Positions 1-64,000 of a DNA stretch of 64,000 bases are shown in pieces. The stretch spans positions 78 to 64,077 of the IMG/VR virus record IMGVR_UViG_3300005673_000131; one strand, written 5' to 3'. Numbering within the stretch: position 1 is the first letter of the stretch; each line of letters opens with the position of its first letter. Position numbers and translations under genes: made by a program. The stretch is from a virus (lineage: Duplodnaviria; Caudoviricetes). The notes beneath the pieces are model-generated. The model saw only the letters and a program-made list of their open reading frames with translations. It ran no database searches and was not told where the DNA came from.

Positions 1-2
1 TT

Positions 3-302
3 CAGCCGAAGTATGCCGCCGACGACCAGTATTCCTACTACAAGGTCATGAGTCAGCAGGCCTTGACGGTCAGTAGCTCCGTGGTGTCGCCAACCATCCC
101 GCAAGGGTGTCGCATGGAGCGCGTGTACTTCAGGGGTGGGCGCGTCCGGATGATGCTGGATGGCAGCAACCCGGCGTCAGGATCGACCGGCATCACGTTC
201 GATGACGGGTATGAGGAATTCTTCTCCAAGGTGGAATTGGCCACGATGAAGCTCATCAGGGAGACCGAAGATGCGACGGTACACTTCGTCTATTACGCCT
301 AG
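3..302 (+). CDS. Partial hypothetical protein (frame open at window edge), tail-accessory block
   Basis: Frame +3 is open from position 3 (QPKYAADDQYSYYKVMSQQ...) to TAG at 302, so the ATG at 48 is probably internal. Confidence 0.6.
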   Translation, partial: QPKYAADDQYSYYKVMSQQALTVSSSVVSPTIPQGCRMERVYFRGGRVRMMLDGSNPASGSTGITFDDGYEEFFSKVELATMKLIRETEDATVHFVYYA

Positions 303-1437
303 CCTATTCGCGCTCCTCGTGACACTGTGCGTCGCCGTTCCTGGCTTCGCGCAGAGCACAACGATTCGTGGGGGGGTATTTGCGAATACCGCGGCCGTCT
401 CGAATTCGGCCCTGTCCGGGACTGAGGCTGGACTCGTGGTGCGGTGCGCATCTGGTTGCTCTGGGAGTGGTGGAGGTGGAGCCGCACAGGCCGACAACTC
501 CGCGCTATCCGATATCACCGGAATGGGAGCGCTCTATGATGCGACGCCTCCGGCGGTGACTGATGGGAATGTTGGCATTCCGCGCATGTCGTCCAATCGG
601 AATTTGTACGTGACGATTCGGGACGCGGCCGGAAACGAGCGCGGCCTGAATATCGATGCTTCCGGCAACTTGACGGCCAATATCACAGGGACGGTTACGG
701 TCGGATCGCATGCCGTGACGAATGCTGGAACTTTTGCAGTACAAGCGGCCCAGTCTGGCACCTGGAATATTGGCAGCATCACGACGCTGCCATCGCTCCC
801 AGCCGGGAGCAATAACATTGGTGACGTCGATGTGTTGTCGCTTATCCCCGGTGTCGGGGCAACCAGTCTCGGCAAAGCCGAAGATGCCGCACATACAACC
901 GGCGACACGGGCGTGATGGCGCTCTGTGTGCGGCGCGATACCGCTGCGACCTCGGCCACAACTGACGGTGATTACAACCCCTGTGCGACCGACGCAAACG
1001 GGGCGCTGTGGACGACGAATTCTGCAATAGAAGGCACACGCCTCCGCGCTACCCTCTACGACTCCGGCGGCAACGAAATTGTGGTGCCGACCGCAGGACT
1101 GACGCACTACGCGGCAGCGGCAGCCTCGACCAACGCCACCAGCGTGGAGGCATCGAGCGGGACGGTCTACCACTACAGTCTCACCAACACAACGAGCACG
1201 ATCTACTACCTACGGATGTATAACCTCGCCTCTGCACCGACGTGCTCCAGCGCGACGGGGTTTGTGGAGTCTATCCCGATTCCAGCCAACACCAGCGGTG
1301 GCGGACGCGAGCGGCCTATGAATATCGGCCAGGCGTTCACCACCGGCATTGCCTACTGCATCACAGGCGGCGCGAGCAGCACCGACAATACCAATGCGGC
1401 GACTGGCGTGCTCGTGAGCATTCTCTACAAACCGTGA
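271..1437 (+). CDS. Signal-peptide-bearing Gly/Thr-rich virion accessory protein
   Basis: MRRYTSSITPSLFALLVTLCVAVPGFA|Q export signal; EDAAHTTGDTGVMALCVR motif recalled from phage structural proteins; overlaps next gene at GTGA. Confidence 0.75.
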   Translation: MRRYTSSITPSLFALLVTLCVAVPGFAQSTTIRGGVFANTAAVSNSALSGTEAGLVVRCASGCSGSGGGGAAQADNSALSDITGMGALYDATPPAVTDGNVGIPRMSSNRNLYVTIRDAAGNERGLNIDASGNLTANITGTVTVGSHAVTNAGTFAVQAAQSGTWNIGSITTLPSLPAGSNNIGDVDVLSLIPGVGATSLGKAEDAAHTTGDTGVMALCVRRDTAATSATTDGDYNPCATDANGALWTTNSAIEGTRLRATLYDSGGNEIVVPTAGLTHYAAAAASTNATSVEASSGTVYHYSLTNTTSTIYYLRMYNLASAPTCSSATGFVESIPIPANTSGGGRERPMNIGQAFTTGIAYCITGGASSTDNTNAATGVLVSILYKP

Positions 1438-2870
1438 GGCGCGGCGTGGCCACCAAAATCATTCTCTCGTTGCTTGCGTGCCTCCTCTTCGCACAGCCAG
1501 TCTGGTCGACGACCTACTACATTCGCACCGACGGCAACAACGCCAACGCGGGCACGACAGACAGCGCAGGCGGGGCGTGGCGCACGATGGGCAAGTGCGC
1601 GACCACGGCGGTGGCTGGGGATACGTGCATCGTCGGTAACGGGACCTACGTCGAATCCGCCGTCGTGTTTTCGACGAACGGGTCATCTGGCAACTGGATC
1701 ACGTTGCAGGCGCAAAATAAGCACCTGGCAATTCTGAGCAGTACGTCCGGCTGCAATCCCAACATCACGATCCAGGCCAGCTATATCCATATCAAAGACC
1801 TGCGCCTCAAGATTGATGCCACCAACGTCGCGTGCTCACCGGTCACTTCTAGCAGTGGCACGGGCGTGCGTCTTTTCGAGGGGTCGCCGCTGCCATCAAT
1901 TTCCAACTCCGGCAATACCACCAATCATCATGGGTGGGTCGAGGGGCTGTTGATTGATGCCTCGTCAGCGCGTGGGCACTCGATCAAATGCTGCGGCGAT
2001 TATGGGCTGATCGAGGGGAATATTGCATACAATGGCCTGGAGGGCTCTATTGGGCACACCTATACCATCCGCAATAACAGAGTGCTGGGGCCAGATGGAT
2101 TCGGCGGTGGGCTCGTGGGCGGGAAATTCGGCAGTCGCAGCTACCAGGTCTACAACAACTATATCCGCTGCACCCTCAACTGGCAGACCTGTTTTACCAT
2201 CGGCGGGCTGAGCGGAGAAGGCAACCATTTCGACGCCTCAACCGACATCGAGAGTTACAACGCCGTTGCATACAACAATGTGGTCGAGGTCGCCTCGGGC
2301 GTGGTCAATCCGCCCCTGCTCGGTATACGTGGTTGTAAAGATTGCGCGTGGCTGTACAACACGCATGTCGGTGCGCTCGGCGGCTTGACGCTTGCCACCG
2401 GTGGCGGGACGAGCACACCGAACAGCGCCGATCCGACATTCAAGTTTAATCTCATCGCGCCGACCGGAGGAGGTTGCACCAACAATTTCTCAGCCTACAC
2501 CGGCACGCGCACGGTGGACTATAACCTGTTTTACGGGTGCTCCTCGCCACCCGCGCAGACGCACGCCATCACCGGCAATCCGTTGCTGGGAGGCGATTAC
2601 ACGCTCGGCACAGGCTCACCGGCGATTGACGCGATTCCAGCAGCAGCCGCGATCACAACCTGGCCAGCCTATGGCGGCGGGACCATCACGCTTGATCTCA
2701 CCAGCGTGCCGACGTGGCAATCCGCAACCTATTCAGCCCGCCCAGACAACACCGACTACGACGTGGGGGCCTATGAGTTTTACACGCCAGATGGCCAGGG
2801 CGGCGAGGGCGGACAAACGCAGGAGCCTGCCGGATCGAGCTACCGAATGCATCCGTTGTGGAGGCGCTAA
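1434..2870 (+). CDS. Right-handed beta-helix (pectin-lyase-like) tailspike/adhesin with signal peptide
   Basis: GTG at 1434 overlaps the previous stop; MRRGVATKIILSLLACLLFAQPVWS|TTYYIRTDGNNANAGT (DUF1565-like start); Asn-ladder repeats; C-terminal GSPAIDA...DVGAYE. Confidence 0.8.
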   Translation: MRRGVATKIILSLLACLLFAQPVWSTTYYIRTDGNNANAGTTDSAGGAWRTMGKCATTAVAGDTCIVGNGTYVESAVVFSTNGSSGNWITLQAQNKHLAILSSTSGCNPNITIQASYIHIKDLRLKIDATNVACSPVTSSSGTGVRLFEGSPLPSISNSGNTTNHHGWVEGLLIDASSARGHSIKCCGDYGLIEGNIAYNGLEGSIGHTYTIRNNRVLGPDGFGGGLVGGKFGSRSYQVYNNYIRCTLNWQTCFTIGGLSGEGNHFDASTDIESYNAVAYNNVVEVASGVVNPPLLGIRGCKDCAWLYNTHVGALGGLTLATGGGTSTPNSADPTFKFNLIAPTGGGCTNNFSAYTGTRTVDYNLFYGCSSPPAQTHAITGNPLLGGDYTLGTGSPAIDAIPAAAAITTWPAYGGGTITLDLTSVPTWQSATYSARPDNTDYDVGAYEFYTPDGQGGEGGQTQEPAGSSYRMHPLWRR

Positions 2871-4063
2871 TGCTTCGTATTCTATTGGCTATCCTGCTGT
2901 TTTCTGTACTGGCTGCGCCAGCGCAGGCTGCTCGCATCAACATCATCGGGTTTGAGAGCGGCGATCTCAACCCCGAGCCGTGGACGTACAGCGGCACGCT
3001 TTCTATATCGTCCAGCACGGTGCGAACGGGCGGATACGCATTGCGTGTCAATCCCACGACGACAGGCACGGGTCTGTATCGCATCGGGTGTTTCACGGCT
3101 GCGGGTGGCCGCGATACCGCCTGTAGCGTGGCGACGCTCTACCTCCGTTTTTATTTCCGCTACGCTACGAAACCCGCGAGCGGCAGCGAGATTATCTTTC
3201 AGTCCCGCACGTCTGGCGATGCGGTCAAATTCTCGCTCCGCCTCAATTCTAGCGGCAACCTGGCAGCCTATGATTCGGCAGGATCGCTCCTGGCGACCGG
3301 CAGCACCGTCCTCGCGCAGGATACGTGGTCCCGGATCGAGCTGATGGTGGGTACTGGGGCATCGGCAAATTGGGCGGTCCAGGTTGATGGTGCCTCAGAA
3401 ATCTCCGGCTCTGGGGCGAGCCTCAATGCGTCCAACAACGGGCGATTGTTTCTCGGCAAAACCACAGACGTGTCAGGGCAGTCGGTTGATTTTTTTTACG
3501 ACGATTTTGCAATGGATGATTCAGGCTATCCTGGCGAGGGCAAAATCGTGCGCCTCGTGCCGAATGCCAACGGCTCGACGATGCAGTGGACGACCGGCAC
3601 CGGCTCCAGCAACTACCTGGAGGTGGATGATGTGCCGATGGTGGTCTCCAGCTACGTCAAAAACAGCGGCGCGGCGAATGAGGTCGCGCTGTTCGATCTC
3701 ACGGACTCGGCCACGGCTGGGATCTCTGGGACCATCCACGCGATCAGGCCAGAAATTCAGGCCCGGCTCGACGCCACCGGCACATCGGCATTCTCGCTGC
3801 GCACCCGCTCCGGCACGACCAATAGTGATTTGGCTACCAATGCGTTGACCACAGGTGGGGCCTACCTGAGTACGGTCTACGCCACCGATCCCGATACCGC
3901 AGCGGCTTGGACTACCGGCGGCATCGACGCGCTGGAAGTGGGCGGGATCGAAACCAATGCCGTCTCGACCAGACTGCAGGACGTGCATGTGTATGTGGAG
4001 TATACGGAGGCCGCAGCCAGCAGCGCACCGAACGGCCTGTTGCTGATGGGGGTGGGACGATGA
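2870..4063 (+). CDS. Beta-sandwich (LamG/lectin-like) accessory protein with signal peptide
   Basis: ATG at 2870 coupled to the previous TAA; MLRILLAILLFSVLAAPAQA|A; beta-rich; ends LLLMGVGR. Confidence 0.7.
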   Translation: MLRILLAILLFSVLAAPAQAARINIIGFESGDLNPEPWTYSGTLSISSSTVRTGGYALRVNPTTTGTGLYRIGCFTAAGGRDTACSVATLYLRFYFRYATKPASGSEIIFQSRTSGDAVKFSLRLNSSGNLAAYDSAGSLLATGSTVLAQDTWSRIELMVGTGASANWAVQVDGASEISGSGASLNASNNGRLFLGKTTDVSGQSVDFFYDDFAMDDSGYPGEGKIVRLVPNANGSTMQWTTGTGSSNYLEVDDVPMVVSSYVKNSGAANEVALFDLTDSATAGISGTIHAIRPEIQARLDATGTSAFSLRTRSGTTNSDLATNALTTGGAYLSTVYATDPDTAAAWTTGGIDALEVGGIETNAVSTRLQDVHVYVEYTEAAASSAPNGLLLMGVGR

Positions 4064-4527
4064 AACGAATCACAATCATCATGGTGTGCATCCTCGCCTG
4101 GAATGTCGCGGCCCTGGCCTGCAAACCACCCGATCCGATCACCGGCTTCTCCATTCAATCCGTCGCCCACAATGCGCTGACCGTCTCATTTGACGTGCCT
4201 GCGCGCGGAAAGGTCGCCGTCCGACTCTCGCCGATTCCTGCAGGTTGGGGAGCGGCCAAGGAATTAGTCTGCGACGCCTCGCCCTGCGTGATCGACGGGC
4301 TTTCTTCGGAGACTGCCTACGACGTGCACGCCGCTCCCTTCGTGATCACGAAAACGCAGGGAACGATCTATGGCAATCCGACCGACTCTCTCTTGGTGAG
4401 AACAGAACGAGTCGTCACGCTGAAAGAGGCCGTCCACGAAGCGGTGGACTATTGCCTGACGCGCAAATTAGCCCATACCGCCTGCTTTCGGGCGTTAGAT
4501 GAATCGCTCGGGAAGGTGACGCAATGA
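4060..4527 (+). CDS. Fibronectin type III domain protein with signal peptide
   Basis: MKRITIIMVCILAWNVAALA|C; FN3-like ALTVSFD...IDGLSSETAYDVH; ATGA overlap. Confidence 0.7.
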   Translation: MKRITIIMVCILAWNVAALACKPPDPITGFSIQSVAHNALTVSFDVPARGKVAVRLSPIPAGWGAAKELVCDASPCVIDGLSSETAYDVHAAPFVITKTQGTIYGNPTDSLLVRTERVVTLKEAVHEAVDYCLTRKLAHTACFRALDESLGKVTQ

Positions 4528-6557
4528 ACTGGCTTGTGAAAATTGTCCTGCTGTGTGCGCTCATGGTGCCGTCTGCAAGTTGGGCCCAATGGACGAATGA
4601 GCCGTCCGGGGCGACGGAAGTACTGGACTGCAATTTCACCAGCACGCCGGGTGCGTGCGGGATTCTGGACGCCTACAGCAGCAGCTTCCTCGATTCTGAT
4701 GCGACGGCGCCGGTGTCCCCGTCTGGGGTGCTGCGTTCCACGATCCAGGCCGGCCAGCACTCTGGCGGTATGCAGTTGAATTATGTCATTGGCCCTGGCG
4801 GGGCGACCTATAACGAAATGTTCGTCGGGCTCATGTGGCGCACGAACGCGGGGTTTGAGGGACGCCCGCAGGGCAATAAGACATTTTTCATGCGTGGGCC
4901 TGGCAGTAACGGGGTGTTTCTATTCGACAATGATTCGCTGTCTGGTGGCAGTGGGCCGATGGTGTTTTTCCATAACACCGGATCGCTCGACAATAGTCAT
5001 GCCTGCTCGCTGGACTTGGGTCTCGCCTGTTACCCGAATGCCGGAGGTCCCAATCTGACTCGTGGGACCTGGACGAAGCTGGAAGCGTACATGAAGAAAA
5101 GCACAACGTGTACATCCAGAGACGGTATCGTCCGATGGTGGATTGACGGGGTCCTCACGGGGAACTATACGAATTTGAACTATGCCTGTCTCGGGCTGAA
5201 TGAATGGGTGTGGGCCGAGACGTGGGATGGAACACCCAACTTCACGGTGACCACGCCATGGAGCCATTATCTCGATCACCTGTATATCAGTATCCCGAAC
5301 TGCCCGAGCGGTTGCGCCACGACGGGGGGCGGCACGACGCCTCCCCCTCCTCTCAGTCCTCCCCCACCGCCGCCGTCGTCTGGGGATTACGTCTACCAAT
5401 CCCAATACTCTGGGACGCAGGGCAGTGGACAATGGAGCTATCGAGACACGGCCGGGAATCTGCTGACCTATAACGGGGGCACCAATCTGTGGACTGGCGC
5501 ACAATCCTACATGACAGTCTGGAGTTCGGGGTTTCACCCGGGGACGACAAACGGCACGGTCGTGCGATGGACGGCGCCGGAAGATGGGACGGCCACGATT
5601 ACCGGCAGCGCGCAAAAAGCCGACCTTGCCGGAGGCGACGGCATTACCTTTCAGGTGAAATATGGCGCGACCACGCTCTTCTCGCAGGCCATCGGCGCGA
5701 CGGATGGTACGGCCTATCCCTACAGTGTGAGCCAAGCGATGACGGCGGGGGAGACTGTCGATTTTATTGTGCTGCCGGGGGCGGGGAATACCAACGACAG
5801 TACGCACTTGAACCCGGTGATTGCCTGGGTGCCTGATTCGGGGGCGTCCCCGACTGTCTCAGGATTCTCTCCATCGAGCGGGGCCCCTGGGACATCGGTC
5901 GTCATTACCGGCACGAACTTTGTCCCATCGTTGACTGGGCAGACCGTCACCTTCAGTAACATTGCTGCAGCGGTCACGGCGGCGAGCGCCACCTCGATTA
6001 CCGCCGTCGTGCCTCCGCACGCCATCACCGGCACGATTCAGGTGACGACAACCGAGGGAACGGGCACCAGCGGCAGTAATTTCACGGTCCCGTTGAGCGG
6101 CACGGTGGAAACGGTGACGGACGTGTCAGCGTCGGCCCTCAGCGCAACGAGCGTGACGGTGCAATTTACGGCCCTGTCAGACGGAACGGGCGCGGCGGCC
6201 AAGCATGACGTGAGGATTGCCGCCGGGACGATTTCATGGGGCGATGCGTCATCCGTGGCGAGCGGAACGTGCTCGACTCCCTATGCCCCAGGCGTGACCA
6301 ATACCGTCGTGACCTGCACGATTACTGGGCTGACGACGGGCACCCAATACGACGTGCAACTGGTCCCCTACAGGGGGACGCTCGACGTCGATGCGGTGTT
6401 CGGAAGCATCAGCAACATTGCCACGGTGACCCCGATCGGCACGATTACCGACGAGACAGAGATTTGTCGGCGAGAGGATGGCTGGCGGCATCCGGTCTCG
6501 ACGCGAGCGTGCCTGGCGCCCATGCCGCCGATGCCGCCTCTTCCGGCGATGCAGTAA
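4524..6557 (+). CDS. Multidomain adhesin-like protein (lectin/lyase-like + poly-Pro linker + IPT/TIG + FN3) with signal peptide
   Basis: MNWLVKIVLLCALMVPSASWA|Q; PPPPLSPPPPPP linker; PTVSGFSPSSGAPGTSVVITGTNF (IPT/TIG); ITGLTTGTQYDVQL (FN3). Confidence 0.8.
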   Translation: MNWLVKIVLLCALMVPSASWAQWTNEPSGATEVLDCNFTSTPGACGILDAYSSSFLDSDATAPVSPSGVLRSTIQAGQHSGGMQLNYVIGPGGATYNEMFVGLMWRTNAGFEGRPQGNKTFFMRGPGSNGVFLFDNDSLSGGSGPMVFFHNTGSLDNSHACSLDLGLACYPNAGGPNLTRGTWTKLEAYMKKSTTCTSRDGIVRWWIDGVLTGNYTNLNYACLGLNEWVWAETWDGTPNFTVTTPWSHYLDHLYISIPNCPSGCATTGGGTTPPPPLSPPPPPPSSGDYVYQSQYSGTQGSGQWSYRDTAGNLLTYNGGTNLWTGAQSYMTVWSSGFHPGTTNGTVVRWTAPEDGTATITGSAQKADLAGGDGITFQVKYGATTLFSQAIGATDGTAYPYSVSQAMTAGETVDFIVLPGAGNTNDSTHLNPVIAWVPDSGASPTVSGFSPSSGAPGTSVVITGTNFVPSLTGQTVTFSNIAAAVTAASATSITAVVPPHAITGTIQVTTTEGTGTSGSNFTVPLSGTVETVTDVSASALSATSVTVQFTALSDGTGAAAKHDVRIAAGTISWGDASSVASGTCSTPYAPGVTNTVVTCTITGLTTGTQYDVQLVPYRGTLDVDAVFGSISNIATVTPIGTITDETEICRREDGWRHPVSTRACLAPMPPMPPLPAMQ

Positions 6558-6565
6558 GGAGTGCG

Positions 6566-6727
6566 ATGGTCTGGTGTCGTCGGTGTCCAGCATGCGGGCG
6601 GTATTTGACGAAGGAGAGTCATGAGGAACCCTGGACCTGTGATTGTGGGTGGACCACCAAGAGGGGACATGATGGGACTGTCAATCGCACAGATGAAACT
6701 GTCTCGCATCGCGAGAGAAGGGGCTGA
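6566..6727 (+). CDS. Small Cys-rich zinc-ribbon protein
   Basis: AAGGAG RBS; MVWCRRCPACGRYL...WTCDCGW. Confidence 0.45.
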   Translation: MVWCRRCPACGRYLTKESHEEPWTCDCGWTTKRGHDGTVNRTDETVSHRERRG

Positions 6728-7157
6728 ACGTCTCCAGGCGGAATGCCCCTGGGTGGTGTTTACCTCCGGTCGGCGCGATCTCGAATCGCAAGCGCGGGCC
6801 ATGGCCGAGAATAGTCGGCATGATCGGCGATGGATCGAGAAAACCTATCGGTCGGCGCAGCGGTTACAGCGGTGGTTGCTCGATCATCCTGACGCGCAGA
6901 CCATTGAGCACATGCGCGATGGACTCTATCAGGTGTTACTCGCTATGTCGGACGCGGAGACCGCGAGCATTTCTCGACATCTCACCGGCGATGCCTTCGA
7001 TGTGCGTCCGATGCAGGCAGACTCCGGTTTGCCGACGCTCTACGGGCAGAAAATACTCGACACGATGCGGACGCTGGAAGGCGTAGACAAGATTTTGTTG
7101 AAGGAAGGCGGGTTAGTGCGGTGGCATGTGCAGTTCATCCCGAGCGTGGAAATCTAG
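6669..7157 (+). CDS. Endolysin, peptidase M15/LAS-type zinc peptidase
   Basis: TSGRR, SRHLTGDAFDV (HxxxxxxD) and WHVQF motifs; sits next to holin and spanin genes; GAGGGG RBS before ATG 6669. Confidence 0.75.
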   Translation: MMGLSIAQMKLSRIAREGAERLQAECPWVVFTSGRRDLESQARAMAENSRHDRRWIEKTYRSAQRLQRWLLDHPDAQTIEHMRDGLYQVLLAMSDAETASISRHLTGDAFDVRPMQADSGLPTLYGQKILDTMRTLEGVDKILLKEGGLVRWHVQFIPSVEI

Positions 7158-7173
7158 GAGAGGGCATTGAGAT

Positions 7174-7596
7174 ATGGCGAGTGAATTTGATGAGGCCCTG
7201 GATGATCGGCGCGGACATGCGGAGCGTCGGGCGGTGCCGCCTGATCAAGTGCGGATCGGGTGGAAGGATAAAACCGTCTCGATTGTCGGTATCCACACAA
7301 CGGTCGTGATTGTGTTGGTGGCGTCACTCGGCTGGATGGGCTATTTGCTCAAGCAATCGGTGGACGGCACGATTGCGGCGATCCATACAGCGATCAGCGA
7401 TCAGACGAAGCAGCAGACCATCGAGCATGACCGGATCTCATCGGACCTGGATCGGAATTTTTCTGTGATGTCGGCCGGCCAAAATCGCATTGCCGATTCC
7501 ATGGAAGCTCAGACGTTCCTCCTCACGAAAACGGAGAAGGAGCGGTCGTTTTACAAAATGGATATTCCTGAAGGCTTGCGGAAGCGGATTCGGTAA
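7174..7596 (+). CDS. Single-TM membrane protein of the lysis region
   Basis: Hydrophobic IVGIHTTVVIVLVASLGWMGYLL followed by a coiled-coil-like segment. Confidence 0.6.
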   Translation: MASEFDEALDDRRGHAERRAVPPDQVRIGWKDKTVSIVGIHTTVVIVLVASLGWMGYLLKQSVDGTIAAIHTAISDQTKQQTIEHDRISSDLDRNFSVMSAGQNRIADSMEAQTFLLTKTEKERSFYKMDIPEGLRKRIR

Positions 7597-7609
7597 CGAG
7601 GTAGGACCT

Positions 7610-7816
7610 ATGGATAAGGATAAGGCCATTGATTATGGTGCGACGTTTACGGGCGGGACGCTTGGGCTGGATCAGATATTCGAATCCATCGATGCGCTGG
7701 TGACTGATGGGGCGACCGGGCAGGAATGGGTGGCGCTGGCGAAAGGGTTACTCTTGATCGTCTTCGGCTATTTCGCTTGGAAACGCGCGAAGGAGAACAA
7801 GGTGGTGACGCAATGA
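7610..7816 (+). CDS. Putative holin
   Basis: 68 aa; TM segment WVALAKGLLLIVFGYFAW; basic C-terminus; position in the lysis cassette. Confidence 0.5.
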   Translation: MDKDKAIDYGATFTGGTLGLDQIFESIDALVTDGATGQEWVALAKGLLLIVFGYFAWKRAKENKVVTQ

Positions 7817-7986
7817 CAGCTTCAGCGATCATCGGCGGGTTCGTGATGCTCCTCCTGCAAGTTCTGACGGAGTACGTGCAGTCGGCTCCACAACGAAAGG
7901 CACAGCGTGATGCGTTGGTACGGCGTGATAGGGATGTGCTGGATCGTGCTCTCCAGTCTGAACGGATGCGCCCCAAAGGTGTATGA
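7813..7986 (+). CDS. Putative i-spanin (Rz-like)
   Basis: N-terminal TM AIIGGFVMLLLQVL, then a charged helix; overlapped by a lipoprotein gene in another frame. Confidence 0.5.
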   Translation: MTASAIIGGFVMLLLQVLTEYVQSAPQRKAQRDALVRRDRDVLDRALQSERMRPKGV

Positions 7987-8107
7987 GCGACACGCGGAGA
8001 TAGCTTACACGGCTGAAGGGAAACCTCGCGCCGGATACCTCACGCTGAATGCGGAATTTTTGGACGCGCTCAACGAGGATTTGCAGGCCTGCTACCACCA
8101 CAAGTGA
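7907..8107 (+). CDS. Putative o-spanin lipoprotein (Rz1-like)
   Basis: Lipobox LNG|C; overlapping arrangement typical of spanin pairs. Confidence 0.55.
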   Translation: MMRWYGVIGMCWIVLSSLNGCAPKVYERHAEIAYTAEGKPRAGYLTLNAEFLDALNEDLQACYHHK

Positions 8108-8114
8108 GGGCGCT

Positions 8115-8438
8115 ATGGATCTGATCGCCATCCTGGCCGCGATGCTGCTCAATGCCTCGACCGGCTGCGATGCGCTGAAGGCTGAGGTCACGCGGATCGG
8201 CTCGCAGGACTACTTGATTCAGTCCTGGTCCTGCCCGGATAGGTCTGGGCAGCCCCACATCTGGCGAACGTGGCAGCGTGAGTGTGTGGCCAACAACCAG
8301 ACGCATTTCTGGGGCAGGGCTGCGTTCTTGGAAGATCAACAGAGCAAGCTCGGTATTTACGTGAACCGCTTCGGCGAGATCCAGGGCGGCATCGGAGCAT
8401 CGATCGAACAAGCCTACATCCCCCTATGCGGGAGTTGA
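8115..8438 (+). CDS. Lipoprotein of unknown function
   Basis: MDLIAILAAMLLNASTG|C lipobox. Confidence 0.6.
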   Translation: MDLIAILAAMLLNASTGCDALKAEVTRIGSQDYLIQSWSCPDRSGQPHIWRTWQRECVANNQTHFWGRAAFLEDQQSKLGIYVNRFGEIQGGIGASIEQAYIPLCGS

Positions 8439-8497
8439 GTTGCAATAATAACTAGAAGTCGGTACGCCAAAGAGAGGCAGCCGTAAGGGAGACACGC

Positions 8498-9514
8498 ATG
8501 GCCACAGTCCAGCAAATCGGCGATGACACGTACAAACCTGGCGGGCTCATCGGCGTGGCGTCCACCGGCCCAGCCACGACCGGGTACACCCCATCGACAG
8601 CGAAGGCCACACAGGCCACGTCTACCGGCTACGATCCTGTCGCAACGACAGTCACGCCCAATCAGACCGTACAGGGGCAGGTCAAGAGCGTGATCGACGA
8701 CGACTCCCCGCTCATGCAGCAAGCTCGCCGACGGGCCGATGAGGCCTCCAATGCGCGAGGGATGCTGCATTCCTCCATCGGTATCGGGGCGGCACAAGGC
8801 GCGGTGCTGGATGCGGCGATGCCCATCGCCACGCAAGACGCCAGTACCTATTTCCAGGCCAACCAAAAGACAGTTGACGCCCAGAATGCGGCGAAGAACT
8901 TTGAAGCCGCCGCACGCAATCAGGCGAGCTTAGCCAATGCCCAACTGGGCACGGATGTGAGCAAGACGAACGCCGCGGCCGGGAACGAGGCGAGTGCCCG
9001 TTCCGCAGAGGCCTCGAATCAATCAGCGTTGGCTGGGTTCGACGCCACGACGCGCCTGCAATTGGCCCAAAAGGACATCAATGCTCGGCTGGAAATGTCG
9101 TCGCTGGATCGGGCGATGCAACTGCAAATCAAGCAGCTCGACATTGGTGCCCAGCAGACGTTGACTCAGATGGAAAACCAGTACCGACAACTCTTGCAGT
9201 CCAATCAAAACCTGTCGGCCATGTATCAGCAGACGGTTAATGCGATTGCGAACATCTCGATTCAGCCGGGACTCGCGCGGGAAACGAAAGACGCGGCGAT
9301 TGCCACGCAACTGAACACGCTCCGCGAAGCCTTGGCCGCCACATCCGATGTCGCGAGCCGCAATGCGTCGGCGGTGTCGTCATTGAATCTGGGGCAGTAT
9401 TTTGATGCCAACATGCCCGAGACTCCAGCGGGCATTGCGAACACCACCTACAACACGCCGGTTCCCTATCAGACCTCGCCGAACTATGGTGGGGGCGTCT
9501 ACAACTACGGGTAA
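8498..9514 (+). CDS. Internal virion/ejection (pilot-like) protein
   Basis: Ala/Gln/Asn-rich helical protein; AAGGGAG RBS; heads the ejection operon. Confidence 0.6.
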   Translation: MATVQQIGDDTYKPGGLIGVASTGPATTGYTPSTAKATQATSTGYDPVATTVTPNQTVQGQVKSVIDDDSPLMQQARRRADEASNARGMLHSSIGIGAAQGAVLDAAMPIATQDASTYFQANQKTVDAQNAAKNFEAAARNQASLANAQLGTDVSKTNAAAGNEASARSAEASNQSALAGFDATTRLQLAQKDINARLEMSSLDRAMQLQIKQLDIGAQQTLTQMENQYRQLLQSNQNLSAMYQQTVNAIANISIQPGLARETKDAAIATQLNTLREALAATSDVASRNASAVSSLNLGQYFDANMPETPAGIANTTYNTPVPYQTSPNYGGGVYNYG

Positions 9515-9520
9515 TCGCGC

Positions 9521-9991
9521 ATGGTCGGCACGCTGGCAACTACGCTCATTCGCCCATTGACCGTCGAAGAAATCCCGCTCTGTATCCCATTTGGCCGTGC
9601 GTTCCACGCCGAGATGCAGCTACCCGGCGCGTTTCTTCCGGATACCTTCGTGAAGAACTGGACGACGTTCCTGTCGCAATTTCCGGCCGTTATTCTCGGA
9701 CTGTTCAGGGATGGCGCGTTGGTCGGCGGCATCAGCGGCATGATGACGCAAGATCTTTTCGATGCGCGTCTCACGGCGCAGGAATTCTTCTGGTTCATGG
9801 ATGCGTCGCATCGAACAGGCACCGGCGCCATGCGACTCCTGAAAGCCTTTGAGGCGTGGGGGAAAGATCGGGGGGCCGTCGAGATGCGCATGGTGCATAT
9901 GGTCGGGAAGAATGATGTGCAGCTGGAGCGGATCTACAAGAAGCTCGGCTATCACACGATCGAAGTCTGCTATGTCAAACCACTCGTCTAA
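9521..9991 (+). CDS. GNAT-family acetyltransferase
   Basis: QEFFWFMDASHRTGTGAMRLLKAFEAWG acetyl-CoA-binding motif; IYKKLGY; typical of podoviral ejection operons. Confidence 0.8.
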   Translation: MVGTLATTLIRPLTVEEIPLCIPFGRAFHAEMQLPGAFLPDTFVKNWTTFLSQFPAVILGLFRDGALVGGISGMMTQDLFDARLTAQEFFWFMDASHRTGTGAMRLLKAFEAWGKDRGAVEMRMVHMVGKNDVQLERIYKKLGYHTIEVCYVKPLV

Positions 9992-10005
9992 CCAGGGGGT
10001 CCTCC

Positions 10006-10959
10006 ATGGCCGTGATTACATCCGCCGTTGTCGCTGTCAGTGCTGCCGCGCTGTCAATGGGAGCCGTCGCGACCGGCATCGCAACCGTGGCGACCGTCAC
10101 GACCGTGGCCGCCGTGGTTGGTGGTATCGGCCTCGCGGTCGGTGTCGTCGGCGCCGTCACCAAGAATAAGGATCTGATCAAGGTTGGCAGCATCATGGGG
10201 GCGCTCGGCGCTGGTGCGGGCATCGGCGCTATGGCCGCTGGAGCGCTCGGGCTGGCCCCTGCGGCGGCATCCAGCGGTGGGGTCGCGGCTGGAGAGGCCG
10301 GGAAGAGTGCGGCGGTGTCATCGGCTATGGAGACCGGCAAGGCCGGTACGACGACGGCAGCCGGGAATGTCATCACGCAATCGACGACTTCGGCGACTAG
10401 TGTCATCAACCCCACGGTCGGCAGTACGGTGACCGGCTCGCTCCCGGCCAGTACAACGGCTCTTCCTGGAGCCGCAACGGGCACATCGGCCCTTTCTCAA
10501 GCCGTGACAGGCGCGAACGCGGCCGGACAGGTCGCGTCTCAAGTGGTGCCGACTCCAGGGGTCGATGCGCCAATGCCAACTATGCAAGGCACGAGTGCGC
10601 CTATTCAAGGCACCGTGGCCCCCAGCATCACTCCTGCAGGGCTGCAGCAAGAAGCGCTAGGTCGGCAAATTGTTGCCAGCGGGATGTTGGCCAATACAAA
10701 TCCAGCCGTCACGACAGATAAAGGGTTTTGGGCCTCACTTGACCCTACAAGCAAACTCATGGCGGGATTGGCTGGGACCCAAGTCGTCGGCAGCACCATC
10801 GGCGGCATGTTTCAAGGACAATCGGCATCCAACGCCCTGGAGTTGCAGAAACGCCAGATGGACCAAGATCAGGCGCAGCGCGAACTGATCAATAAGAACA
10901 ATGCCTACGCACCGCTCCTCACGTATGGGCGACCGTCCGGCATGGTAGGGAGGGCCTAG
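10006..10959 (+). CDS. Ejection protein with hydrophobic Gly/Ala-rich N-terminus
   Basis: Long small-residue hydrophobic helices at the N-terminus; position in operon. Confidence 0.6.
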   Translation: MAVITSAVVAVSAAALSMGAVATGIATVATVTTVAAVVGGIGLAVGVVGAVTKNKDLIKVGSIMGALGAGAGIGAMAAGALGLAPAAASSGGVAAGEAGKSAAVSSAMETGKAGTTTAAGNVITQSTTSATSVINPTVGSTVTGSLPASTTALPGAATGTSALSQAVTGANAAGQVASQVVPTPGVDAPMPTMQGTSAPIQGTVAPSITPAGLQQEALGRQIVASGMLANTNPAVTTDKGFWASLDPTSKLMAGLAGTQVVGSTIGGMFQGQSASNALELQKRQMDQDQAQRELINKNNAYAPLLTYGRPSGMVGRA

Positions 10960-10961
10960 CA

Positions 10962-11492
10962 ATGGCAGGAATGGTGCAGCAAGTCCAAGATCCGCTGCTG
11001 AAGAAAACGATTCAGCAGATCGAGTCCTCGAAAATGGACCCCGCGATGCGCAAAAGCTATGACCAGATCGTGGCGGCCGGCATGAAAGTCATGTGGTCTG
11101 ACGGAGAAGTCTTCCAGCGCGAACGCGATCAGGCCTTGGCGCAGATCAATGGGCCGGAGGATGTGCCGCGGGTAATCGCGCATGTGGCGGTGAAAGTCAT
11201 GGCCATTGTCCAGAACGAGAGTAAGCAGAAGGATATTTTGCTGGCCGCTGGACCGGCGACGATCCTGTTCATGTGTCACGCCTTGGAGTTTGTCGAGGCG
11301 GCCAAGAAGATCCAGGTCACGGAAGACATGCTCGCGGAGACGGCCAGTCTCACGAAAGAAGGGCTCATGGATCTCTACAAGATCACGCCGGATGTGCTGC
11401 AGAAGATCGCGCAAGGGAACGGTAAGCCAGGGCAGCCGCCGCAGGCTCAAGCGTCCCCATCGGTTCCGTCCACTCAACCCGTAGGAGCGTAA
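10962..11492 (+). CDS. Hypothetical protein (ejection operon)
   Basis: Tightly packed ORF of 176 aa. Confidence 0.65.
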   Translation: MAGMVQQVQDPLLKKTIQQIESSKMDPAMRKSYDQIVAAGMKVMWSDGEVFQRERDQALAQINGPEDVPRVIAHVAVKVMAIVQNESKQKDILLAAGPATILFMCHALEFVEAAKKIQVTEDMLAETASLTKEGLMDLYKITPDVLQKIAQGNGKPGQPPQAQASPSVPSTQPVGA

Positions 11493-11495
11493 GGC

Positions 11496-12953
11496 ATGGC
11501 CGCTGGGATGCTCGGGGCAGCGATGGCGTCAGGATTCGGGCAGGGGCTCGCCAATGCGTCGTCGACGGCGATGCAATTGGCTGGCACGTCCATGTTACAG
11601 CGGGAACGCGCCGACATGGAAAACAGGCGGCTCGCGCTTCTGGAGAGTTATGCCACAGCCAGAGAACAACGTGGCTATCAGCATCAGGATGAGACGCTGG
11701 CCAAGACGCAGGAGTTTCAACGCGGGCTCGAACAGGAGCGGCGCGGCGCCGACATTCTGCTTCGTGGTCAGGAGCGTGAGGCCCAATCCGCAGAGAAGGC
11801 CGCTGATCGGGCGCTCTCTCGCGAACAGCACGATGCCGCCAACGACACGACGCGACGAGGGCAGGACATTACGAAAGAGCATGGCAAGGATGTGGTGGCG
11901 GCCACCATCTCGCACAACAAGGCGACCGAGGCGCACCAAAAGGCCCTCGAGGGCATCTACCGTTCGCACTATGCCAACGAACGCGACAAGGTGAAGTCCT
12001 TCATCACTGACGAGAAGGGCACCTACTTTGCGCTCACCGAAAGCGGAGAGACGAAACCGGTGATCAATCCCATCACCAAAGAGCCAATCACGGGCACGAA
12101 GGGATTGAGCGAGGCCTCGAAGGAATTGGCCAAGCTGCACAAAGAACGTGGCGATGCGTTTTACAAATTGGCCGGCGATGCGATGGCCGGTCCTGACGAC
12201 AAGGCGAAGTACCAACAGCTGGGCGAGCAAGCGTATCAGCAGGCGGCCGTCTATCTCGGAGAGAAGCCCGTCAAGCCTTCCGGCAGCGTACAGATCAAGG
12301 ACCGATTCGCCTCCCCTGGTGGCGCTGGCGACATTGCCGAAAAACCCTCAAGCGAACCTCCTGCGCCAAGGCCACGTCCGGACAAGATTGTCCCTGCTAC
12401 ACCCTCCCCTTCTCCGTCGGCTGGGCCGACCGATGCGCTCTCCTATGGATTCGATAAGGCCAAGGAAGGCGTGGGCATGTTGGCCCAAAGAGCGCAAGAC
12501 GCGCTCATGCCGCAATCGGCGGCCTCGCCTGGACCGATCGTCAAGGAATCGAAAGAGCAGGCCTTGGCGGCCGTCAATCGCGGGGGAATATCTCCCGAAA
12601 CCGTCCTCGCGGAAAAGCAGCAAGAGGCGGATCGTCGTGCGGCGGCGGTGCAGCCGAAGCCTCCGGTTCAGGCGTCCGGATTGCTCGGGATGGCCAATGC
12701 AAACGTGCCGCCCAGCGCTGCACCGACGCGAGAGGCCCCGAAGCCGTCAACGCGCACATCTGGCATGGAGTGGGCTGAGTCGTTGCCTCCAGAAGATCAG
12801 CAATTGTTGCGCCGAATCATTGCGGAATACCAGGCCGGGAAGCGCACGCGGGACGAATTTATCAGTGGCGTGATTTCTCTCTCTGAGAACGGTACGCAAG
12901 GGCTTGCCATCGCGGAAGGCATGTTGCGCAACCTGGATCGGGGGGGCAAGTAA
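11496..12953 (+). CDS. Internal virion/ejection protein
   Basis: MAAGMLGAAMASGFGQGL N-terminus, charged coiled coil and Pro-rich linker; coupled to the polyvalent gene. Confidence 0.6.
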   Translation: MAAGMLGAAMASGFGQGLANASSTAMQLAGTSMLQRERADMENRRLALLESYATAREQRGYQHQDETLAKTQEFQRGLEQERRGADILLRGQEREAQSAEKAADRALSREQHDAANDTTRRGQDITKEHGKDVVAATISHNKATEAHQKALEGIYRSHYANERDKVKSFITDEKGTYFALTESGETKPVINPITKEPITGTKGLSEASKELAKLHKERGDAFYKLAGDAMAGPDDKAKYQQLGEQAYQQAAVYLGEKPVKPSGSVQIKDRFASPGGAGDIAEKPSSEPPAPRPRPDKIVPATPSPSPSAGPTDALSYGFDKAKEGVGMLAQRAQDALMPQSAASPGPIVKESKEQALAAVNRGGISPETVLAEKQQEADRRAAAVQPKPPVQASGLLGMANANVPPSAAPTREAPKPSTRTSGMEWAESLPPEDQQLLRRIIAEYQAGKRTRDEFISGVISLSENGTQGLAIAEGMLRNLDRGGK

Positions 12954-15900
12954 TGGCTGCCATGTCTGGCCGGTTCGAAGTCGAAGACGGCGAGATTATC
13001 GACACGCAGGAGCGTCAAATCATCTCGCTCGATCAATTCTCCAAGCTCGCCACTCCCGAAGAACAGGCGTCCGTCCGCCAACAGATCCAAGACAGTGGAT
13101 GGGCCGGCGCTGATCAGACTGACGAGGCCGACTCGCCGGTAATGGCGCGCGGCACCGTCACTCGTCCTGGCGCGACGGAGACGCCTTCCCCGCAAGAAGC
13201 GCTCCCCGCTCGGCCATCCTTGCAGCAATTCATGGAAGTGGCTAGGCAGGACAACCCCGATGTGCCGGATCGCGACTTGCGCCGGTATTGGGCCCAGAAC
13301 TACAGCGACATTGACCCCAAGACGCTGCCCTCGCTCGAATCATTTATGACGGCCGCGAAGGAGGATAATCCTGGCGTGCCGGAACAGGACTTGAAGGCGT
13401 ACTGGAATGAGAACTATGGAGACTTCGGGGCGGCGGAGAAAGACACGCATCTCGGCCTCACGGGAACACTGTGGCAAGGGGCGAAGAGTGCAGGACGGAG
13501 CCTGAAGGCAACAGGACAGGCCATCATCGGGGATGAGGCTGGTGTCGTAGATACGGCTGATGCGCAGCAGTCTGCACCAAGAGACATCGCGCTCCAAAAT
13601 CTCCTGGCCGATATTCAGAAGCGCAAGGATGCGCTCGGCAAAGACCCATCTTGGTTGGCTACCATCGGCGAAGTGGGTAAGGCCGCGCTCTCGAACCCGA
13701 AGGGTGCCGGGCTACTCCTGGCCGAACAGCTTCCCAATAGCGCCCTTGTCCTCGGAAGCGGCCTCGCGGGAGCGGCAGCCGGATCTGCCCTTGGCCCTCT
13801 CGGAACCATCGCCGGAGGTATTGCTGGACTCTTTGTGGCTAATACGGCACTGGAAACAGGCGGAAAGGTCATCGAGGCGGGGGCGGATCAGACATTTACG
13901 CCAGAAGAACGCAGTCGAACCCTGAAGGAAGGCCTCACGAAAGGCGCCGTGATTACCGGCGTGGATGTCGCCACACTTGGACTGACCAATTTCATTACCG
14001 GCACCACAGCGCGCGCAGTTGAGCGAGCGACCGTGAAAACGCTCACCGATGCTGGCGTCGATGTCACCGATCGCGCAGCGGTCATGGCGGCCACGAAGAA
14101 TCCGGACATCTTCTCGGCGGTGCAGGCCGCCCAGCAACGGGCACAGATTGCCTCCAATACGCTCGGGCAACGACTTGCCAGGGGTGGCGGGGCGATCGGA
14201 GCCGAAGCCATTGGGGAGGGAGCCGGAGAATATCTCGGCGAATATGCCGCGACCGGCAATGCCGACAAAATGGAAGCCGTGATCGAGGCCTTTGCCGGCC
14301 TGGGCCAGAGTGCCGGCGAGATTGCGGCCACGCATGGGCTGAACCGGAAGCGCGAAGCGTCGTCATTACTGCAAGGCCCAGCACCCACGCCTATTGAATC
14401 CATCCCCGAACAACTCGGGGTCGGCAATCCCTCCGTCAGCATTGATCAGGCCATCAAAAACGCGACCGGCTTACTCTCGGCGCCGGTCAGTTCGACGCGC
14501 GCGCAAGAGGACGCACTGTCCAGCAGGCTCGCGCAATTGTCCGCAACCACGTCCGCCCAACGAGAGGCGGATCGGCTCGAATCTGAACGGCAGTTGCAGG
14601 CCGGGGAACGGCTGCCGACGGCACAAGAGGCGGCGCTCCAATCCGATACCCTACCGAGAGCAGGCCAAGACATTCCCATCCTCGAAGGGGCCCAGTCTGC
14701 ACCATCGACCTTGCCGATTGCAGAACCGTCACGGCTCTGGATGCATGAAGCCGTGATCCCAGGCATTGAGCCTGGACAAGCCTTCACGCCTCGAACGGAG
14801 CCTGAGCCGGATGCCACGGAGCGTCTTGCGGAAGAACGCGCGAAGCTCGTCGCCATGCAGGAGCGCTCGAAGCCGGCATCTGACATTGCTCCAGAGGCTA
14901 TATCAGATACTCCCCCTCAATCTGACATACCGCTCCAATCCGCGGCCGACTTGGCGTATCCCCCATCGGAACGTGGGCGCGTACTTAGCCAGCAAGAGCT
15001 ACTCGAGAGAGGCAAGACGGCCTCAAAGCGTACAGCGGAGTCGGTTGCGCTAATTGATGGAGTGGATGAATCGCCGTCTGCTTCGCCCATCCTGACGGCG
15101 GCTGCGTTCTCTCCGAGACAGGCGCAACCTGCAGACTCGAAAGCCAGCATTCAGACAGAGCGAGAAAAGCTAGTGGCCATGCGCGAGCGATCGCGACCAA
15201 AGAAATCTGAAGAATCGGCGAGTCCTGACACGAGGCAGAATTCGACTCCAGAGGACGCGCCTCTTCGGTCGGCTGTCGATTTAGCCTATCCAGCCTCAGA
15301 ACGTGGGCGCATGCTCACGCAAGCAGAACTCGCGCTGCGCGACCGGATGGCCTCGAAACGTCCAGCGCAACAGGTGTCGTTATTGGAAGGGGCTCAGCCC
15401 TCCCAGGCCTCGACCATTGTCCAGGGAACGACGTTCTCCCCGAGGCAAGAGCCTGAACTGACAGCCAAAGACCGAATTGCCGACGAACGTGAGAAATTGG
15501 TCCGGATGAAGGCGACCAGACCCGCGCCAAAGCCCAGCGAGTCCACCGTGCCGCCTTCCTCCACCACTCCATCTGGCCCATTGCGCACGGCCCTGGATCG
15601 CGCCTATCCATCTGTTGCGGAACTGCACGACCTCGCGCGAGACAAAGGCTTCGATGTGGAATCGGACGTCTTCAAGACGCTCACGAAGATGTCGACCGGC
15701 AAGTCTCATCTGGATGAACTCTCGCCCGGTGCGCGTGATCGCTTCGCCGAGACGCTGAAGAAGCTCACGCCGGCCAAGACGCCGGAGATTGTCGAATCCC
15801 CCACGAAGAAGGCCTTGGCGCCCGTGAAGCCAACGGAACCATCCTCCGATGCCGTCTCCGCACCTCGAAGCGCCTTGCCTCCCGAGCAAAATGCCGAGAT

Positions 15901-18900
15901 GCTATTGCGCGCCGAGAAGGCCAGTGCCGATCTGGATGCATCTTCGCAGATACAGGATGAATCCCTGATCGACTTCCTGAAATCAAATGGCGGCCTTCAG
16001 GATCAAGGTGGCGAACTCTCGGCCATGGAAGTGGATGCGCAACGCAAGGCCTTCTCGAAGAAGCTCATCCAAGAGAAAGGCCTGACCTTGGATCAGGCGG
16101 CGGAACTAGCGCATGAAGCTGGGCATATTCCTGAGCGTGACATTGCGCTACTGCTGGATGGTATCGACAAAGAAGTGCGCGGCAAGGGCCAGCATGCCGA
16201 CTGGTATCGCGAACTCACGACGGGCCCCAAGCCGATGACACGCGAGGCCATTGATAGCGCTGTCGCCAAGATCATCGAAGATCATGGCGTCGATACCGGG
16301 AAAGCGGTCGAGCGCGTGAAGGCGGCACTCCTCAATGATCGGGAATTTGACGGGACACAATGGGGCGAAGATGCGGCGGCCATTGCGCGAGGGGACTGGC
16401 CTGCCTGGATTCCGAAACCGGACGCGCCGTCTCAGTCGGGGTCTGTTCAGACTTCTGAACCTGTGTCGGCCTCCCCTCCCACAGAGGGCACGACGACCAC
16501 TGCCCCACAGACTGAGGCGGCCACGGAAACGCCAATTGATCGAGATGCGCATGAAGCGGCCTCATCCCCGCAGAACGACCGGCCTGAACCGACAGAGGCC
16601 CAGAAAGAGGCGGGAAACTATCGCAAGGGCCACCTGAAGATTTCAGGCCTGGATATTTCAGTTGAGAATCCGCAAGGATCAACACGATCCGGAACCGATA
16701 CGAACGGCAAGCCCTGGTCCGTAACGATGCAGCATCACTATGGCTATTTCAGGGGGGCCGACTTTAAGGGCAAGGACAAAGAGCATATCGACGTGTTCGT
16801 AAAGCCTGGGACGCCTGAAGACTACTCCGGCCCTGTCTTTGTCATTGACCAGAAAGACCCTCAGTCCGGACGCTTCGACGAACATAAGACGATTCTTGGT
16901 GCCTCGTCAGCCGATGAAGCGAGGGCCATCTATCAGGCGAACTACGCGACGGATTGGAAAGGCTTTCGATCAATCAAGCAATTCACGATGCCGGAGTTTA
17001 AGCTGTGGCTGAAGGCTGGTAATAAGCAGAAGCCTGCCGGCATGGCGAAACCTGAGAAGCGATCTGTTAAGATGGCGCTCATGGCCACCGACCGGGGGCC
17101 AGGCTCTTCCCCTGACGCGCAAACACCCCCTGAGCCTGGGCGCGAGACAGTCGTCCTTTACCACGGCACAGATAGTCGCGGGGCATATGGGATTATTGAT
17201 AACGGAAGATTCAACACGAAAGTCGTATATCTGACAAATGATTACGAAGCGGCGAAAAGGTTTGGCGGTGGCGATGATGCTAAAGTATTTGAGGTTGAGG
17301 TTGATAAAAATGACTTAAAGATGGACTTTGATCTTGGGTCAGACAGCAGCATCCTTGGAGTTGCTGGGGCGAATGAATACGAAGGTAAAGACCTTACAAT
17401 AGACGAGTGGCTTGAAGAGCACGGATCTTTTGCTGTTAAATCTGATGCAATAAAATCCATCGTAGATGAGTCTGGAAATATCGTAGGAGGATCGCTCCCT
17501 AACCACTCCAGCCCGCAACAGGGCGGGCCTGGTTCGTCCAAGTCTGAAGAACCATTCAGGTTAACATCTCCCGCCAAGCAAGTTGACGCGCCTGCGCCGG
17601 AAAATTCACAAACCTCCATCGACATTCCTCCAGAAACGATTGGCTCTCGCCCCATCATCGGACGCGAGGCCACGCCGGAAGAGGCGCCATTGTTCTCGAA
17701 GGCGGCGCAAGAGCCGGAGGCACAACAGGCTGAATTGCCTGAAGAAAGTCGCGCCGATCGCGCTGAAGTTGCGCCATCTCCTACAGAGATCCTGGCCTCT
17801 GCCTTACGCACGGCGGCTGATCAGATCGAGGGGAAGAAGGCTGAACCGAAGATCGAGGATGTCGACGAGCTCAAAACCAAAGAAACCGACCAGGGCACGG
17901 CGCTCTTTTCTCAGCGTCCTGGCGGACGCACGCGCTTCTTGAGTGACGATGCCGGTACGGTGGAGGATCAGGTTGCTCAGGCCCTAGACGATGCGCTGCC
18001 GATTGGCAGCACCACATGGCACCTGCTGGATACCTCTTCCCAGTATCCAACAGAGGTTATGGAATCCATGGCGCGGCGCCCGTATGTGGCGAAGCTGGCG
18101 CGTGGCATGGCCGAGACCTTCCGCGCCATTCGCACGCGATTGCCGGCCGCGTATCGGGATGTGCGGTTTCTCGGGATCAGCCCTGACGACTATTACCAAG
18201 GGGTCTATCTGGGCAATGTATCGACCGGCTCCCCCGGGGAGATCTCCAATGTCGTCATCCTGAACCCGTATGGCATTCTCGACGCCACGCAAGCCAACAT
18301 GGCGGAAGCGAACATCCCGCCAGAACTGTTGCCGGAACAATATGCGCGGCAATTGATCGAGACCATCACTCACGAACTCACCCACCAACTCTATTCACAC
18401 GGGGAAGAAGGATCGACCGAAGACCACGCCTTCGAAAAGGCCCTTGCGGCGAATCGGGCATTGGTGCATGATGTCGCTACGCGAGAAGTTGCGCGCTGGA
18501 CTACCCTTCTGACGGAGCCGATCAATGGACAGCTTGCCGCACTCGACGAAATCGAAGTCGACCGTGACGCCCTCCGACCGTATTATGTACCAGAAGCTGG
18601 GAACGCTCTTGGCGAGGCTCGACGCCGTTCTGCTGGACGTGACGGGAGCGAGCCGATCCGCCGTGAGGCAAATCCTCGACGACGCGCAGGCCCAGGGCTT
18701 CGATCCGGAGGAGATCTATCGGAAGAAGCTGGCGGCACTGGCACGACACGGGACGAGTCGGTTCCCAGCCTACAAGGACGTCGCCCCGGCTCCGCAGGAT
18801 TCACCGACGACGACCTGAACTCACCGAATTTCCCTGGCATCCCTGCGCAACAGCAGCAGGCCGCACTGACCTACCATCTTCCGGCGATGTCGAGGATGGA

Positions 18901-21589
18901 TACGGTCATCCGCTCGATTCAAGACAAGAATATTGATATTGTTCGGCTGGTTGATTCGATCAAGAAGGCCGGCGCCTCCATCCCCGATGAACTGAACCCC
19001 GTCCTTCGAGAAGAATTGTACATGGGGCGCGTGACTGCCTCGACGCAAGGGTTTCTCAATGGTGAGCTTCGTCCGCTGGTCGATGCGATGCGGCTGAATA
19101 AGGTGACATTGGAACAATTGGATAGCTACCTGCATGCGCGGCATGCCAAGGAGGCCAATGCGCATCTCAAGGCAATCAACCCAGATCGTGAGAATAATGA
19201 CGCCCTCTCCGGCATGACCGATGCAGAAGCCGAACGGATTTTGGCTGCTGCCGATAGGTCGAAGATGGACCGTCTTGCTGCGAAGGTCGATGCTATCCTT
19301 GGCAAAACGAGACAGATGCTCGTGGATTATGGCCTTGAATCGCAGGGTACCGTGGATGGGTGGGCCAAGGACTATCAGTATTATGTGCCGCTCCATCGGG
19401 AAGGCTACGAAGAGGGCTCGCCTGGAACTGGGCAAGGCCGCTCCGTGAGAGGATCGCATAGTAAGTCGAGGACAGGATCAACGCTGTCTGTGACGAACAT
19501 TTTAGCGAACGTGGCGATGGACCGTGAACGGGCGATTGTGCGTGGAGAAAAGATGCGTCCCGTGATTGCCCTGGCCGGACTGCTTCAGCAGTACCCGAAT
19601 AAAGAGATTGCGACGCTCGCAAAGCCATCCCAGATCACCTACACCAATCCCGATACGGGCTTGCAGGAGGTCGCCGCTGGAGACATTGGGGAGTATCGCG
19701 TCCCGCGCATCAAAGGGCTCAACAAGAAGACGGGCATGGTCGAATGGCGGCCTGATCCGCTCTACAAAGGCCGGGATAATGTCGTCAATTTCAGGATCAA
19801 GGGCCAGGATCACGCCATCATTTTCAATGAAGAGAATGATCGCGCGGTAGAGATGGCGAAGTCCTTGAAGGATTTAGATGTCGGTCGTCTTAATGGACTC
19901 TTGGCGGCCATCGCTCCGGCGACACGGTACCTATCCTCAATCTCGACGCAATACAATCCCGTGTTCGGCGTCGTCAACTTCGTCCGAGACATTCAATTTG
20001 CCATGCTCTCACTCAGTTCGACTCCCCTTGCGCATAAGAGGGCGGACATCTTCCGGGGCACGTTTCGCGCCCTGAAAGGTATCTATGCCGATGCCAGAGC
20101 GGAACGACGCGGAGAGTCGGTCAATTCTGAGATGTCCAAGCTGTGGGAGCGGTTTCAAAAGGTCGGTGGACCAACGGGATACCGCGAGATGTTTCGTGGC
20201 AGCAATGACCGTGCGAAGGCCATTGAGCACATGCTGAATCCTGACTGGTGGCAGCAGACGCTTGGAGGCAAGATCCTCACGGCGAATGGGCACCTATCCG
20301 GCATGCAATCGCTGATTCTGAATAAGGCTGCCAAGCCCTTATTCGAGTGGCTGTCGGACTACAACCAGACCATGGAAAATGCGGTTCGCCTGGCTACCTT
20401 CAAGGCCGGTCTCGACAGCGGCATGACCGATGAGCAAGCGGCCAGTACCGCAAAGAATCTGACCGTCAACTTCAATAAAAAAGGATCGATCACCACGCAA
20501 GTAGGGGCGCTGTACGCCTTTTTCAATGCTTCTGTGCAAGGCACCGCACGGATCGCCGAAACCCTATTCGAAAAGGATCGATTGGGATACCTGAGCGCGA
20601 CCGGCAAGAAGATTGTTGCGGGAGGCATTGCACTCGGGGCCATGCAGGCGATTGGTTTGATGATGGCGGGATTTGGCGAAGATGAGCCGCCCGAGTTTGT
20701 ACGAGCCCGAAGCCTCATTCTGCCGATGCCAGGGACGGAGAAGGGCTATCTGGCCATCCCGATGCCGCTGGGGTTTAATATCTTGCCGAACTTTGGTCGG
20801 CTCGTGGCCGAAAGCATGATCCATGGCAAGCCGATGGATCGCGCCTATACCTTCATGGCGAATCTGGTTGATACCTTCTCGCCGGTTGGCGGGGCTGGCA
20901 GCGTCTCACAATTCCTCGCGCCATCCGTGGCTGACCCTCTGGTGGCCTTGTCTGAGAATAAGGACTGGGCAGGGCGGAAGATTTCAAAGGAAGATTTCAA
21001 TTCGATGAAGCCGACGCCAGGGCATACGCGAGCGAAAGACTCGTCCACCCCATGGGCGCGCGGCCTATCAGAAGCGATCAACTATGCGACGGGTGGCACC
21101 AACTATGTGCCCGGGAAATTCTCTCCGACCCCAGACGCCATTGATTATCTCATCGGCAGCCTGACGGGAGGGGTCGGGCGAGAACTCGCCCATACGGCCC
21201 AATCGGTGACCGGACTGACGACCGGAGAGGATGTGCCGCTGCATAAGGTCCCGCTGGTTGGGCGATTCGTGGGGGATGCGGCTGGCCCCAGTGCGGTACG
21301 CAACGACTTTTACGACAACTTAACCGACGTCCACCGCGCCTACGAAGAAGTGCATGGGCGGATGTTGCACCATGAGGATGCGACAGACTTCCTTGCTGAG
21401 CATCCAGAGGCACGGCTTGAAAAGGCGGCCACGCACCTACAGCGAGAAATCTCGCAACTGACCAAGCGGAAGCGTGAGATGGTCGCGAAAGGGGAGAACA
21501 GGGAGCGAGTGCGCTTGCTCGAAATGCAGATCTCGTCACGGATGCAGCGGTTTAATGATCGAGTGAAGGAATTGCAGGAGACTCGATAG
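12953..21589 (+). CDS. Large polyvalent protein (InPase-like, ADP-ribosyltransferase-like, zincin metallopeptidase, LPD38-like C-terminus)
   Basis: ISVENPQGSTRSG...HYGY...DKEHIDVF...FDEHK (InPase-like, ~16610-17015); LYHGT...VYLT...FEVE (ART-like, ~17150-17470); HELTH at 18371-18385; C-terminal AIPMPLGF...PLVALSENKDWAGRKI. Confidence 0.85.
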   Translation: MAAMSGRFEVEDGEIIDTQERQIISLDQFSKLATPEEQASVRQQIQDSGWAGADQTDEADSPVMARGTVTRPGATETPSPQEALPARPSLQQFMEVARQDNPDVPDRDLRRYWAQNYSDIDPKTLPSLESFMTAAKEDNPGVPEQDLKAYWNENYGDFGAAEKDTHLGLTGTLWQGAKSAGRSLKATGQAIIGDEAGVVDTADAQQSAPRDIALQNLLADIQKRKDALGKDPSWLATIGEVGKAALSNPKGAGLLLAEQLPNSALVLGSGLAGAAAGSALGPLGTIAGGIAGLFVANTALETGGKVIEAGADQTFTPEERSRTLKEGLTKGAVITGVDVATLGLTNFITGTTARAVERATVKTLTDAGVDVTDRAAVMAATKNPDIFSAVQAAQQRAQIASNTLGQRLARGGGAIGAEAIGEGAGEYLGEYAATGNADKMEAVIEAFAGLGQSAGEIAATHGLNRKREASSLLQGPAPTPIESIPEQLGVGNPSVSIDQAIKNATGLLSAPVSSTRAQEDALSSRLAQLSATTSAQREADRLESERQLQAGERLPTAQEAALQSDTLPRAGQDIPILEGAQSAPSTLPIAEPSRLWMHEAVIPGIEPGQAFTPRTEPEPDATERLAEERAKLVAMQERSKPASDIAPEAISDTPPQSDIPLQSAADLAYPPSERGRVLSQQELLERGKTASKRTAESVALIDGVDESPSASPILTAAAFSPRQAQPADSKASIQTEREKLVAMRERSRPKKSEESASPDTRQNSTPEDAPLRSAVDLAYPASERGRMLTQAELALRDRMASKRPAQQVSLLEGAQPSQASTIVQGTTFSPRQEPELTAKDRIADEREKLVRMKATRPAPKPSESTVPPSSTTPSGPLRTALDRAYPSVAELHDLARDKGFDVESDVFKTLTKMSTGKSHLDELSPGARDRFAETLKKLTPAKTPEIVESPTKKALAPVKPTEPSSDAVSAPRSALPPEQNAEMLLRAEKASADLDASSQIQDESLIDFLKSNGGLQDQGGELSAMEVDAQRKAFSKKLIQEKGLTLDQAAELAHEAGHIPERDIALLLDGIDKEVRGKGQHADWYRELTTGPKPMTREAIDSAVAKIIEDHGVDTGKAVERVKAALLNDREFDGTQWGEDAAAIARGDWPAWIPKPDAPSQSGSVQTSEPVSASPPTEGTTTTAPQTEAATETPIDRDAHEAASSPQNDRPEPTEAQKEAGNYRKGHLKISGLDISVENPQGSTRSGTDTNGKPWSVTMQHHYGYFRGADFKGKDKEHIDVFVKPGTPEDYSGPVFVIDQKDPQSGRFDEHKTILGASSADEARAIYQANYATDWKGFRSIKQFTMPEFKLWLKAGNKQKPAGMAKPEKRSVKMALMATDRGPGSSPDAQTPPEPGRETVVLYHGTDSRGAYGIIDNGRFNTKVVYLTNDYEAAKRFGGGDDAKVFEVEVDKNDLKMDFDLGSDSSILGVAGANEYEGKDLTIDEWLEEHGSFAVKSDAIKSIVDESGNIVGGSLPNHSSPQQGGPGSSKSEEPFRLTSPAKQVDAPAPENSQTSIDIPPETIGSRPIIGREATPEEAPLFSKAAQEPEAQQAELPEESRADRAEVAPSPTEILASALRTAADQIEGKKAEPKIEDVDELKTKETDQGTALFSQRPGGRTRFLSDDAGTVEDQVAQALDDALPIGSTTWHLLDTSSQYPTEVMESMARRPYVAKLARGMAETFRAIRTRLPAAYRDVRFLGISPDDYYQGVYLGNVSTGSPGEISNVVILNPYGILDATQANMAEANIPPELLPEQYARQLIETITHELTHQLYSHGEEGSTEDHAFEKALAANRALVHDVATREVARWTTLLTEPINGQLAALDEIEVDRDALRPYYVPEAGNALGEARRRSAGRDGSEPIRREANPRRRAGPGLRSGGDLSEEAGGTGTTRDESVPSLQGRRPGSAGFTDDDLNSPNFPGIPAQQQQAALTYHLPAMSRMDTVIRSIQDKNIDIVRLVDSIKKAGASIPDELNPVLREELYMGRVTASTQGFLNGELRPLVDAMRLNKVTLEQLDSYLHARHAKEANAHLKAINPDRENNDALSGMTDAEAERILAAADRSKMDRLAAKVDAILGKTRQMLVDYGLESQGTVDGWAKDYQYYVPLHREGYEEGSPGTGQGRSVRGSHSKSRTGSTLSVTNILANVAMDRERAIVRGEKMRPVIALAGLLQQYPNKEIATLAKPSQITYTNPDTGLQEVAAGDIGEYRVPRIKGLNKKTGMVEWRPDPLYKGRDNVVNFRIKGQDHAIIFNEENDRAVEMAKSLKDLDVGRLNGLLAAIAPATRYLSSISTQYNPVFGVVNFVRDIQFAMLSLSSTPLAHKRADIFRGTFRALKGIYADARAERRGESVNSEMSKLWERFQKVGGPTGYREMFRGSNDRAKAIEHMLNPDWWQQTLGGKILTANGHLSGMQSLILNKAAKPLFEWLSDYNQTMENAVRLATFKAGLDSGMTDEQAASTAKNLTVNFNKKGSITTQVGALYAFFNASVQGTARIAETLFEKDRLGYLSATGKKIVAGGIALGAMQAIGLMMAGFGEDEPPEFVRARSLILPMPGTEKGYLAIPMPLGFNILPNFGRLVAESMIHGKPMDRAYTFMANLVDTFSPVGGAGSVSQFLAPSVADPLVALSENKDWAGRKISKEDFNSMKPTPGHTRAKDSSTPWARGLSEAINYATGGTNYVPGKFSPTPDAIDYLIGSLTGGVGRELAHTAQSVTGLTTGEDVPLHKVPLVGRFVGDAAGPSAVRNDFYDNLTDVHRAYEEVHGRMLHHEDATDFLAEHPEARLEKAATHLQREISQLTKRKREMVAKGENRERVRLLEMQISSRMQRFNDRVKELQETR
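13217..13420 (+). repeat. Two ~38-aa repeats at the N-terminus of the polyvalent protein
   Basis: SLQQFMEVARQDNPDVPDRDLRRYWAQNY / SLESFMTAAKEDNPGVPEQDLKAYWNENY. Confidence 0.85.
14783..15612 (+). repeat. Three ~108-aa repeats in the polyvalent protein
   Basis: F(T/S)PR...ER(A/E)KLV.M...PL...D.AYP at 14783, 15107 and 15434. Confidence 0.85.
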
Positions 21590-21992
21590 CGGTCAAGAAT
21601 CTGAAAGATTCGAGAAACCCACGCTCTATGCTAAACATTTGCGTAGGGGTGACTCCGCACCATCGGCACTGCTTGTCGAGACGATGGAACCTCATGTTAT
21701 CCCATGGGGGACCAAGCTTTGACGCGCACTTCAGCCTTCTCCCCCTCCCCTTCATGCGCCAGCGTCCATGGCCACTCAGTGACGGCATCGCAATCATCCT
21801 CCCCATGTACATCATGGTCGGCATGGATACTGTGACGGTGACGGATTTCCACCATTCAGGTTCCGCCTTGGCCGACACATCATCTATTCGCTCATACATC
21901 CGCCCACTACTAATATCTTCCACGATGGTGCCTGGAGGGGACAGGGCACGGCCGATCTGGCGCATGCGCTTCAGCAGTTCTTCGTCTCGCAT
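21552..21992 (-). CDS. Hypothetical protein, convergent with and overlapping the polyvalent gene end
   Basis: GGAGGT RBS before ATG 21992 (MRDEELLKR); CRWC near the C-terminus. Confidence 0.5.
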   Translation of the reverse strand: MRDEELLKRMRQIGRALSPPGTIVEDISSGRMYERIDDVSAKAEPEWWKSVTVTVSMPTMMYMGRMIAMPSLSGHGRWRMKGRGRRLKCASKLGPPWDNMRFHRLDKQCRWCGVTPTQMFSIERGFLESFRFLTAIESPAIPSLDH

Positions 21993-21994
21993 TC

Positions 21995-22354
21995 TTACCT
22001 CCCTAAAATCACAGCCGGACCATCCCCAAGTGAAGGCAGAAACAACGGTTCCGGTATCCCTGCGGGCGGCGTTCTGAATGTGGGCGCTGTGCCATGCTGA
22101 AACGATGGCAACGGCGTCGGATCGAACCCGCGAGACGGCTGTGTCGGCGTCAGAATGGTGTACGGCATCGTGTCCTGGTCGGTGATGATCACGCCCTGGT
22201 TGCGGCTGAATGGCACCTGGGTGGTGCTTTGTCCGTTCGGGCCAAGGCATGTCGTGAACGCGCCAGGGACGCACACGGTTTGCGAGAATGTGACCGGCGC
22301 GACAATGAACAGCAAGACGGCCAAGAACACGATGGCGAGAAGAATCTGTCTCAT
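21995..22354 (-). CDS. Exported Pro-rich protein
   Basis: MRQILLAIVFLAVLLFIVAPVTFS|Q signal peptide; AAGGAG RBS. Confidence 0.6.
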   Translation of the reverse strand: MRQILLAIVFLAVLLFIVAPVTFSQTVCVPGAFTTCLGPNGQSTTQVPFSRNQGVIITDQDTMPYTILTPTQPSRGFDPTPLPSFQHGTAPTFRTPPAGIPEPLFLPSLGDGPAVILGR

Positions 22355-22371
22355 GGGCGGCTCCTTTCGGC

Positions 22372-23556
22372 CTATCCTTTGACACACAAGACTTGCTTCA
22401 ATTCGGCGACAATTTCCACCAAATCATGCTGGTTTTTCATCACTTGGTCAATGTCCTTGTAGGCCCCTGGGATTTCATCGAGCACCCCAGCATCTTTCCG
22501 GCACTCCACTCCATGGGTTTGGCGCGCCAGGTCATCAACGGTAAACGTGCCTTTTGCCATTCCTCGGCTCATGCGTCGTCCGGCTCCGTGCGAACAGGAA
22601 TGGAAGGACTCCGGATTGCCCTTGCCGCGCACGATGAACGATCGCGCGCCCATTGATCCAGGGATGATACCCATATCCCCCTCTCGCGCCCGAACAGCCC
22701 CCTTCCTCGTGACAATGACGTTGTGCCCGAAGTGATGCTCCCGCTCTGCATAATTGTGATGACAGTTCACTTGTAGCAGCGGCTCGATCGGCGCGCGCCA
22801 GTCATTCAGTAACACCTTGGCCACGGCTCGCAAGACGCGCTGCATCATGATGGCGCGATTCTTCATCGCGTAGGCTTGCGCCCACTGCAAATCGTTCCAG
22901 TAGGCATCGAACTGCGGTGTCCCTTCGGCGAGATAGGCTAGATTCGGATCTTCCAGTCGGATCATATACTGGCGCATCAATTCTTTGGCCTGGTCGATAT
23001 GGACATCGGCAATCTCTTTTCCGATATTGCGAGACCCTGAATGCAGCATGACCCATACCTGTTGAGACTTATCTAGGCAAATCTCAATAAAGTGATTCCC
23101 GCCTCCAAGCGTCCCCAATTGTTCCGTCGCTTTAGACGCAAGGGACTGCACCTTATCTGGCCTCTCATCGAACGACAGCCAGCCATTCCATGCCACAGCC
23201 TCATCAACGGCTTTCTTGTGGGCATTGAATCCCACAGGCACAGACCATTCAATCTCATCCCGTAACGTCTTGAGTGAATCGGGAAGATCCTTAGCATAAA
23301 ACGGCAACTGCGCAGCCATCATGCCGCATCCAATATCCACACCCACAGCAGCGGGAATGATCGCGCCAGTCGTCGCAACGACCGATCCCACTGTAGCCCC
23401 ATGCCCTAAATGCACGTCAGGCATCGCAGCCACATGTTTAAACACACATGGGAGATTGGCCGTATTGACGAGTTGATCAATCGCCCCTGGCTCAACCTCT
23501 TCCAATGGAGCCCACAACTTAATCGGCACTCTTGCCTTTGTGACAACGCTCTGCAT
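22372..23556 (-). CDS. rtcB: RtcB-family RNA ligase
   Basis: MPDVHLG, VGVDIGCG, GTLGGGNHFIE, HSGSR, CHHNY, RKGA and SHGAGR motifs all present. Confidence 0.95.
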   Translation of the reverse strand: MQSVVTKARVPIKLWAPLEEVEPGAIDQLVNTANLPCVFKHVAAMPDVHLGHGATVGSVVATTGAIIPAAVGVDIGCGMMAAQLPFYAKDLPDSLKTLRDEIEWSVPVGFNAHKKAVDEAVAWNGWLSFDERPDKVQSLASKATEQLGTLGGGNHFIEICLDKSQQVWVMLHSGSRNIGKEIADVHIDQAKELMRQYMIRLEDPNLAYLAEGTPQFDAYWNDLQWAQAYAMKNRAIMMQRVLRAVAKVLLNDWRAPIEPLLQVNCHHNYAEREHHFGHNVIVTRKGAVRAREGDMGIIPGSMGARSFIVRGKGNPESFHSCSHGAGRRMSRGMAKGTFTVDDLARQTHGVECRKDAGVLDEIPGAYKDIDQVMKNQHDLVEIVAELKQVLCVKG

Positions 23557-23566
23557 CGTTCCCCTC

Positions 23567-23809
23567 CTATTTTGCTATCTGTACCCGTTTCATCACCGAG
23601 ACCACCGCCTCAAATCCATTCTTCCCCTTGAAGGCTGGTGGCGTGGGCATCGTCCGTGGCTTCCCTCCACTCTCGATCGTCGGTCGCGCATAGGTCGTGC
23701 AGGTCTTAATGTGTGCCGACATGCAGGCCTCGCACAATTCGGCATGGCACCAACAGATTTTGAGATGCGACGTCAAGATGCCATCAGTTTGACAGCCTGG
23801 GCACGTCAT
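23567..23809 (-). CDS. Small Cys/His-rich protein
   Basis: MTCPGC...CWCHAELCEACMSAHIKTC. Confidence 0.5.
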   Translation of the reverse strand: MTCPGCQTDGILTSHLKICWCHAELCEACMSAHIKTCTTYARPTIESGGKPRTMPTPPAFKGKNGFEAVVSVMKRVQIAK

Positions 23810-24653
23810 TGGCTCCCTCCGTGTCTCCCATGAATCCCGGCACAATTCTGCGCAATATTGCGGCAGCCTCCGGCGTCGGTGCCTCCCCGACGATCGGCGG
23901 CGTGGACGGCTTCGACGGCAAGCGAGAGGCTGGCGAGGCCTTCCGCTCTATCGGATCGTCATAATTCCCCGACATGATCTTGGATAGATTCTCTGGCCCT
24001 GTCGCCCACCACAGATCGGCACGAAAGACGCGACGCCCTTCTTTCGGCTGCACCTTTCCGGTAAGGAACGGTGATTTCGCGACCTCTTCGAAGAACTGAT
24101 CCCACCATGCTGCGGACTTGTCTTTCTGAAGACCCCTGAGCCGCGTCTTCAGTTTCTCTTCGACCACCTTGCAAGGCCGCACGCCGGCAATGGCGTTCCA
24201 GCGATCGACGATCGGTTGGACATCGACGGAGGCGGCAGCTACAGGGGCCGGTGGCGCGATTGTGGACTCGCTGGATAGCGCTGGGGCCTTCTCCTCGTCC
24301 TGCTCCGGAGGCGCCGGCCACTTCGATTTGCTGGCGCGTCGGTAGATGTAGAGTTCTGCGGAGAGGATGTGCAGGTATTCCTTGCGCTTGACCTGATAGA
24401 GCCGGATGAGCGGTTGATCGCCAGGGGGAGCCAGGGTGCTCAGTTCGGTGAGGCATGTGGCGACCTTCTGAGGGGTCCAGCCTTTCGGTGGACGCTGAAA
24501 GCAGTTCGACAGGACCACTTCAGGATGCGCCTCCATGCGGCCGAAGTCGTCGACGGAGGTAATAATGCGATACCAGAGGCGTTCTGCGGCATCGCTTAAG
24601 AGTTGCAAGCTGGCGCTGCGTCGATTGGATTCTTTCAGGTCTCGGTTCGGCAT
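23784..24653 (-). CDS. Replication initiator (replisome organiser-like)
   Basis: MPNRDLKES...LWYRIITSVDDFGRMEA winged-helix-like N-terminus; C-terminal FLTG...ADLWW...KIMSGNY; AAGGA RBS. Confidence 0.7.
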   Translation of the reverse strand: MPNRDLKESNRRSASLQLLSDAAERLWYRIITSVDDFGRMEAHPEVVLSNCFQRPPKGWTPQKVATCLTELSTLAPPGDQPLIRLYQVKRKEYLHILSAELYIYRRASKSKWPAPPEQDEEKAPALSSESTIAPPAPVAAASVDVQPIVDRWNAIAGVRPCKVVEEKLKTRLRGLQKDKSAAWWDQFFEEVAKSPFLTGKVQPKEGRRVFRADLWWATGPENLSKIMSGNYDDPIERKASPASRLPSKPSTPPIVGEAPTPEAAAILRRIVPGFMGDTEGANDVPRLSN

Positions 24654-24678
24654 GGTGTAGATGTCCTTGCAAATGGTG

Positions 24679-24894
24679 TCAGTTCCCCTCGCGGGCGTCG
24701 GGCGCAAACACTGGCTTCTTACCAAGGCAGCTGATTGCAACCTTGAACTTGCCTGTGACATCACCAGGCCATTCCTGGATCTCGATGCCGCCAATAACGA
24801 TGAGATTCCCACCATGTTGCTTCACATAATGTTCTACGGCCTTGTAGAGGCTATCAACGTCTTTACTCAGAGTAGACTGTTTACGCTTCCTCAT
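24679..24894 (-). CDS. Hypothetical protein
   Basis: Packed ORF; GGGAGG RBS before MRKRKQ. Confidence 0.55.
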   Translation of the reverse strand: MRKRKQSTLSKDVDSLYKAVEHYVKQHGGNLIVIGGIEIQEWPGDVTGKFKVAISCLGKKPVFAPDAREGN

Positions 24895-25126
24895 TTCCCT
24901 CCACCCCCTCCCGCAGCCGGTCGAGTGCGGCCTTAATGTCTCGTCGTAAAAACGCAACGTAGGCCAATGTGCCGCCGTGTAAGCGTTTCCTCGTTTCTGC
25001 TACTTGCTCATCCGTAAACTCTTCTGGCGCATAACATCGCAACCAATCAGTCAATGCGACATCGCACTTATTCAATACCGTTTCAACATCCGCCCTCCGC
25101 TGCGCCGTGTCTACTTGCGTGTCCAT
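24881..25126 (-). CDS. Hypothetical protein
   Basis: Packed ORF of 81 aa overlapping its neighbours. Confidence 0.55.
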   Translation of the reverse strand: MDTQVDTAQRRADVETVLNKCDVALTDWLRCYAPEEFTDEQVAETRKRLHGGTLAYVAFLRRDIKAALDRLREGVEGNEEA

Positions 25127-25362
25127 GTGGGGCAGTCCTTTCCGGCTTTTGCGTACGGGGTAATGCGGTACTCATCCGGCAAACAGATTGGCAACGGATA
25201 GGCGCAAACACCTGTCGCGCAATCTATCCGATTCTCCTGCCCATCATGTATCTTCCACCACCGACACGTCCCACACCGCTGTCTCATTGGGTCTACGACG
25301 TACTCGCTCTCGCCAGAATCTCCAATCATCGGTAGCCGCTGCTCGTTACCCATGCTGCTCAC
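25111..25362 (-). CDS. Small Cys-rich protein
   Basis: CGTCRWW...CATGVC...C...CPTW. Confidence 0.5.
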   Translation of the reverse strand: MSSMGNEQRLPMIGDSGESEYVVDPMRQRCGTCRWWKIHDGQENRIDCATGVCAYPLPICLPDEYRITPYAKAGKDCPTWTRK

Positions 25363-25535
25363 CCGTTACCCCCTTGGCTTGCCATATAACCAGCAGGTTG
25401 CTGTACATGGCGTACCGTTTCTTGAAATATACGCTTTTTTCTCGATCTTCCAGCAGATCGTGAGCCATCTCCCAGGCAGGCGAATATCACAGCCCCACGA
25501 AAACAGCGTGAAATACTTGAACATGACTGGATACT

Positions 25536-25976
25536 TCATCCCTGCCCCTCCTGGCTCACGACTTTCAGTGCGGCGAGGCAGATGGCGAGTTCTACCGTCT
25601 CAGCACTCTCGGAAACCCAGTGTGGTTCGCCTTCTTTATCGTGCCCCACAAACTGCACATTCCACTCGTCAAGCTTGCCAAATGCTTCCCCTGAGTTCTC
25701 AATCAGCACCATACCCATCTTGCGCACCACCTCCCATGCATCGGCAATGTTGGTAGAGAAACAGTGCTCTTTTGTAAACCCATCCTCCCACAGCACCACT
25801 TTCCCACCAGTCCAAACATACCAACCCACAGAGTCAAATCCTGCTCTATCAAGAGCCTTTTCGTACTTCCCCTGTTCCGGTGTCTCATCGTCTGTGCCAC
25901 AATAGCCAACACGAAATAGCTTCCACCCCATCACCTTCTCCGCAATCAACGCATCCAATTCTCTACCGGCTTTCAT
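25536..25976 (-). CDS. Phage ABA-sandwich/BC1872-like protein
   Basis: MKAGRELDALIAEKVMGW...FSTNIADAWEVV...AICLAALK pattern. Confidence 0.7.
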   Translation of the reverse strand: MKAGRELDALIAEKVMGWKLFRVGYCGTDDETPEQGKYEKALDRAGFDSVGWYVWTGGKVVLWEDGFTKEHCFSTNIADAWEVVRKMGMVLIENSGEAFGKLDEWNVQFVGHDKEGEPHWVSESAETVELAICLAALKVVSQEGQG

Positions 25977-26355
25977 GCTGCCCCTCCTGGCTCGTGGCGA
26001 AACAATCTGCATGGATAGGGCAAGATCGCGGAATGTTAGGCCCTGCCGCGCTGGTCCCGCACGCGTATATAACCTGCTCAGTATTCACTTTCGGCTGGCG
26101 CGTGGCGGTGAGGGCGGCTTTCGCGTCACGGACAGCAGGATAATCCTCACCGTAATATGCCTCTAGTCGTGCCGCGCAATTGATAAGGTTAGCTCGTAGC
26201 CGCGCGTTCTCGTCGCGGAGATGCTGAAACCTATTGCTGATCTGAGAAATGTATGGTGCGGTATTGTTATCAAACAATGTCGCGCCAACCAAGCTAGTTA
26301 GCAAATCACACACATCCATCTTGGTAAGATTATCTATTGCCTCACTCATGCTCAC
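25963..26355 (-). CDS. Hypothetical protein
   Basis: Packed ORF in the early operon. Confidence 0.5.
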   Translation of the reverse strand: MSMSEAIDNLTKMDVCDLLTSLVGATLFDNNTAPYISQISNRFQHLRDENARLRANLINCAARLEAYYGEDYPAVRDAKAALTATRQPKVNTEQVIYACGTSAAGPNIPRSCPIHADCFATSQEGQHESR

Positions 26356-26842
26356 CTCCGTCGTGGTCAGTCCTCATACGCCTGTACCATAGTTGCGGCT
26401 CAACATCACCCTTCACATAGAGCGGATGCCGTGGCGATCCGTCCGCAGTCACTCCGAGACAGTGGATAACGTAATTCGATAGATACGGCAAGACATGATC
26501 GATTCTGGCGTGCTTACATGCGCCCCATGCCGCGATATTGAACGCACTGCGATACAAGGCTGTACCAAAATGAAGGCCATGCTCTGGGCCTATTGGGTCG
26601 ATGGCTGACTTCAAGGCTTCCGGCTTCGTTGAACGATAGGCGTAGAGATTCACAACGTACAGACCGCTATAACCCCACTTTTTTGAGAACCCAATACACC
26701 TACGTATTGTTGGATCGTCAATCGCAGCATCAGCCGTGGACGGATTCAGCATGATCCATGTTACAGCATTGCCATAAGCCCAACGCCGAGAGAGCAGGTA
26801 CCGATACACGCCAGTCTCGTCAATCACCGCTTCGCGCTTCAT
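26342..26842 (-). CDS. DUF1643-family protein
   Basis: YRYLLSRRW...WIMLNPSTADAAIDDPTIRRC...VVNLYAYRSTKP...AAWG...PRHPLY. Confidence 0.9.
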   Translation of the reverse strand: MKREAVIDETGVYRYLLSRRWAYGNAVTWIMLNPSTADAAIDDPTIRRCIGFSKKWGYSGLYVVNLYAYRSTKPEALKSAIDPIGPEHGLHFGTALYRSAFNIAAWGACKHARIDHVLPYLSNYVIHCLGVTADGSPRHPLYVKGDVEPQLWYRRMRTDHDGGEHE

Positions 26843-27492
26843 GATTGCGCCCCACCCACGCGCGGCAGCGTGGCGCGATAGGTCATGATGGCTAAAAACG
26901 CTTTCGCGATTTGCTTATCCCTGAATTCTGCGAGCATGAGTGAAAACCCGTATTGATTGCGAATCCTCACTTGCCACCACATCGGCTCTAAGGAAGCCGG
27001 CACATCCGGCTCAATAAATAATTCACCAACGGGAAGTGGTAATTCGCACACCAGCCCCAACAATGCGGCATGCTGGGCACCTATCTTTTGTAGGTCATTG
27101 TCCATACCAGCCGCGTACTGCATCGCTTCGTCCCGCTCTTCTCGCAACTGAGCAACCTGTTGCTCCAACCCTTCCCTAATTGCGCACGAGCCGCAGTCAT
27201 AGACTTTCGTGACATGCTGGTTCTGTTGCGCCGCCGCCAGCTGGGCTTGGAGTTCGGCAATTTCAGCCTGATGTCTGACTTGCTCGCATGGCGTTCCGTT
27301 GTGCTTGTCGTAAAAATTGACAAGGGCCTGGTACTTATGATGAATGATTGACAACTCCCGCTCCAACCGCTCCACCGTCTGCTGCGCGTCAACCTTGTAC
27401 TGTTTCAGCTCCTCGTATTCCGCTACCCAGGCGTTGAGTGCGAGGCGCATGTGCGCGGGCAAATTCGGGTAGTCCTGTTCTGTCATCTCCAT
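26839..27492 (-). CDS. Coiled-coil hypothetical protein
   Basis: Heptad-rich; internal HNGTPC and CGSC motifs. Confidence 0.55.
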   Translation of the reverse strand: MEMTEQDYPNLPAHMRLALNAWVAEYEELKQYKVDAQQTVERLERELSIIHHKYQALVNFYDKHNGTPCEQVRHQAEIAELQAQLAAAQQNQHVTKVYDCGSCAIREGLEQQVAQLREERDEAMQYAAGMDNDLQKIGAQHAALLGLVCELPLPVGELFIEPDVPASLEPMWWQVRIRNQYGFSLMLAEFRDKQIAKAFLAIMTYRATLPRVGGAQS

Positions 27493-27737
27493 CACGCCCC
27501 CTCTTTCGCATTCCGCGCCTGACAAATCTGGACAAGCTGATTGACGGCCCGCTGAATGTGCGGCCACTCCTCCACGTCCAGCGCGATCCGCTGCGTGCCT
27601 TTGTCATTTGACTGCTCCAGCACCACGAATAACCCTGCCGCCTCATCGTCGAGCTTGATTGTGGTCGCTCGCTCAGAATAGATCGGCGCATTGCGCGGAA
27701 GCACCGTCATGGCTGTCACGACTGTCTCGTACTCCAT
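27492..27737 (-). CDS. Hypothetical protein
   Basis: MEYETVVTAMTVLP...ATTIKLDDEAAGLFV; shares a 14-bp start context with the neighbouring gene. Confidence 0.55.
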   Translation of the reverse strand: MEYETVVTAMTVLPRNAPIYSERATTIKLDDEAAGLFVVLEQSNDKGTQRIALDVEEWPHIQRAVNQLVQICQARNAKEGA

Positions 27738-27929
27738 CACGCCCCCATTCCTGCGGTTACTTGTCGCCCCAGTCCTCGCCTTCTGGCAGTCCCATCTCGC
27801 GGTTAGCATCGTCGCCTAATGCTGGGCATATCCCATTCAGATGGCACTGCTGACAATCTTCACACCACGCTATATCAAAGTCTGCATTGCTCATATCTAC
27901 CCCCCCCCTCCGTGTGCGGCCTCGGTGCG

Positions 27930-28340
27930 TTAGGCTAATGCGGCGCGAATATCTGCGAGATTATCCGTAACCAATTCGGCCATCTTCACCATTAAATCTG
28001 GCTCTCGCAACTCGGGCACGTAGACAAAGACCCGCTTCCCGGCGCCACACGCCCAACCAGCTTCAAGACTGGCTGACACACCGCACGGCATCACATACAC
28101 GCAGACATCACATTCCCTCAGTGCTGTCATGTCTCGATTAAATCCGCGCTCAGCGCAGCGATGCGTCAACCCGTTCAGGTAGGCTACCGGGCACCACCCT
28201 TTCCAACAGGGGTCAATCTCAGACCAATGAAATCCTTCGGCGTCCTTGAAGTCATAAACCTCATGCCCATCCATGCGTAACGCCTCTACGACTTTTGGTT
28301 GATACTGATTCCGCCATGAACTCGCGACATAAATTTTCAT
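27930..28340 (-). CDS. Nucleoside 2-deoxyribosyltransferase/Rcl-like protein
   Basis: MKIYVASSW...GHEVYDF...DMTALRECD...SASLEAGWA with a catalytic-type Glu. Confidence 0.7.
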   Translation of the reverse strand: MKIYVASSWRNQYQPKVVEALRMDGHEVYDFKDAEGFHWSEIDPCWKGWCPVAYLNGLTHRCAERGFNRDMTALRECDVCVYVMPCGVSASLEAGWACGAGKRVFVYVPELREPDLMVKMAELVTDNLADIRAALA

Positions 28341-28543
28341 CCCTTCCCCCCTTTTCCTCGGCCTCGCTCAATCTTCAATATACGTATCGTTGATGTCCTT
28401 GCCGCTTTTGAGTGCTGCGACTCCATTCTTTACTTGCTCAGTTGCCATCATGAAAATTGGATGCCGTGCAACCATCGGGTTCATCCGTACAAACGTCTCC
28501 AGATTCATCTGCGCATTCTGTAACACTTCCAAATTTGATACGC

Positions 28544-28846
28544 TCATTTTGTCCTCCTTGCTGTGCGGCCTCGCTCAAGGGCGGCGAGGATGGATTCAAG
28601 TTGCGCTAATGCGAAAACGTGTAATCGTCCGTTATTTTCATGCCCACGTTGCAATGTCAGCTCTATGTTTCTTTTTTGAGCAGCAATGGCCCGCTTCACA
28701 ATACGCACGGCCCGCTGGTGCTCGGCCAGCAAGAGTTTGACAGCAATGGCCGGCAGTGTGACGGTTGACTTTCTAATACGCCCATTCCACTGATAGCCGG
28801 TAACGGCTTTTGCCACCTCCTTCTCAGCCCAGGTGCGCGGGGTCAT
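28544..28846 (-). CDS. Hypothetical protein
   Basis: Packed ORF (MTPRTWAEKE...). Confidence 0.45.
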   Translation of the reverse strand: MTPRTWAEKEVAKAVTGYQWNGRIRKSTVTLPAIAVKLLLAEHQRAVRIVKRAIAAQKRNIELTLQRGHENNGRLHVFALAQLESILAALERGRTARRTK

Positions 28847-29100
28847 TTCAGGCTCCGATACTGCGTGACCGCTTCTAGCCCTAGTGCCTTCAAGATGGCC
28901 GGTCCCATGTTCCGTCTCCCACGCAACACATCGCTCACGTACTGCGGAGAGAGCTTGTATTTCGTGGCCCACTGGTACTGACTGCCGACCTGGGCAATGG
29001 CTTCCATTAACATGTCCAACACTTGATCGAGTCGATAGATAGATTCATCTCCCCTCCTCCTACGATGCCGCGTCTTGTGTCTGTTCGCCGATCCAGAGCA

Positions 29101-29328
29101 TTATCCTCGTCCCTTCTCAAGTCTCTCCCGTATCATCTGGCAAGCTAGTCGATGTCCGTTCCACTCCTGCTCGGATGGAAAGGACATGCCTTGCATTGAC
29201 GCGACTTCGTTGACAATGCCCAGCGTGCGATCATATTCACGCTGCAACAGTTCTGCGGCGGAATGTGACTGAGCAATCGTGGTTGTTCGCACTTCGTCTT
29301 GAGCCCAACTGCCGACAATGGTTCCCAT
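29101..29328 (-). CDS. Hypothetical protein
   Basis: GGAGG RBS; 75 aa. Confidence 0.5.
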   Translation of the reverse strand: MGTIVGSWAQDEVRTTTIAQSHSAAELLQREYDRTLGIVNEVASMQGMSFPSEQEWNGHRLACQMIRERLEKGRG

Positions 29329-29480
29329 CAGTGCCTCCGGTTACTTCATTCTGAGAATCGAATAGTTCAGCCCGATCACGCACAGCCAATAGAACGCCTT
29401 ATTGAGATTGCCTCCCCATGCGTATGTCACCATGGCACCTGCGTTGAGGCAGATCAGTGCATACACAAACCAATCGCCGG

Positions 29481-30404
29481 TCATTCATGCCCCTGCAATA
29501 GGCTCAATTGATTCTTGAGGCCTGCCGCCTCTTGTAGATGTTTGCAGGCCATCTCAAAATACGAATCTTTCAACTCAGCCCCCACGAATCGGCGCCCCAT
29601 CTTCAATGCCTGATAACCTTCCGATCCGATCCCGGCGAACGGCGACAGCACCAGATCCCCAGGATTCGACCAGAGGCCGATGCATCGCTCAATCACATCG
29701 AGCTGAAGCGGGCAAATGTGCCGTTCGTCTGACTGCCCCTTGGCATCTTGGTATTGCAAGACGTTCGTCTGCCGCACGTCCATCCAGACAGGAGAGGCCC
29801 ACTGCTGCCACTGATCAACAGGAAATTCCTCGGCGGTATGACTCACGGGGTGCGGGAAATTCGCCTCGTCATGATCGCCCCACTTCCGAAACACCAGCAC
29901 ATAGTCGGCGCGTCCCATGCGCGACATGCAGCTGTCCTTCTTGAGTTGCTTGTGGAGCAGCCCAATATTCTTGGTGCGCTGCATCTCAATCACAGGGTCT
30001 TTCCAGATCGTCACACGGCTATGGAACACCCATCCCTTCGATTGGAACGCCCTCACGATGTCTCCAGGGAAATCATAGAGTCCGCACACCCCATCCACGC
30101 CTTTCTGCTTCGTCTGGTCGTTGCAGTGAACTGCGCACAACCGGCCAGTTTGCGTCACTCGATACAACTGCTCGATCAGGTATGAGAAGTGCGCGAAAAA
30201 CTCATCATGGTTCAGGCAGTTCCCCATATCCTCTAGGTAGTCCGAATAGATGTAGAGATTGCTGAATGGGGGCGAGAACACCGAGAGCCCGATACTCTCA
30301 TCCTCCATGGCCGAGACGACGCGCACGCAGTCACCATGGAACATCGTCCAGCCTTCTCCAGTTACCGCCCTGATTTCCTCTCCCCTTATGCGGAGATCAA
30401 GCAT
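29481..30404 (-). CDS. DNA N4-cytosine/N6-adenine methyltransferase (beta class)
   Basis: Catalytic SPPF motif precedes SAM-binding SPFAGIGSEG; HICPLQLDVIERC. Confidence 0.9.
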   Translation of the reverse strand: MLDLRIRGEEIRAVTGEGWTMFHGDCVRVVSAMEDESIGLSVFSPPFSNLYIYSDYLEDMGNCLNHDEFFAHFSYLIEQLYRVTQTGRLCAVHCNDQTKQKGVDGVCGLYDFPGDIVRAFQSKGWVFHSRVTIWKDPVIEMQRTKNIGLLHKQLKKDSCMSRMGRADYVLVFRKWGDHDEANFPHPVSHTAEEFPVDQWQQWASPVWMDVRQTNVLQYQDAKGQSDERHICPLQLDVIERCIGLWSNPGDLVLSPFAGIGSEGYQALKMGRRFVGAELKDSYFEMACKHLQEAAGLKNQLSLLQGHE

Positions 30405-31705
30405 TCCGATTCCTCCTTCATCAATCCGATCATTTCATCTTGCATAGTCTTGTGTGCCTGCTGCTTCTTTGCCAGCGCATCGAACAAACGCCACTCCATA
30501 TCAGTCGCAAGCAAATAGGCGTCAACCGGCCTGGTTTGTCCAAATCGCCAGCATCGGCGCACCGCTTGATAGAACTGCTCATAACTGTAATTCATGCCAA
30601 CAAAAGCCATTCGTGCGCACTTCTGCCAATTCATCCCGAATCCGGCAAGGCTCGGCTTGGTCATGAGGCGCGAAACGGTTCCATCAGAAAACCCTAACAG
30701 TAGTTTTTCCTTCTTCTCGTCCGAGTCCGATCCGCGCACTTCCTCAATCTCAATCCCAGTCTCATGCACTGCATCGGACTCGTAGTTGGTATGGGTCCAT
30801 AGGAGCCACGATTCATCGGACTCTCGATTGACCAACTCAGCGACCTTTGCTGCTCGCATGGGTGCCGTTTGTCGCAAGACTTCATGCAGTGTCGTCGCTG
30901 ATAAGCTGGCGTCTGCAAATAGTGCCCCATCTACATGAATGCCAGTGGCGGGAATGACGGTATGGTGAATCGTCAGCTTCGGAAGGTCGTACCCTTCGGA
31001 GGAATAGCCAAGATCCGCTGGCGAGCGAAGGACAACGGCCCAGCTTGCCACCCATCGCCAGAAGTCCTTTCGTGCATGGCCCTTCAACCGCCATGACATA
31101 TTTCCCATGAGGTCATTGACGAACCACCGCGCCAGCATTTCTTTTTGTGGCATGATCCCGAGGAAATCTGAGTGGTTCCCGAGTTCAAGGTGGTCATTCG
31201 GCGCGGGAGTCGCGGTACAGGCCAACCTGAATGGCGTCTGGGCAAAGGTCTCTGTCAGGAGCGTTTTGGTCTTGCCTTGAAAACTCTTCAAGATCGAGCT
31301 TTCATCCAACACCACGCCACCAAATTTCGTCGCATCAAACCGATGCAGCTTGTGGTAGTTCGTCACGCTCAACACGGCGGATTCGTCGTTCTCCGCACAG
31401 ACATTGGCCGACAGTCCAAACTTCGCAGCCTCAGCGACGGTCTGATACGACACGGCCAGCGGGGTCAGGATCATCACCGGCTTGCCGGTATGTCTCGCCA
31501 CCTGATCCGCCCAACACAGCTGCATGAGCGTCTTGCCCAATCCAGTATCAGCCCAAATCGCCGCGCGACCTTTGGCTACGGCCCATTCCACGATTTTCCG
31601 TTGCCAAGGGAAAATGTTGGCCGGCAATGTGCTCGCATCGACGCGAAAGCCATTCTTCCCAAATCGGCGCGTTTTTGTTTTCAGAAACTCCGCGTAGTCC
31701 ATCAC
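30386..31705 (-). CDS. SNF2-like superfamily 2 helicase
   Basis: ADTGLGKT Walker A, VLDESS Walker B, TATPAPND, QAVRRCWRFGQ. Confidence 0.9.
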   Translation of the reverse strand: MMDYAEFLKTKTRRFGKNGFRVDASTLPANIFPWQRKIVEWAVAKGRAAIWADTGLGKTLMQLCWADQVARHTGKPVMILTPLAVSYQTVAEAAKFGLSANVCAENDESAVLSVTNYHKLHRFDATKFGGVVLDESSILKSFQGKTKTLLTETFAQTPFRLACTATPAPNDHLELGNHSDFLGIMPQKEMLARWFVNDLMGNMSWRLKGHARKDFWRWVASWAVVLRSPADLGYSSEGYDLPKLTIHHTVIPATGIHVDGALFADASLSATTLHEVLRQTAPMRAAKVAELVNRESDESWLLWTHTNYESDAVHETGIEIEEVRGSDSDEKKEKLLLGFSDGTVSRLMTKPSLAGFGMNWQKCARMAFVGMNYSYEQFYQAVRRCWRFGQTRPVDAYLLATDMEWRLFDALAKKQQAHKTMQDEMIGLMKEESECLISA

Positions 31706-32028
31706 TGCTCCCTCTTCACCAAATCCCAGATATTCCCGCCCGACGTCCCATGCCCCTTCACGCGCGGGCAGAAGCCCACCTTGAGGATGGTCCCCTCTCT
31801 CGACAGCCGCATAAACACGGCACCAAAAGCCCTCTCGTCATGCGGCACAATTCCGCTCGCGACACAGGCAGTCGTGAGGACTTCCCCCGATGTCGCCCCA
31901 TGTGTAGCGAGATAGGTAGTTACGAAGTCTTTGGCGCTCTCCATAAAGGACGGCCCAGCATGGCTCTCGACGCGGACCATTGCCTCGTTTCTGGCGTTGA
32001 TGGCATCGACGATTGAGAGTTGTTCCAT
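31702..32028 (-). CDS. Hypothetical protein, possible winged helix
   Basis: GATSGEVL...DERAFGAVFMRLSREGTI. Confidence 0.55.
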   Translation of the reverse strand: MEQLSIVDAINARNEAMVRVESHAGPSFMESAKDFVTTYLATHGATSGEVLTTACVASGIVPHDERAFGAVFMRLSREGTILKVGFCPRVKGHGTSGGNIWDLVKREQ

Positions 32029-32053
32029 GCTGGGACTCCTGGCTGATGCGATG

Positions 32054-32521
32054 CTATGCGTTCGCTTCTGGCTGCTTGGGAACTTCCTCAAACTCTGCAT
32101 CAGCCACAAAGGTCATTTGCCGCTCGACTTCTTGCATGGGACGTTCATGCACAATGATTCGCGTATCCTTCCGAATCAGGCGCACGGTCCCTGTGCTGTA
32201 GTCGTAGATCTCTTCGCATTCTATGGGACGATACTCGTAGCCTTGCCGCAAGACTTGCGCGCATCCAGTCATGCGCCTGGTGGCCAATTCGATCTTTTCC
32301 TTGAAGTCGTCAGCTGACAGCTTCTTCTGCTGGTTCAGGTCGTAGATGTCCTTCTCTTGCTGCGCCAGATCCAATCCTTTCACTCGCTGCTCATCTGGGG
32401 TCAGATCGCACCGCAAGCTTTCCACCTTCGTGCGTGATCGGATTGCTTTCTCAATTTTCACTTCGCGCAATTTCGCCATAACGTCATGTCTCCTTGTGAT
32501 TAAAGAAACGTCATCTCCCAC
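32054..32521 (-). CDS. Hypothetical protein
   Basis: Coiled coil followed by YEYRPIEC...ERPM. Confidence 0.6.
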   Translation of the reverse strand: MGDDVSLITRRHDVMAKLREVKIEKAIRSRTKVESLRCDLTPDEQRVKGLDLAQQEKDIYDLNQQKKLSADDFKEKIELATRRMTGCAQVLRQGYEYRPIECEEIYDYSTGTVRLIRKDTRIIVHERPMQEVERQMTFVADAEFEEVPKQPEANA

Positions 32522-32916
32522 TTGGACGAACCCTTCCGAACCATGCGCCAGTCAAAGCAGTGATAGAGCGATGCCGCGATTTTGACCCTGGTGATCCCGT
32601 CGCGGACGTTCTTGCTCCACCCTTTCACTTCATGGATTTGGAGCCTTGATGTGCTGGGGGCGACCTGAACAAGAAAGTCAGGCGTGTAGCGGACACCATC
32701 GGCAAGCTTGATCGTGAAGGGGTGATACCAGAATTCGATGATTTCCCCGCCGAACTTCAACGCAGTGAGATGGTTGAAGTAGGCCTGCTCTGTTTTGCTA
32801 TCGAAGCGATTGCCATCAGGCCCGACAGGTATTGCTCGAGGCGCCGACTCGCGCCGAACCGTGGCAATTCCCCCAGCGATATTGATTCTCCCCTCATCCA
32901 ACCAACGTGGTCTCAC
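32500..32916 (-). CDS. PD-(D/E)XK endonuclease (DUF1064-like)
   Basis: RFDSKTEQAY...YTPDFLV...HEVKG. Confidence 0.75.
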   Translation of the reverse strand: MRPRWLDEGRINIAGGIATVRRESAPRAIPVGPDGNRFDSKTEQAYFNHLTALKFGGEIIEFWYHPFTIKLADGVRYTPDFLVQVAPSTSRLQIHEVKGWSKNVRDGITRVKIAASLYHCFDWRMVRKGSSKWEMTFL

Positions 32917-32940
32917 AGATCCACACTCCTTCCGGTAGCC

Positions 32941-34092
32941 CTAAAACGTGATCTCCACGCCTTCCTGCTTGGCGATCTGCATCAGCTTGCCGATGAACTC
33001 CACTTGCTTGTTGGCCAGGAGCGAATTGAGCTTATCCAATGGCTTCATGCCTAGCGCCGCCTTGGTCTTGTTCTTGACCTTCATGCGCTCCGGATCGGTA
33101 TTGAGGTACAGCAGCATGGCGCTCCATTCCTGCGGCGTCATATGCCCAGGGCCCCCACCGGTAGGAGTCTCGGAGGGAGGACTCGTCGACTCGTCTGCGT
33201 GGGTACTCGCAGTGCCGGTGGTGGCTTGCTCCTGAGATTGCTTCGACAGGTGGCTATTGATATCGGCCTTCGGCTCGCTTTCCTGGCCGGCATCCTTCGC
33301 ATATTCGGCCCAGGTGGAATTCCCTGCGGCAATGCTGTTGTGGATGGCGCGCAAGTCGGCCAATTCCTTCGGCGAACATTGATCGAACGGATGGCCCAAC
33401 ACGCCCTCGAGCATGGCCACACTGACATTGATTCGCCCAAAGTCTGACAGCAGCCGCTTTCTCGTCGCGTCCGGATCGCTCTGCGCGGCGTTCTGGAGCG
33501 TCTTTCCGCACTGGTACAGCGCATCTTCGATCAAATCCTTGGGCAACAATTGCAGGATGCAGTTACGCACGAGGATTGCGCCGCGCCTGTTCGTGAGTTC
33601 GCGTAAGTCGCGCTCATCCGGCTCTACCCAGTCGGTTTTGCCGGTGGATTTATTCTTGCGCTGGATGAGCTTTTCGAAATGGTCTTCAGCCTCAATCTTG
33701 GTATTGCTCTCCAGGTCCCAGGCCCATCCCATGATGGTGCGCGACGACTCATCCTCTCGCAGCACACGCAACCCATGGCGAATGTTGCCCCACGTCCTGG
33801 CCGCTTCCCTGGCGAGGTTCACAGAGGGCCCACTGACATCCTGCCCACCGCGCGGAAAGGTGTAATTGGCATCCTCGGCGAATGATGGGCGCTGCGAGGC
33901 CTTCATGAGTCGCTGGAAGGCGTCGGCTTCATTTCTCGGCATGCGCTTGGCGATGATCATCGCGGACTCAATTTCCGCGCGCTCTTTCGAAGCGGCGCTG
34001 ACGGCGGCCAGTTCGGCGGCTTGCTCGACGGTTTGAACAAGGCCGTTGTCTTGCTGGCGCATTCCTTTAGCTGGGATAGCTGGTAATGACAT
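32941..34092 (-). CDS. Putative single-strand annealing/recombination protein
   Basis: AKRMPRNE...YTFPRGG..VSGPSVNLAREAAR.WGN pattern; adjacent to an exonuclease. Confidence 0.5.
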   Translation of the reverse strand: MSLPAIPAKGMRQQDNGLVQTVEQAAELAAVSAASKERAEIESAMIIAKRMPRNEADAFQRLMKASQRPSFAEDANYTFPRGGQDVSGPSVNLAREAARTWGNIRHGLRVLREDESSRTIMGWAWDLESNTKIEAEDHFEKLIQRKNKSTGKTDWVEPDERDLRELTNRRGAILVRNCILQLLPKDLIEDALYQCGKTLQNAAQSDPDATRKRLLSDFGRINVSVAMLEGVLGHPFDQCSPKELADLRAIHNSIAAGNSTWAEYAKDAGQESEPKADINSHLSKQSQEQATTGTASTHADESTSPPSETPTGGGPGHMTPQEWSAMLLYLNTDPERMKVKNKTKAALGMKPLDKLNSLLANKQVEFIGKLMQIAKQEGVEITF

Positions 34093-34109
34093 GATGCGAT
34101 TCTCCTTGG

Positions 34110-34724
34110 TTATCCGTTCATCCGACCGTTCAACACTCCAATGCCTGCACAGAACCACGCGATATCGTGAGGCGATGGCTGCACCCACTTCTCTTTGACG
34201 TGCCCCTCTTTATCGACATAGATCAGGAGGTAGGCTTTCGCCTCGCGGTACTCCTCCATCTGCCCATAGATTTGGACTTGCACGCGGTTCAATCGCTCCT
34301 CGATGCCGCTCTTCAGTTCCCCGATGATGATGAGTCGTTCGCGTCCGTAGTAGGCTTCCGTGTCCGCCGTGCCGGCGACATTCCATCTCTCCCAGACGGA
34401 TGAACATTCGATCTTGCGTGGGATGACGTTGTGCTTGTCAGCCCAGTCGTAGAGCCCTGCGGCGTACCCGCGCAGCACAGCGGGAACCTTCTTCAGTTCA
34501 AACGCGTACCCAGGAACCTTGCCCCTCGTCGCCAGAATGTCGGCAAAGATCGCGTGAACCTGCGTGCCCCGCACGAGGGCCTTGCTGAGCACATCCTTGC
34601 GAACCATGGCGAAGCGCTCAGGGTGGAGCACTTCAAGGCCTTCACTCACGGCCCAGTAGCGCTTGCCGGTCTCGACATGCCGATAGTTCTTCGGAATGTG
34701 CCGCTCGCAAATCAGGCGTTTCAT
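34110..34724 (-). CDS. PD-(D/E)XK exonuclease
   Basis: RGTQVH...VAGTAD...IGELKSG...QVQIY. Confidence 0.7.
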   Translation of the reverse strand: MKRLICERHIPKNYRHVETGKRYWAVSEGLEVLHPERFAMVRKDVLSKALVRGTQVHAIFADILATRGKVPGYAFELKKVPAVLRGYAAGLYDWADKHNVIPRKIECSSVWERWNVAGTADTEAYYGRERLIIIGELKSGIEERLNRVQVQIYGQMEEYREAKAYLLIYVDKEGHVKEKWVQPSPHDIAWFCAGIGVLNGRMNG

Positions 34725-34903
34725 GCCTTCGGCTCCTTCGAATCCTCTCCGCGCGTCCCTTTCAACTCCTCTTTGATCTCTACTGCGAACTCCTCCGCGC
34801 ACCGCTCGCAGAGAAGATGCGTGGTCGAGAAATCCCCGACCGGTTCGGCGAAGTCGGTTGCCTGGTGGCAGCGTGGACAGATGATGAACGGCATGATGTC
34901 GGC

Positions 34904-35038
34904 TTACTCCTGTCCCCATTGGTGCTCGCACTCCAGGCACTCCCAGCTGGACGACTCGGGCACTGCGAAGGATGGCGGATGCGTGATCCTGGTCACATCA
35001 TCTGAGTGGCACGCAGGACACTGCGGCGCGTGTTCCAT
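34904..35038 (-). CDS. Zinc-ribbon mini-protein
   Basis: CPACHS...WECLECEHQW; GGAGGAG RBS. Confidence 0.55.
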   Translation of the reverse strand: MEHAPQCPACHSDDVTRITHPPSFAVPESSSWECLECEHQWGQE

Positions 35039-35210
35039 GACATCTCCTCCATTGGCTTTCTTCAATCCTCGAAGGGCCCAAAATCTCGCCTTGGTCGATC
35101 GACTGGCGCGCGCTCGGCTGGTGGTCGAGGCTCGCTGAGACGGCACAGGCGCCCGTTGTTCACGCTCCAGTTTCAGGCGTCGAATGAAGAACCGCGGCAG
35201 CATCAGCACG

Positions 35211-35399
35211 TTAGGCCTCCACTTGTTCCTGCTCGTTAACCGTCTCTATCGCTGAAGGCTTCAAGACGAACCGCGCTTGGATCTTTTTCGGATCAAGCCG
35301 TTTCCATTCATCCTTGTAGGTCCTGGAGTCCGTTTCGATCTCGATCACCGCGTTATCCGGCACTTGACTGGCGAACTCTTTGAATTGCTTTCCGGTCAT
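35211..35399 (-). CDS. Hypothetical protein
   Basis: GGAGGG RBS before MTGKQFKEF. Confidence 0.5.
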   Translation of the reverse strand: MTGKQFKEFASQVPDNAVIEIETDSRTYKDEWKRLDPKKIQARFVLKPSAIETVNEQEQVEA

Positions 35400-35413
35400 A
35401 ATTCCCCTCCTGG

Positions 35414-35611
35414 TTATCGAATCCCTGCCAACGTGATCCCGATGCAGGCCCCTGCGAGAACGAGTGCCAGCACCAGGACAATCAATGTGTTGGGGTCGCG
35501 TAGCTCGTTCATCCAGCCACCACTTCCCATCCGTCGGCCAAGACGGCCGTGGAATTGCTCGCATAACAGTTCCCGCAGGTGTAGTTGATCGAGACGATGG
35601 CCACGCTGCAT
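35414..35611 (-). CDS. Small membrane protein
   Basis: GGAGG RBS; C-terminal TM LIVLVLALVLAGACIGITL. Confidence 0.45.
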   Translation of the reverse strand: MQRGHRLDQLHLRELLCEQFHGRLGRRMGSGGWMNELRDPNTLIVLVLALVLAGACIGITLAGIR

Positions 35612-35628
35612 ATGGGTCCTCCGCAAGT

Positions 35629-35749
35629 GGGGTGAGGGCCTGTTTTCCCTCACCCCGGCCCCTTGCACCACGATGCAAGACCGAGGTGACCGCCTCGGGA
35701 CCGTCCTCTTGACCTGGGGCGGATCTTCCAGGTTGCCCCCAACGGGGGC
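35629..35749 (-). ncRNA. Candidate structured RNA: five tandem hairpins in an intergenic gap
   Basis: Perfect stems at 35629-38/35647-56, 35662-67/35674-79, 35681-86/35693-98, 35712-17/35728-33 and 35735-40/35744-49; strand assumed from the operon direction. Confidence 0.45.
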
Positions 35750-35752
35750 GCC

Positions 35753-35995
35753 TTATGTGGTCTCTGCAGGCTGACACTGCTTGCAGACATGCCGGCTGCC
35801 GGTGCACAGCATCTGGTGCGCGCCGTCCTGCCCATCGTTCGGACATTGCAAGATCAGCCCGAATGTTTCGTGCTCGACATTGGTGCAGGTCGAGTCCTTG
35901 CACTGGGACAGGAACAGTTGCCAGGAAGACGAGTGGCCATGCTGCGCGCGCTTCTCCTGCTTGATGCGCTTCTTCTCGTCGGACTTCAGGCTCAT
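35753..35995 (-). CDS. Cys/His-rich hypothetical protein
   Basis: Begins 2 nt after the upstream stop; several Cys. Confidence 0.4.
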   Translation of the reverse strand: MSLKSDEKKRIKQEKRAQHGHSSSWQLFLSQCKDSTCTNVEHETFGLILQCPNDGQDGAHQMLCTGSRHVCKQCQPAETT

Positions 35996-35997
35996 AG

Positions 35998-36981
35998 TTA
36001 TTTGCTCCGCACCTGCGACCCACCGAAGACAGCAACCTCGCCGAATGGCTTGGGAAACCGAATGCCGGCTCCATGGGACTTGTTAAGCGTTGGGGCATCC
36101 AAGACGCTGTGCCGAATAAGGAAGGCGATGCGTGGCGGTAACGCCTCCATCTCCTCATCACTCACCAAATCGCGCGTGTAGAATTTTTTGGACGTATCCG
36201 GCCAATTCGGGAGGCACCATGTCTTCTTGTCGTCCTTGAACGACACGGAACCTGCGCCTGTCTTGATGGTCTTCGGGGCCTGTTCGACCACCTGCGCCAC
36301 AATCGGCACGGCCACTCCCGCTTCCAGCTTGGCGATTTCTTCACGCTTTGCATCGGTCGCAGAGGTATCGACCACGACCGGCGCCAGGGCTGCTTTCTCG
36401 GCGCGCAGCGTCAACACGCGCTCTTCTCTGGCTTGCAGTTTGCGTTGAAAGGCGGCATCCATGTTCTCGGGCGCCGATTCCTGCAATTCGACCAACTCCC
36501 GCTCGGCGCGTTCGATCTTGCGATCGATGCTCGTCTCTTCCAGGTCGGCTTTCTCTCGCGCGATTCGTTCTTCCTCTTCCTGTTTCGCTAACGCCTCGCG
36601 CTCGGCCTGGAGCTTGGCTTCTTTCTCGCGCTGGATTCGTGCGGCTTCTTCCAGTTCGAGCCGCTGCCGCTCATCCGCCAATCGCTTTTGCTCGATTCGG
36701 TAGAGCGAGACCTTGCGCTCCACTGTGGTGCGGGCCTGCTCAAATCCGGTCTTGACGTTGTTGTGCGCGGCATTGATCGTGCGCACTTCGTCATTGAGCG
36801 GCTTCACCTTGGCCGTGCGCTCCGACTCGATCCATTTCTCGGCGGCCTTGCATCCCCCAATGAAGATGGCCGCTTCTTCGAGCTTGTCTTCCGTGATGGT
36901 CTCAAACTCCTTCGTCTTCTCCTGGTACGTCACGAGTTGCTGTTCCAATGTGCTCAAGTCCTGCTCTACAACGGTCGTCAT
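35998..36981 (-). CDS. Long coiled-coil early protein
   Basis: GGAGG RBS; AKVKPLNDEV...ERKVSLY pattern; E/R/K/A-rich. Confidence 0.7.
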   Translation of the reverse strand: MTTVVEQDLSTLEQQLVTYQEKTKEFETITEDKLEEAAIFIGGCKAAEKWIESERTAKVKPLNDEVRTINAAHNNVKTGFEQARTTVERKVSLYRIEQKRLADERQRLELEEAARIQREKEAKLQAEREALAKQEEEERIAREKADLEETSIDRKIERAERELVELQESAPENMDAAFQRKLQAREERVLTLRAEKAALAPVVVDTSATDAKREEIAKLEAGVAVPIVAQVVEQAPKTIKTGAGSVSFKDDKKTWCLPNWPDTSKKFYTRDLVSDEEMEALPPRIAFLIRHSVLDAPTLNKSHGAGIRFPKPFGEVAVFGGSQVRSK

Positions 36982-37275
36982 GTGGGGCCTCCTTGCGTCT
37001 GCCTTGCGCGTGCTTACCGATAGATCGCGACGACGAACCAGGCTAGAATAGCCATCCCAATCATGGCCAGCGCGATTCGGTAGTCATAATTGTCAAAGTC
37101 CGGTCGCATCACTTCGCCTTCCAAAAGGTCTCTTGCATTTCGAGCAACGGAATGAATCGGGTCTCCCGCAACCACTTGGCTCTCAGCCAATCGCGTCGCC
37201 ACTCCACCACGGCCATACACCCGCCGATGATCAGGACGGACCAGGCCAGCAGCAGGACGCCGAATCCTAAGAGCC

Positions 37276-37515
37276 TCATGGCTCCAACCACGCAATCAGG
37301 TAGGGCACCAGGCTCTTGATCAGGAGAAACCCTATGGTCCACAGGCTCAAGCTGAGAACGATGGCCAGCAACAGCGCGTTCCAATTCCAGGACTCGAAGG
37401 CGAGAGGCATGTCCTCTTCGTCCTCATGGCCGAAGGCTTTGCGTTCGTGCGGCTCAACCGGCGTCGGTTGCAGTAAAACGCGTGTCTTGTCGATGCGGGT
37501 GTAGAGAGATTGCAT
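37276..37515 (-). CDS. Small membrane protein
   Basis: GAGGAGG RBS; TM ALLLAIVLSLSLWTIGFLLI. Confidence 0.5.
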   Translation of the reverse strand: MQSLYTRIDKTRVLLQPTPVEPHERKAFGHEDEEDMPLAFESWNWNALLLAIVLSLSLWTIGFLLIKSLVPYLIAWLEP

Positions 37516-37561
37516 GCTCGTTCCTCCTCAAGCATCCAAATGGTGAATGTGTGCCCGGTCG

Positions 37562-37753
37562 CTAGGCCTCGTGGAGCAGGTTGCCGTTCCAGTCAATGGC
37601 CGTGTTGTCGTATCGGTCCTCGTCGTCCGCCAAGTCCTGTGCACGCTGTCGCGTGAAATGATTCAGGCATTCGGAACACAAAAAACCTTGCTCTTCGTCC
37701 CACGTCACCGGGCCAAGTCGGTAGCAGCGATCACATTGCGTCTGTGGGGTCAT
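37562..37753 (-). CDS. Small zinc-binding protein
   Basis: CDRC...FLCSEC. Confidence 0.5.
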   Translation of the reverse strand: MTPQTQCDRCYRLGPVTWDEEQGFLCSECLNHFTRQRAQDLADDEDRYDNTAIDWNGNLLHEA

Positions 37754-37980
37754 GGCTGAACCTCCTGCTGACGCGGGCGAAGGTCCTCGATGTGAATCCG
37801 GATCACCTTCCCCTCGCGTCGCACCGGCAGACCGTTATTGATCATGCGAAAGATGGTGTCGCGTGACGTGCTCAGCACGTAGGCGGCCTCTTCAACGGTC
37901 AACCACTTCGCGCGCTCCCCTTCTAAGAACTCCTGTCGGATGGCGTGGACGGCTGCTGGGCTGATGTCGGTGACGCTCAT
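37750..37980 (-). CDS. xis: Excisionase-like HTH (HTH_17)
   Basis: WLTVEEAAYVLSTSRDTIFRMI...LPVRREGKVIRI; near the integrase. Confidence 0.8.
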   Translation of the reverse strand: MSVTDISPAAVHAIRQEFLEGERAKWLTVEEAAYVLSTSRDTIFRMINNGLPVRREGKVIRIHIEDLRPRQQEVQP

Positions 37981-38267
37981 GATTGGGACTCCTCGTAGGC
38001 GATGACCTCAGCGGCTGTTTTGAGCAACTTGAGATAGTCTTGGCCTTCAGGACTGCTTGGCGTAGAGAAGCGATAGCGCTCCGGTTTCATCTGCGCCACT
38101 TCACACAGGCCCAATTCCCTGAATCGTCGGATGTAGCTGTGGAGCGATCCGTCCGAGATGGCACAGGCCTCCTGAATCACTCGCGCCCGGCTCCATGCGC
38201 GTTCCTGCCCAATGAGGTACGCAAAGAATCTGGCTTCTCCTGCTGTGATGGCGTGCTTGGTGCTCAT
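37977..38267 (-). CDS. Winged-helix DNA-binding protein
   Basis: SRARVIQEACAISDGSLHSYIRRFRELGL. Confidence 0.55.
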   Translation of the reverse strand: MSTKHAITAGEARFFAYLIGQERAWSRARVIQEACAISDGSLHSYIRRFRELGLCEVAQMKPERYRFSTPSSPEGQDYLKLLKTAAEVIAYEESQS

Positions 38268-38524
38268 GAGGCGCGGTTCCTCATCGTGTCGGACAAGGTT
38301 GACGCGTGTATGACACGGTTTCCCTCGCCACTCACCAGGAGGGGGTGTATATCGCTGTAGTAGTTCAGCCGGTACGTGAGCATGCGCGACATTTCGTTCT
38401 CCAAGGCCGTCACAATGACTTCATTCGTCGAACAGGACCGACGCTGCGCCTCACGAAGGACATCCGCTTCAAGCTCTTCGGGAAGGCGGAAACTCATGCG
38501 CGCGATCATCTTCGGGCGAGACAT
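38264..38524 (-). CDS. Ribbon-helix-helix (Arc-like) regulator
   Basis: RMSFRLPEELEADVLREAQRRSCSTNEVIVTALE. Confidence 0.8.
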   Translation of the reverse strand: MSRPKMIARMSFRLPEELEADVLREAQRRSCSTNEVIVTALENEMSRMLTYRLNYYSDIHPLLVSGEGNRVIHASTLSDTMRNRAS

Positions 38525-38540
38525 GGTGCGGTCTCCGGGG

Positions 38541-38705
38541 TTATGGGTGCTGCGGTGCTGGTTGGTATCGCTGGATGAGTGCCAATCGGATGATGGCTGC
38601 CCGGCTCAGTCCGGTCTTCCCGACTTCAGAATCGAGCTTGCGCGCCAATGACCGATCAATATCCGAGATGACACGAACCAGACGTTTTGTTGTTTTTTGT
38701 TGCAT
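38541..38705 (-). CDS. Ribbon-helix-helix (CopG-like) regulator, missed by the ORF track
   Basis: Manual translation of 54 aa: MQQKTTKRLVRVISDIDRSLARKLDSEVGKTGLSRAAIIRLALIQRY... Confidence 0.7.
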   Translation of the reverse strand: MQQKTTKRLVRVISDIDRSLARKLDSEVGKTGLSRAAIIRLALIQRYQPAPQHP

Positions 38706-38788
38706 GATGTTACTTGTACTCCCAAGGAATAAAATTTGTCAATAACTTTCTGCAACTTTTAGTAACTTTTTTGGAGTTGTATGCAACA
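38698..38788. promoter_or_regulatory. Divergent switch region with leftward promoter and repeated operators
   Basis: Minus-strand TTGACA (38742-38737)-N18-TACAAG; AACTTT at 38744, 38754 and 38764 (10-bp period); AT-rich. Confidence 0.6.
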
Positions 38789-39047
38789 TTCTGAAATCAT
38801 TAAGATTCCATGCATGTCGAAGAAGGGCGACTTCATTCACATTCGGTCAGACGAGGAGCTTCACGCTGCGTTGGAAGAGTCGGCGGCGAGGAGTGATCGG
38901 AAGATGACGGACCAGGCGCGTTATATCTTGCGCATGGCACTTGGCCTGTCAGACGAAGGAATGGAGCGCGATCGACTTCAGACGAACACGAAGAAATTGA
39001 CGGTCGTAGAATCTAAATCGCCCCGAAAAGGGGGCCACTCCCGCTGA
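38781..39047 (+). CDS. Ribbon-helix-helix repressor candidate
   Basis: DFIHIRSDEELHAALEESAARSDRKMTDQARYILRMAL; GGAG RBS; divergent from the early operon. Confidence 0.7.
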   Translation: MQHSEIIKIPCMSKKGDFIHIRSDEELHAALEESAARSDRKMTDQARYILRMALGLSDEGMERDRLQTNTKKLTVVESKSPRKGGHSR

Positions 39048-39206
39048 TCAAATTCCCGCACCCCTCCCAGGGCGCGGCACGCGCCATATTGCGAGATGAT
39101 GGACTGTGGGAAATCGTTCGACAGCGAATCTAATTTCATCGAAAGTGGTTGTGTATCCCTCAGTGGCATTCCTGGGCATTTACCTGGGCACCGGAGGAGG
39201 TAGGAC

Positions 39207-39368
39207 ATGATGAACCGGACATCTGATCCGCTGGATGGACTGCTACCCCGTGACTCGCCAACAAGGAAATTGTGGATGGGATTCCTCTATTGGGCTGCGC
39301 TGAGCCTCGCCGTGCCTATAGCCTTGATGGTTTTCTTCTTTTTCTTGGATTGGATTCAGCACTTATAG
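39207..39368 (+). CDS. Small membrane protein in the lysogeny module
   Basis: GGAGGAGGT RBS; 53 aa with TM WMGFLYWAALSLAVPIALMVFFFFL. Confidence 0.55.
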   Translation: MMNRTSDPLDGLLPRDSPTRKLWMGFLYWAALSLAVPIALMVFFFFLDWIQHL

Positions 39369-39380
39369 CCCCGATAGGCA

Positions 39381-40496
39381 ATGGCACGTAAGGATCGGAA
39401 AGACCGGGGCCTGTTTGTCTACACGACGGCCGACGGATCGGAGTGGTTCGGCGTCCGACTCTACGCGCATGGACGGGCCCACAAGTGGCAAGGATTCCGG
39501 CGCAAGCAGGACGCGCGTAACTGGTATGACGACCGGAAGAAGGACTTGCGCGAGCATCGCCCTTTCCCTCCACGGCATGGGGAGTCCGGACCGACTCTCG
39601 CTGACATCATCGCGCACTACTTGGCCCAGGCGACCGACAAGAAGAACTATGCCGGCGAACAGGTGTACGGGAAATTTTGGACACAATTCCTCGGCGAACA
39701 ATCCCTTGCCAACCTCTCGGCGCCTCAGATTGATCGCGCTCGCACGCATTTGCTCGCACATGGGTCCTTTCGCGGGCCGTTGTCGCACTCCACGGTTAAT
39801 CGGTATCTCGCCTGGCTGCACCATGTCTGCGCCCTTGAAGTGAGAAAAGGCACGCTGCCGGCAAATCCCTGTCAGCTGAAAAAGTTCAAAGAGCCCAGTC
39901 CTCCGGAAGTGGAATTCAGCCACGACGAAGAACGCGCCCTGGCTCGAGAGTTGGGCCCCTATGCCTGCGTGCCCAGTCTCGCCATTCTGACGGGATTGCG
40001 GCAGGAAGAATTGCTCACGCTGCGGTGGGATGACCTGGATCTGGAGCGCGGCTACGGCAAGTTGCGCACCCCGAAAAGCGGGAAGCCGGAAGTCTTTCTG
40101 ATCAACCGCGATGCCCGGGATTTGCTCGAACGGCGGGACAGATATTCAGTGTGGGTCTTCCCGAACGAGAAGAATCCGCACGAGCCCGTGAACCATAAAA
40201 GCTGGTATAACAACAGGTTCAAGCCCGCGGCGAAGCGCGCCGGCATCGTCCTGTCGCGGAAGAGTGGAAAGACCTTCCACACCCTCCGGCATACGTTTGC
40301 GGCTCGGTTGCAACAAGCTGGCGTGGAAGTGAAAGACATCAAGGATTTGGGCCGGTGGAAGAGCTGGAAGGCGATGGAGCGCTACCTAAAGCGAGACCAT
40401 GGACGGCTGCGGAGTGCGATCGAGCGATTGCAAACGCGAACCACCCCTGAACCGCCCCTCATCCGGGAATCCAAAACCGGAAGTGACGCGACGTGA
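39381..40496 (+). CDS. int: Tyrosine integrase
   Basis: LTGLRQEEL (R), TPKS (K), FHTLRHTFA (HxxR), LGRW, ERY (Y); N-terminal arm-binding region. Confidence 0.95.
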   Translation: MARKDRKDRGLFVYTTADGSEWFGVRLYAHGRAHKWQGFRRKQDARNWYDDRKKDLREHRPFPPRHGESGPTLADIIAHYLAQATDKKNYAGEQVYGKFWTQFLGEQSLANLSAPQIDRARTHLLAHGSFRGPLSHSTVNRYLAWLHHVCALEVRKGTLPANPCQLKKFKEPSPPEVEFSHDEERALARELGPYACVPSLAILTGLRQEELLTLRWDDLDLERGYGKLRTPKSGKPEVFLINRDARDLLERRDRYSVWVFPNEKNPHEPVNHKSWYNNRFKPAAKRAGIVLSRKSGKTFHTLRHTFAARLQQAGVEVKDIKDLGRWKSWKAMERYLKRDHGRLRSAIERLQTRTTPEPPLIRESKTGSDAT

Positions 40497-40697
40497 TTGG
40501 ATATTCTATCGTATTTTCAATGTCATATGGCCGATGGAGGGGTGACGGAGTGGCCGAACGTGCCGGTCTTGAAAACTCATCAGGCATCTTCTAGCTTCGT
40601 TCCATTACGTCCCATCTCGACTATTTACAAGCATTTCTGCCTTCCTATCCAGAATTTAGTCGAGATAAACAGTTCTGAGTCGAGTTCGAACCGCCCC
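40438..40697 (+). mobile_element. attP with GAACC(A/G)CCCC arm-type repeats
   Basis: Repeats at 40438-47, 40449-58 and 40688-97 flank the tRNA-derived core directly downstream of int. Confidence 0.65.
40536..40576 (+). tRNA. 5' half of tRNA-Ser(TGA), attP core; not a complete tRNA
   Basis: GGAGGGG TG ACGGAGTGGCCGAACGT G CCGGT CT TGA AA AC: acceptor 5' strand, D arm and anticodon loop, then divergence. Confidence 0.85.
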
Positions 40698-40708
40698 GTT
40701 TTTGTACG

Positions 40709-40870
40709 TCAATTCAGGCTACGAATTGCTCTTTCCGCCATCGGCGAGATTGGATGGACGCCCTGCTCCCATTTTGCGACTGTGGATGGCACCACGCCGA
40801 GCCGATGCGCCAGCTGCGCCTGGGTGAGACCCAGTGTGGCGCGGATCGATTTGAGTTGCTCGGCGGTCAT
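40709..40870 (-). CDS. XRE-family HTH protein, missed by the ORF track
   Basis: Manual translation of 53 aa: MTAEQLKSIRATLGLTQAQLAHRLGVVPSTVAKWEQGVHPISPMAERAIRSLN. Confidence 0.85.
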   Translation of the reverse strand: MTAEQLKSIRATLGLTQAQLAHRLGVVPSTVAKWEQGVHPISPMAERAIRSLN

Positions 40871-41100
40871 TCCGTGATCTCCCGCGCTACAGCGTCGATG
40901 GGTTTCCTGGGCCGATCCGGCAGATCGGCCAGGACCATCTCCAGGAGTTGCCTGGCCTGCTCGACCTGCCGGGATCTGAAATTGCGCCGGGAGGCGCGCA
41001 GTATGGCCACAGCCTCCCGGATCGCGTACTCGGTGGAGAGGGGGATCTGTTGCATCAGTCGTGCCTCTGGCATATACTCCCTTTGCTGGCGCGGCCCCAT
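40867..41100 (-). CDS. Hypothetical protein
   Basis: Stop overlaps the XRE start (GTGA/ATGA-type coupling). Confidence 0.55.
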   Translation of the reverse strand: MGPRQQREYMPEARLMQQIPLSTEYAIREAVAILRASRRNFRSRQVEQARQLLEMVLADLPDRPRKPIDAVAREITE

Positions 41101-41158
41101 TGGAGCGAAGCCGGACGATCGGCTCAGTTGTCAGCGTCAGTCATTTCCGCGCCAGCAC

Positions 41159-41350
41159 CTACCGTTTCCCTGCATACAATAGCTCTACGCCATTTTCTTG
41201 CACTCCGGCCCATCCGCCTACTGCCTCAATGTGTCTAGCCAGCTCCGCCCATGTCGGATGGGTCGGGTCAAATTTCGCGATTGCAGCATCGACATTCTCA
41301 GCAGTAATTCTCTGGGACTCTGCATCTGTGTAGATGTAATAGTCTGACAT
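41159..41350 (-). CDS. Hypothetical protein
   Basis: GGAGG RBS before MSDYYIYTD. Confidence 0.55.
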   Translation of the reverse strand: MSDYYIYTDAESQRITAENVDAAIAKFDPTHPTWAELARHIEAVGGWAGVQENGVELLYAGKR

Positions 41351-41434
41351 GCTATCCGCCTCCCCCGAGTGGTGGAGAGCCAGGCTCGTCGGGCTCGCGC
41401 TGCCTAGGCTCTGTCGCGCAATCATCATGGCTGG

Positions 41435-41464
41435 ATATTACTATGCGCGGCGCATAGATGTCAA
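41435..41464 (-). promoter_or_regulatory. Sigma70-type promoter with a 17-bp palindromic operator
   Basis: TTGACA-N18-TAATAT; spacer holds CTATGCG-CGG-CGCATAG (41441-41457). Confidence 0.7.
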
Positions 41465-41557
41465 TGGCCTACATAAAATTATTTTGGCCCTAGAAGAACT
41501 ACCTACCTCACGGATGCCCATCTTTAGTTGAGAACCGCTCTCAAAAAAATGTTTTTG

Positions 41558-41900
41558 GTGTGTCTAATGGTATTTGGCTTTTCGGATCGGTACCTGTGGA
41601 TAACCAATTATCCATTAGACACACAGGGTGAATTTTTGAAAAGTCGCGTCAAATTTATGACTGTACGTACTCATGCGTAGGCACTCATGAAGTGTGGTTC
41701 CATCACAAATGTTCAAACCTCTCTCATGTCAAGCCATTGAACGTCTCTGAATGGTGATGAGCCCTACTGTGACCCGCATGTGTCGAACATGTGACCCACA
41801 TCGGAGACCAACCGCGAACAGATTCCCTCGGTATCCCGATATCCCGAGTCCCGAATCCCGAAGAAGAAAAAGAAAGAGAAGAGCGCGCGAGCGCGCCCGA
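41558..41900. other. Origin-like non-coding block
   Basis: 13-bp inverted repeat (41558-70/41612-24); perfect DnaA box TGTGGATAA at 41595-603; 12-bp direct repeat with 22-bp period; four TCCCGA; purine tract. Confidence 0.5.
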
Positions 41901-41954
41901 TGCCGCCTGCTGGTTTTGTAAAAAACTAGGGGGGTGCCGAGTGGTTTCTCAGGC

Positions 41955-41983
41955 TTGACACACGGTCTAGAACTGCGTACAAG
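41955..41983 (+). promoter_or_regulatory. Rightward sigma70-type promoter of the pre-terminase operon
   Basis: TTGACA-N17-TACAAG; GAGGAGG RBS downstream. Confidence 0.6.
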
Positions 41984-42041
41984 CTGGGGCAGGTGTTGTT
42001 TTTTGTTGCGCATTAGTAAGCCGAGGAGGAGACCCCATGCG

Positions 42042-42323
42042 ATGCTAGAGCCAGCGACGAATCCGATCAGCCAAAACCCCACCCCACCCGCTCCCGCTGC
42101 GGACGAATCCGCTAGCGAGGATGCCGGGGCAATCGAAATCAAGTGCCTGCCGGATGGCACGTTTTTGCTCAACGATCAGCCGGTCGAAAAGCTCGAAGAC
42201 CTCCTCCGCGAGGTGATTCGTCTGTGCAAGGAACATCACGCCAGTGGCGGGTATGACGAGGCGTTCGAAGACGGCCACGCGAAGCACGCGCAGACGCCGG
42301 ACATGCGCGAATCCAACCCGTAA
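42042..42323 (+). CDS. Acidic hypothetical protein
   Basis: First ORF after the promoter and RBS. Confidence 0.55.
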   Translation: MLEPATNPISQNPTPPAPAADESASEDAGAIEIKCLPDGTFLLNDQPVEKLEDLLREVIRLCKEHHASGGYDEAFEDGHAKHAQTPDMRESNP

Positions 42324-42333
42324 GCGAGGCATC

Positions 42334-42558
42334 ATGGCGAAGGTCACACTCACGATTTGGGACAAGCCGGACGGTAGTTTTACGATGAAAGTGGACTACG
42401 GCGCCGAAGGGTTTGATCGCGCCTCCGTGGCGCATGTGGCGGGGGCCATGTTGACTTCGCACATGAAAACGTTGGGCAAAGAACAGCCGGTGACGGCAGA
42501 GGATAAAGACGAATTCGAGCGGATCGATACGATCCCGGAAGGCACGGTGATTCAGTGA
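42334..42558 (+). CDS. Hypothetical protein
   Basis: GAGG RBS; MAKVTLTIWDKPDGSF. Confidence 0.6.
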   Translation: MAKVTLTIWDKPDGSFTMKVDYGAEGFDRASVAHVAGAMLTSHMKTLGKEQPVTAEDKDEFERIDTIPEGTVIQ

Positions 42559-42755
42559 GCGATGTCATGCGCAGTCAGTATCGCGAGTTGTCTGCGGATG
42601 AGAAGGCGCAAGTGTCCGAACTGAAACACATGGGCGAGAATTTTTGCAATTTGGTCGATGCGCTGCGACATGTGGACGATAACGGCGCGTTTGATCACGC
42701 TCGATCGCGCATGGAAGAAGCGGTGTTTTGGGCGGTCAAGGGTGTGACGGCATGA
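42555..42755 (+). CDS. Acb2/Tad1-like anti-defence sponge protein
   Basis: QYRELSADEKAQVSELKHMGENF resembles recalled Acb2 N-terminus; ARSRMEEAVFWAVKG resembles the recalled Tad1 LEEALMW helix. Confidence 0.7.
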   Translation: MSDVMRSQYRELSADEKAQVSELKHMGENFCNLVDALRHVDDNGAFDHARSRMEEAVFWAVKGVTA

Positions 42756-42985
42756 AGAATTTTCTTTTTGGCTTCATCCTCAGCGCAGTGCTGTTCACGG
42801 CTGCGTCGTGGGCGATGGAGAAGCCGCAGATTGTTCCGCTCAACGAGTTGTACGACTTGCACGGCACAGCTTCATCAGTAGATCACGGGTTCATTGTTCC
42901 GGCCTTTCAGTACGTCGCTGCGGAATGCTACACGCGCAATCAAGAGACGGGCGAGATGGAGCCGATTGCTCGCATTGCTCGTTGA
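42752..42985 (+). CDS. Small exported protein
   Basis: MKNFLFGFILSAVLFTAASWA|M signal peptide. Confidence 0.55.
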   Translation: MKNFLFGFILSAVLFTAASWAMEKPQIVPLNELYDLHGTASSVDHGFIVPAFQYVAAECYTRNQETGEMEPIARIAR

Positions 42986-43015
42986 ATCGAATTCAATTCT
43001 AGTCAAGTAAAAAGT

Positions 43016-43342
43016 ATGGCCACAAAAGGCGGCAGGCGTCCAGGGGCAGGTCGGAAGAAGGGGCAGACCACGAAGATCCATGAGGCGATCAAAGCCCGGG
43101 TCTTAGCCACTGGCGAAACTCCCCTCGAATTCCTTTTGCGCACTATGCGCGCACCGGAACCTACGCAGGGCAAGAATGAAAATCCTCTGGTGTTCACGAA
43201 GCGGCTGGAGTTGTGGGCGTCACGCGGTTTGGAGGCCGCGAAAGCGGCGGCGCCGTACATCCACCCAAAGCTGCATTCTGTTGAGCACAAAGGCGAAGGG
43301 GGCGGGCCAATTCAGCAACGTGTCGTTGTGGAGTTTGTCTAA
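43016..43342 (+). CDS. terS: Terminase small subunit
   Basis: GGRRPGAGRKKG, ETPLEFLL, AAKAAAPYIHPKL; directly upstream of terL. Confidence 0.8.
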   Translation: MATKGGRRPGAGRKKGQTTKIHEAIKARVLATGETPLEFLLRTMRAPEPTQGKNENPLVFTKRLELWASRGLEAAKAAAPYIHPKLHSVEHKGEGGGPIQQRVVVEFV

Positions 43343-45745
43343 GTGGCCAGCGCGACACTCGAGGCCCCGCACAGCTACACCAAAGCGCAATTCCCCAAGA
43401 AGCTACAACCTCTCTTCACTCCCTCTCGCTACAAGATTCTCCATGGCGGCCGCGGTGGCGCCAAGTGTCTTGCCCTTGGAACTCGCGTCATTATGGCGGA
43501 TGGCTCCTTGCGAGCCGTGGAAGATGTACAGCTTGGCGAGCAAGTTATGGGGCCTGATAGTAAGCCACGTACCGTGCTGTCTACCACTCGTGGAACCGGG
43601 CCTTTGTATCGGGTCGTGCAAACATCTGGCATGGCCTATGTGGTGAATGAACACCACATTCTGTCGCTAAAAAAATCAGTGTCGTCGAAGCGCGATGTGC
43701 GACTCATGCCAAGCGGCAATCTACGCTCCCCTCAAGGACGCTATCCTGATTGGGAAGATACGACCAATATCTCTGTCAGTGAGTTTGTTCGGCAAAGTAA
43801 ACAATGGCAGTCACATTTCCTTGGCTATCGTGCGGGTCTACTGAACTTTGATAAACGCGCCATCGATATAGAGCCGTACTTGCTTGGTCTGTGGCTCGGG
43901 GATGGTACGGGTCGCGAGTTGCGCATTACCTCCGCTGATGAAGAAGTAATTGCGTATTGTCGAGAGTATGCGGCAATGCGGAGTGGATCATGTTCCGTGA
44001 TTCACAAGCCAGGACACAAAGCCAAGGACATTGGCCTCTCTCTGCGTCATGGTCGATATAACAGTTTATGGGAACCGTTCAAGCGATACAGCCTTAAGAA
44101 TAATAAACATATCCCTCATGACTATCTTACGAACAGTGAAGAGGTACGATTAAAGCTGCTCGCTGGATTGGTGGATTCTGACGGTGCAAAGCATCATGGT
44201 GGGTATGTCATTGCACAGACAAATGAACGGCTCGCGCGTGATATCAAGTATCTAGCGGATACATTGGGATTTCGCACGAGTTTAAACCTGCGCAAGACTG
44301 TGTGTTCGAATAATGGGGCATGTGGGGTGGCCTGGTATGTCTCAATCAGTGGCGATACGTGGCGCATTCCATGTCTAGTACCGCGTAAACGCGTCGATGT
44401 TGGGGAGTTGCGAAAAAACAAGAACTTCCTTTTGTCACAGGTATCGGTTGAGCCGGTCGGTGAGGGTGAATGGGCGGGTTTTTCCTTGGACGGCGATCAT
44501 CTTTTCCTCTTGGAAGATGGGACGGTGACGCATAACTCCTGGGGTGTGGCTCGCGCACTCTTGATCAAGGGCGCGTCTCAGCGGCTCCGTGTGCTGTGTT
44601 GTCGGGAAGTCCAGGACAGCATCAAGGATTCGGTGCACAAGTTGCTCAAGGACCAAATTGAGCTATTGGGCATGGGGTCTGTGTACGATGTCTTGCGCGA
44701 TGAAATTCGCGGCCATAACGGAACGGAATTTCTCTTCTCTGGGCTCTCTGATCTGACAGCCGAATCCATCAAGTCGTTTGAGGGTGTCGATATCGTCTGG
44801 GTCGAAGAGGCCCAGTCGGTCAGCAAGAATAGCTGGACGATCCTGATTCCGACGATTCGCAAAGAGAAGTCTGAAATCTGGATGACGATGAATATCATCC
44901 TGACGACCGACGACACCTACGTGCGCTTCATCGAGAACACGCCTCCCGATTCCATCGTGATCGAAATCAACTACCGGGACAACCCGTGGTTCTCGACCGT
45001 GCTGGATCAGGAACGATTGCACTGCAAGGCGACGGAGACCCAAGAAGAGTACGAGCATATCTGGGAAGGCAAGCCGCGTATTACGCTGGCCGGTGCCATT
45101 TATGCGCGGGAAGTGGCCGCGATGATCCGCGAAGGCCGCTATGCGCCCTGCCCCTACGACCCTCGCCTGAAGGTGCATACGATCTGGGACCTCGGCTGGA
45201 ATGACGCAATGGCGATCGGCCTGGTGCAGCGTGCGCGCTCGGAAGTCCGGTTCATCGCCTACTACGAAGACTCGTACAAGAAAACCGATGAGTGGGCGGC
45301 TGAACTCAACAAGCTCCCCTACAACTGGGGCTGGGATTATTTGCCGTTTGATGGCTTCTCGCACGATCGCCGATCCGGCTCAAACGACTACAAAATCCTG
45401 AAAGCCTTCGGCCGCAAAGTGAAACCGGAGAATGAATCCATCCCCAAGATGGATCTCGAATCCGGCATTCGTTCCGCGCGCAACATGCTGGCCGTCACGG
45501 TGCTGAACAAGGGTGGCGTCGGGATCGATCGGCTCATGGAAGTCTTGAAGCGCTATCGGCGGCATATTTCGAAGACGACCAATGAGCCCGGCGCGCCGGT
45601 GCATGACGAGTTTTCCCACGGGGCGGACATGGTTCGGCATACGTCGCTCGTGCGAGACAAATTGAGCAATGAGGATGAGGGGATGCGGAGACCGGTTGTG
45701 CAGTCTGCGCGGCCGATGGATTCATCTATGGGCCTGTTGGGGTAA
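43343..45745 (+). CDS. terL: Terminase large subunit (PBSX/P22-like) containing an intein
   Basis: HGGRGGAK/S Walker A split by the intein; CCREVQDSIKDSV; VWVEEAQ Walker B; WDLG nuclease motif; HGADM. Confidence 0.95.
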   Translation: MASATLEAPHSYTKAQFPKKLQPLFTPSRYKILHGGRGGAKCLALGTRVIMADGSLRAVEDVQLGEQVMGPDSKPRTVLSTTRGTGPLYRVVQTSGMAYVVNEHHILSLKKSVSSKRDVRLMPSGNLRSPQGRYPDWEDTTNISVSEFVRQSKQWQSHFLGYRAGLLNFDKRAIDIEPYLLGLWLGDGTGRELRITSADEEVIAYCREYAAMRSGSCSVIHKPGHKAKDIGLSLRHGRYNSLWEPFKRYSLKNNKHIPHDYLTNSEEVRLKLLAGLVDSDGAKHHGGYVIAQTNERLARDIKYLADTLGFRTSLNLRKTVCSNNGACGVAWYVSISGDTWRIPCLVPRKRVDVGELRKNKNFLLSQVSVEPVGEGEWAGFSLDGDHLFLLEDGTVTHNSWGVARALLIKGASQRLRVLCCREVQDSIKDSVHKLLKDQIELLGMGSVYDVLRDEIRGHNGTEFLFSGLSDLTAESIKSFEGVDIVWVEEAQSVSKNSWTILIPTIRKEKSEIWMTMNIILTTDDTYVRFIENTPPDSIVIEINYRDNPWFSTVLDQERLHCKATETQEEYEHIWEGKPRITLAGAIYAREVAAMIREGRYAPCPYDPRLKVHTIWDLGWNDAMAIGLVQRARSEVRFIAYYEDSYKKTDEWAAELNKLPYNWGWDYLPFDGFSHDRRSGSNDYKILKAFGRKVKPENESIPKMDLESGIRSARNMLAVTVLNKGGVGIDRLMEVLKRYRRHISKTTNEPGAPVHDEFSHGADMVRHTSLVRDKLSNEDEGMRRPVVQSARPMDSSMGLLG
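43466..44536 (+). mobile_element. Intein (357 aa) with LAGLIDADG homing endonuclease
   Basis: Starts CLALGTRVIMADG, ends HLFLLEDGTVTHN with Ser at +1; LLGLWLGDG and LAGLVDSDG blocks; lower GC. Confidence 0.95.
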
Positions 45746-45747
45746 GC

Positions 45748-45966
45748 ATGGCGAGTCGATGGGCACCGAAGAAGTTTGATCCGCATGAAATCCATGGACT
45801 AGCCCTTGATTCTGTCTGCCAATACTGCGGCGTACACATGATGGAAATCGAGACAGATCCCTACGTTGGCGCAAAGGGCTGGATGTGCGAAGCCTGCTTC
45901 TTCGGTGACACCAAACCGCATTGCGTGCCGCGGCCGTATGCCAAGCCTCGACAACGGAAAGGGTGA
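45748..45966 (+). CDS. Small Cys-rich protein
   Basis: CQYCG...WMCEACF...PHC. Confidence 0.5.
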   Translation: MASRWAPKKFDPHEIHGLALDSVCQYCGVHMMEIETDPYVGAKGWMCEACFFGDTKPHCVPRPYAKPRQRKG

Positions 45967-45996
45967 ACAGCGTGGACAACAACAGGAGGTCTCATC

Positions 45997-46227
45997 ATGC
46001 CAAGCATTGAAGACGGGTCTGGGTTCATTCTCCTCAGTGTGCCACAAGAAACACGTTCCTATGTCTTCCCGGGCGATCAGGTCGTCAACGTCTACAACGT
46101 GACCAAGATCAAGATCACGTCGGACGGCACGCACTATCTCGAAACCGCCGATGGCAACCAGCATGTGGTCGCGCCCGGCTGGATTTCCATGTCCGGCACA
46201 CCGGCCCCCTGGGTCTTTCAACCGTAG
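45997..46227 (+). CDS. Small beta-rich phage protein of unknown function
   Basis: GGAGG RBS; RSYVFPG...GTHYLETADG..HVVAPGW pattern recalled from other phages. Confidence 0.6.
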   Translation: MPSIEDGSGFILLSVPQETRSYVFPGDQVVNVYNVTKIKITSDGTHYLETADGNQHVVAPGWISMSGTPAPWVFQP

Positions 46228-46237
46228 GAGTATTCCC

Positions 46238-46576
46238 ATGAAACCGATCGTTTCCTATCGCCTCCTGGATTCAAAGCCTGTCGACGACACAACCGAACGG
46301 GTGCGCGTGGCGGTGACGTGCATGCCTCCCTGTGACGGCTTTCTTGGCGTGACCATGCAGTTCGATGTGCCGGCCGCGGTGCCCGCTGAGGCTCCCGCTG
46401 AGGGTGGCAAGAAGGGGCGGAAACGAGGCGCGGTTGAGTCCGAACTGGTCGTGAATACAGAGGCCAGGGATAAGGCGATTCGAGAGCGTGTGGCCTGGAA
46501 GGCGAATCAGGAGACGCATCTTGGGCACGATCCTAAGATGAAATTCTCCGAGGCGGATGTCGTGGTGGAGGCATGA
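46238..46576 (+). CDS. Hypothetical protein
   Basis: AGGAG RBS before MKPIVSYR. Confidence 0.55.
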   Translation: MKPIVSYRLLDSKPVDDTTERVRVAVTCMPPCDGFLGVTMQFDVPAAVPAEAPAEGGKKGRKRGAVESELVVNTEARDKAIRERVAWKANQETHLGHDPKMKFSEADVVVEA

Positions 46577-46885
46577 AGATCAGCGAAATTCCCAGCGAGG
46601 ACTTGGAAGGGCAATTGCTCGCACACATTGAGCGACATGCACGCCTGTGCGTCCCCGGGCACCAATCGCACGACGATGCGCTGTGGATGCGAGAGGCTGT
46701 TGAAGAACTCCGCTTGCGCCGACTGGCCAGGAGTGCGGGATGATCCTATTCGGAGCCCTCGTCATTCTCATGCTCGGAATTGCCGATTGCGACGCGCAAA
46801 AGACGAGACGCGAATATATCAAGGCTGGCATGTGCGAAAGCGGAAAAGATCATTGGCAGCCGTGTCACAGCAAGGAGCAGACTCC

Positions 46886-49378
46886 ATGACCTCCACCGTC
46901 GAACTCTCCCCCGACATCCAAGCCCTCTGCGATGAGTATCAGGCCATCGTCGATGCGGCGCATGCATCCCAACCGAAGCAGAAATCGCGTGTGCCGGAAG
47001 ATGTGCTGCGAGACTTGTGCGTCCTCTACACGCAGAAGCGGGATACGTTCGTGAAAGGCCGCCAGGCCTCGGGGATTGAAGACGTCTGGATGGCGGCGGA
47101 AGAGGCCTATGTCGGGATCGACGATGCGAACCGGCATGAGTACCGCACGGCCAAGTGGTGCAAGCCCATGACCAAAGAAGGGCCGGTGCAGAAGGAACTG
47201 CAGCCGGACCAGAAGGATATTCGCTCAACCGTCTTCGTCCGTTTGACGGCACGGTATGTCGATGCCGGAGCTGCGAAACTGGCCGAAATCCTCTTGCCTC
47301 CCGATGACAAGGCGTTCTCGATCGAGCCGACGCCGGACCCTGAGTTGATTGCCCAACAGAAGAGTGATGCCCAAGTGGTTGATCCGGAGACCGGACAGCC
47401 TCTTGAGCGGGACCCTCGGCCGGAAGAAGTGGCGTCGGCGGTTGCCTCGCCGCCGATTCCCTCGCCGTTGGCGGCTCCTGGTCCTGTCGCGCCTCCCCCT
47501 TCGGGCGTGCCGGGGATGCCAGGAGTTCCGCCAGCGCCGGGAATGGATCTCGCCAAGATGCCTGGTGTGCCGCTCAAAGAAAAAGACCTCGCACAAGAGC
47601 GGATGGAGAAGGCGAAGGACGCCGCGGAGAAGGCCGAGACGAAGATCTATGACTGGATGGTCGAGTGCAAATACACGCGCGAAGCCAGGAAGATCATCTT
47701 CGATAGTGCCAAGTTGGGGGTCGGCGTCTTGAAAGGGCCGTTCCCGATTGTGCAGAAGGTGCGCGCGGTCTCTCGAGAAGGCGGACGCTACACCATTCGC
47801 ATGGTCGAGAAGATCGTCCCCTGTCTCAAGCGCATCAGCCCGTGGGACTTTTATCCCGATCCGAATTGCGGCGAGAACATTCATGCCGGCAGCGCAATTT
47901 TTGAGCGCGACCTGATTTCTGAGCGGCAACTGGCCGCACTCAAGAAGGACCCCAGCTACCTTGCCGATCAGATCGACCAGGCCATCATCGAAGGGCCGTC
48001 GAAGAAATATGTCGATGATCATCGGGAAGTGACCACCTTGACCGATGAGCGCTATGAAATCTGGCATGTGAGCAGTGTCCTGTCTCGCGAGGACATGCTG
48101 TCACTCAACGCGCTGCGCCGGGATATTGATCGCGAGCAGGGCGATGGGGAATTGCCGGAGGAGATGCCGGAAATCAGCGTCTCACTCACGATGGTCAATG
48201 ATCGCATCATCAAGGCGGTGCCGAGTCACCTAGATAGCGAGCGCTTCACCTACAACGTGATGTCGTGGCAGCGTCGAGAGGGCCATTGGGCTGGGGTCGG
48301 CATCGCCGAACAAGGCTCAGCCCCCCAGCGTATCGTGAACGCGGCGACGCGCGCCATGCTCAACAACGCCGGGAAAGCGGCCGGTGGGCAGATTGTCATG
48401 GATCGGGAAGCGGTCGAGCCGGCCGATGGGCAATGGACACTCCTCGGCGACAAGCTCTGGTACAAGGGCGCCGAATGTGACGACGTGCGGAAGGCGTTTG
48501 GCCTCTTCACCTTCCCGAATTTCCAGGAGCCGTTGATGAATATCATCAACTACGGCATGCGGCTCATGGAGGAATCGACCAACATTCCGCTCATCACGCA
48601 AGGGCAATCGGGCGATACCACACCGGAGACGTTGGGCGCAACCGAACTGCAAAACAACAACGCGAACCAGCTGTTGCGGTCCATCGGCTACACCTATGAC
48701 GACGACATCAACGGGCCAGTGGTCGATCATCTCTACGAATGGCTCTTGCTCGATCCGGACGTGGACGACGACTGCAAGGGCGACTACAAGATCAACGCGC
48801 ATGGCAGCGCGTCCCTGGTCGAGCGGCATATCCAAAACCAATTCCTGGCGACCTTGGCCAATGCCGCGGTCAATCCGGCCTATGGGATGGACCCCAAGAA
48901 GTGGTCAGACGAAATCCTCAAGGCCAATCGCTACGACCCGCGCAAGCTCAAATACAGCAAAGAGGAACAGGAGAAGATCGACAAGACGCCGCCGCCGCCC
49001 CCACCGCAAGTCCAGGCCGCACAGATCCGGGCCCAGGTGGATCAGCAGAAGGCCCAGCTTGACGCGCAGACCAGAACGGAGATTGCCGCGCGAGATACGG
49101 ATCGCGATAAGGCCTATGTCGAGGCCGAGACCGAACGGACCACGAACGAGCATCAGGCGCGCATGGTCGAACTCAATCTGAAGCGCGAACTCGCCATGCT
49201 GGACTATGCCAACAAGCGGGAAATGACCCTGGAGCAAGTGAAGGCGGATCTCGCCATGAACACCCAGAAGCTCCAGGTGCAGCGGGAATTGTCGGAGAAG
49301 GATCGTGCGGCGGAAGTGTTGAAACCGCCAACGGAGCCGGAAGGTAGAGCGCCGGTCGGTCAATCATGGGAGAAATAG
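46886..49378 (+). CDS. Portal protein
   Basis: AAGGAG RBS at ATG 46886; ISPWDFYPDP, GVGIAEQ, LITQGQ, DYKINAHGS; C-terminal coiled-coil barrel; follows terL. Confidence 0.9.
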   Translation: MTSTVELSPDIQALCDEYQAIVDAAHASQPKQKSRVPEDVLRDLCVLYTQKRDTFVKGRQASGIEDVWMAAEEAYVGIDDANRHEYRTAKWCKPMTKEGPVQKELQPDQKDIRSTVFVRLTARYVDAGAAKLAEILLPPDDKAFSIEPTPDPELIAQQKSDAQVVDPETGQPLERDPRPEEVASAVASPPIPSPLAAPGPVAPPPSGVPGMPGVPPAPGMDLAKMPGVPLKEKDLAQERMEKAKDAAEKAETKIYDWMVECKYTREARKIIFDSAKLGVGVLKGPFPIVQKVRAVSREGGRYTIRMVEKIVPCLKRISPWDFYPDPNCGENIHAGSAIFERDLISERQLAALKKDPSYLADQIDQAIIEGPSKKYVDDHREVTTLTDERYEIWHVSSVLSREDMLSLNALRRDIDREQGDGELPEEMPEISVSLTMVNDRIIKAVPSHLDSERFTYNVMSWQRREGHWAGVGIAEQGSAPQRIVNAATRAMLNNAGKAAGGQIVMDREAVEPADGQWTLLGDKLWYKGAECDDVRKAFGLFTFPNFQEPLMNIINYGMRLMEESTNIPLITQGQSGDTTPETLGATELQNNNANQLLRSIGYTYDDDINGPVVDHLYEWLLLDPDVDDDCKGDYKINAHGSASLVERHIQNQFLATLANAAVNPAYGMDPKKWSDEILKANRYDPRKLKYSKEEQEKIDKTPPPPPPQVQAAQIRAQVDQQKAQLDAQTRTEIAARDTDRDKAYVEAETERTTNEHQARMVELNLKRELAMLDYANKREMTLEQVKADLAMNTQKLQVQRELSEKDRAAEVLKPPTEPEGRAPVGQSWEK

Positions 49379-50340
49379 TGGGCAACTCAGGGATTTACAA
49401 GATTGAGTTAGTGTCAAAGGGATGGGTCTATGTCGGGAGTGCAGTTGACCTTACTCGTCGGTTGTCACGACACATTACAGAGCTTAAGTATCACCGACAC
49501 TGCAATAGATTCTTGCAGAAAGCATGGGATGAGTACGGTGGTGAAGCTTTCGCATTTTCTGTCCTTGAGCGCGTTGCCGACAAAACCCAATTGATCGCTC
49601 GCGAGCAGTACTGGATGGATATCTTGGAAGTGTGTGGTCCGGCAGGATTCAACATGTGCCCTACGGCAGGAAGCGCGCTTGGTATCAAGAAGGATGATGA
49701 ATCGATACGAAAAACTGTCGCCGCGCACATTGGATCGAAGCGCTCAGATGAAACCAAGGAAAAGATTCGAATTGCTAGAGCTAGACAGCGAATTAGCGAG
49801 TCAACAAAGGCCAAATTATCAGAGAGAATGAAGGGGTGGAAGCCAAGCGCCGAAATGTTATCCCGTGCATTGGCTTCACGGTTAGGCGTCAAGCGATCAC
49901 CGGAAACAATTGCCAAGATGCGTATAGCCGCAACTGGGAGACCGAAGACACAATCGGAGATTGAAAAACTTCGCCTTGCCATGAAGGGCAGAAAATTGAG
50001 TGCCTTAGCATATGAAAAAAGTCGAGAGTATTGGTTGGGCAGAACTCATACGGAGGCAACCAAGCAGAAAATTTCAAAGGCTAGCGCGTCTCGGAAGCAT
50101 ACCGCCGAAGCGAGGGCGAAAATAAGCGTGTCACTTAAGGGAAGGCCTAAGCCTGAAGGTTTTGGTGCAAGAGTGGCAGCGCGGCTGCTAGGCGTAAAGC
50201 ATTCCCCGGAGCGATGTAAAAATGTGTCGCTAGCGTTGATGGGAAGAGTTATTAGCCAAGAAACCATTCAAAAGCGCATCGCCACTAGGCAAAGGAATAA
50301 AGCACAACGGGCTGAACCGGGGAAGAGTTTCCAGCAATAA
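49366..50340 (+). mobile_element. Freestanding GIY-YIG homing endonuclease with NUMOD3 repeats
   Basis: SGIYKIEL...VYVGSAVDLTRR; repeated H/R-S/T-x-E-T-K-x-K-I; lower GC; overlaps the portal stop. Confidence 0.9.
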
Positions 50341-50353
50341 CGAGGAGGCATCG

Positions 50354-50536
50354 ATGAGCACTCAAGCAAAAGAACTCTGCCCAGCCGTGATCACCATTCG
50401 AGGCGCATCTGAGATGACCAAGGCCCAGCGTAAGAAAATAGCTCAATGGCTACGGGATACCGGAGATTTTCTCGAACAAGAAGGCGAACGGTTCGCTGGC
50501 AAGTTCACTGGGCGGTTTCACGCGTTCAAGAAATGA
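50354..50536 (+). CDS. Hypothetical protein
   Basis: GAGGAGG RBS; 60 aa. Confidence 0.55.
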   Translation: MSTQAKELCPAVITIRGASEMTKAQRKKIAQWLRDTGDFLEQEGERFAGKFTGRFHAFKK

Positions 50537-50696
50537 CCGTGATGTTGACCTTTCGCCCACAATTCCGCCCAGGCATCACCGTTATTGTTACGCTCAATCG
50601 GCCAGCCGAATATGCGCATTTTGATGCTAGCACAAAGACGCTGATCGTCCTGACCGATGCTGGCGTGTATCGCATCGCCATCCCGAGTAGGCCGCA

Positions 50697-51146
50697 ATGA
50701 CCTGTCCGCACTGTGGAGGATCCAGCACTCTCGATGCCCGGGACGAAGCCGTTGAAGGCACGCGCTGTTGGACGAAGTGCATGAGTTGTGGGCATCGCTG
50801 GGATGCCGGCCGAGCCGAACGCTGTGCACATATGGAGACTGATCCCATGACGCAGAAATGCACCCAATGCAAAGAACCTGCGGCTGAAGGCCGCAAGATG
50901 TGCACGAGGCATGTCGAATATCATCGGGACTATGCCGCGCGTAGAGCCGCGGGGAAGATCCATCCGGTGAAGGCGGCTCCCGACGTGAAGGCTCTCACGG
51001 TCTCCACCGCACCGAAACCGGTTGCGCCCGTCGTACATATCGACGTGATGCCCACGTCGCTAGATCAAGCCATCGCGAAGGTGCAAGCCGAACTGGACGC
51101 GCTCAAGACGGCCAAGCGCGTGCTCGAGCGACTGGACGTCGCCTAA
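50697..51146 (+). CDS. Double zinc-finger protein
   Basis: CPHC...CMSC and CTQC...CTRH; C-terminal coiled coil. Confidence 0.6.
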   Translation: MTCPHCGGSSTLDARDEAVEGTRCWTKCMSCGHRWDAGRAERCAHMETDPMTQKCTQCKEPAAEGRKMCTRHVEYHRDYAARRAAGKIHPVKAAPDVKALTVSTAPKPVAPVVHIDVMPTSLDQAIAKVQAELDALKTAKRVLERLDVA

Positions 51147-51170
51147 CCCGTCACTCACCAAGGAAAGTCC

Positions 51171-51500
51171 ATGCCCAAATACATGACCATCCCCGAACGT
51201 ACCTATTTCTACGACGTGACCACCTGGGACGGTCGGAATCTCGTCGATCTTGAGAAGTTCATTGAAGACCATGGGGGAGATGCGGGCGTCGCCCTGGCGC
51301 GTCGCAACGATGGGATGCTCCTCGTCTTTTCGGATGGCACCTATCGTCCACTCACGGTCGGCTCGCTGTTGACCTGGAGTGAAGGCGGTCGCTTTGCCTG
51401 TGTCGATGCCTCGTTCCTGAAGAACAAGATCCTGGTCTCCGATGAACTCAAGGGCCAGATGGACGCGCAAGATCAACTCGCAGTGAAGGTCGCACGATGA
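51171..51500 (+). CDS. Hypothetical protein
   Basis: AAGGA RBS; 109 aa. Confidence 0.6.
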   Translation: MPKYMTIPERTYFYDVTTWDGRNLVDLEKFIEDHGGDAGVALARRNDGMLLVFSDGTYRPLTVGSLLTWSEGGRFACVDASFLKNKILVSDELKGQMDAQDQLAVKVAR

Positions 51501-51576
51501 GCCGACGCGAGTTTTTTCGTATGACCCAGGGAACCGTGCGGGTGCCGGGATTCTATGTGCCGGAACATCTCTTGGG

Positions 51577-51954
51577 GTGGATGAATGGGGTACTCACTGT
51601 CCCAAGGCAGTTTACTGGACATCTCCATCAGGCATGACCTGTCCTAAATGTGTGGGCCTTGTCGTACCAGAGTTTGATCCCGTCTTGATCGGCTGTCCGG
51701 TCTATTGTGTCAATTGCGGATGGAGAGGAGATTTACACATGACCAGTGATGATACGCGAGTGCGCAAGAAACGCGGCCGGCCTCCCCTGACACCGGAAGA
51801 ACGCGCGCGTCGCGCTGGGCCATCCTCCGACTTGCCTCCTGAAGAACTGAAGCGTCGACAAGCCATCTCAGCGGCCATGCGGCGATGCCACGCCAAGAAG
51901 GGCCATCGCATGACGCCCATTCCGGAGCCGCCCTCCCCCTCCCTCTCGATGTAG
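51577..51954 (+). CDS. Zinc-ribbon plus AT-hook-like DNA-binding protein
   Basis: MTCPKC...CVNCG; KKRGRPP. Confidence 0.55.
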   Translation: MDEWGTHCPKAVYWTSPSGMTCPKCVGLVVPEFDPVLIGCPVYCVNCGWRGDLHMTSDDTRVRKKRGRPPLTPEERARRAGPSSDLPPEELKRRQAISAAMRRCHAKKGHRMTPIPEPPSPSLSM

Positions 51955-52023
51955 TCTCGTACTTTTCACTGCTGAATTTATTCTAGTTCTCGAATTAACT
52001 AAAAATCGCTACGACTGGACTAT

Positions 52024-52233
52024 ATGTCCATCGATGCGTTGACGCTCACGCCCCTCGATAAAGCCTCGTCGCTCTGGATTCGCCTGCATGCGCACTACAC
52101 CGCACGGTTGAAAGACCTGCGCGAGCGCAATGACCAGGTGATGACCGAGGGGGAGCGCAACAAACTCCTGGGACAAATCTTTGAAGTGAAGAAGTTCTTG
52201 GCCATGGGCCAGGAGCCACGAGTCACGCTGTAA
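52024..52233 (+). CDS. Small head-associated protein
   Basis: RLKDLRERND...LLGQIFEVKKFL; typical gene between portal and scaffold. Confidence 0.6.
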   Translation: MSIDALTLTPLDKASSLWIRLHAHYTARLKDLRERNDQVMTEGERNKLLGQIFEVKKFLAMGQEPRVTL

Positions 52234-52305
52234 GGCCGCCCCATCACGGTACGGCCGGCAGGACATCCCCACGCTTTGGGCGCCGGGATGAGAAAGAGGA
52301 TGGTC

Positions 52306-53229
52306 ATGGGAGACGTCGAGACATCAGTTGCCACGCAGGAACCGGAAGCCCAGACAGACGCGCAAGCGGATGCGGACTTTGACGGGGGATTTGTTGCGGT
52401 CACGGCTGCGCCCACGGAGCCCACGGCTTCGCCGGTGGCAGACGAGCCCCAGACGGAGACGCCGGAGACGACCGAACCCGCTGAGCCTGCCACGGAACCG
52501 GCGCCTGAGTTTGTTCCGCTGACGAAAGCCCAGTACGACGAACTGTTGAGCAGTGCCGCCCAGGTCAAAGAGATCAAAGGCGCGCTGGAAAAGCAGTTCG
52601 GGACGGCCTTTGGGAAGATCGGCGGCATCGAACGGACCATTCGCGAATTGCAGGACGCCACGCCCAAAGGGCAAACGCTCTCCCTGTCTGAAGATGATTT
52701 CGAAGAGATGAAGGCCGATTTCCCCGACATCGCCAAGATGACGGTCGCGGGATTCAATCGGGCGCTCGCCAAGATCAAGGGGACCGGCCCGGCGACTACC
52801 GCCCAGCCGGCGCAGACGTTTGATCCCAAGCAGATCGACGCCCTGGTCACCGAGCGTTTGGGCCCAGAAATTACCAAGGTGCGACAGGAAGTGCGGCAGG
52901 AAGCGGCCATGGATGTGGTCGACTCGCTCAATCCTGGATGGCGCAAGACCGTGAACACCCAGGAGTGGAAAGACTGGGTGATGGCGCAGCCGGAGGAGGA
53001 GCGACAGACCATTCTCAATAGCTGGCGGCCGTCCGAAGTCCTGTCCGCCCTCACGAAATTCAACGAACACATCACTGCGGCCAAGAAGCCTGCGCCCAAA
53101 CCGAAGGCAGACCCCAAGCCCAATCGATTTGCGTCCAACGTCGCGCCGAAGAGTGCCGGGGGTGTCTCCCCGGCACAGCCTGACGAAGACGATTTTGACG
53201 TGGGGTTCAAGAAGGCCGCGGCTCGATAA
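52306..53229 (+). CDS. Capsid scaffolding protein
   Basis: Acidic Pro/Thr-rich N-terminus, ends DDFDVGFKKAAAR; directly before the capsid gene. Confidence 0.8.
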   Translation: MGDVETSVATQEPEAQTDAQADADFDGGFVAVTAAPTEPTASPVADEPQTETPETTEPAEPATEPAPEFVPLTKAQYDELLSSAAQVKEIKGALEKQFGTAFGKIGGIERTIRELQDATPKGQTLSLSEDDFEEMKADFPDIAKMTVAGFNRALAKIKGTGPATTAQPAQTFDPKQIDALVTERLGPEITKVRQEVRQEAAMDVVDSLNPGWRKTVNTQEWKDWVMAQPEEERQTILNSWRPSEVLSALTKFNEHITAAKKPAPKPKADPKPNRFASNVAPKSAGGVSPAQPDEDDFDVGFKKAAAR

Positions 53230-53250
53230 CACGAGAAGGAGACCTCTCGC

Positions 53251-54330
53251 ATGAGCATACATACCTATACGTTAACCGATCAACGGCGCCTCGGACGATT
53301 CGCCGGAGCCATTGTCGCGCACGCACAGCCAGAAGAGCGGTTGGCTCGGCAGGGTCGGCAGATCACGCGCACCTTACCGATGAACGAAGGCGACACCTAC
53401 GTTGGCCGTCGATTCCTCCCGTATGGCGCCCTCTCGACCAACTTCAACACCATGAACCAGTTCTTTGCGAACGGGACTGGGGACCGGAGCGCAGCCGTCG
53501 TGACGGCGCATCAGGTCGCAGACGGACAAACTCCGCTGCCTGACAGCCTCACGCCGATGGACATGGAAGTCACCATCCATGAGTACGCCTGTCTGTACGG
53601 CTTCACCAACCGGACGGCGGATCTCTATGAGGATGACATTCCGGCCCAGATGAAGATCCAGATTGGCGAACGGACCACGTTCGTCAATGAGCAAATCCTG
53701 TATGGCTACCTGAAGGCCTGCACCAACCAGTATTACGGCGGGACCGGCACGTCGATTTCCACGGTCAACGGGGCCATCAGTCTCGGCATGTTGCGCCGGA
53801 TCACGCGCAACCTGAGCGCCAACCATGCGCGACCGGTTACCAAGATGCTCGGCGCGGGCTCGGGCTTCAATACCGCCTCCGTGATGGCCGGGTGGTTTGT
53901 GTATGTGCACAGCGATGCCGCCTCGGACATCCGCGACCTTCCGAACTTCATCGATGCGAAGGATTACGCCTCGGGGACACCGGTCCCAGGCGAAATCGGC
54001 GCGGTCGAAGAGTTCCGCTTCATCATGCATCCGGATTTGCCCTCTCGGCAGGATGCGGGAGCGGCCGTTGGCTCAACCAATCTCGCGAGCACGTCAGGCT
54101 CCAACATCGACGTGCACCAGTTCATCGTGTGTGCCCAGGACGCCTGGAGCCAGATTGCCTTACGCGGTCGCAACTCCGTGGAGGCCACCTTCTTGCCGGT
54201 GGGCCAGAAGACCAAGGCCGATCCCTTTGGCCAGCGCGGCTATGCCGGCGCCAAGTGGTGGAAGGCGGTCCTGATCGAGAATAACGGATGGATGGCCGTC
54301 GGCAACATCGGGGTAAAAAACCTGAGCTAA
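53251..54330 (+). CDS. Major capsid protein, N4-gp56 family
   Basis: LPMNEGDT..RRF, G.P..GEIGAVEEFRFI, KADPFGQRGYAGAKWW. Confidence 0.9.
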   Translation: MSIHTYTLTDQRRLGRFAGAIVAHAQPEERLARQGRQITRTLPMNEGDTYVGRRFLPYGALSTNFNTMNQFFANGTGDRSAAVVTAHQVADGQTPLPDSLTPMDMEVTIHEYACLYGFTNRTADLYEDDIPAQMKIQIGERTTFVNEQILYGYLKACTNQYYGGTGTSISTVNGAISLGMLRRITRNLSANHARPVTKMLGAGSGFNTASVMAGWFVYVHSDAASDIRDLPNFIDAKDYASGTPVPGEIGAVEEFRFIMHPDLPSRQDAGAAVGSTNLASTSGSNIDVHQFIVCAQDAWSQIALRGRNSVEATFLPVGQKTKADPFGQRGYAGAKWWKAVLIENNGWMAVGNIGVKNLS

Positions 54331-54371
54331 GCCCGGTCCATCACTGACGTGACCGAAGAAGGAGACGAACG

Positions 54372-54884
54372 ATGATCGACACGATTTCGAAATGGTTGCT
54401 GGGGGTACCCGGTGATCGCTTGAAGGAATTCCTTCGGGCGATCCTGAATCCCATCGGTGACCGGATGTCTACACAATGCCTGACCTCGGCAGGTCTGGTG
54501 ATCAAGGCTGGTGGCGGCGTCCTCGCCAAAGCCGGCTCGATTACCTACCTGTCGGTGACGGGCAAGCTCGTCAAGCTGGCGGCAAATACTGATATGGCGG
54601 CCCTGTCGGGGACCGTCACGAATGCCAAATTCAACGTCTTTGCGTTCTTCGTCGATTCGGCGGGCACGCTCACGAGTGCGATGGGGACGGAAGGCGCGAG
54701 CCTCGCGGCCGTCGTCTTCCCCCCGTTTCCCGTGAACAAGGCGTTGGTGGGCTTCGTGATCATCAACCCGACGGGGACCGGCAATTTTGTCGGCGGAACT
54801 ACGGCGCTCGATGATGCGACCGTGGCGCCGAATGCCGCCTACGTCAACGCAATTGGCCCTTTTGATCCGACGATTCTGCTGTAA
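54372..54884 (+). CDS. Head decoration/accessory protein
   Basis: Follows the capsid gene; AAGGAG RBS; small beta-rich; no signal peptide. Confidence 0.6.
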   Translation: MIDTISKWLLGVPGDRLKEFLRAILNPIGDRMSTQCLTSAGLVIKAGGGVLAKAGSITYLSVTGKLVKLAANTDMAALSGTVTNAKFNVFAFFVDSAGTLTSAMGTEGASLAAVVFPPFPVNKALVGFVIINPTGTGNFVGGTTALDDATVAPNAAYVNAIGPFDPTILL

Positions 54885-54917
54885 CCCACGGCAGACCGTA
54901 AGGAAGGAGACGACACG

Positions 54918-55400
54918 ATGGATTACTTAGCGCAAGTCCCCTTGACGCTGGCTCTCGGTAACTGCGCCCTCGCAGCCGGGACCACGACCACCATCAGCAC
55001 GACCGGCACGCTGCCGTTTGCCATCAAGGGCAAGGCCTATTCCAAGTCCGCCATCACCAACGGTGCCACGCCGACGACCGATGCGGCTAAAGGGTCAGCC
55101 TTCCGGCCGATCTCGGCCAACCGGGGCACAATTGTCGTGATCGGTCTGGATAAGGACGGGAACGTCAAGGCGTGCCAGGGCAGCATTGAGCCCTTGGATG
55201 CGGCCGGATTGTTTATGCGCGCGCCGGAGTTGCCCAGCATCCCCGATACCATGTGCCCCATTGGGTACATCGTGCTCAAGGGGGGATCAACCCTGAGCGG
55301 CACCTGGACTTTCGGGACAAACAACCTGAGTTCTGTCACCGGCATGACCTACACCTTCGTGTCCCTGGTCACGCTGCCGGAGCGTCCGCAGATCTCGTAA
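54918..55400 (+). CDS. Head decoration/accessory protein (likely paralog of previous)
   Basis: Similar size and composition; AAGGAG RBS; no signal peptide. Confidence 0.6.
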   Translation: MDYLAQVPLTLALGNCALAAGTTTTISTTGTLPFAIKGKAYSKSAITNGATPTTDAAKGSAFRPISANRGTIVVIGLDKDGNVKACQGSIEPLDAAGLFMRAPELPSIPDTMCPIGYIVLKGGSTLSGTWTFGTNNLSSVTGMTYTFVSLVTLPERPQIS

Positions 55401-55422
55401 TCGCCGCCCGCGCGGCATCGCA

Positions 55423-55446
55423 GGGGGCTCGTTTCGGCGGGCCCCC
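55423..55446 (+). terminator. GC-rich hairpin after the head genes, without U-tract
   Basis: GGGGGCTCG-TTTCGG-CGGGCCCCC. Confidence 0.35.
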
Positions 55447-55470
55447 TCCCCAATCACCTAGGAGGTTTCC

Positions 55471-55995
55471 ATGTCCGCCACAGCCACCCGGTCTCGGAGA
55501 GAAGTCGACAGCCGCAGCATTACGCCCGAACAACCGTCCGATGTGCATATGCCCGCTGATGGCGCGTTCACGCGGCCGGACGACTCCAAGATCGCGCTGC
55601 TGAACGGCGCGGAAGTCACCAAAGATTATTTCGATGAAGTGCAGTTCATGGAATCCCCGGTCACGGTTATCTTCCAGCCGTCCTCGCAGCAGTTTGCTCC
55701 GCCCTTTGTGGACTGTTTCTGTCAGGGCAAAGGCATTGAAGTGCTCATGGACAATCGATGGGTGGAGTGGAAGCAAGTTCCGGTCGGCGAGTCTATCACC
55801 GTCAAGCGGAAGTACCTCGACATCATCGGCCGCGCGAAAGAGACCATCCTCAAAACCAAGGTGGTGACGGAGGCCAACAAGGACCCACAGAACGCCATCA
55901 CGCGCACGGTCGTCCTCAAGCATCCGTTTTCGGTGCAGCACGATCCGCATCCGCGCGGCGCGAAATGGCTCATGGAACTCTTGTCGGCGCGCTAA
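55471..55995 (+). CDS. Hypothetical structural-region protein
   Basis: GGAGG RBS; ends HPFSVQHDPHPRGAKWL. Confidence 0.65.
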   Translation: MSATATRSRREVDSRSITPEQPSDVHMPADGAFTRPDDSKIALLNGAEVTKDYFDEVQFMESPVTVIFQPSSQQFAPPFVDCFCQGKGIEVLMDNRWVEWKQVPVGESITVKRKYLDIIGRAKETILKTKVVTEANKDPQNAITRTVVLKHPFSVQHDPHPRGAKWLMELLSAR

Positions 55996-56007
55996 CCCAA
56001 GGGACGC

Positions 56008-56700
56008 ATGACCTTTCTCGAACTCGTCCAGCGATTGAAGCAGGACTGTAGCGTCTCTGGGACGGGCCCCATCACGACGCTCAATCAAGTGGGCGATTTC
56101 AAGCGCTTGGTCGATTATGTCGTCCAAGCCTGGATCGACATTCAATCGCTGCATCAAGACTGGAAGTTCCTGCGCCTCCCGGCGACTTGGACGTCGATCG
56201 ATGGCCAGGCCAGCTACACGACAGCCCAGTGCGGCATTTCGGCGGGCACGTTCAGCCGGTGGGTGCCGGAATGGAACAACCTCCGCGGCTATCTCACATC
56301 TGTCGGCACGCCCGGCGAGTTCTACATCAACGAGATTCCCTACGAGTCCTGCAAGTCCTTGTGGGGCTACAACACCAATCGGGATGTGAAGGCCCAGCCG
56401 TCGCAATACGCCATCGCGCCAGATAACTCCATCACCTTCGGTCCGAAGCCTCCAGCTGGCTATACGTTCGTGGCTGATTACTATCGGTCGCCAGTAACCC
56501 TTTCGGCCAATGCCGATGTGCCGGCGCTCCCTCCGGCGCATAGCCCGCTCATCATCATGTATCGGGCCATGATGACATTTGGCGTCACGAAGGCGGCGCC
56601 TGAGCTGTATACGCTCGGCTCACAGGAATACAAGCGGCGGCTCGCACTCTTACGGCAAGACCAATTGCCGGCCATCCGCCAAGCAGGAGCCCTCGCCTAA
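56008..56700 (+). CDS. Head-tail adaptor
   Basis: MTFLELVQRLKQDC...AWIDIQSLHQDWKFL; position before the nozzle. Confidence 0.75.
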   Translation: MTFLELVQRLKQDCSVSGTGPITTLNQVGDFKRLVDYVVQAWIDIQSLHQDWKFLRLPATWTSIDGQASYTTAQCGISAGTFSRWVPEWNNLRGYLTSVGTPGEFYINEIPYESCKSLWGYNTNRDVKAQPSQYAIAPDNSITFGPKPPAGYTFVADYYRSPVTLSANADVPALPPAHSPLIIMYRAMMTFGVTKAAPELYTLGSQEYKRRLALLRQDQLPAIRQAGALA

Positions 56701-58772
56701 TGGCACCCACTCCCACCATGCCGATGCCGGTGATCAAGGATGATGTCACCACGTTGAAGGGCGGCCTCGATCAGCTGACGCCGACGCTGGCGCTCGGGCC
56801 TGGATTCTGCCGGGAAGCGGTCAATTTCGAATGCGCGGCCACAGGGGGCTACTCGCGTGTCGGAGGCTATGAGCGTTACGACGGACGGCCCAGTCCATCC
56901 GGTGGGGTCTATGCCATCGTCCAGATTTCGAGCTTCGTCAACACGCCGACGGCTGGGCAAACCCTGACCGGAGCGACCTCCTCGGCAACCGGGACTATTC
57001 TCGAACTGGGCGACAACTATCTCGTGGTCATGCCGCTGACGGGCACGTTCGACGAGGGGGAAATCGTCTCGGTCGGCATGACGATGATCGGACTGACGGT
57101 GGCACTCTCCGTCTCTGTGACGACCGAACAGCAAGCCCAATATCTCAATCTCGCGGCTGATGTCTTGCGCTCCAACATCCAGCCGGTACCGGGGTCTGGG
57201 CCCATCCGCGGGGTGGTCTCGCACTTCCTGGCCGGCGTCTACAACATCTACGCCTTCCGCGACAATGCCGGAGGCACGGCCTGCAATATGTTCCGCGCGA
57301 CCTCCTCCAGCTGGTCGCAAATGACCCTCTTCAACGAGGTGGAATTCTCGGCGGGAGGACCATCGATCCCGGCCGATGGCGACACCCTCACACAAGGCGG
57401 CAATACCGCCATCGTCAAGCGCGCAGTGCTCGAGTCGGGAACCTGGGCGAGTTCAACGGCAGCCGGACGCTTGATCGTCACCACGCCTACCCCTGGCAAC
57501 TTTACCGCGGGCGCCGCCACCATCGGCGCGATTCCGGTCACGCTCGGCGGGGCGCAGACGGCCATCACGTTGGCGCCTGGCGGACAGTACGAGTTCGACC
57601 TCGGCAACTTCTCTGGGCAACTCTCGACGCGTCGGATCTATGGGGCGGATGGCATCAATCGGTGCTTTGAGTGGGATGGCTTCGTGTTTGTGCCGATTCG
57701 CACCGGTGCCGCCGTCGATACCCCGAAACACATCCGCGTCCATCACAACCATCTGATCATCTCAATCGGTAGCTCCATCATGGGGTCCGGTATCGGAACG
57801 CCCTACAACTGGACGGCCCTCGCGGGGGCGTTCGAGAAGGCGACCGGCGACACGATCACGAACATGCTCGTCCAGCCTGGCGACCAGGACAATGCCACCC
57901 TCGCGATCTGGGGGCGCAACAGCACTGGGATGCTGTATGGCACGAGCACAAGCAATTTCAAGTATGTGGACTATGCAAGGGCCTCTGGCGGTATCGACTA
58001 CATGGCCCAGAACCTCGATCAGAGCTATGTGCTCGATGATCGCGGCGTGGTGGCCCTTCGGACGGCCCAGGAATTCGGCAACTTTGCCGACGCCACACTC
58101 ACGCGCAACATTCAGCGGTTCATCGAAGAGAAGCGGTCGCTGGCGGTGTGCTCGGCCATCAACAAGGACAAGTCGCAATATCGGGCCTTCTTTTCCGATG
58201 GCAGCGCGCTCTATGTCACGCTCGTCAACGGCAAACTCATTGGCTCCATGCCGCAGCGCTTCGCGCATCCCTTCTCCTGCGTGTGGAATGGCGAGCATAC
58301 CAATGGTTCCGACATTTCCTTCGCCGGGGCGGCGGAAGATGGCTACGTCTACCAACTCGATATTGGGGCTTCGTTCGACGGCGAGCCGATCGATGCCTCC
58401 CTCACACTCAATTGGAATTTCGTGAAGAGTCCGCGGTGGGAGAAGCGCTACCATGGCGCCAGCATTGAAATCCAAGGACTGTTCTATTCGCTGATTCAGA
58501 TCGGCTACTTGCTCGGGTACAACTCCGAGGAGATTCCGCAACCCACGCCGGCTGACTACGAAAGCGATATTGGCGGATCGGGCCATTGGGATGACGCCTT
58601 CTGGGATGCGTTCTCTTGGGATGGCCGCACGCTCTCGCCGACCGAAGTGCCACTCGATGGGCGCGCGGAGAACATTCAATTCACGCTCGCCTCCAGCTCT
58701 GACTATATCTACCCCTACACCATTAACAGTCTGATCCTTTCGTATTCCATGGGGAGGCGCGTTCGCCGATGA
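56700..58772 (+). CDS. Tail nozzle/tubular protein (beta-propeller, P22 gp10-like position)
   Basis: LKGGLDQLTP...GGYSRVGGYERYDG; beta-rich 690 aa; no signal peptide. Confidence 0.75.
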   Translation: MAPTPTMPMPVIKDDVTTLKGGLDQLTPTLALGPGFCREAVNFECAATGGYSRVGGYERYDGRPSPSGGVYAIVQISSFVNTPTAGQTLTGATSSATGTILELGDNYLVVMPLTGTFDEGEIVSVGMTMIGLTVALSVSVTTEQQAQYLNLAADVLRSNIQPVPGSGPIRGVVSHFLAGVYNIYAFRDNAGGTACNMFRATSSSWSQMTLFNEVEFSAGGPSIPADGDTLTQGGNTAIVKRAVLESGTWASSTAAGRLIVTTPTPGNFTAGAATIGAIPVTLGGAQTAITLAPGGQYEFDLGNFSGQLSTRRIYGADGINRCFEWDGFVFVPIRTGAAVDTPKHIRVHHNHLIISIGSSIMGSGIGTPYNWTALAGAFEKATGDTITNMLVQPGDQDNATLAIWGRNSTGMLYGTSTSNFKYVDYARASGGIDYMAQNLDQSYVLDDRGVVALRTAQEFGNFADATLTRNIQRFIEEKRSLAVCSAINKDKSQYRAFFSDGSALYVTLVNGKLIGSMPQRFAHPFSCVWNGEHTNGSDISFAGAAEDGYVYQLDIGASFDGEPIDASLTLNWNFVKSPRWEKRYHGASIEIQGLFYSLIQIGYLLGYNSEEIPQPTPADYESDIGGSGHWDDAFWDAFSWDGRTLSPTEVPLDGRAENIQFTLASSSDYIYPYTINSLILSYSMGRRVRR

Positions 58773-60205
58773 CACGTCTAGTCCTGCTGATTGTGATGGC
58801 CCTCGCGATACATGCGCCGGCCTGGGCGAACGATTTCTACAATCATGGCAGCTTCCCGGCTCCTGGGAGTCCGGCCACGTCGGCCGGTATGCGCGCCGAA
58901 TTCGACCTGATTACGGCGGGATTCGATAAGCTGCCGGCCCTCTCCGGCAATGCCAACAAGCTCGTGGTGATCAACGGCGCCGGGAGTGGGATGACCACGA
59001 CGGCAGGCACCATTAGCGTGCCCGTGGCATTGTCTCTCAATGGATCGTATGCGGCCACACTGAATCTGACCGGCACGACCACGCTCACGCTCCCAGAATC
59101 CGGCACGGTCTCCACGTTGGCCGGCACAGAAACGCTCTCAAACAAGACCATCTCGGCGCCAACCATTACGGGCTCAGCGACCTTTTCGAGCGCCGGGCCA
59201 CACTCCATCGGTGCCTCAAATAGCACGCAGAGCCAGCTGTATCTGGCGGGCACCTTTGCGCCTGGCGGGAGTTCCTGGGGTGCGGCCCTGAACGTGCGTA
59301 CCGCCATTACCGGACAGGCCGGGCAGGATGCCTCAGGAGTGGTGATCTGGCCGGCGTTCACGGAGGCCGGGAGCGGCACGCATGGATGGGTGACGTCGTC
59401 AGAGATTAGCCCGCCGACGATTACCGGAGGGGCGGCCACCATCACGAACGCGGCCACACTCCGCATTACCGGTACGCCGACCGAAGGCGCCAACAACTAT
59501 GCGCTCTATGTGTCCAGCGGGACGGCTCGATTTGACGGGGGCAATTTAACAATCGGCGTCGGCAGCACGGGCGGCGTGAATCCCTACCTCAAGCTGAATG
59601 ACGGTACATCCGACAGCTTCGTGCAGGTCGTCTCCGGCAATATGAATCTGAACACGCTCAACCATGTGTCGTTCTCGCCTGGGTTGAGCGAAAAGGCGCG
59701 CATCACCAGTGACGGCATCATGCTGGTGGGCTCGACGGATGCCACGACCTTGACGGCTGGAGGACTGGGCCTGCTGGGCGGCATGCGGCTCGCGGAGATA
59801 TCTGATCCCACAGCGCCTACCACCAATCATCTCATGCTCTACGCGCGGGACGATGGCTCAGGCAATACCGTCTTGGCCGTGCGCTTTCCGACCGGCAACC
59901 CCATCACGATTGCACGCGAGAACGTCGGTGTCATTCCTCCTGGAACGGTCCATTTCTGGGGCGGTGGTGCGGCGCCATCAGGCTGGTTGCTGACGGATGG
60001 GAGCAATGTAAGCAGAACGACGTATTCAGCATTGTTCAGCGCGATCGGGACGACATTCGGAAGCGGAGACGGAAGTACAACATTCGGACTTCCGAACCTC
60101 GCAAACTACGCGACCAACGTCAAGGGCATGATCAAGTGCAAGGCCAAGAAGGCTTTCCCCTGGCGCACGATTGACCAACCGGACTCATTGAGGAGGGCGG
60201 CTTAA
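58769..60205 (+). CDS. Tail fibre with tail-collar domain and an N-terminal signal peptide
   Basis: MTRLVLLIVMALAIHAPAWA|NDFY...MRAEFDLITAGFDKLP; C-terminal PPGTV..WGGGAAPSGWLLTDGSNVSRTTYSALFSAIGTTFGSGDGSTTFGLPNL collar. Confidence 0.85.
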   Translation: MTRLVLLIVMALAIHAPAWANDFYNHGSFPAPGSPATSAGMRAEFDLITAGFDKLPALSGNANKLVVINGAGSGMTTTAGTISVPVALSLNGSYAATLNLTGTTTLTLPESGTVSTLAGTETLSNKTISAPTITGSATFSSAGPHSIGASNSTQSQLYLAGTFAPGGSSWGAALNVRTAITGQAGQDASGVVIWPAFTEAGSGTHGWVTSSEISPPTITGGAATITNAATLRITGTPTEGANNYALYVSSGTARFDGGNLTIGVGSTGGVNPYLKLNDGTSDSFVQVVSGNMNLNTLNHVSFSPGLSEKARITSDGIMLVGSTDATTLTAGGLGLLGGMRLAEISDPTAPTTNHLMLYARDDGSGNTVLAVRFPTGNPITIARENVGVIPPGTVHFWGGGAAPSGWLLTDGSNVSRTTYSALFSAIGTTFGSGDGSTTFGLPNLANYATNVKGMIKCKAKKAFPWRTIDQPDSLRRAA

Positions 60206-60678
60206 TGCGACGTCTACTGCGAGGAATTCTGACGCTGGCCCTGCTCTGGGCGACTGTGCCTGCGTATGCGGCAAACGATCTGACGCTCGATCAGGGGGAT
60301 GGAACATTCCAGAAGCTGGGCGGGGTCGGCGATCGCGCGAAGGTCGTAAGTTCCGGCGGCGCTGTCCAAACTCTCACCATTGCCTCTGGCGTGACCACGA
60401 ATACTACATCTTCGGCTGTCGCGGGGGTTACCGGCACTAAAACGATCTGGGGCGAAGTGGTGTGTTCCTCTGGGGCCTGTGCGCAGACGCAAGCCATCTA
60501 TGGGGCACGCGAGAATGGCGCAGCCAATGGCCTGCTTCTCTGTACACTCGCGCTCTCAGGAACCGCACGCGCTCAAGATGTCTGTACCGGAGTGACGGCG
60601 GATTATCCCTATCTGTATGTGATCACGACGAATACGTCTGGAACAGCGGCGGAGGGAGGGACCTATGTATTTCAATAA
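60205..60678 (+). CDS. Small beta-rich accessory protein with signal peptide
   Basis: MRRLLRGILTLALLWATVPAYA|A; four Cys. Confidence 0.7.
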   Translation: MRRLLRGILTLALLWATVPAYAANDLTLDQGDGTFQKLGGVGDRAKVVSSGGAVQTLTIASGVTTNTTSSAVAGVTGTKTIWGEVVCSSGACAQTQAIYGARENGAANGLLLCTLALSGTARAQDVCTGVTADYPYLYVITTNTSGTAAEGGTYVFQ

Positions 60679-61516
60679 AATAGCGCTAGCCGTATTGCTG
60701 ACGCTCTGCGTGTCACCCGCTTGGGCGGATGGCGTGACGACTTCTGCGGCTGGCAGTCCTTACGGGACGCTCGGGCAGAACCAAACGATTTTCACGGCCA
60801 GCGGCACTTTCGCGGTGCCTGCCAACATCAACAAGATTTGGGTGTCCGGTTGTGGCGCAGGCTCCGGTGGAGCAGGAGGCCATTCGGCTGACCCCGGTGG
60901 CGGGGGCGGCGGCGGCGCGCCAGGTATTGCAGTCTCGAATGCACTGATCCAAGTGGCGCCAAGCTCAACGCTAACGATTACGATCGGCACAGCCGGAGTG
61001 GGGGGTGCTGCGGGATCTGCTGGTGGTGGAGTGAACACCGATACCACCATTGCGGGTCTTCCGATCGGTACGTATACGCTGGGTGGACAAACGAGTGCGG
61101 CCGGTGTGGGCACGGTAACGAACGGTGGGTCGGGGGGACGGAATCGAGATTCCTTAGCGACAAGCGGCGGCTCGGGTGCCGGGACGGCGAGTACCGCCGT
61201 TGCGTCCAAGACATCCGGTGGGGATGCGCTCTGGACGGTATCGGGGGGCGCGGGAGGAGGAGCGACCGGGCCTGGGGCGGGAGGGGCCTCATCGCCTACT
61301 GGTAACTATCACACGTCCAACATCGCTGGTGGAGCAGCAAGCGGCACAAAAGGCGGCGGTGGGGCCGGTGGGTCGTCCCCGTTTGGATCTGGTGGCGCTG
61401 GCGGCACGAACAGTATAGGGTCAAATGCGACAGGATATTGCAGTGGTGGCGGCGGCGGGGCAGCGACGTTTGCGGGCGGCGATGGGTCAGGCGGGTATTT
61501 GGTGATTCGGTACTAA
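60665..61516 (+). CDS. Glycine-rich tail-fibre-type protein with signal peptide
   Basis: MYFNKIALAVLLTLCVSPAWA|D; FTASGTFAVPANINKIWVSGCGAGSGG...GGDGSGGYLVIRY Gly-rich domain. Confidence 0.8.
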   Translation: MYFNKIALAVLLTLCVSPAWADGVTTSAAGSPYGTLGQNQTIFTASGTFAVPANINKIWVSGCGAGSGGAGGHSADPGGGGGGGAPGIAVSNALIQVAPSSTLTITIGTAGVGGAAGSAGGGVNTDTTIAGLPIGTYTLGGQTSAAGVGTVTNGGSGGRNRDSLATSGGSGAGTASTAVASKTSGGDALWTVSGGAGGGATGPGAGGASSPTGNYHTSNIAGGAASGTKGGGGAGGSSPFGSGGAGGTNSIGSNATGYCSGGGGGAATFAGGDGSGGYLVIRY

Positions 61517-63057
61517 TGCGTTACCTTAGCGTGCTCATCATCTTTCTGTGCAGTGTGTCGACCGGCTGGGCCATGGGCGATCAGGAAGTGCTGTATGTGC
61601 GCCCGGTGGGAGCCTGTTCATTTAGTGGGAATGGGACGGCCTACGGTTGCGCCGCGTCGACGAATGCTGCGGGAGCCTTCATTGGGCTGAATAAGCCCCT
61701 ATGGTCGGCGACAGACGCGCAAGTTGGCAAGATAGACCCGAATGACATCCTCTATGTCTGTGGGACGCATGATGCGTCCAACGCCTCATTTCGACTCGCC
61801 CCCACGACGGATGGGAATGCGACAGATGGACATATCATTCTGGACGGCGCGTGCCCAAATGATCCTGGCGTGATTGACGGCAAAGGCGCTGGTGTTCGTT
61901 TGGTCCAGCTCGACACTCGGCATTACTTCTGGACGAGGAATCTCACGATTCAGAATGCCAGCGGGCAGGACTATGCCATGAGTATTTACTATGGCGGTTC
62001 GCGCATCGAGAATCGCTTTATGATTGTCGAGAATTGCCGATTCCTCAATAACGCGACCCTCTCTGTGATTGACTTCTGGGGGCATGAGCTGATTGTCACC
62101 GGGAACTATTTCGATGGGGCTGGCAGTGATGTGGTGCATATCGAGGGCGGAAAGAATGTCACCTATACAGACAACATTTGCATCAATTTTTCGCAAGTCG
62201 ACCATAACGGAGATTGCCTGCAATTCAACAGCACCATGCTGTCTGATACCGGCACCACCTTGATTCAACGGAATTACTGCAAGAAAGAAACAGACCTCAA
62301 GTACTGCTTCCTTGTTGGAGATCGTACCGGCTACACGGAGATTAGCGACAACTACACGGAATGTCCATTTGCCACAGCGAATCCGATTGGGTGTAGCCCC
62401 ATCCTCGTGGAAGGGAAGTCTGGGAACACAACCTTTCAGATTCGCGTGTGGCGAAACACGATCAAGTATGGGCATCGGTGTCTCACCTTATATGGCGGCA
62501 ACAACCCCAACGACCGACAGCAAGTGATCGGGAACGTGATCATCGGATGTGGGTCCATGGGGGTATGGGTCAACAGCGCGACCGATAACGTGCTCATTGC
62601 GAACAACACGATTGCGGAAAACGGCCTCTTGCACATCACGGCGCTGGGAGAACATGGCGTGTATATCGGCAAACAAAATTCCACTGCCGTCACCGTGATC
62701 AACAATCTGTTCTATGGAAATTATTCAGGGATCTTCTATACCGGTACTATTGGGGCCACGCCGACCTATAACGGCTATTACGGGCAGGTGGGGTTCAACA
62801 TCCACAGAGCCGGGACGGGCTCAATTGCCGTGGATGCGTCTGAGAAAACAGAAGATCCGAAACCGCTACCAAACGGAGCGAGGCCGTATCGTCTCGATGG
62901 CCCATCGCCGTTACGGAAAGGTGGGACGGCGGTGGACGAGTGCCTATCACGAGACGGTCAACTATGTAATAGCCCGCCAGATATCGGAGCGTATCAAGCG
63001 CATCATGGTGGAGTGGCGACTGGCGTTTCGACATACGCGGCAGGACCGAAACATTAA
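61516..63057 (+). CDS. Right-handed beta-helix tailspike/adhesin with signal peptide
   Basis: MRYLSVLIIFLCSVSTGWA|M; Asn-ladder repeats; C-terminal DIGAYQ. Confidence 0.8.
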   Translation: MRYLSVLIIFLCSVSTGWAMGDQEVLYVRPVGACSFSGNGTAYGCAASTNAAGAFIGLNKPLWSATDAQVGKIDPNDILYVCGTHDASNASFRLAPTTDGNATDGHIILDGACPNDPGVIDGKGAGVRLVQLDTRHYFWTRNLTIQNASGQDYAMSIYYGGSRIENRFMIVENCRFLNNATLSVIDFWGHELIVTGNYFDGAGSDVVHIEGGKNVTYTDNICINFSQVDHNGDCLQFNSTMLSDTGTTLIQRNYCKKETDLKYCFLVGDRTGYTEISDNYTECPFATANPIGCSPILVEGKSGNTTFQIRVWRNTIKYGHRCLTLYGGNNPNDRQQVIGNVIIGCGSMGVWVNSATDNVLIANNTIAENGLLHITALGEHGVYIGKQNSTAVTVINNLFYGNYSGIFYTGTIGATPTYNGYYGQVGFNIHRAGTGSIAVDASEKTEDPKPLPNGARPYRLDGPSPLRKGGTAVDECLSRDGQLCNSPPDIGAYQAHHGGVATGVSTYAAGPKH

Positions 63058-63102
63058 GGGAGTTGGAATTTCCGACAAACGACGAACCGGATAGGAGGAT
63101 CT

Positions 63103-63573
63103 ATGCAACGACTCATGACGCTCTTTGCAATGCTGGTGTTGGTGGTGATGACGGGCTGCATGATGCCCATGAAGACCAAGGTGACGAAGGACGGCTTTAC
63201 GGCTCGTCAAAAGACGACGGAGAGCCATAGGGCCATTGTTGAGGACTACGACGTCTATCGCACCGATTGCCGGTACGACCAACTCGCCAAAGATAAGGAT
63301 GGCGAATATTACTGTCCTGCTGACGCCAGCAAGGAAGGCTACAACAGCCACGTTCAACTCGCTCAGTACATGGAGTCCGTCTTGGACAAGTGGGGCCCTG
63401 AAGCGCTGAAAGCTGGCGTCTTCCTGGGAAGTGCTGGACTTATTCGTGATGGACTTCGCTCGCAAGCCGTGAGCCCCGGTGTGCAGCAGGGCGGGAACAG
63501 CATCAGCACGTTTGTCGCGTGTGGAAGCGGGAAGGCCTTTGACCAGATACAGGGCGCTCCAGGCTGCAAATAA
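63103..63573 (+). CDS. Lipoprotein
   Basis: MQRLMTLFAMLVLVVMTG|C; GGAGG RBS. Confidence 0.65.
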   Translation: MQRLMTLFAMLVLVVMTGCMMPMKTKVTKDGFTARQKTTESHRAIVEDYDVYRTDCRYDQLAKDKDGEYYCPADASKEGYNSHVQLAQYMESVLDKWGPEALKAGVFLGSAGLIRDGLRSQAVSPGVQQGGNSISTFVACGSGKAFDQIQGAPGCK

Positions 63574-63603
63574 TCGGTGTCACTGACCAATAAGGAGAAC
63601 GGC

Positions 63604-63903
63604 ATGTTGAAGCTCGCGGGATATGTGGCGGCAGTCATGGTTGTGATGGTGGCCCTGCTCATGGGGCCAGTCTGGGCCATGGATCCGGCACAGACGAATT
63701 GCCCGGTTCAATTGCAGGACGCGCAGACACAAACCTTGCTGGTCGCCCAGTCGCGCGATCAGTACGAACAGCGCTTGGCGCAAGCCATTCGCGCCAATCA
63801 AGACTTGAGCCGGATGGCCGATGCGGCGTCGGCTGAAATCAAGAAGTTGAAAGAGGAACTGGCGAAGCTGAAACCGGCTCATCCAGAAGAGGCACCGAAA
63901 TAG
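63604..63903 (+). CDS. Exported coiled-coil protein
   Basis: MLKLAGYVAAVMVVMVALLMGPVWA|M; AAGGAG RBS. Confidence 0.65.
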   Translation: MLKLAGYVAAVMVVMVALLMGPVWAMDPAQTNCPVQLQDAQTQTLLVAQSRDQYEQRLAQAIRANQDLSRMADAASAEIKKLKEELAKLKPAHPEEAPK

Positions 63904-64000
63904 ATGGCGGAACTGTGGCTGATCTGGATCAGTCTCTTCCTGCTCGGGTTGATCGGTTTACTCGGTGTGGGTGCCGTCGTGGGTGCGATTCTCTGGTGGT
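63904..64000 (+). CDS. Partial membrane protein running off the window
   Basis: MAELWLIWISLFLLGLIGLLGVGAVVGAILWW. Confidence 0.5.
   Translation, partial: MAELWLIWISLFLLGLIGLLGVGAVVGAILWW

Follow-up and report, generated by a model that had tools for sequence, protein, structure and literature searches.

A run of predicted export leaders on the tail fibre and downstream genes of a temperate podophage, and a possible route of exported fibres to the virion

In the window, namely the whole stretch of 64,000 nucleotides analysed here, which is the complete 64-kb genome of a temperate podophage from wastewater sludge, a Sec-type or lipoprotein leader is found on 11 of 12 consecutive genes, in a run that begins with the fibre gene (58769), passes the contig end and closes at 6557. 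The first-pass annotation had named six such N-termini (58769, 60205, 60665, 61516 and 63604, and a lipobox at 63103); all six are present as described, and the run is larger than it had recognised. The leaders are translated, are conserved in kind and not in sequence, and end exactly at a domain boundary. Judging from their make-up and conservation, we consider it very likely that these N-terminal extensions are true export signals, namely Sec signal peptides, apparently cut by signal peptidase I in the fibre and most cassette proteins and belonging to the lipoprotein class in one or two. The parts with which the phage recognises its host are probably delivered to the periplasm, whereas tailed-phage particles assemble in the cytoplasm. 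For the complete series of steps, up to and including attachment of the exported fibres to virions, we put the odds somewhat below even; if true, fibres would be added to particles outside the cytoplasm, unlike in known tailed-phage assembly.

Leaders were predicted by a crude rule of our own (n-region charge, 8-residue hydrophobic core, -3/-1 rule and lipobox). This rule cannot separate membrane anchors from leaders with certainty, and its false-positive rate is about 2%: in 80-odd related loci it flagged 11 of the 571 genes that precede the fibre. Elsewhere in the window genome it flagged 6 of 60 genes, mostly spanins or membrane proteins, against 11 of 12 in the run (Fisher p 4.5e-8), and it flagged none of the capsid, portal, adaptor, nozzle and other head genes, in agreement with the earlier description. 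The leaders open with a basic n-region, continue with an uncharged hydrophobic stretch of 12-20 residues and end in small residues at -3/-1; in nearly all of these genes the start codon has a Shine-Dalgarno-like motif and overlaps the stop of the preceding gene. There is a single tail fibre gene, and 10 of the 11 genes after it bear leaders, the last five (271-1437 to 4524-6557) lying past the contig end (Table 1), over which the gene order is backed by synteny in the related locus L001. The portal and adaptor are SU10-type by their SU10 Pfam families, and the integrase at 39381-40496 marks the phage as temperate.

Table 1. Tail, cassette and lysis features of the window
Coordinates	Strand	Feature	Support
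56008..56700	+	Head-to-tail adaptor, no leader	Pfam SU10_adaptor, E 3e-16
56700..58772	+	Nozzle (major tail) protein, no leader	Similarity to Vibrio phage 1.232.O 'head-closure' protein
58769..58828	+	Fibre leader, 20 residues: MTR, hydrophobic core, PAWA	Predicted signal peptidase I site before Asn21
58829..60205	+	Mature tail fibre: N-terminal anchor domain, middle part, C-terminal Collar domain	
60205..60678	+	Small predicted exported protein, 157 aa, leader VPAYA before AND	
60665..61516	+	Glycine-rich protein, 283 aa, predicted exported, leader SPAWA before DGV	Pfam Gly_rich_2, E 2.9e-9
61516..63057	+	Right-handed beta-helix protein, 513 aa, 15 Cys, predicted exported, leader STGWA before MGD	Pfam Beta_helix, E 4.5e-8
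63103..63573	+	Lipoprotein, 156 aa, lipobox VVMTG before C	
63604..63903	+	Small coiled-coil protein, 99 aa, leader or N-terminal anchor, GPVWA before MDP	
48..302	+	Sole leaderless cassette gene, 84 aa	Same place conserved in relatives
271..1437	+	Predicted exported protein, 388 aa, 6 Cys	Leader
1446..2870	+	Second beta-helix-like protein, 474 aa, 12 Cys, predicted exported	Leader; GTG start at 1446
2870..4063	+	Concanavalin-A-like lectin/glucanase-fold protein, 397 aa, predicted exported	Leader; phrog_6368, E 5e-10
4060..4527	+	Small predicted exported protein, 155 aa	Leader end ALA before C
4524..6557	+	Predicted exported protein, 677 aa, 12 Cys, IPT/TIG and fibronectin type III domains	Leader
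6669..8107	+	Lysis region at cassette end	Soluble endolysin candidate, membrane proteins, spanin-like pair; assignment tentative

The anchor domain of the fibre has about 110 residues, and the C-terminus is a tail-collar domain, as had been recognised before (residues 392-446 of the precursor; PF07484, E 1.4e-20). The next gene, 60205, whose start overlaps the fibre stop, encodes a conserved core (..ASGVTTNTTS..) and has a leader on 114 of 120 homologues; an Atlas model of its product resembles small phage beta-sandwich proteins, which may serve as a lead only. The beta-helix product of 61516 is likely a polysaccharide-cleaving enzyme. Homologues of the lipoprotein with a lipobox occur in the related loci L001 and L009. 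The coiled-coil product of 63604 has a weak Rz-like spanin match (E 1.3e-3), and its L001 homologue bears a typical cleavable leader. Past the contig end, Pfam and PHROG searches gave no known family for 271..1437, while the matches of 1446..2870 to Chondroitinase B (weak) and of 2870..4063 to Laminin_G_3 (E 1.9e-4) fall below the cut-off. The L009 homologue of 4060..4527 has a leader, as do the L001 and L009 homologues of 4524..6557 (Pfam TIG, E 2.9e-8; fn3, E 5.5e-7). In addition, a GDSL esterase in the L009 cassette has a lipobox, and in the L010 cassette a polysaccharide deacetylase starts with a twin-arginine-like leader. Part of the window cassette (about 60377-63053) is a mosaic module, found with other flanks in wastewater runs. 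In the lysis region, the soluble endolysin candidate (6669-7157; weak endolysin PHROG match, E 4e-3) has neither leader nor membrane segment, and the overlapping pair 7813-7986 and 7910-8107 (lipobox LNG before C) is tentatively taken as i-/o-spanin; at this position L001 and L012 have a hydrolase-like gene and then a lipoprotein.

The fibre leader ends in A-x-A and is directly followed by the invariant Asn that opens the anchor domain. All 74 loci in which the upstream DNA extends far enough show the order adaptor, nozzle, anchor-domain fibre, which bears out the earlier view that the NDFY segment after the leader is the usual N-terminal anchor of such podophage fibres; by its genomic setting, the anchor-domain protein is the virion's fibre. 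Among 78 anchor-domain homologues, 55 carry a leader (median 21 residues; Ala at -1 in 35 and at -3 in 32, Asn at +1 in 51), and the 23 leaderless ones start with M, MA, MS or MT and then Asn. The anchor domain was also searched against 1.84 billion representatives, and in the best 150 cluster representatives its first residue is at position 2-4 in 100 cases and 20-31 in the remaining 50, with no intermediate starts; the signal-peptide rule is passed by every one of the 50 extensions. It had been suggested that leaders common in related fibres would refute export; they are indeed present in one third of these nearest representatives, but this does not argue against export. The leaders are rich in Leu (26%) and Ala (14%), with Asp and Glu together below 1% and a median best 8-residue Kyte-Doolittle score of 3.2. 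They are only 21-26% identical where the mature anchor domain is 62-67% identical, a divergence that looks like the evolution typical of signal peptides. On the anchor-domain tree the leader state changes about 9-11 times, at least 4 of them forced by well-supported branches, and the window fibre lies inside an all-leader clade of 30; the leader is a lineage-wide trait which has been switched repeatedly. Downstream of leader-bearing fibres 53 of 107 genes have leaders, against 25 of 176 downstream of leaderless ones (Fisher p 2e-10; per-locus Mann-Whitney p 2.5e-4); in the latter group holins, spanins and membrane proteins make up most of the flagged genes. Leaders on the fibre and on the genes after it co-vary, as in a genome-wide switch. 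All cultured relatives found have leaderless fibres, and the leader-type fibre is thus a form seen only in uncultured sequences, a point against the route set out below.

These observations could fit the following route. The fibre and cassette would be made late in infection from a tightly packed late operon shared with head and tail genes, and DNA-filled particles with portal, adaptor and nozzle would be built fibreless in the cytoplasm. The leader proteins would pass SecYEG unfolded and be cut at A-x-A, and in the periplasm the cassette proteins would fold and the fibre would trimerise. The cleaved fibre N-terminus (Asn-x-Tyr/Phe-Tyr..) would be the same as the start of the leaderless relatives, and this segment would dock on the adaptor or nozzle; particles would meet fibres only on breach of the inner membrane by the holin, or after cell burst. 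In holin-endolysin lysis a leaderless soluble endolysin implies a large-hole holin, so the endolysin candidate points to such a holin and to mixing of the compartments. Tailspikes and fibres of other phages can be added in vitro to finished particles. Counted against the route, the time from holin triggering to dispersal of the lysate is short, and efficient fibre attachment is not assured. The cassette enzymes would more likely act free on the host envelope or slime, because they have no recognisable particle-binding domain after the leader, and disulfide folding cannot explain the export of the fibre itself, because mature fibre has a single cysteine. The Sec-export reading of the first-pass annotation thus gains from leaders that are translated, conserved and Sec-like in make-up; we infer that the leader proteins are exported and cleaved, and we propose that the exported pool supplies the virion fibres, which would join particles at lysis, or in the periplasm as first suggested. 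We know of no tailed phage which completes its virions by export of the fibre, and the literature searched contained neither a case of virion completion by this route in a tailed phage nor an account of tail fibres exported via secretion signals.

It may also be that the leaders do export, but that the virion fibres come from a cytoplasmic fraction, either uncleaved or started at codon 9 or 10, while the exported proteins mask or destroy receptors, keep progeny off debris, block superinfection, or loosen capsule or slime before release. We regard this as unlikely, though worth serious weight, since in the cassette enzymes a catalytic or binding fold follows the leader directly, carbohydrate-active domains (beta-helix, deacetylase, GDSL, lectin-like) dominate the cassettes, and exported envelope-acting phage proteins such as the Cor and Llp lipoproteins are well known. 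The in-frame start codons of the fibre are 1, 9, 10 and then only 41, and codons 9 and 10 (GTG/ATG) could in principle serve; however, they lack a Shine-Dalgarno motif and would still leave a hydrophobic N-terminus. As there is no start between codons 10 and 41, the invariant residues N21-S38 need the leader to be translated, which for the fibre answers the earlier concern that the true start lies downstream of the hydrophobic segment. Moreover, so hydrophobic a leader should leave little protein in the cytoplasm, and no second fibre gene is present in L012, L016 and L021, where the leader-bearing fibre is the sole gene between nozzle and endolysin. The exact coincidence of the cleavage site with the leaderless fibre start is what would be expected if the cleaved form must dock.

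That the hydrophobic segments are uncleaved type II anchors, which would keep the fibre and neighbouring proteins tethered in the inner membrane, for example inactive or at an assembly site until lysis, is improbable. Some cores are long (20 residues in 63604), and our rule may confuse an anchor with a leader; typical cores of 11-14 residues are nevertheless too short for a membrane span, an anchor would not require the strong bias to Ala or other small residues that is seen at -3/-1, immediately ahead of the conserved domain, the segment abuts the docking domain without a linker, and the same cassettes include lipobox and Tat-type leaders.

The first-pass annotation had offered lysogen surface proteins as its alternative, under which the prophage would express the cassette, and perhaps the fibre too, to decorate or remodel the lysogen surface. 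The temperate nature of the phage and the mosaic module lend this some appeal, yet we find it very improbable in view of the operon layout: nozzle stop and fibre start share the sequence ATGA, stop/start overlaps continue through most of the cassette, no + strand promoter-like site was found between the head genes and the cassette, nor any sigma-70-like promoter or + strand terminator after the fibre, and in every relative examined the cassette stands between tail and lysis genes; besides, the anchor domain of the fibre makes sense only on a particle. An artefact of wrong start codons or chance hydrophobic stretches has a negligible chance: longer open reading frames exist for two genes (61438 and 1242), but the true beta-helix start is 61516, with a TAATG overlap with the preceding gene, leaders are kept in hundreds of homologues despite sequence divergence, and neither the lack of a fibre start between leader and invariant residues nor the low false-positive rate allows for it.

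As to known systems, Vibrio phages 1.232.O and 431E48.2 and Escherichia phage PTXU04 have the same order of adaptor, nozzle and fibre, the window nozzle matching, with 30% identity across 97% of its length, the post-adaptor 'head-closure' protein of 1.232.O and relatives. Their fibres have a like N-terminal segment (Asn-x-aromatic-aromatic, a basic residue, ..F..LP) and, as the earlier annotation had asked of relatives, begin at the NDFY-like segment, starting M-(A/S/T)-N without a leader, whereas the window fibre has 20 extra residues of signal-peptide make-up and, unlike in these phages, nearly all eleven genes after it bear leaders. In SU10 (Kuravirus) the long tail fibre gp12 docks through its 90 N-terminal residues on pairs of subunits of the adaptor gp11, which has a fibre dock domain (PMC9509320). 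By analogy, the window adaptor probably carries a fibre dock and SU10-like docking of the fibre on it is likely; the anchor domain found no sequence match among solved chains.

Phage proteins that use the host Sec pathway include spanins, SAR endolysins and Cor/Llp-type lipoproteins. Porphyromonas phages also have signal-peptide genes, proposed to change the host outer membrane with no mention of tail parts (PMC10367356). Unlike in the window, none of these is a fibre or virion appendage. The MAT fibres of Bdellovibrio bacteriovorus are phage-like trimeric adhesins, all with a signal peptide and then a conserved N-terminal domain of ~130 residues (PMC10769870), so phage-like trimeric fibres can fold after export; they are cellular, however, and stand on the predator's own surface, not on virus particles. 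In Cellulophaga phage phi10:1 (GenBank KC821618), a cultured phage, canonical leaders are present on the pectate lyase gp095 and on all of gp091-gp094, whose annotation reads 'structural protein, experimental MS/MS proteomics'; neither the GenBank record nor the literature found comments on these leaders. It is a siphophage of Bacteroidota, its proteins are unrelated to those of the window and its leaders follow the Bacteroidota rule with Gln at +1, and the MS/MS data mean presence in a virion preparation, not proof of particle parts or of cleavage. As in the window, this five-gene leader-bearing run has the tail genes on one side and the lysis region on the other, and phi10:1 offers one precedent for leader-bearing proteins annotated as found in virions.

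The tail fibre gene (58769-60205) opens a run of 12 genes, here called the cassette, which continues across the contig end to 6557, and the first 20 residues of the fibre (58769-58828) form a putative leader with a predicted cut before Asn21. The first-pass annotation had described export-type N-termini on the genes at 58769, 60205, 60665, 61516 and 63604 and a lipobox on that at 63103, and all six are present in the sequence as described. Leaders were called by a simple rule of our own, which combines the n-region charge, an 8-residue hydrophobic core, the -3/-1 rule and the lipobox. By this rule, n-charge in the window leaders ranges from +1 to +3 and core length from 11 to 20 residues, and 11 of the 12 cassette genes are flagged versus 6 of the 60 other window genes (Fisher p 4.5e-8), a comparison in which export and cleavage are predicted from sequence only and the use of a simple rule in place of a trained predictor is the main technical weakness. 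Of the six flagged genes outside the cassette, two are the spanin candidates, two are small ORFs, one encodes a multi-pass membrane protein and one is probably a false call; in the related phage loci, 11 of 571 genes that precede the fibre are flagged. Two small ORFs outside the cassette with signal-peptide-like starts and no family match are 42728-42985 (+), which lies a short way upstream of the small terminase region, and 21995-22387 (-), which is the last in the early block on the minus strand.

The leaders are predicted Sec signal peptides for signal peptidase I, in agreement with the marks of that type: a positive n-region, an h-region of about 7-15 hydrophobic residues free of charge, a length of about 18-30 residues overall, and small neutral residues at -3 and -1 with a +1 residue other than Pro. 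The gene at 63103 has the lipobox of a predicted lipoprotein signal peptide for signal peptidase II, reading ..LVVMTG before the Cys, which fits the PROSITE-style pattern; this Cys is kept in the homologues of two related phage loci, L009 and L001. The leader of the gene at 4060 ends with ..AALA before a Cys and is ambiguous between signal peptidases I and II. As for the reality of the gene starts, the fibre ATG overlaps the nozzle stop codon (ATGA) and lies 11 bases 3' of GGGGAGG, and the in-frame start codons are codons 1, 9, 10 and 41 only, while the invariant residues of the N-terminal domain begin at codon 21; the hydrophobic stretch must therefore be translated, and the concern that the true start might lie downstream of it falls away for the fibre. 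The other cassette genes have Shine-Dalgarno-like motifs, with stop/start overlaps in most, and in two of them the real start lies 3' of the longest-ORF start (61516 rather than 61438; GTG at 1446 rather than 1242). The contig is either a permuted circle or cut at the window end (64000), and since L001 has the homologues of 63604 and 48-302 one after the other in that order, the cassette extends past 64000 into 48-302 and onwards.

Apart from 77 bases, the window covers the whole of an IMG/VR record of 64,077 bases that CheckV rates complete, and DNA of the phage is present in bioreactor-sludge and wastewater runs from several studies. Its closest relative in the genome collection is L001, a syntenic 54-kb contig in a Magnetococcales MAG bin, though the binning of a phage contig is a weak pointer to the host and says little. 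The main features are collected in the table below.

Features of the phage genome, in window coordinates
Feature	Position	Strand	Remarks
Sole leaderless cassette gene	48-302		
Leader-bearing genes past the contig end	271-1437, 1446-2870, 2870-4063, 4060-4527, 4524-6557		
Endolysin candidate with no leader, then membrane proteins and a candidate spanin pair with overlapping genes	6669-8107		After the cassette
GNAT acetyltransferase	9521-9991	+	Among internal (ejection) protein genes
Giant protein, 2,878 residues	12953-21589	+	InPase (E 4e-51), LPD38 (E 4e-38); after internal virion protein genes
Integrase	39381-40496		
Large terminase	43343-45745		
SU10-type portal	46628-49378		
GIY-YIG homing endonuclease	49366-50340	+	phrog_314, E 1e-37; directly 3' of portal gene
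Major capsid protein	53251-54330		
SU10-type adaptor	56008-56700		
690-residue protein, taken as nozzle	56700-58772		30% identity over the whole length to the post-adaptor protein of Vibrio phage 1.232.O and relatives

From its similarity to the Vibrio phage proteins, we take the 690-residue product to be the nozzle. The giant protein is a 'large polyvalent protein', a kind thought to be injected with the DNA, and a giant gene occupies the same place in the relatives and in Vibrio phage 1.232.O. The place of the GNAT gene is likewise kept in leader-type and leaderless relatives alike. The homing endonuclease gene has a third-position G+C of 0.49 against about 0.7 in its neighbours, which probably reflects a recent insertion.

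The most stringent test of the leader comes from the fibre family. A search of 5.8 billion proteins with the fibre retrieved close full-length relatives as well as many proteins sharing just the first 110 or so residues, the anchor domain, and 78 anchor-domain proteins stood among the top 120. A leader, with a median length of 21 residues, is present on 55 of these 78, and the remaining 23 open with M, MA, MS or MT and then the same Asn. One or two Lys/Arg are found in 49 of the 55 leaders and no Asp/Glu in 48; position -1 is Ala in 35 and Ala, Gly or Ser in 49, position -3 is Ala in 32 and Ala, Val, Ser, Gly, Cys, Thr or Leu in 49, and the +1 residue is Asn in 51. In 46 of 55, no more than 2 residues (0-2) separate the predicted cut from the conserved domain, and the N-terminus that it would leave differs by at most one residue from that of leaderless forms after loss of their methionine. 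The anchor-domain alignment is invariant at N1, Y4, H6, P10, S18, R22, E24, G31, F32 and P36, and its profile, scored on 1.84 billion cluster representatives, yielded 2,475 members. Among the best 150 of these 2,475, 100 have the domain starting within residues 2-4 and the other 50 within residues 20-31, with none between, and all 50 extensions pass our rule. As the first-pass annotation had proposed to check, leaderless relatives do begin at the Asn-opening segment. Leaders, which if common in related podoviral fibres were by its criterion to count against export, occur on one third of the nearest cluster representatives (50 of the best 150), a frequency that does not in itself speak against export. 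Moreover, leaders are 21-26% identical to each other versus 62-67% in the mature domain, and are composed of 26% Leu and 14% Ala with acidic residues below 1%; by these sequence measures, this is how signal peptides evolve. From a membrane anchor, or from some other functional domain, one would hardly expect so precise an end in A-x-A at the border of the anchor domain.

The leader-bearing protein appears to be the particle's own fibre. The order of adaptor (225-244 residues), nozzle (about 600-750 residues) and anchor domain is found in all 74 related loci with enough upstream DNA, and holds with or without a leader, in the window and in cultured phages as well. Consequently, the view that the segment after the leader is the usual N-terminal anchor of such fibres stands, in that it follows the nozzle in 74 of 74 loci and is shared with leaderless fibres, its docking being predicted. 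Vibrio phages 1.232.O and 431E48.2 and E. coli phage PTXU04 carry a homologous nozzle with a leaderless anchor-domain fibre in the same place, PTXU04 having two such fibres in a row. For comparison, the first 90 residues of the SU10 long fibre sit on the fibre dock domain of the adaptor (PMC9509320). In the cultured-phage collection no match was found to the DNA of the region, to the whole fibre or to the anchor domain, and the cultured relatives there were found by the nozzle only. At the other end of the protein, the tail-collar domain proposed earlier is borne out by a PF07484 match at residues 392-446 (73.4 bits versus a Pfam gathering cut-off of 24). Against solved structures, the sole match of the fibre and the anchor-domain profile was that of the Collar domain to a 'long tail fiber' chain, 8kec. 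An AlphaFold2 monomer of the precursor is of low confidence (mean pLDDT 62, below 50 in residues 14-111) and shows only two helices, over the leader and over residues 38-53.

A tree built from 161 anchor domains requires the leader state to change about 9-11 times, a count that shrinks because three related loci (L031, L032 and L047) were coded as leader-bearing and are actually leaderless. Many forks are unresolved with the short alignment (114 columns), and branches with good support call for a minimum of four changes. The window fibre lies in an all-leader clade of 30 rows (SH-aLRT 96%). The state of the fibre is also reflected in the genes 3' of it, of which 53 of 107 have leaders after leader-bearing fibres and 25 of 176 after leaderless ones (Fisher p 2e-10; Mann-Whitney per locus p 2.5e-4), where the same three loci were scored as leaderless and the p values overstate independence since the loci are related. 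The 25 are mostly holins, spanins and membrane-spanning internal proteins. In addition, the family of the small post-fibre protein (60205-60678) has a leader in 114 of 120 homologues.

The cassette encodes two beta-helix proteins, a concanavalin-like, a TIG/fn3 and a glycine-rich protein, a lipoprotein, a small coiled-coil protein and several with no known family. In a 63-kb relative (L010), the gene at the third cassette position (11757-13124) has a twin-arginine-like leader, ..MTRRELVKMAGK..VALVQA, before a polysaccharide deacetylase domain, so that its predicted route would be Tat and not Sec, and the cassette of L009 includes a GDSL esterase with a lipobox. With three types of export signal found at one genomic position, export seems to be the purpose that these genes share. 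In the window, the lipoprotein gene and the gene of a small coiled-coil protein of exported type are neighbours at 63103-63903 (+), a pair conserved in L001, L009 and L010. Spanin pairs combine a lipoprotein of the outer membrane with a coiled-coil protein anchored in the inner membrane, and are encoded within the lysis cassette. Viewed as such a pair, 63103/63604 has a weak Rz-like match (E 1.3e-3), but the lysis genes lie 7 kb further downstream and the leader on the 63604 homologue in L001 looks cleavable, unlike an anchor; a second, overlapping candidate pair is located separately at 7813-8107. The lysis region is followed by internal proteins and then by the polyvalent protein.

Part of the cassette, about 60354-63072 (the end of a 157-aa gene, the glycine-rich gene and the first beta-helix gene), is found with other flanks in wastewater and sludge runs, with loose ends at 60354/60377 and 63053/63072 and, in one run, a depth of 55.7 versus 13.8 for the rest of the phage. 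From these reads, it looks like a mosaic module swapped between phages. Contigs from RNA libraries cover about 60354-63106 only; contigs cannot show transcription, and the lack of cover elsewhere carries no weight. Disulfide folding was considered as the reason for export and is not decisive: cassette Cys counts are mostly even (2, 4, 6, 12, 12), but the fibre has one Cys and cytoplasmic phage proteins have many too.

Tentatively, and at rather less than even confidence, we propose that a large branch of uncultured podophages exports its whole receptor-binding apparatus by Sec, that the fibre would be trimmed to the N-terminus of the leaderless type and added to DNA-filled, fibreless particles only after the holin has acted, and that, with at least four switches of route, completion in the periplasm or lysate would offer tailed-phage assembly an alternative that is regular and open to selection. 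What speaks for it here is the exactness of the boundary between leader and leaderless forms, the recurrent switching, the lineages with a single fibre and the record of phage phi10:1 described below. In our preferred reading, fibre and cassette proteins would be exported late in infection and cut by signal peptidases, and would then fold in the periplasm; fibreless particles from the cytoplasm would receive the fibre either once the holin has breached the inner membrane or after the cell has lysed. As to lysis, the endolysin candidate is of the soluble type, and soluble leaderless endolysins go with large-hole holins. Late addition is physically plausible because finished particles of P22 and T4 accept tailspikes and fibres, respectively, in vitro. 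In the main rival reading, the exported pool works elsewhere, in receptor masking, slime removal or exclusion, and a cytoplasmic remainder supplies the particles. The cassette enzymes, whose fold starts directly after the leader with no anchor domain, would function unattached to the particle, within the envelope or outside the cell. The fibre has the anchor domain, and in one leader-bearing lineage of three related loci (L012, L016 and L021) it is the only gene between nozzle and endolysin. In one of them (L016) no second fibre-like gene was found from the head genes to the giant protein. Such phages must use the leader-bearing protein or be fibreless.

In the textbook account, the assembly of tailed phages is wholly cytoplasmic. 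If fibres were routinely exported and added at lysis, virion assembly would in its final step rely on host Sec, signal peptidase and periplasmic folding, and fibreless particles would be held in infected cells until the holin fires. Fibres and depolymerases could then be oxidised, or kept from cytoplasmic sugar precursors, and gene callers or host-range predictors that drop 'secreted' proteins as non-structural would miss receptor-binding proteins. One domain family with a clean split (one third with and two thirds without a leader among the nearest representatives) and several independent switches offers a directly testable system.

Regarding known systems, our literature search found no paper describing export signals on tail fibres or tailspikes. 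The nearest in print is a report on Porphyromonas phages, where signal peptides occur on genes of unknown function and outer-membrane changes were proposed (PMC10367356). In the cultured siphophage Cellulophaga phage phi10:1 (KC821618, 5848-12879), five consecutive genes, gp091-gp095, have canonical leaders with Gln at or near +1; its GenBank record, with no comment on leaders, annotates gp091-gp094 as structural proteins with experimental MS/MS and gp095 as a pectate lyase. In Cellulophaga phage phi18:1, no leaders were found on the MS/MS-supported structural proteins. The phi10:1 data, silent on cleavage, are the only experimental hint that leader-bearing proteins at the fibre position may occur in virion preparations. 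Furthermore, in every one of the phage-like fibres of Bdellovibrio a conserved domain comes immediately after a signal peptide (PMC10769870), so that folding of such trimers after export is feasible.
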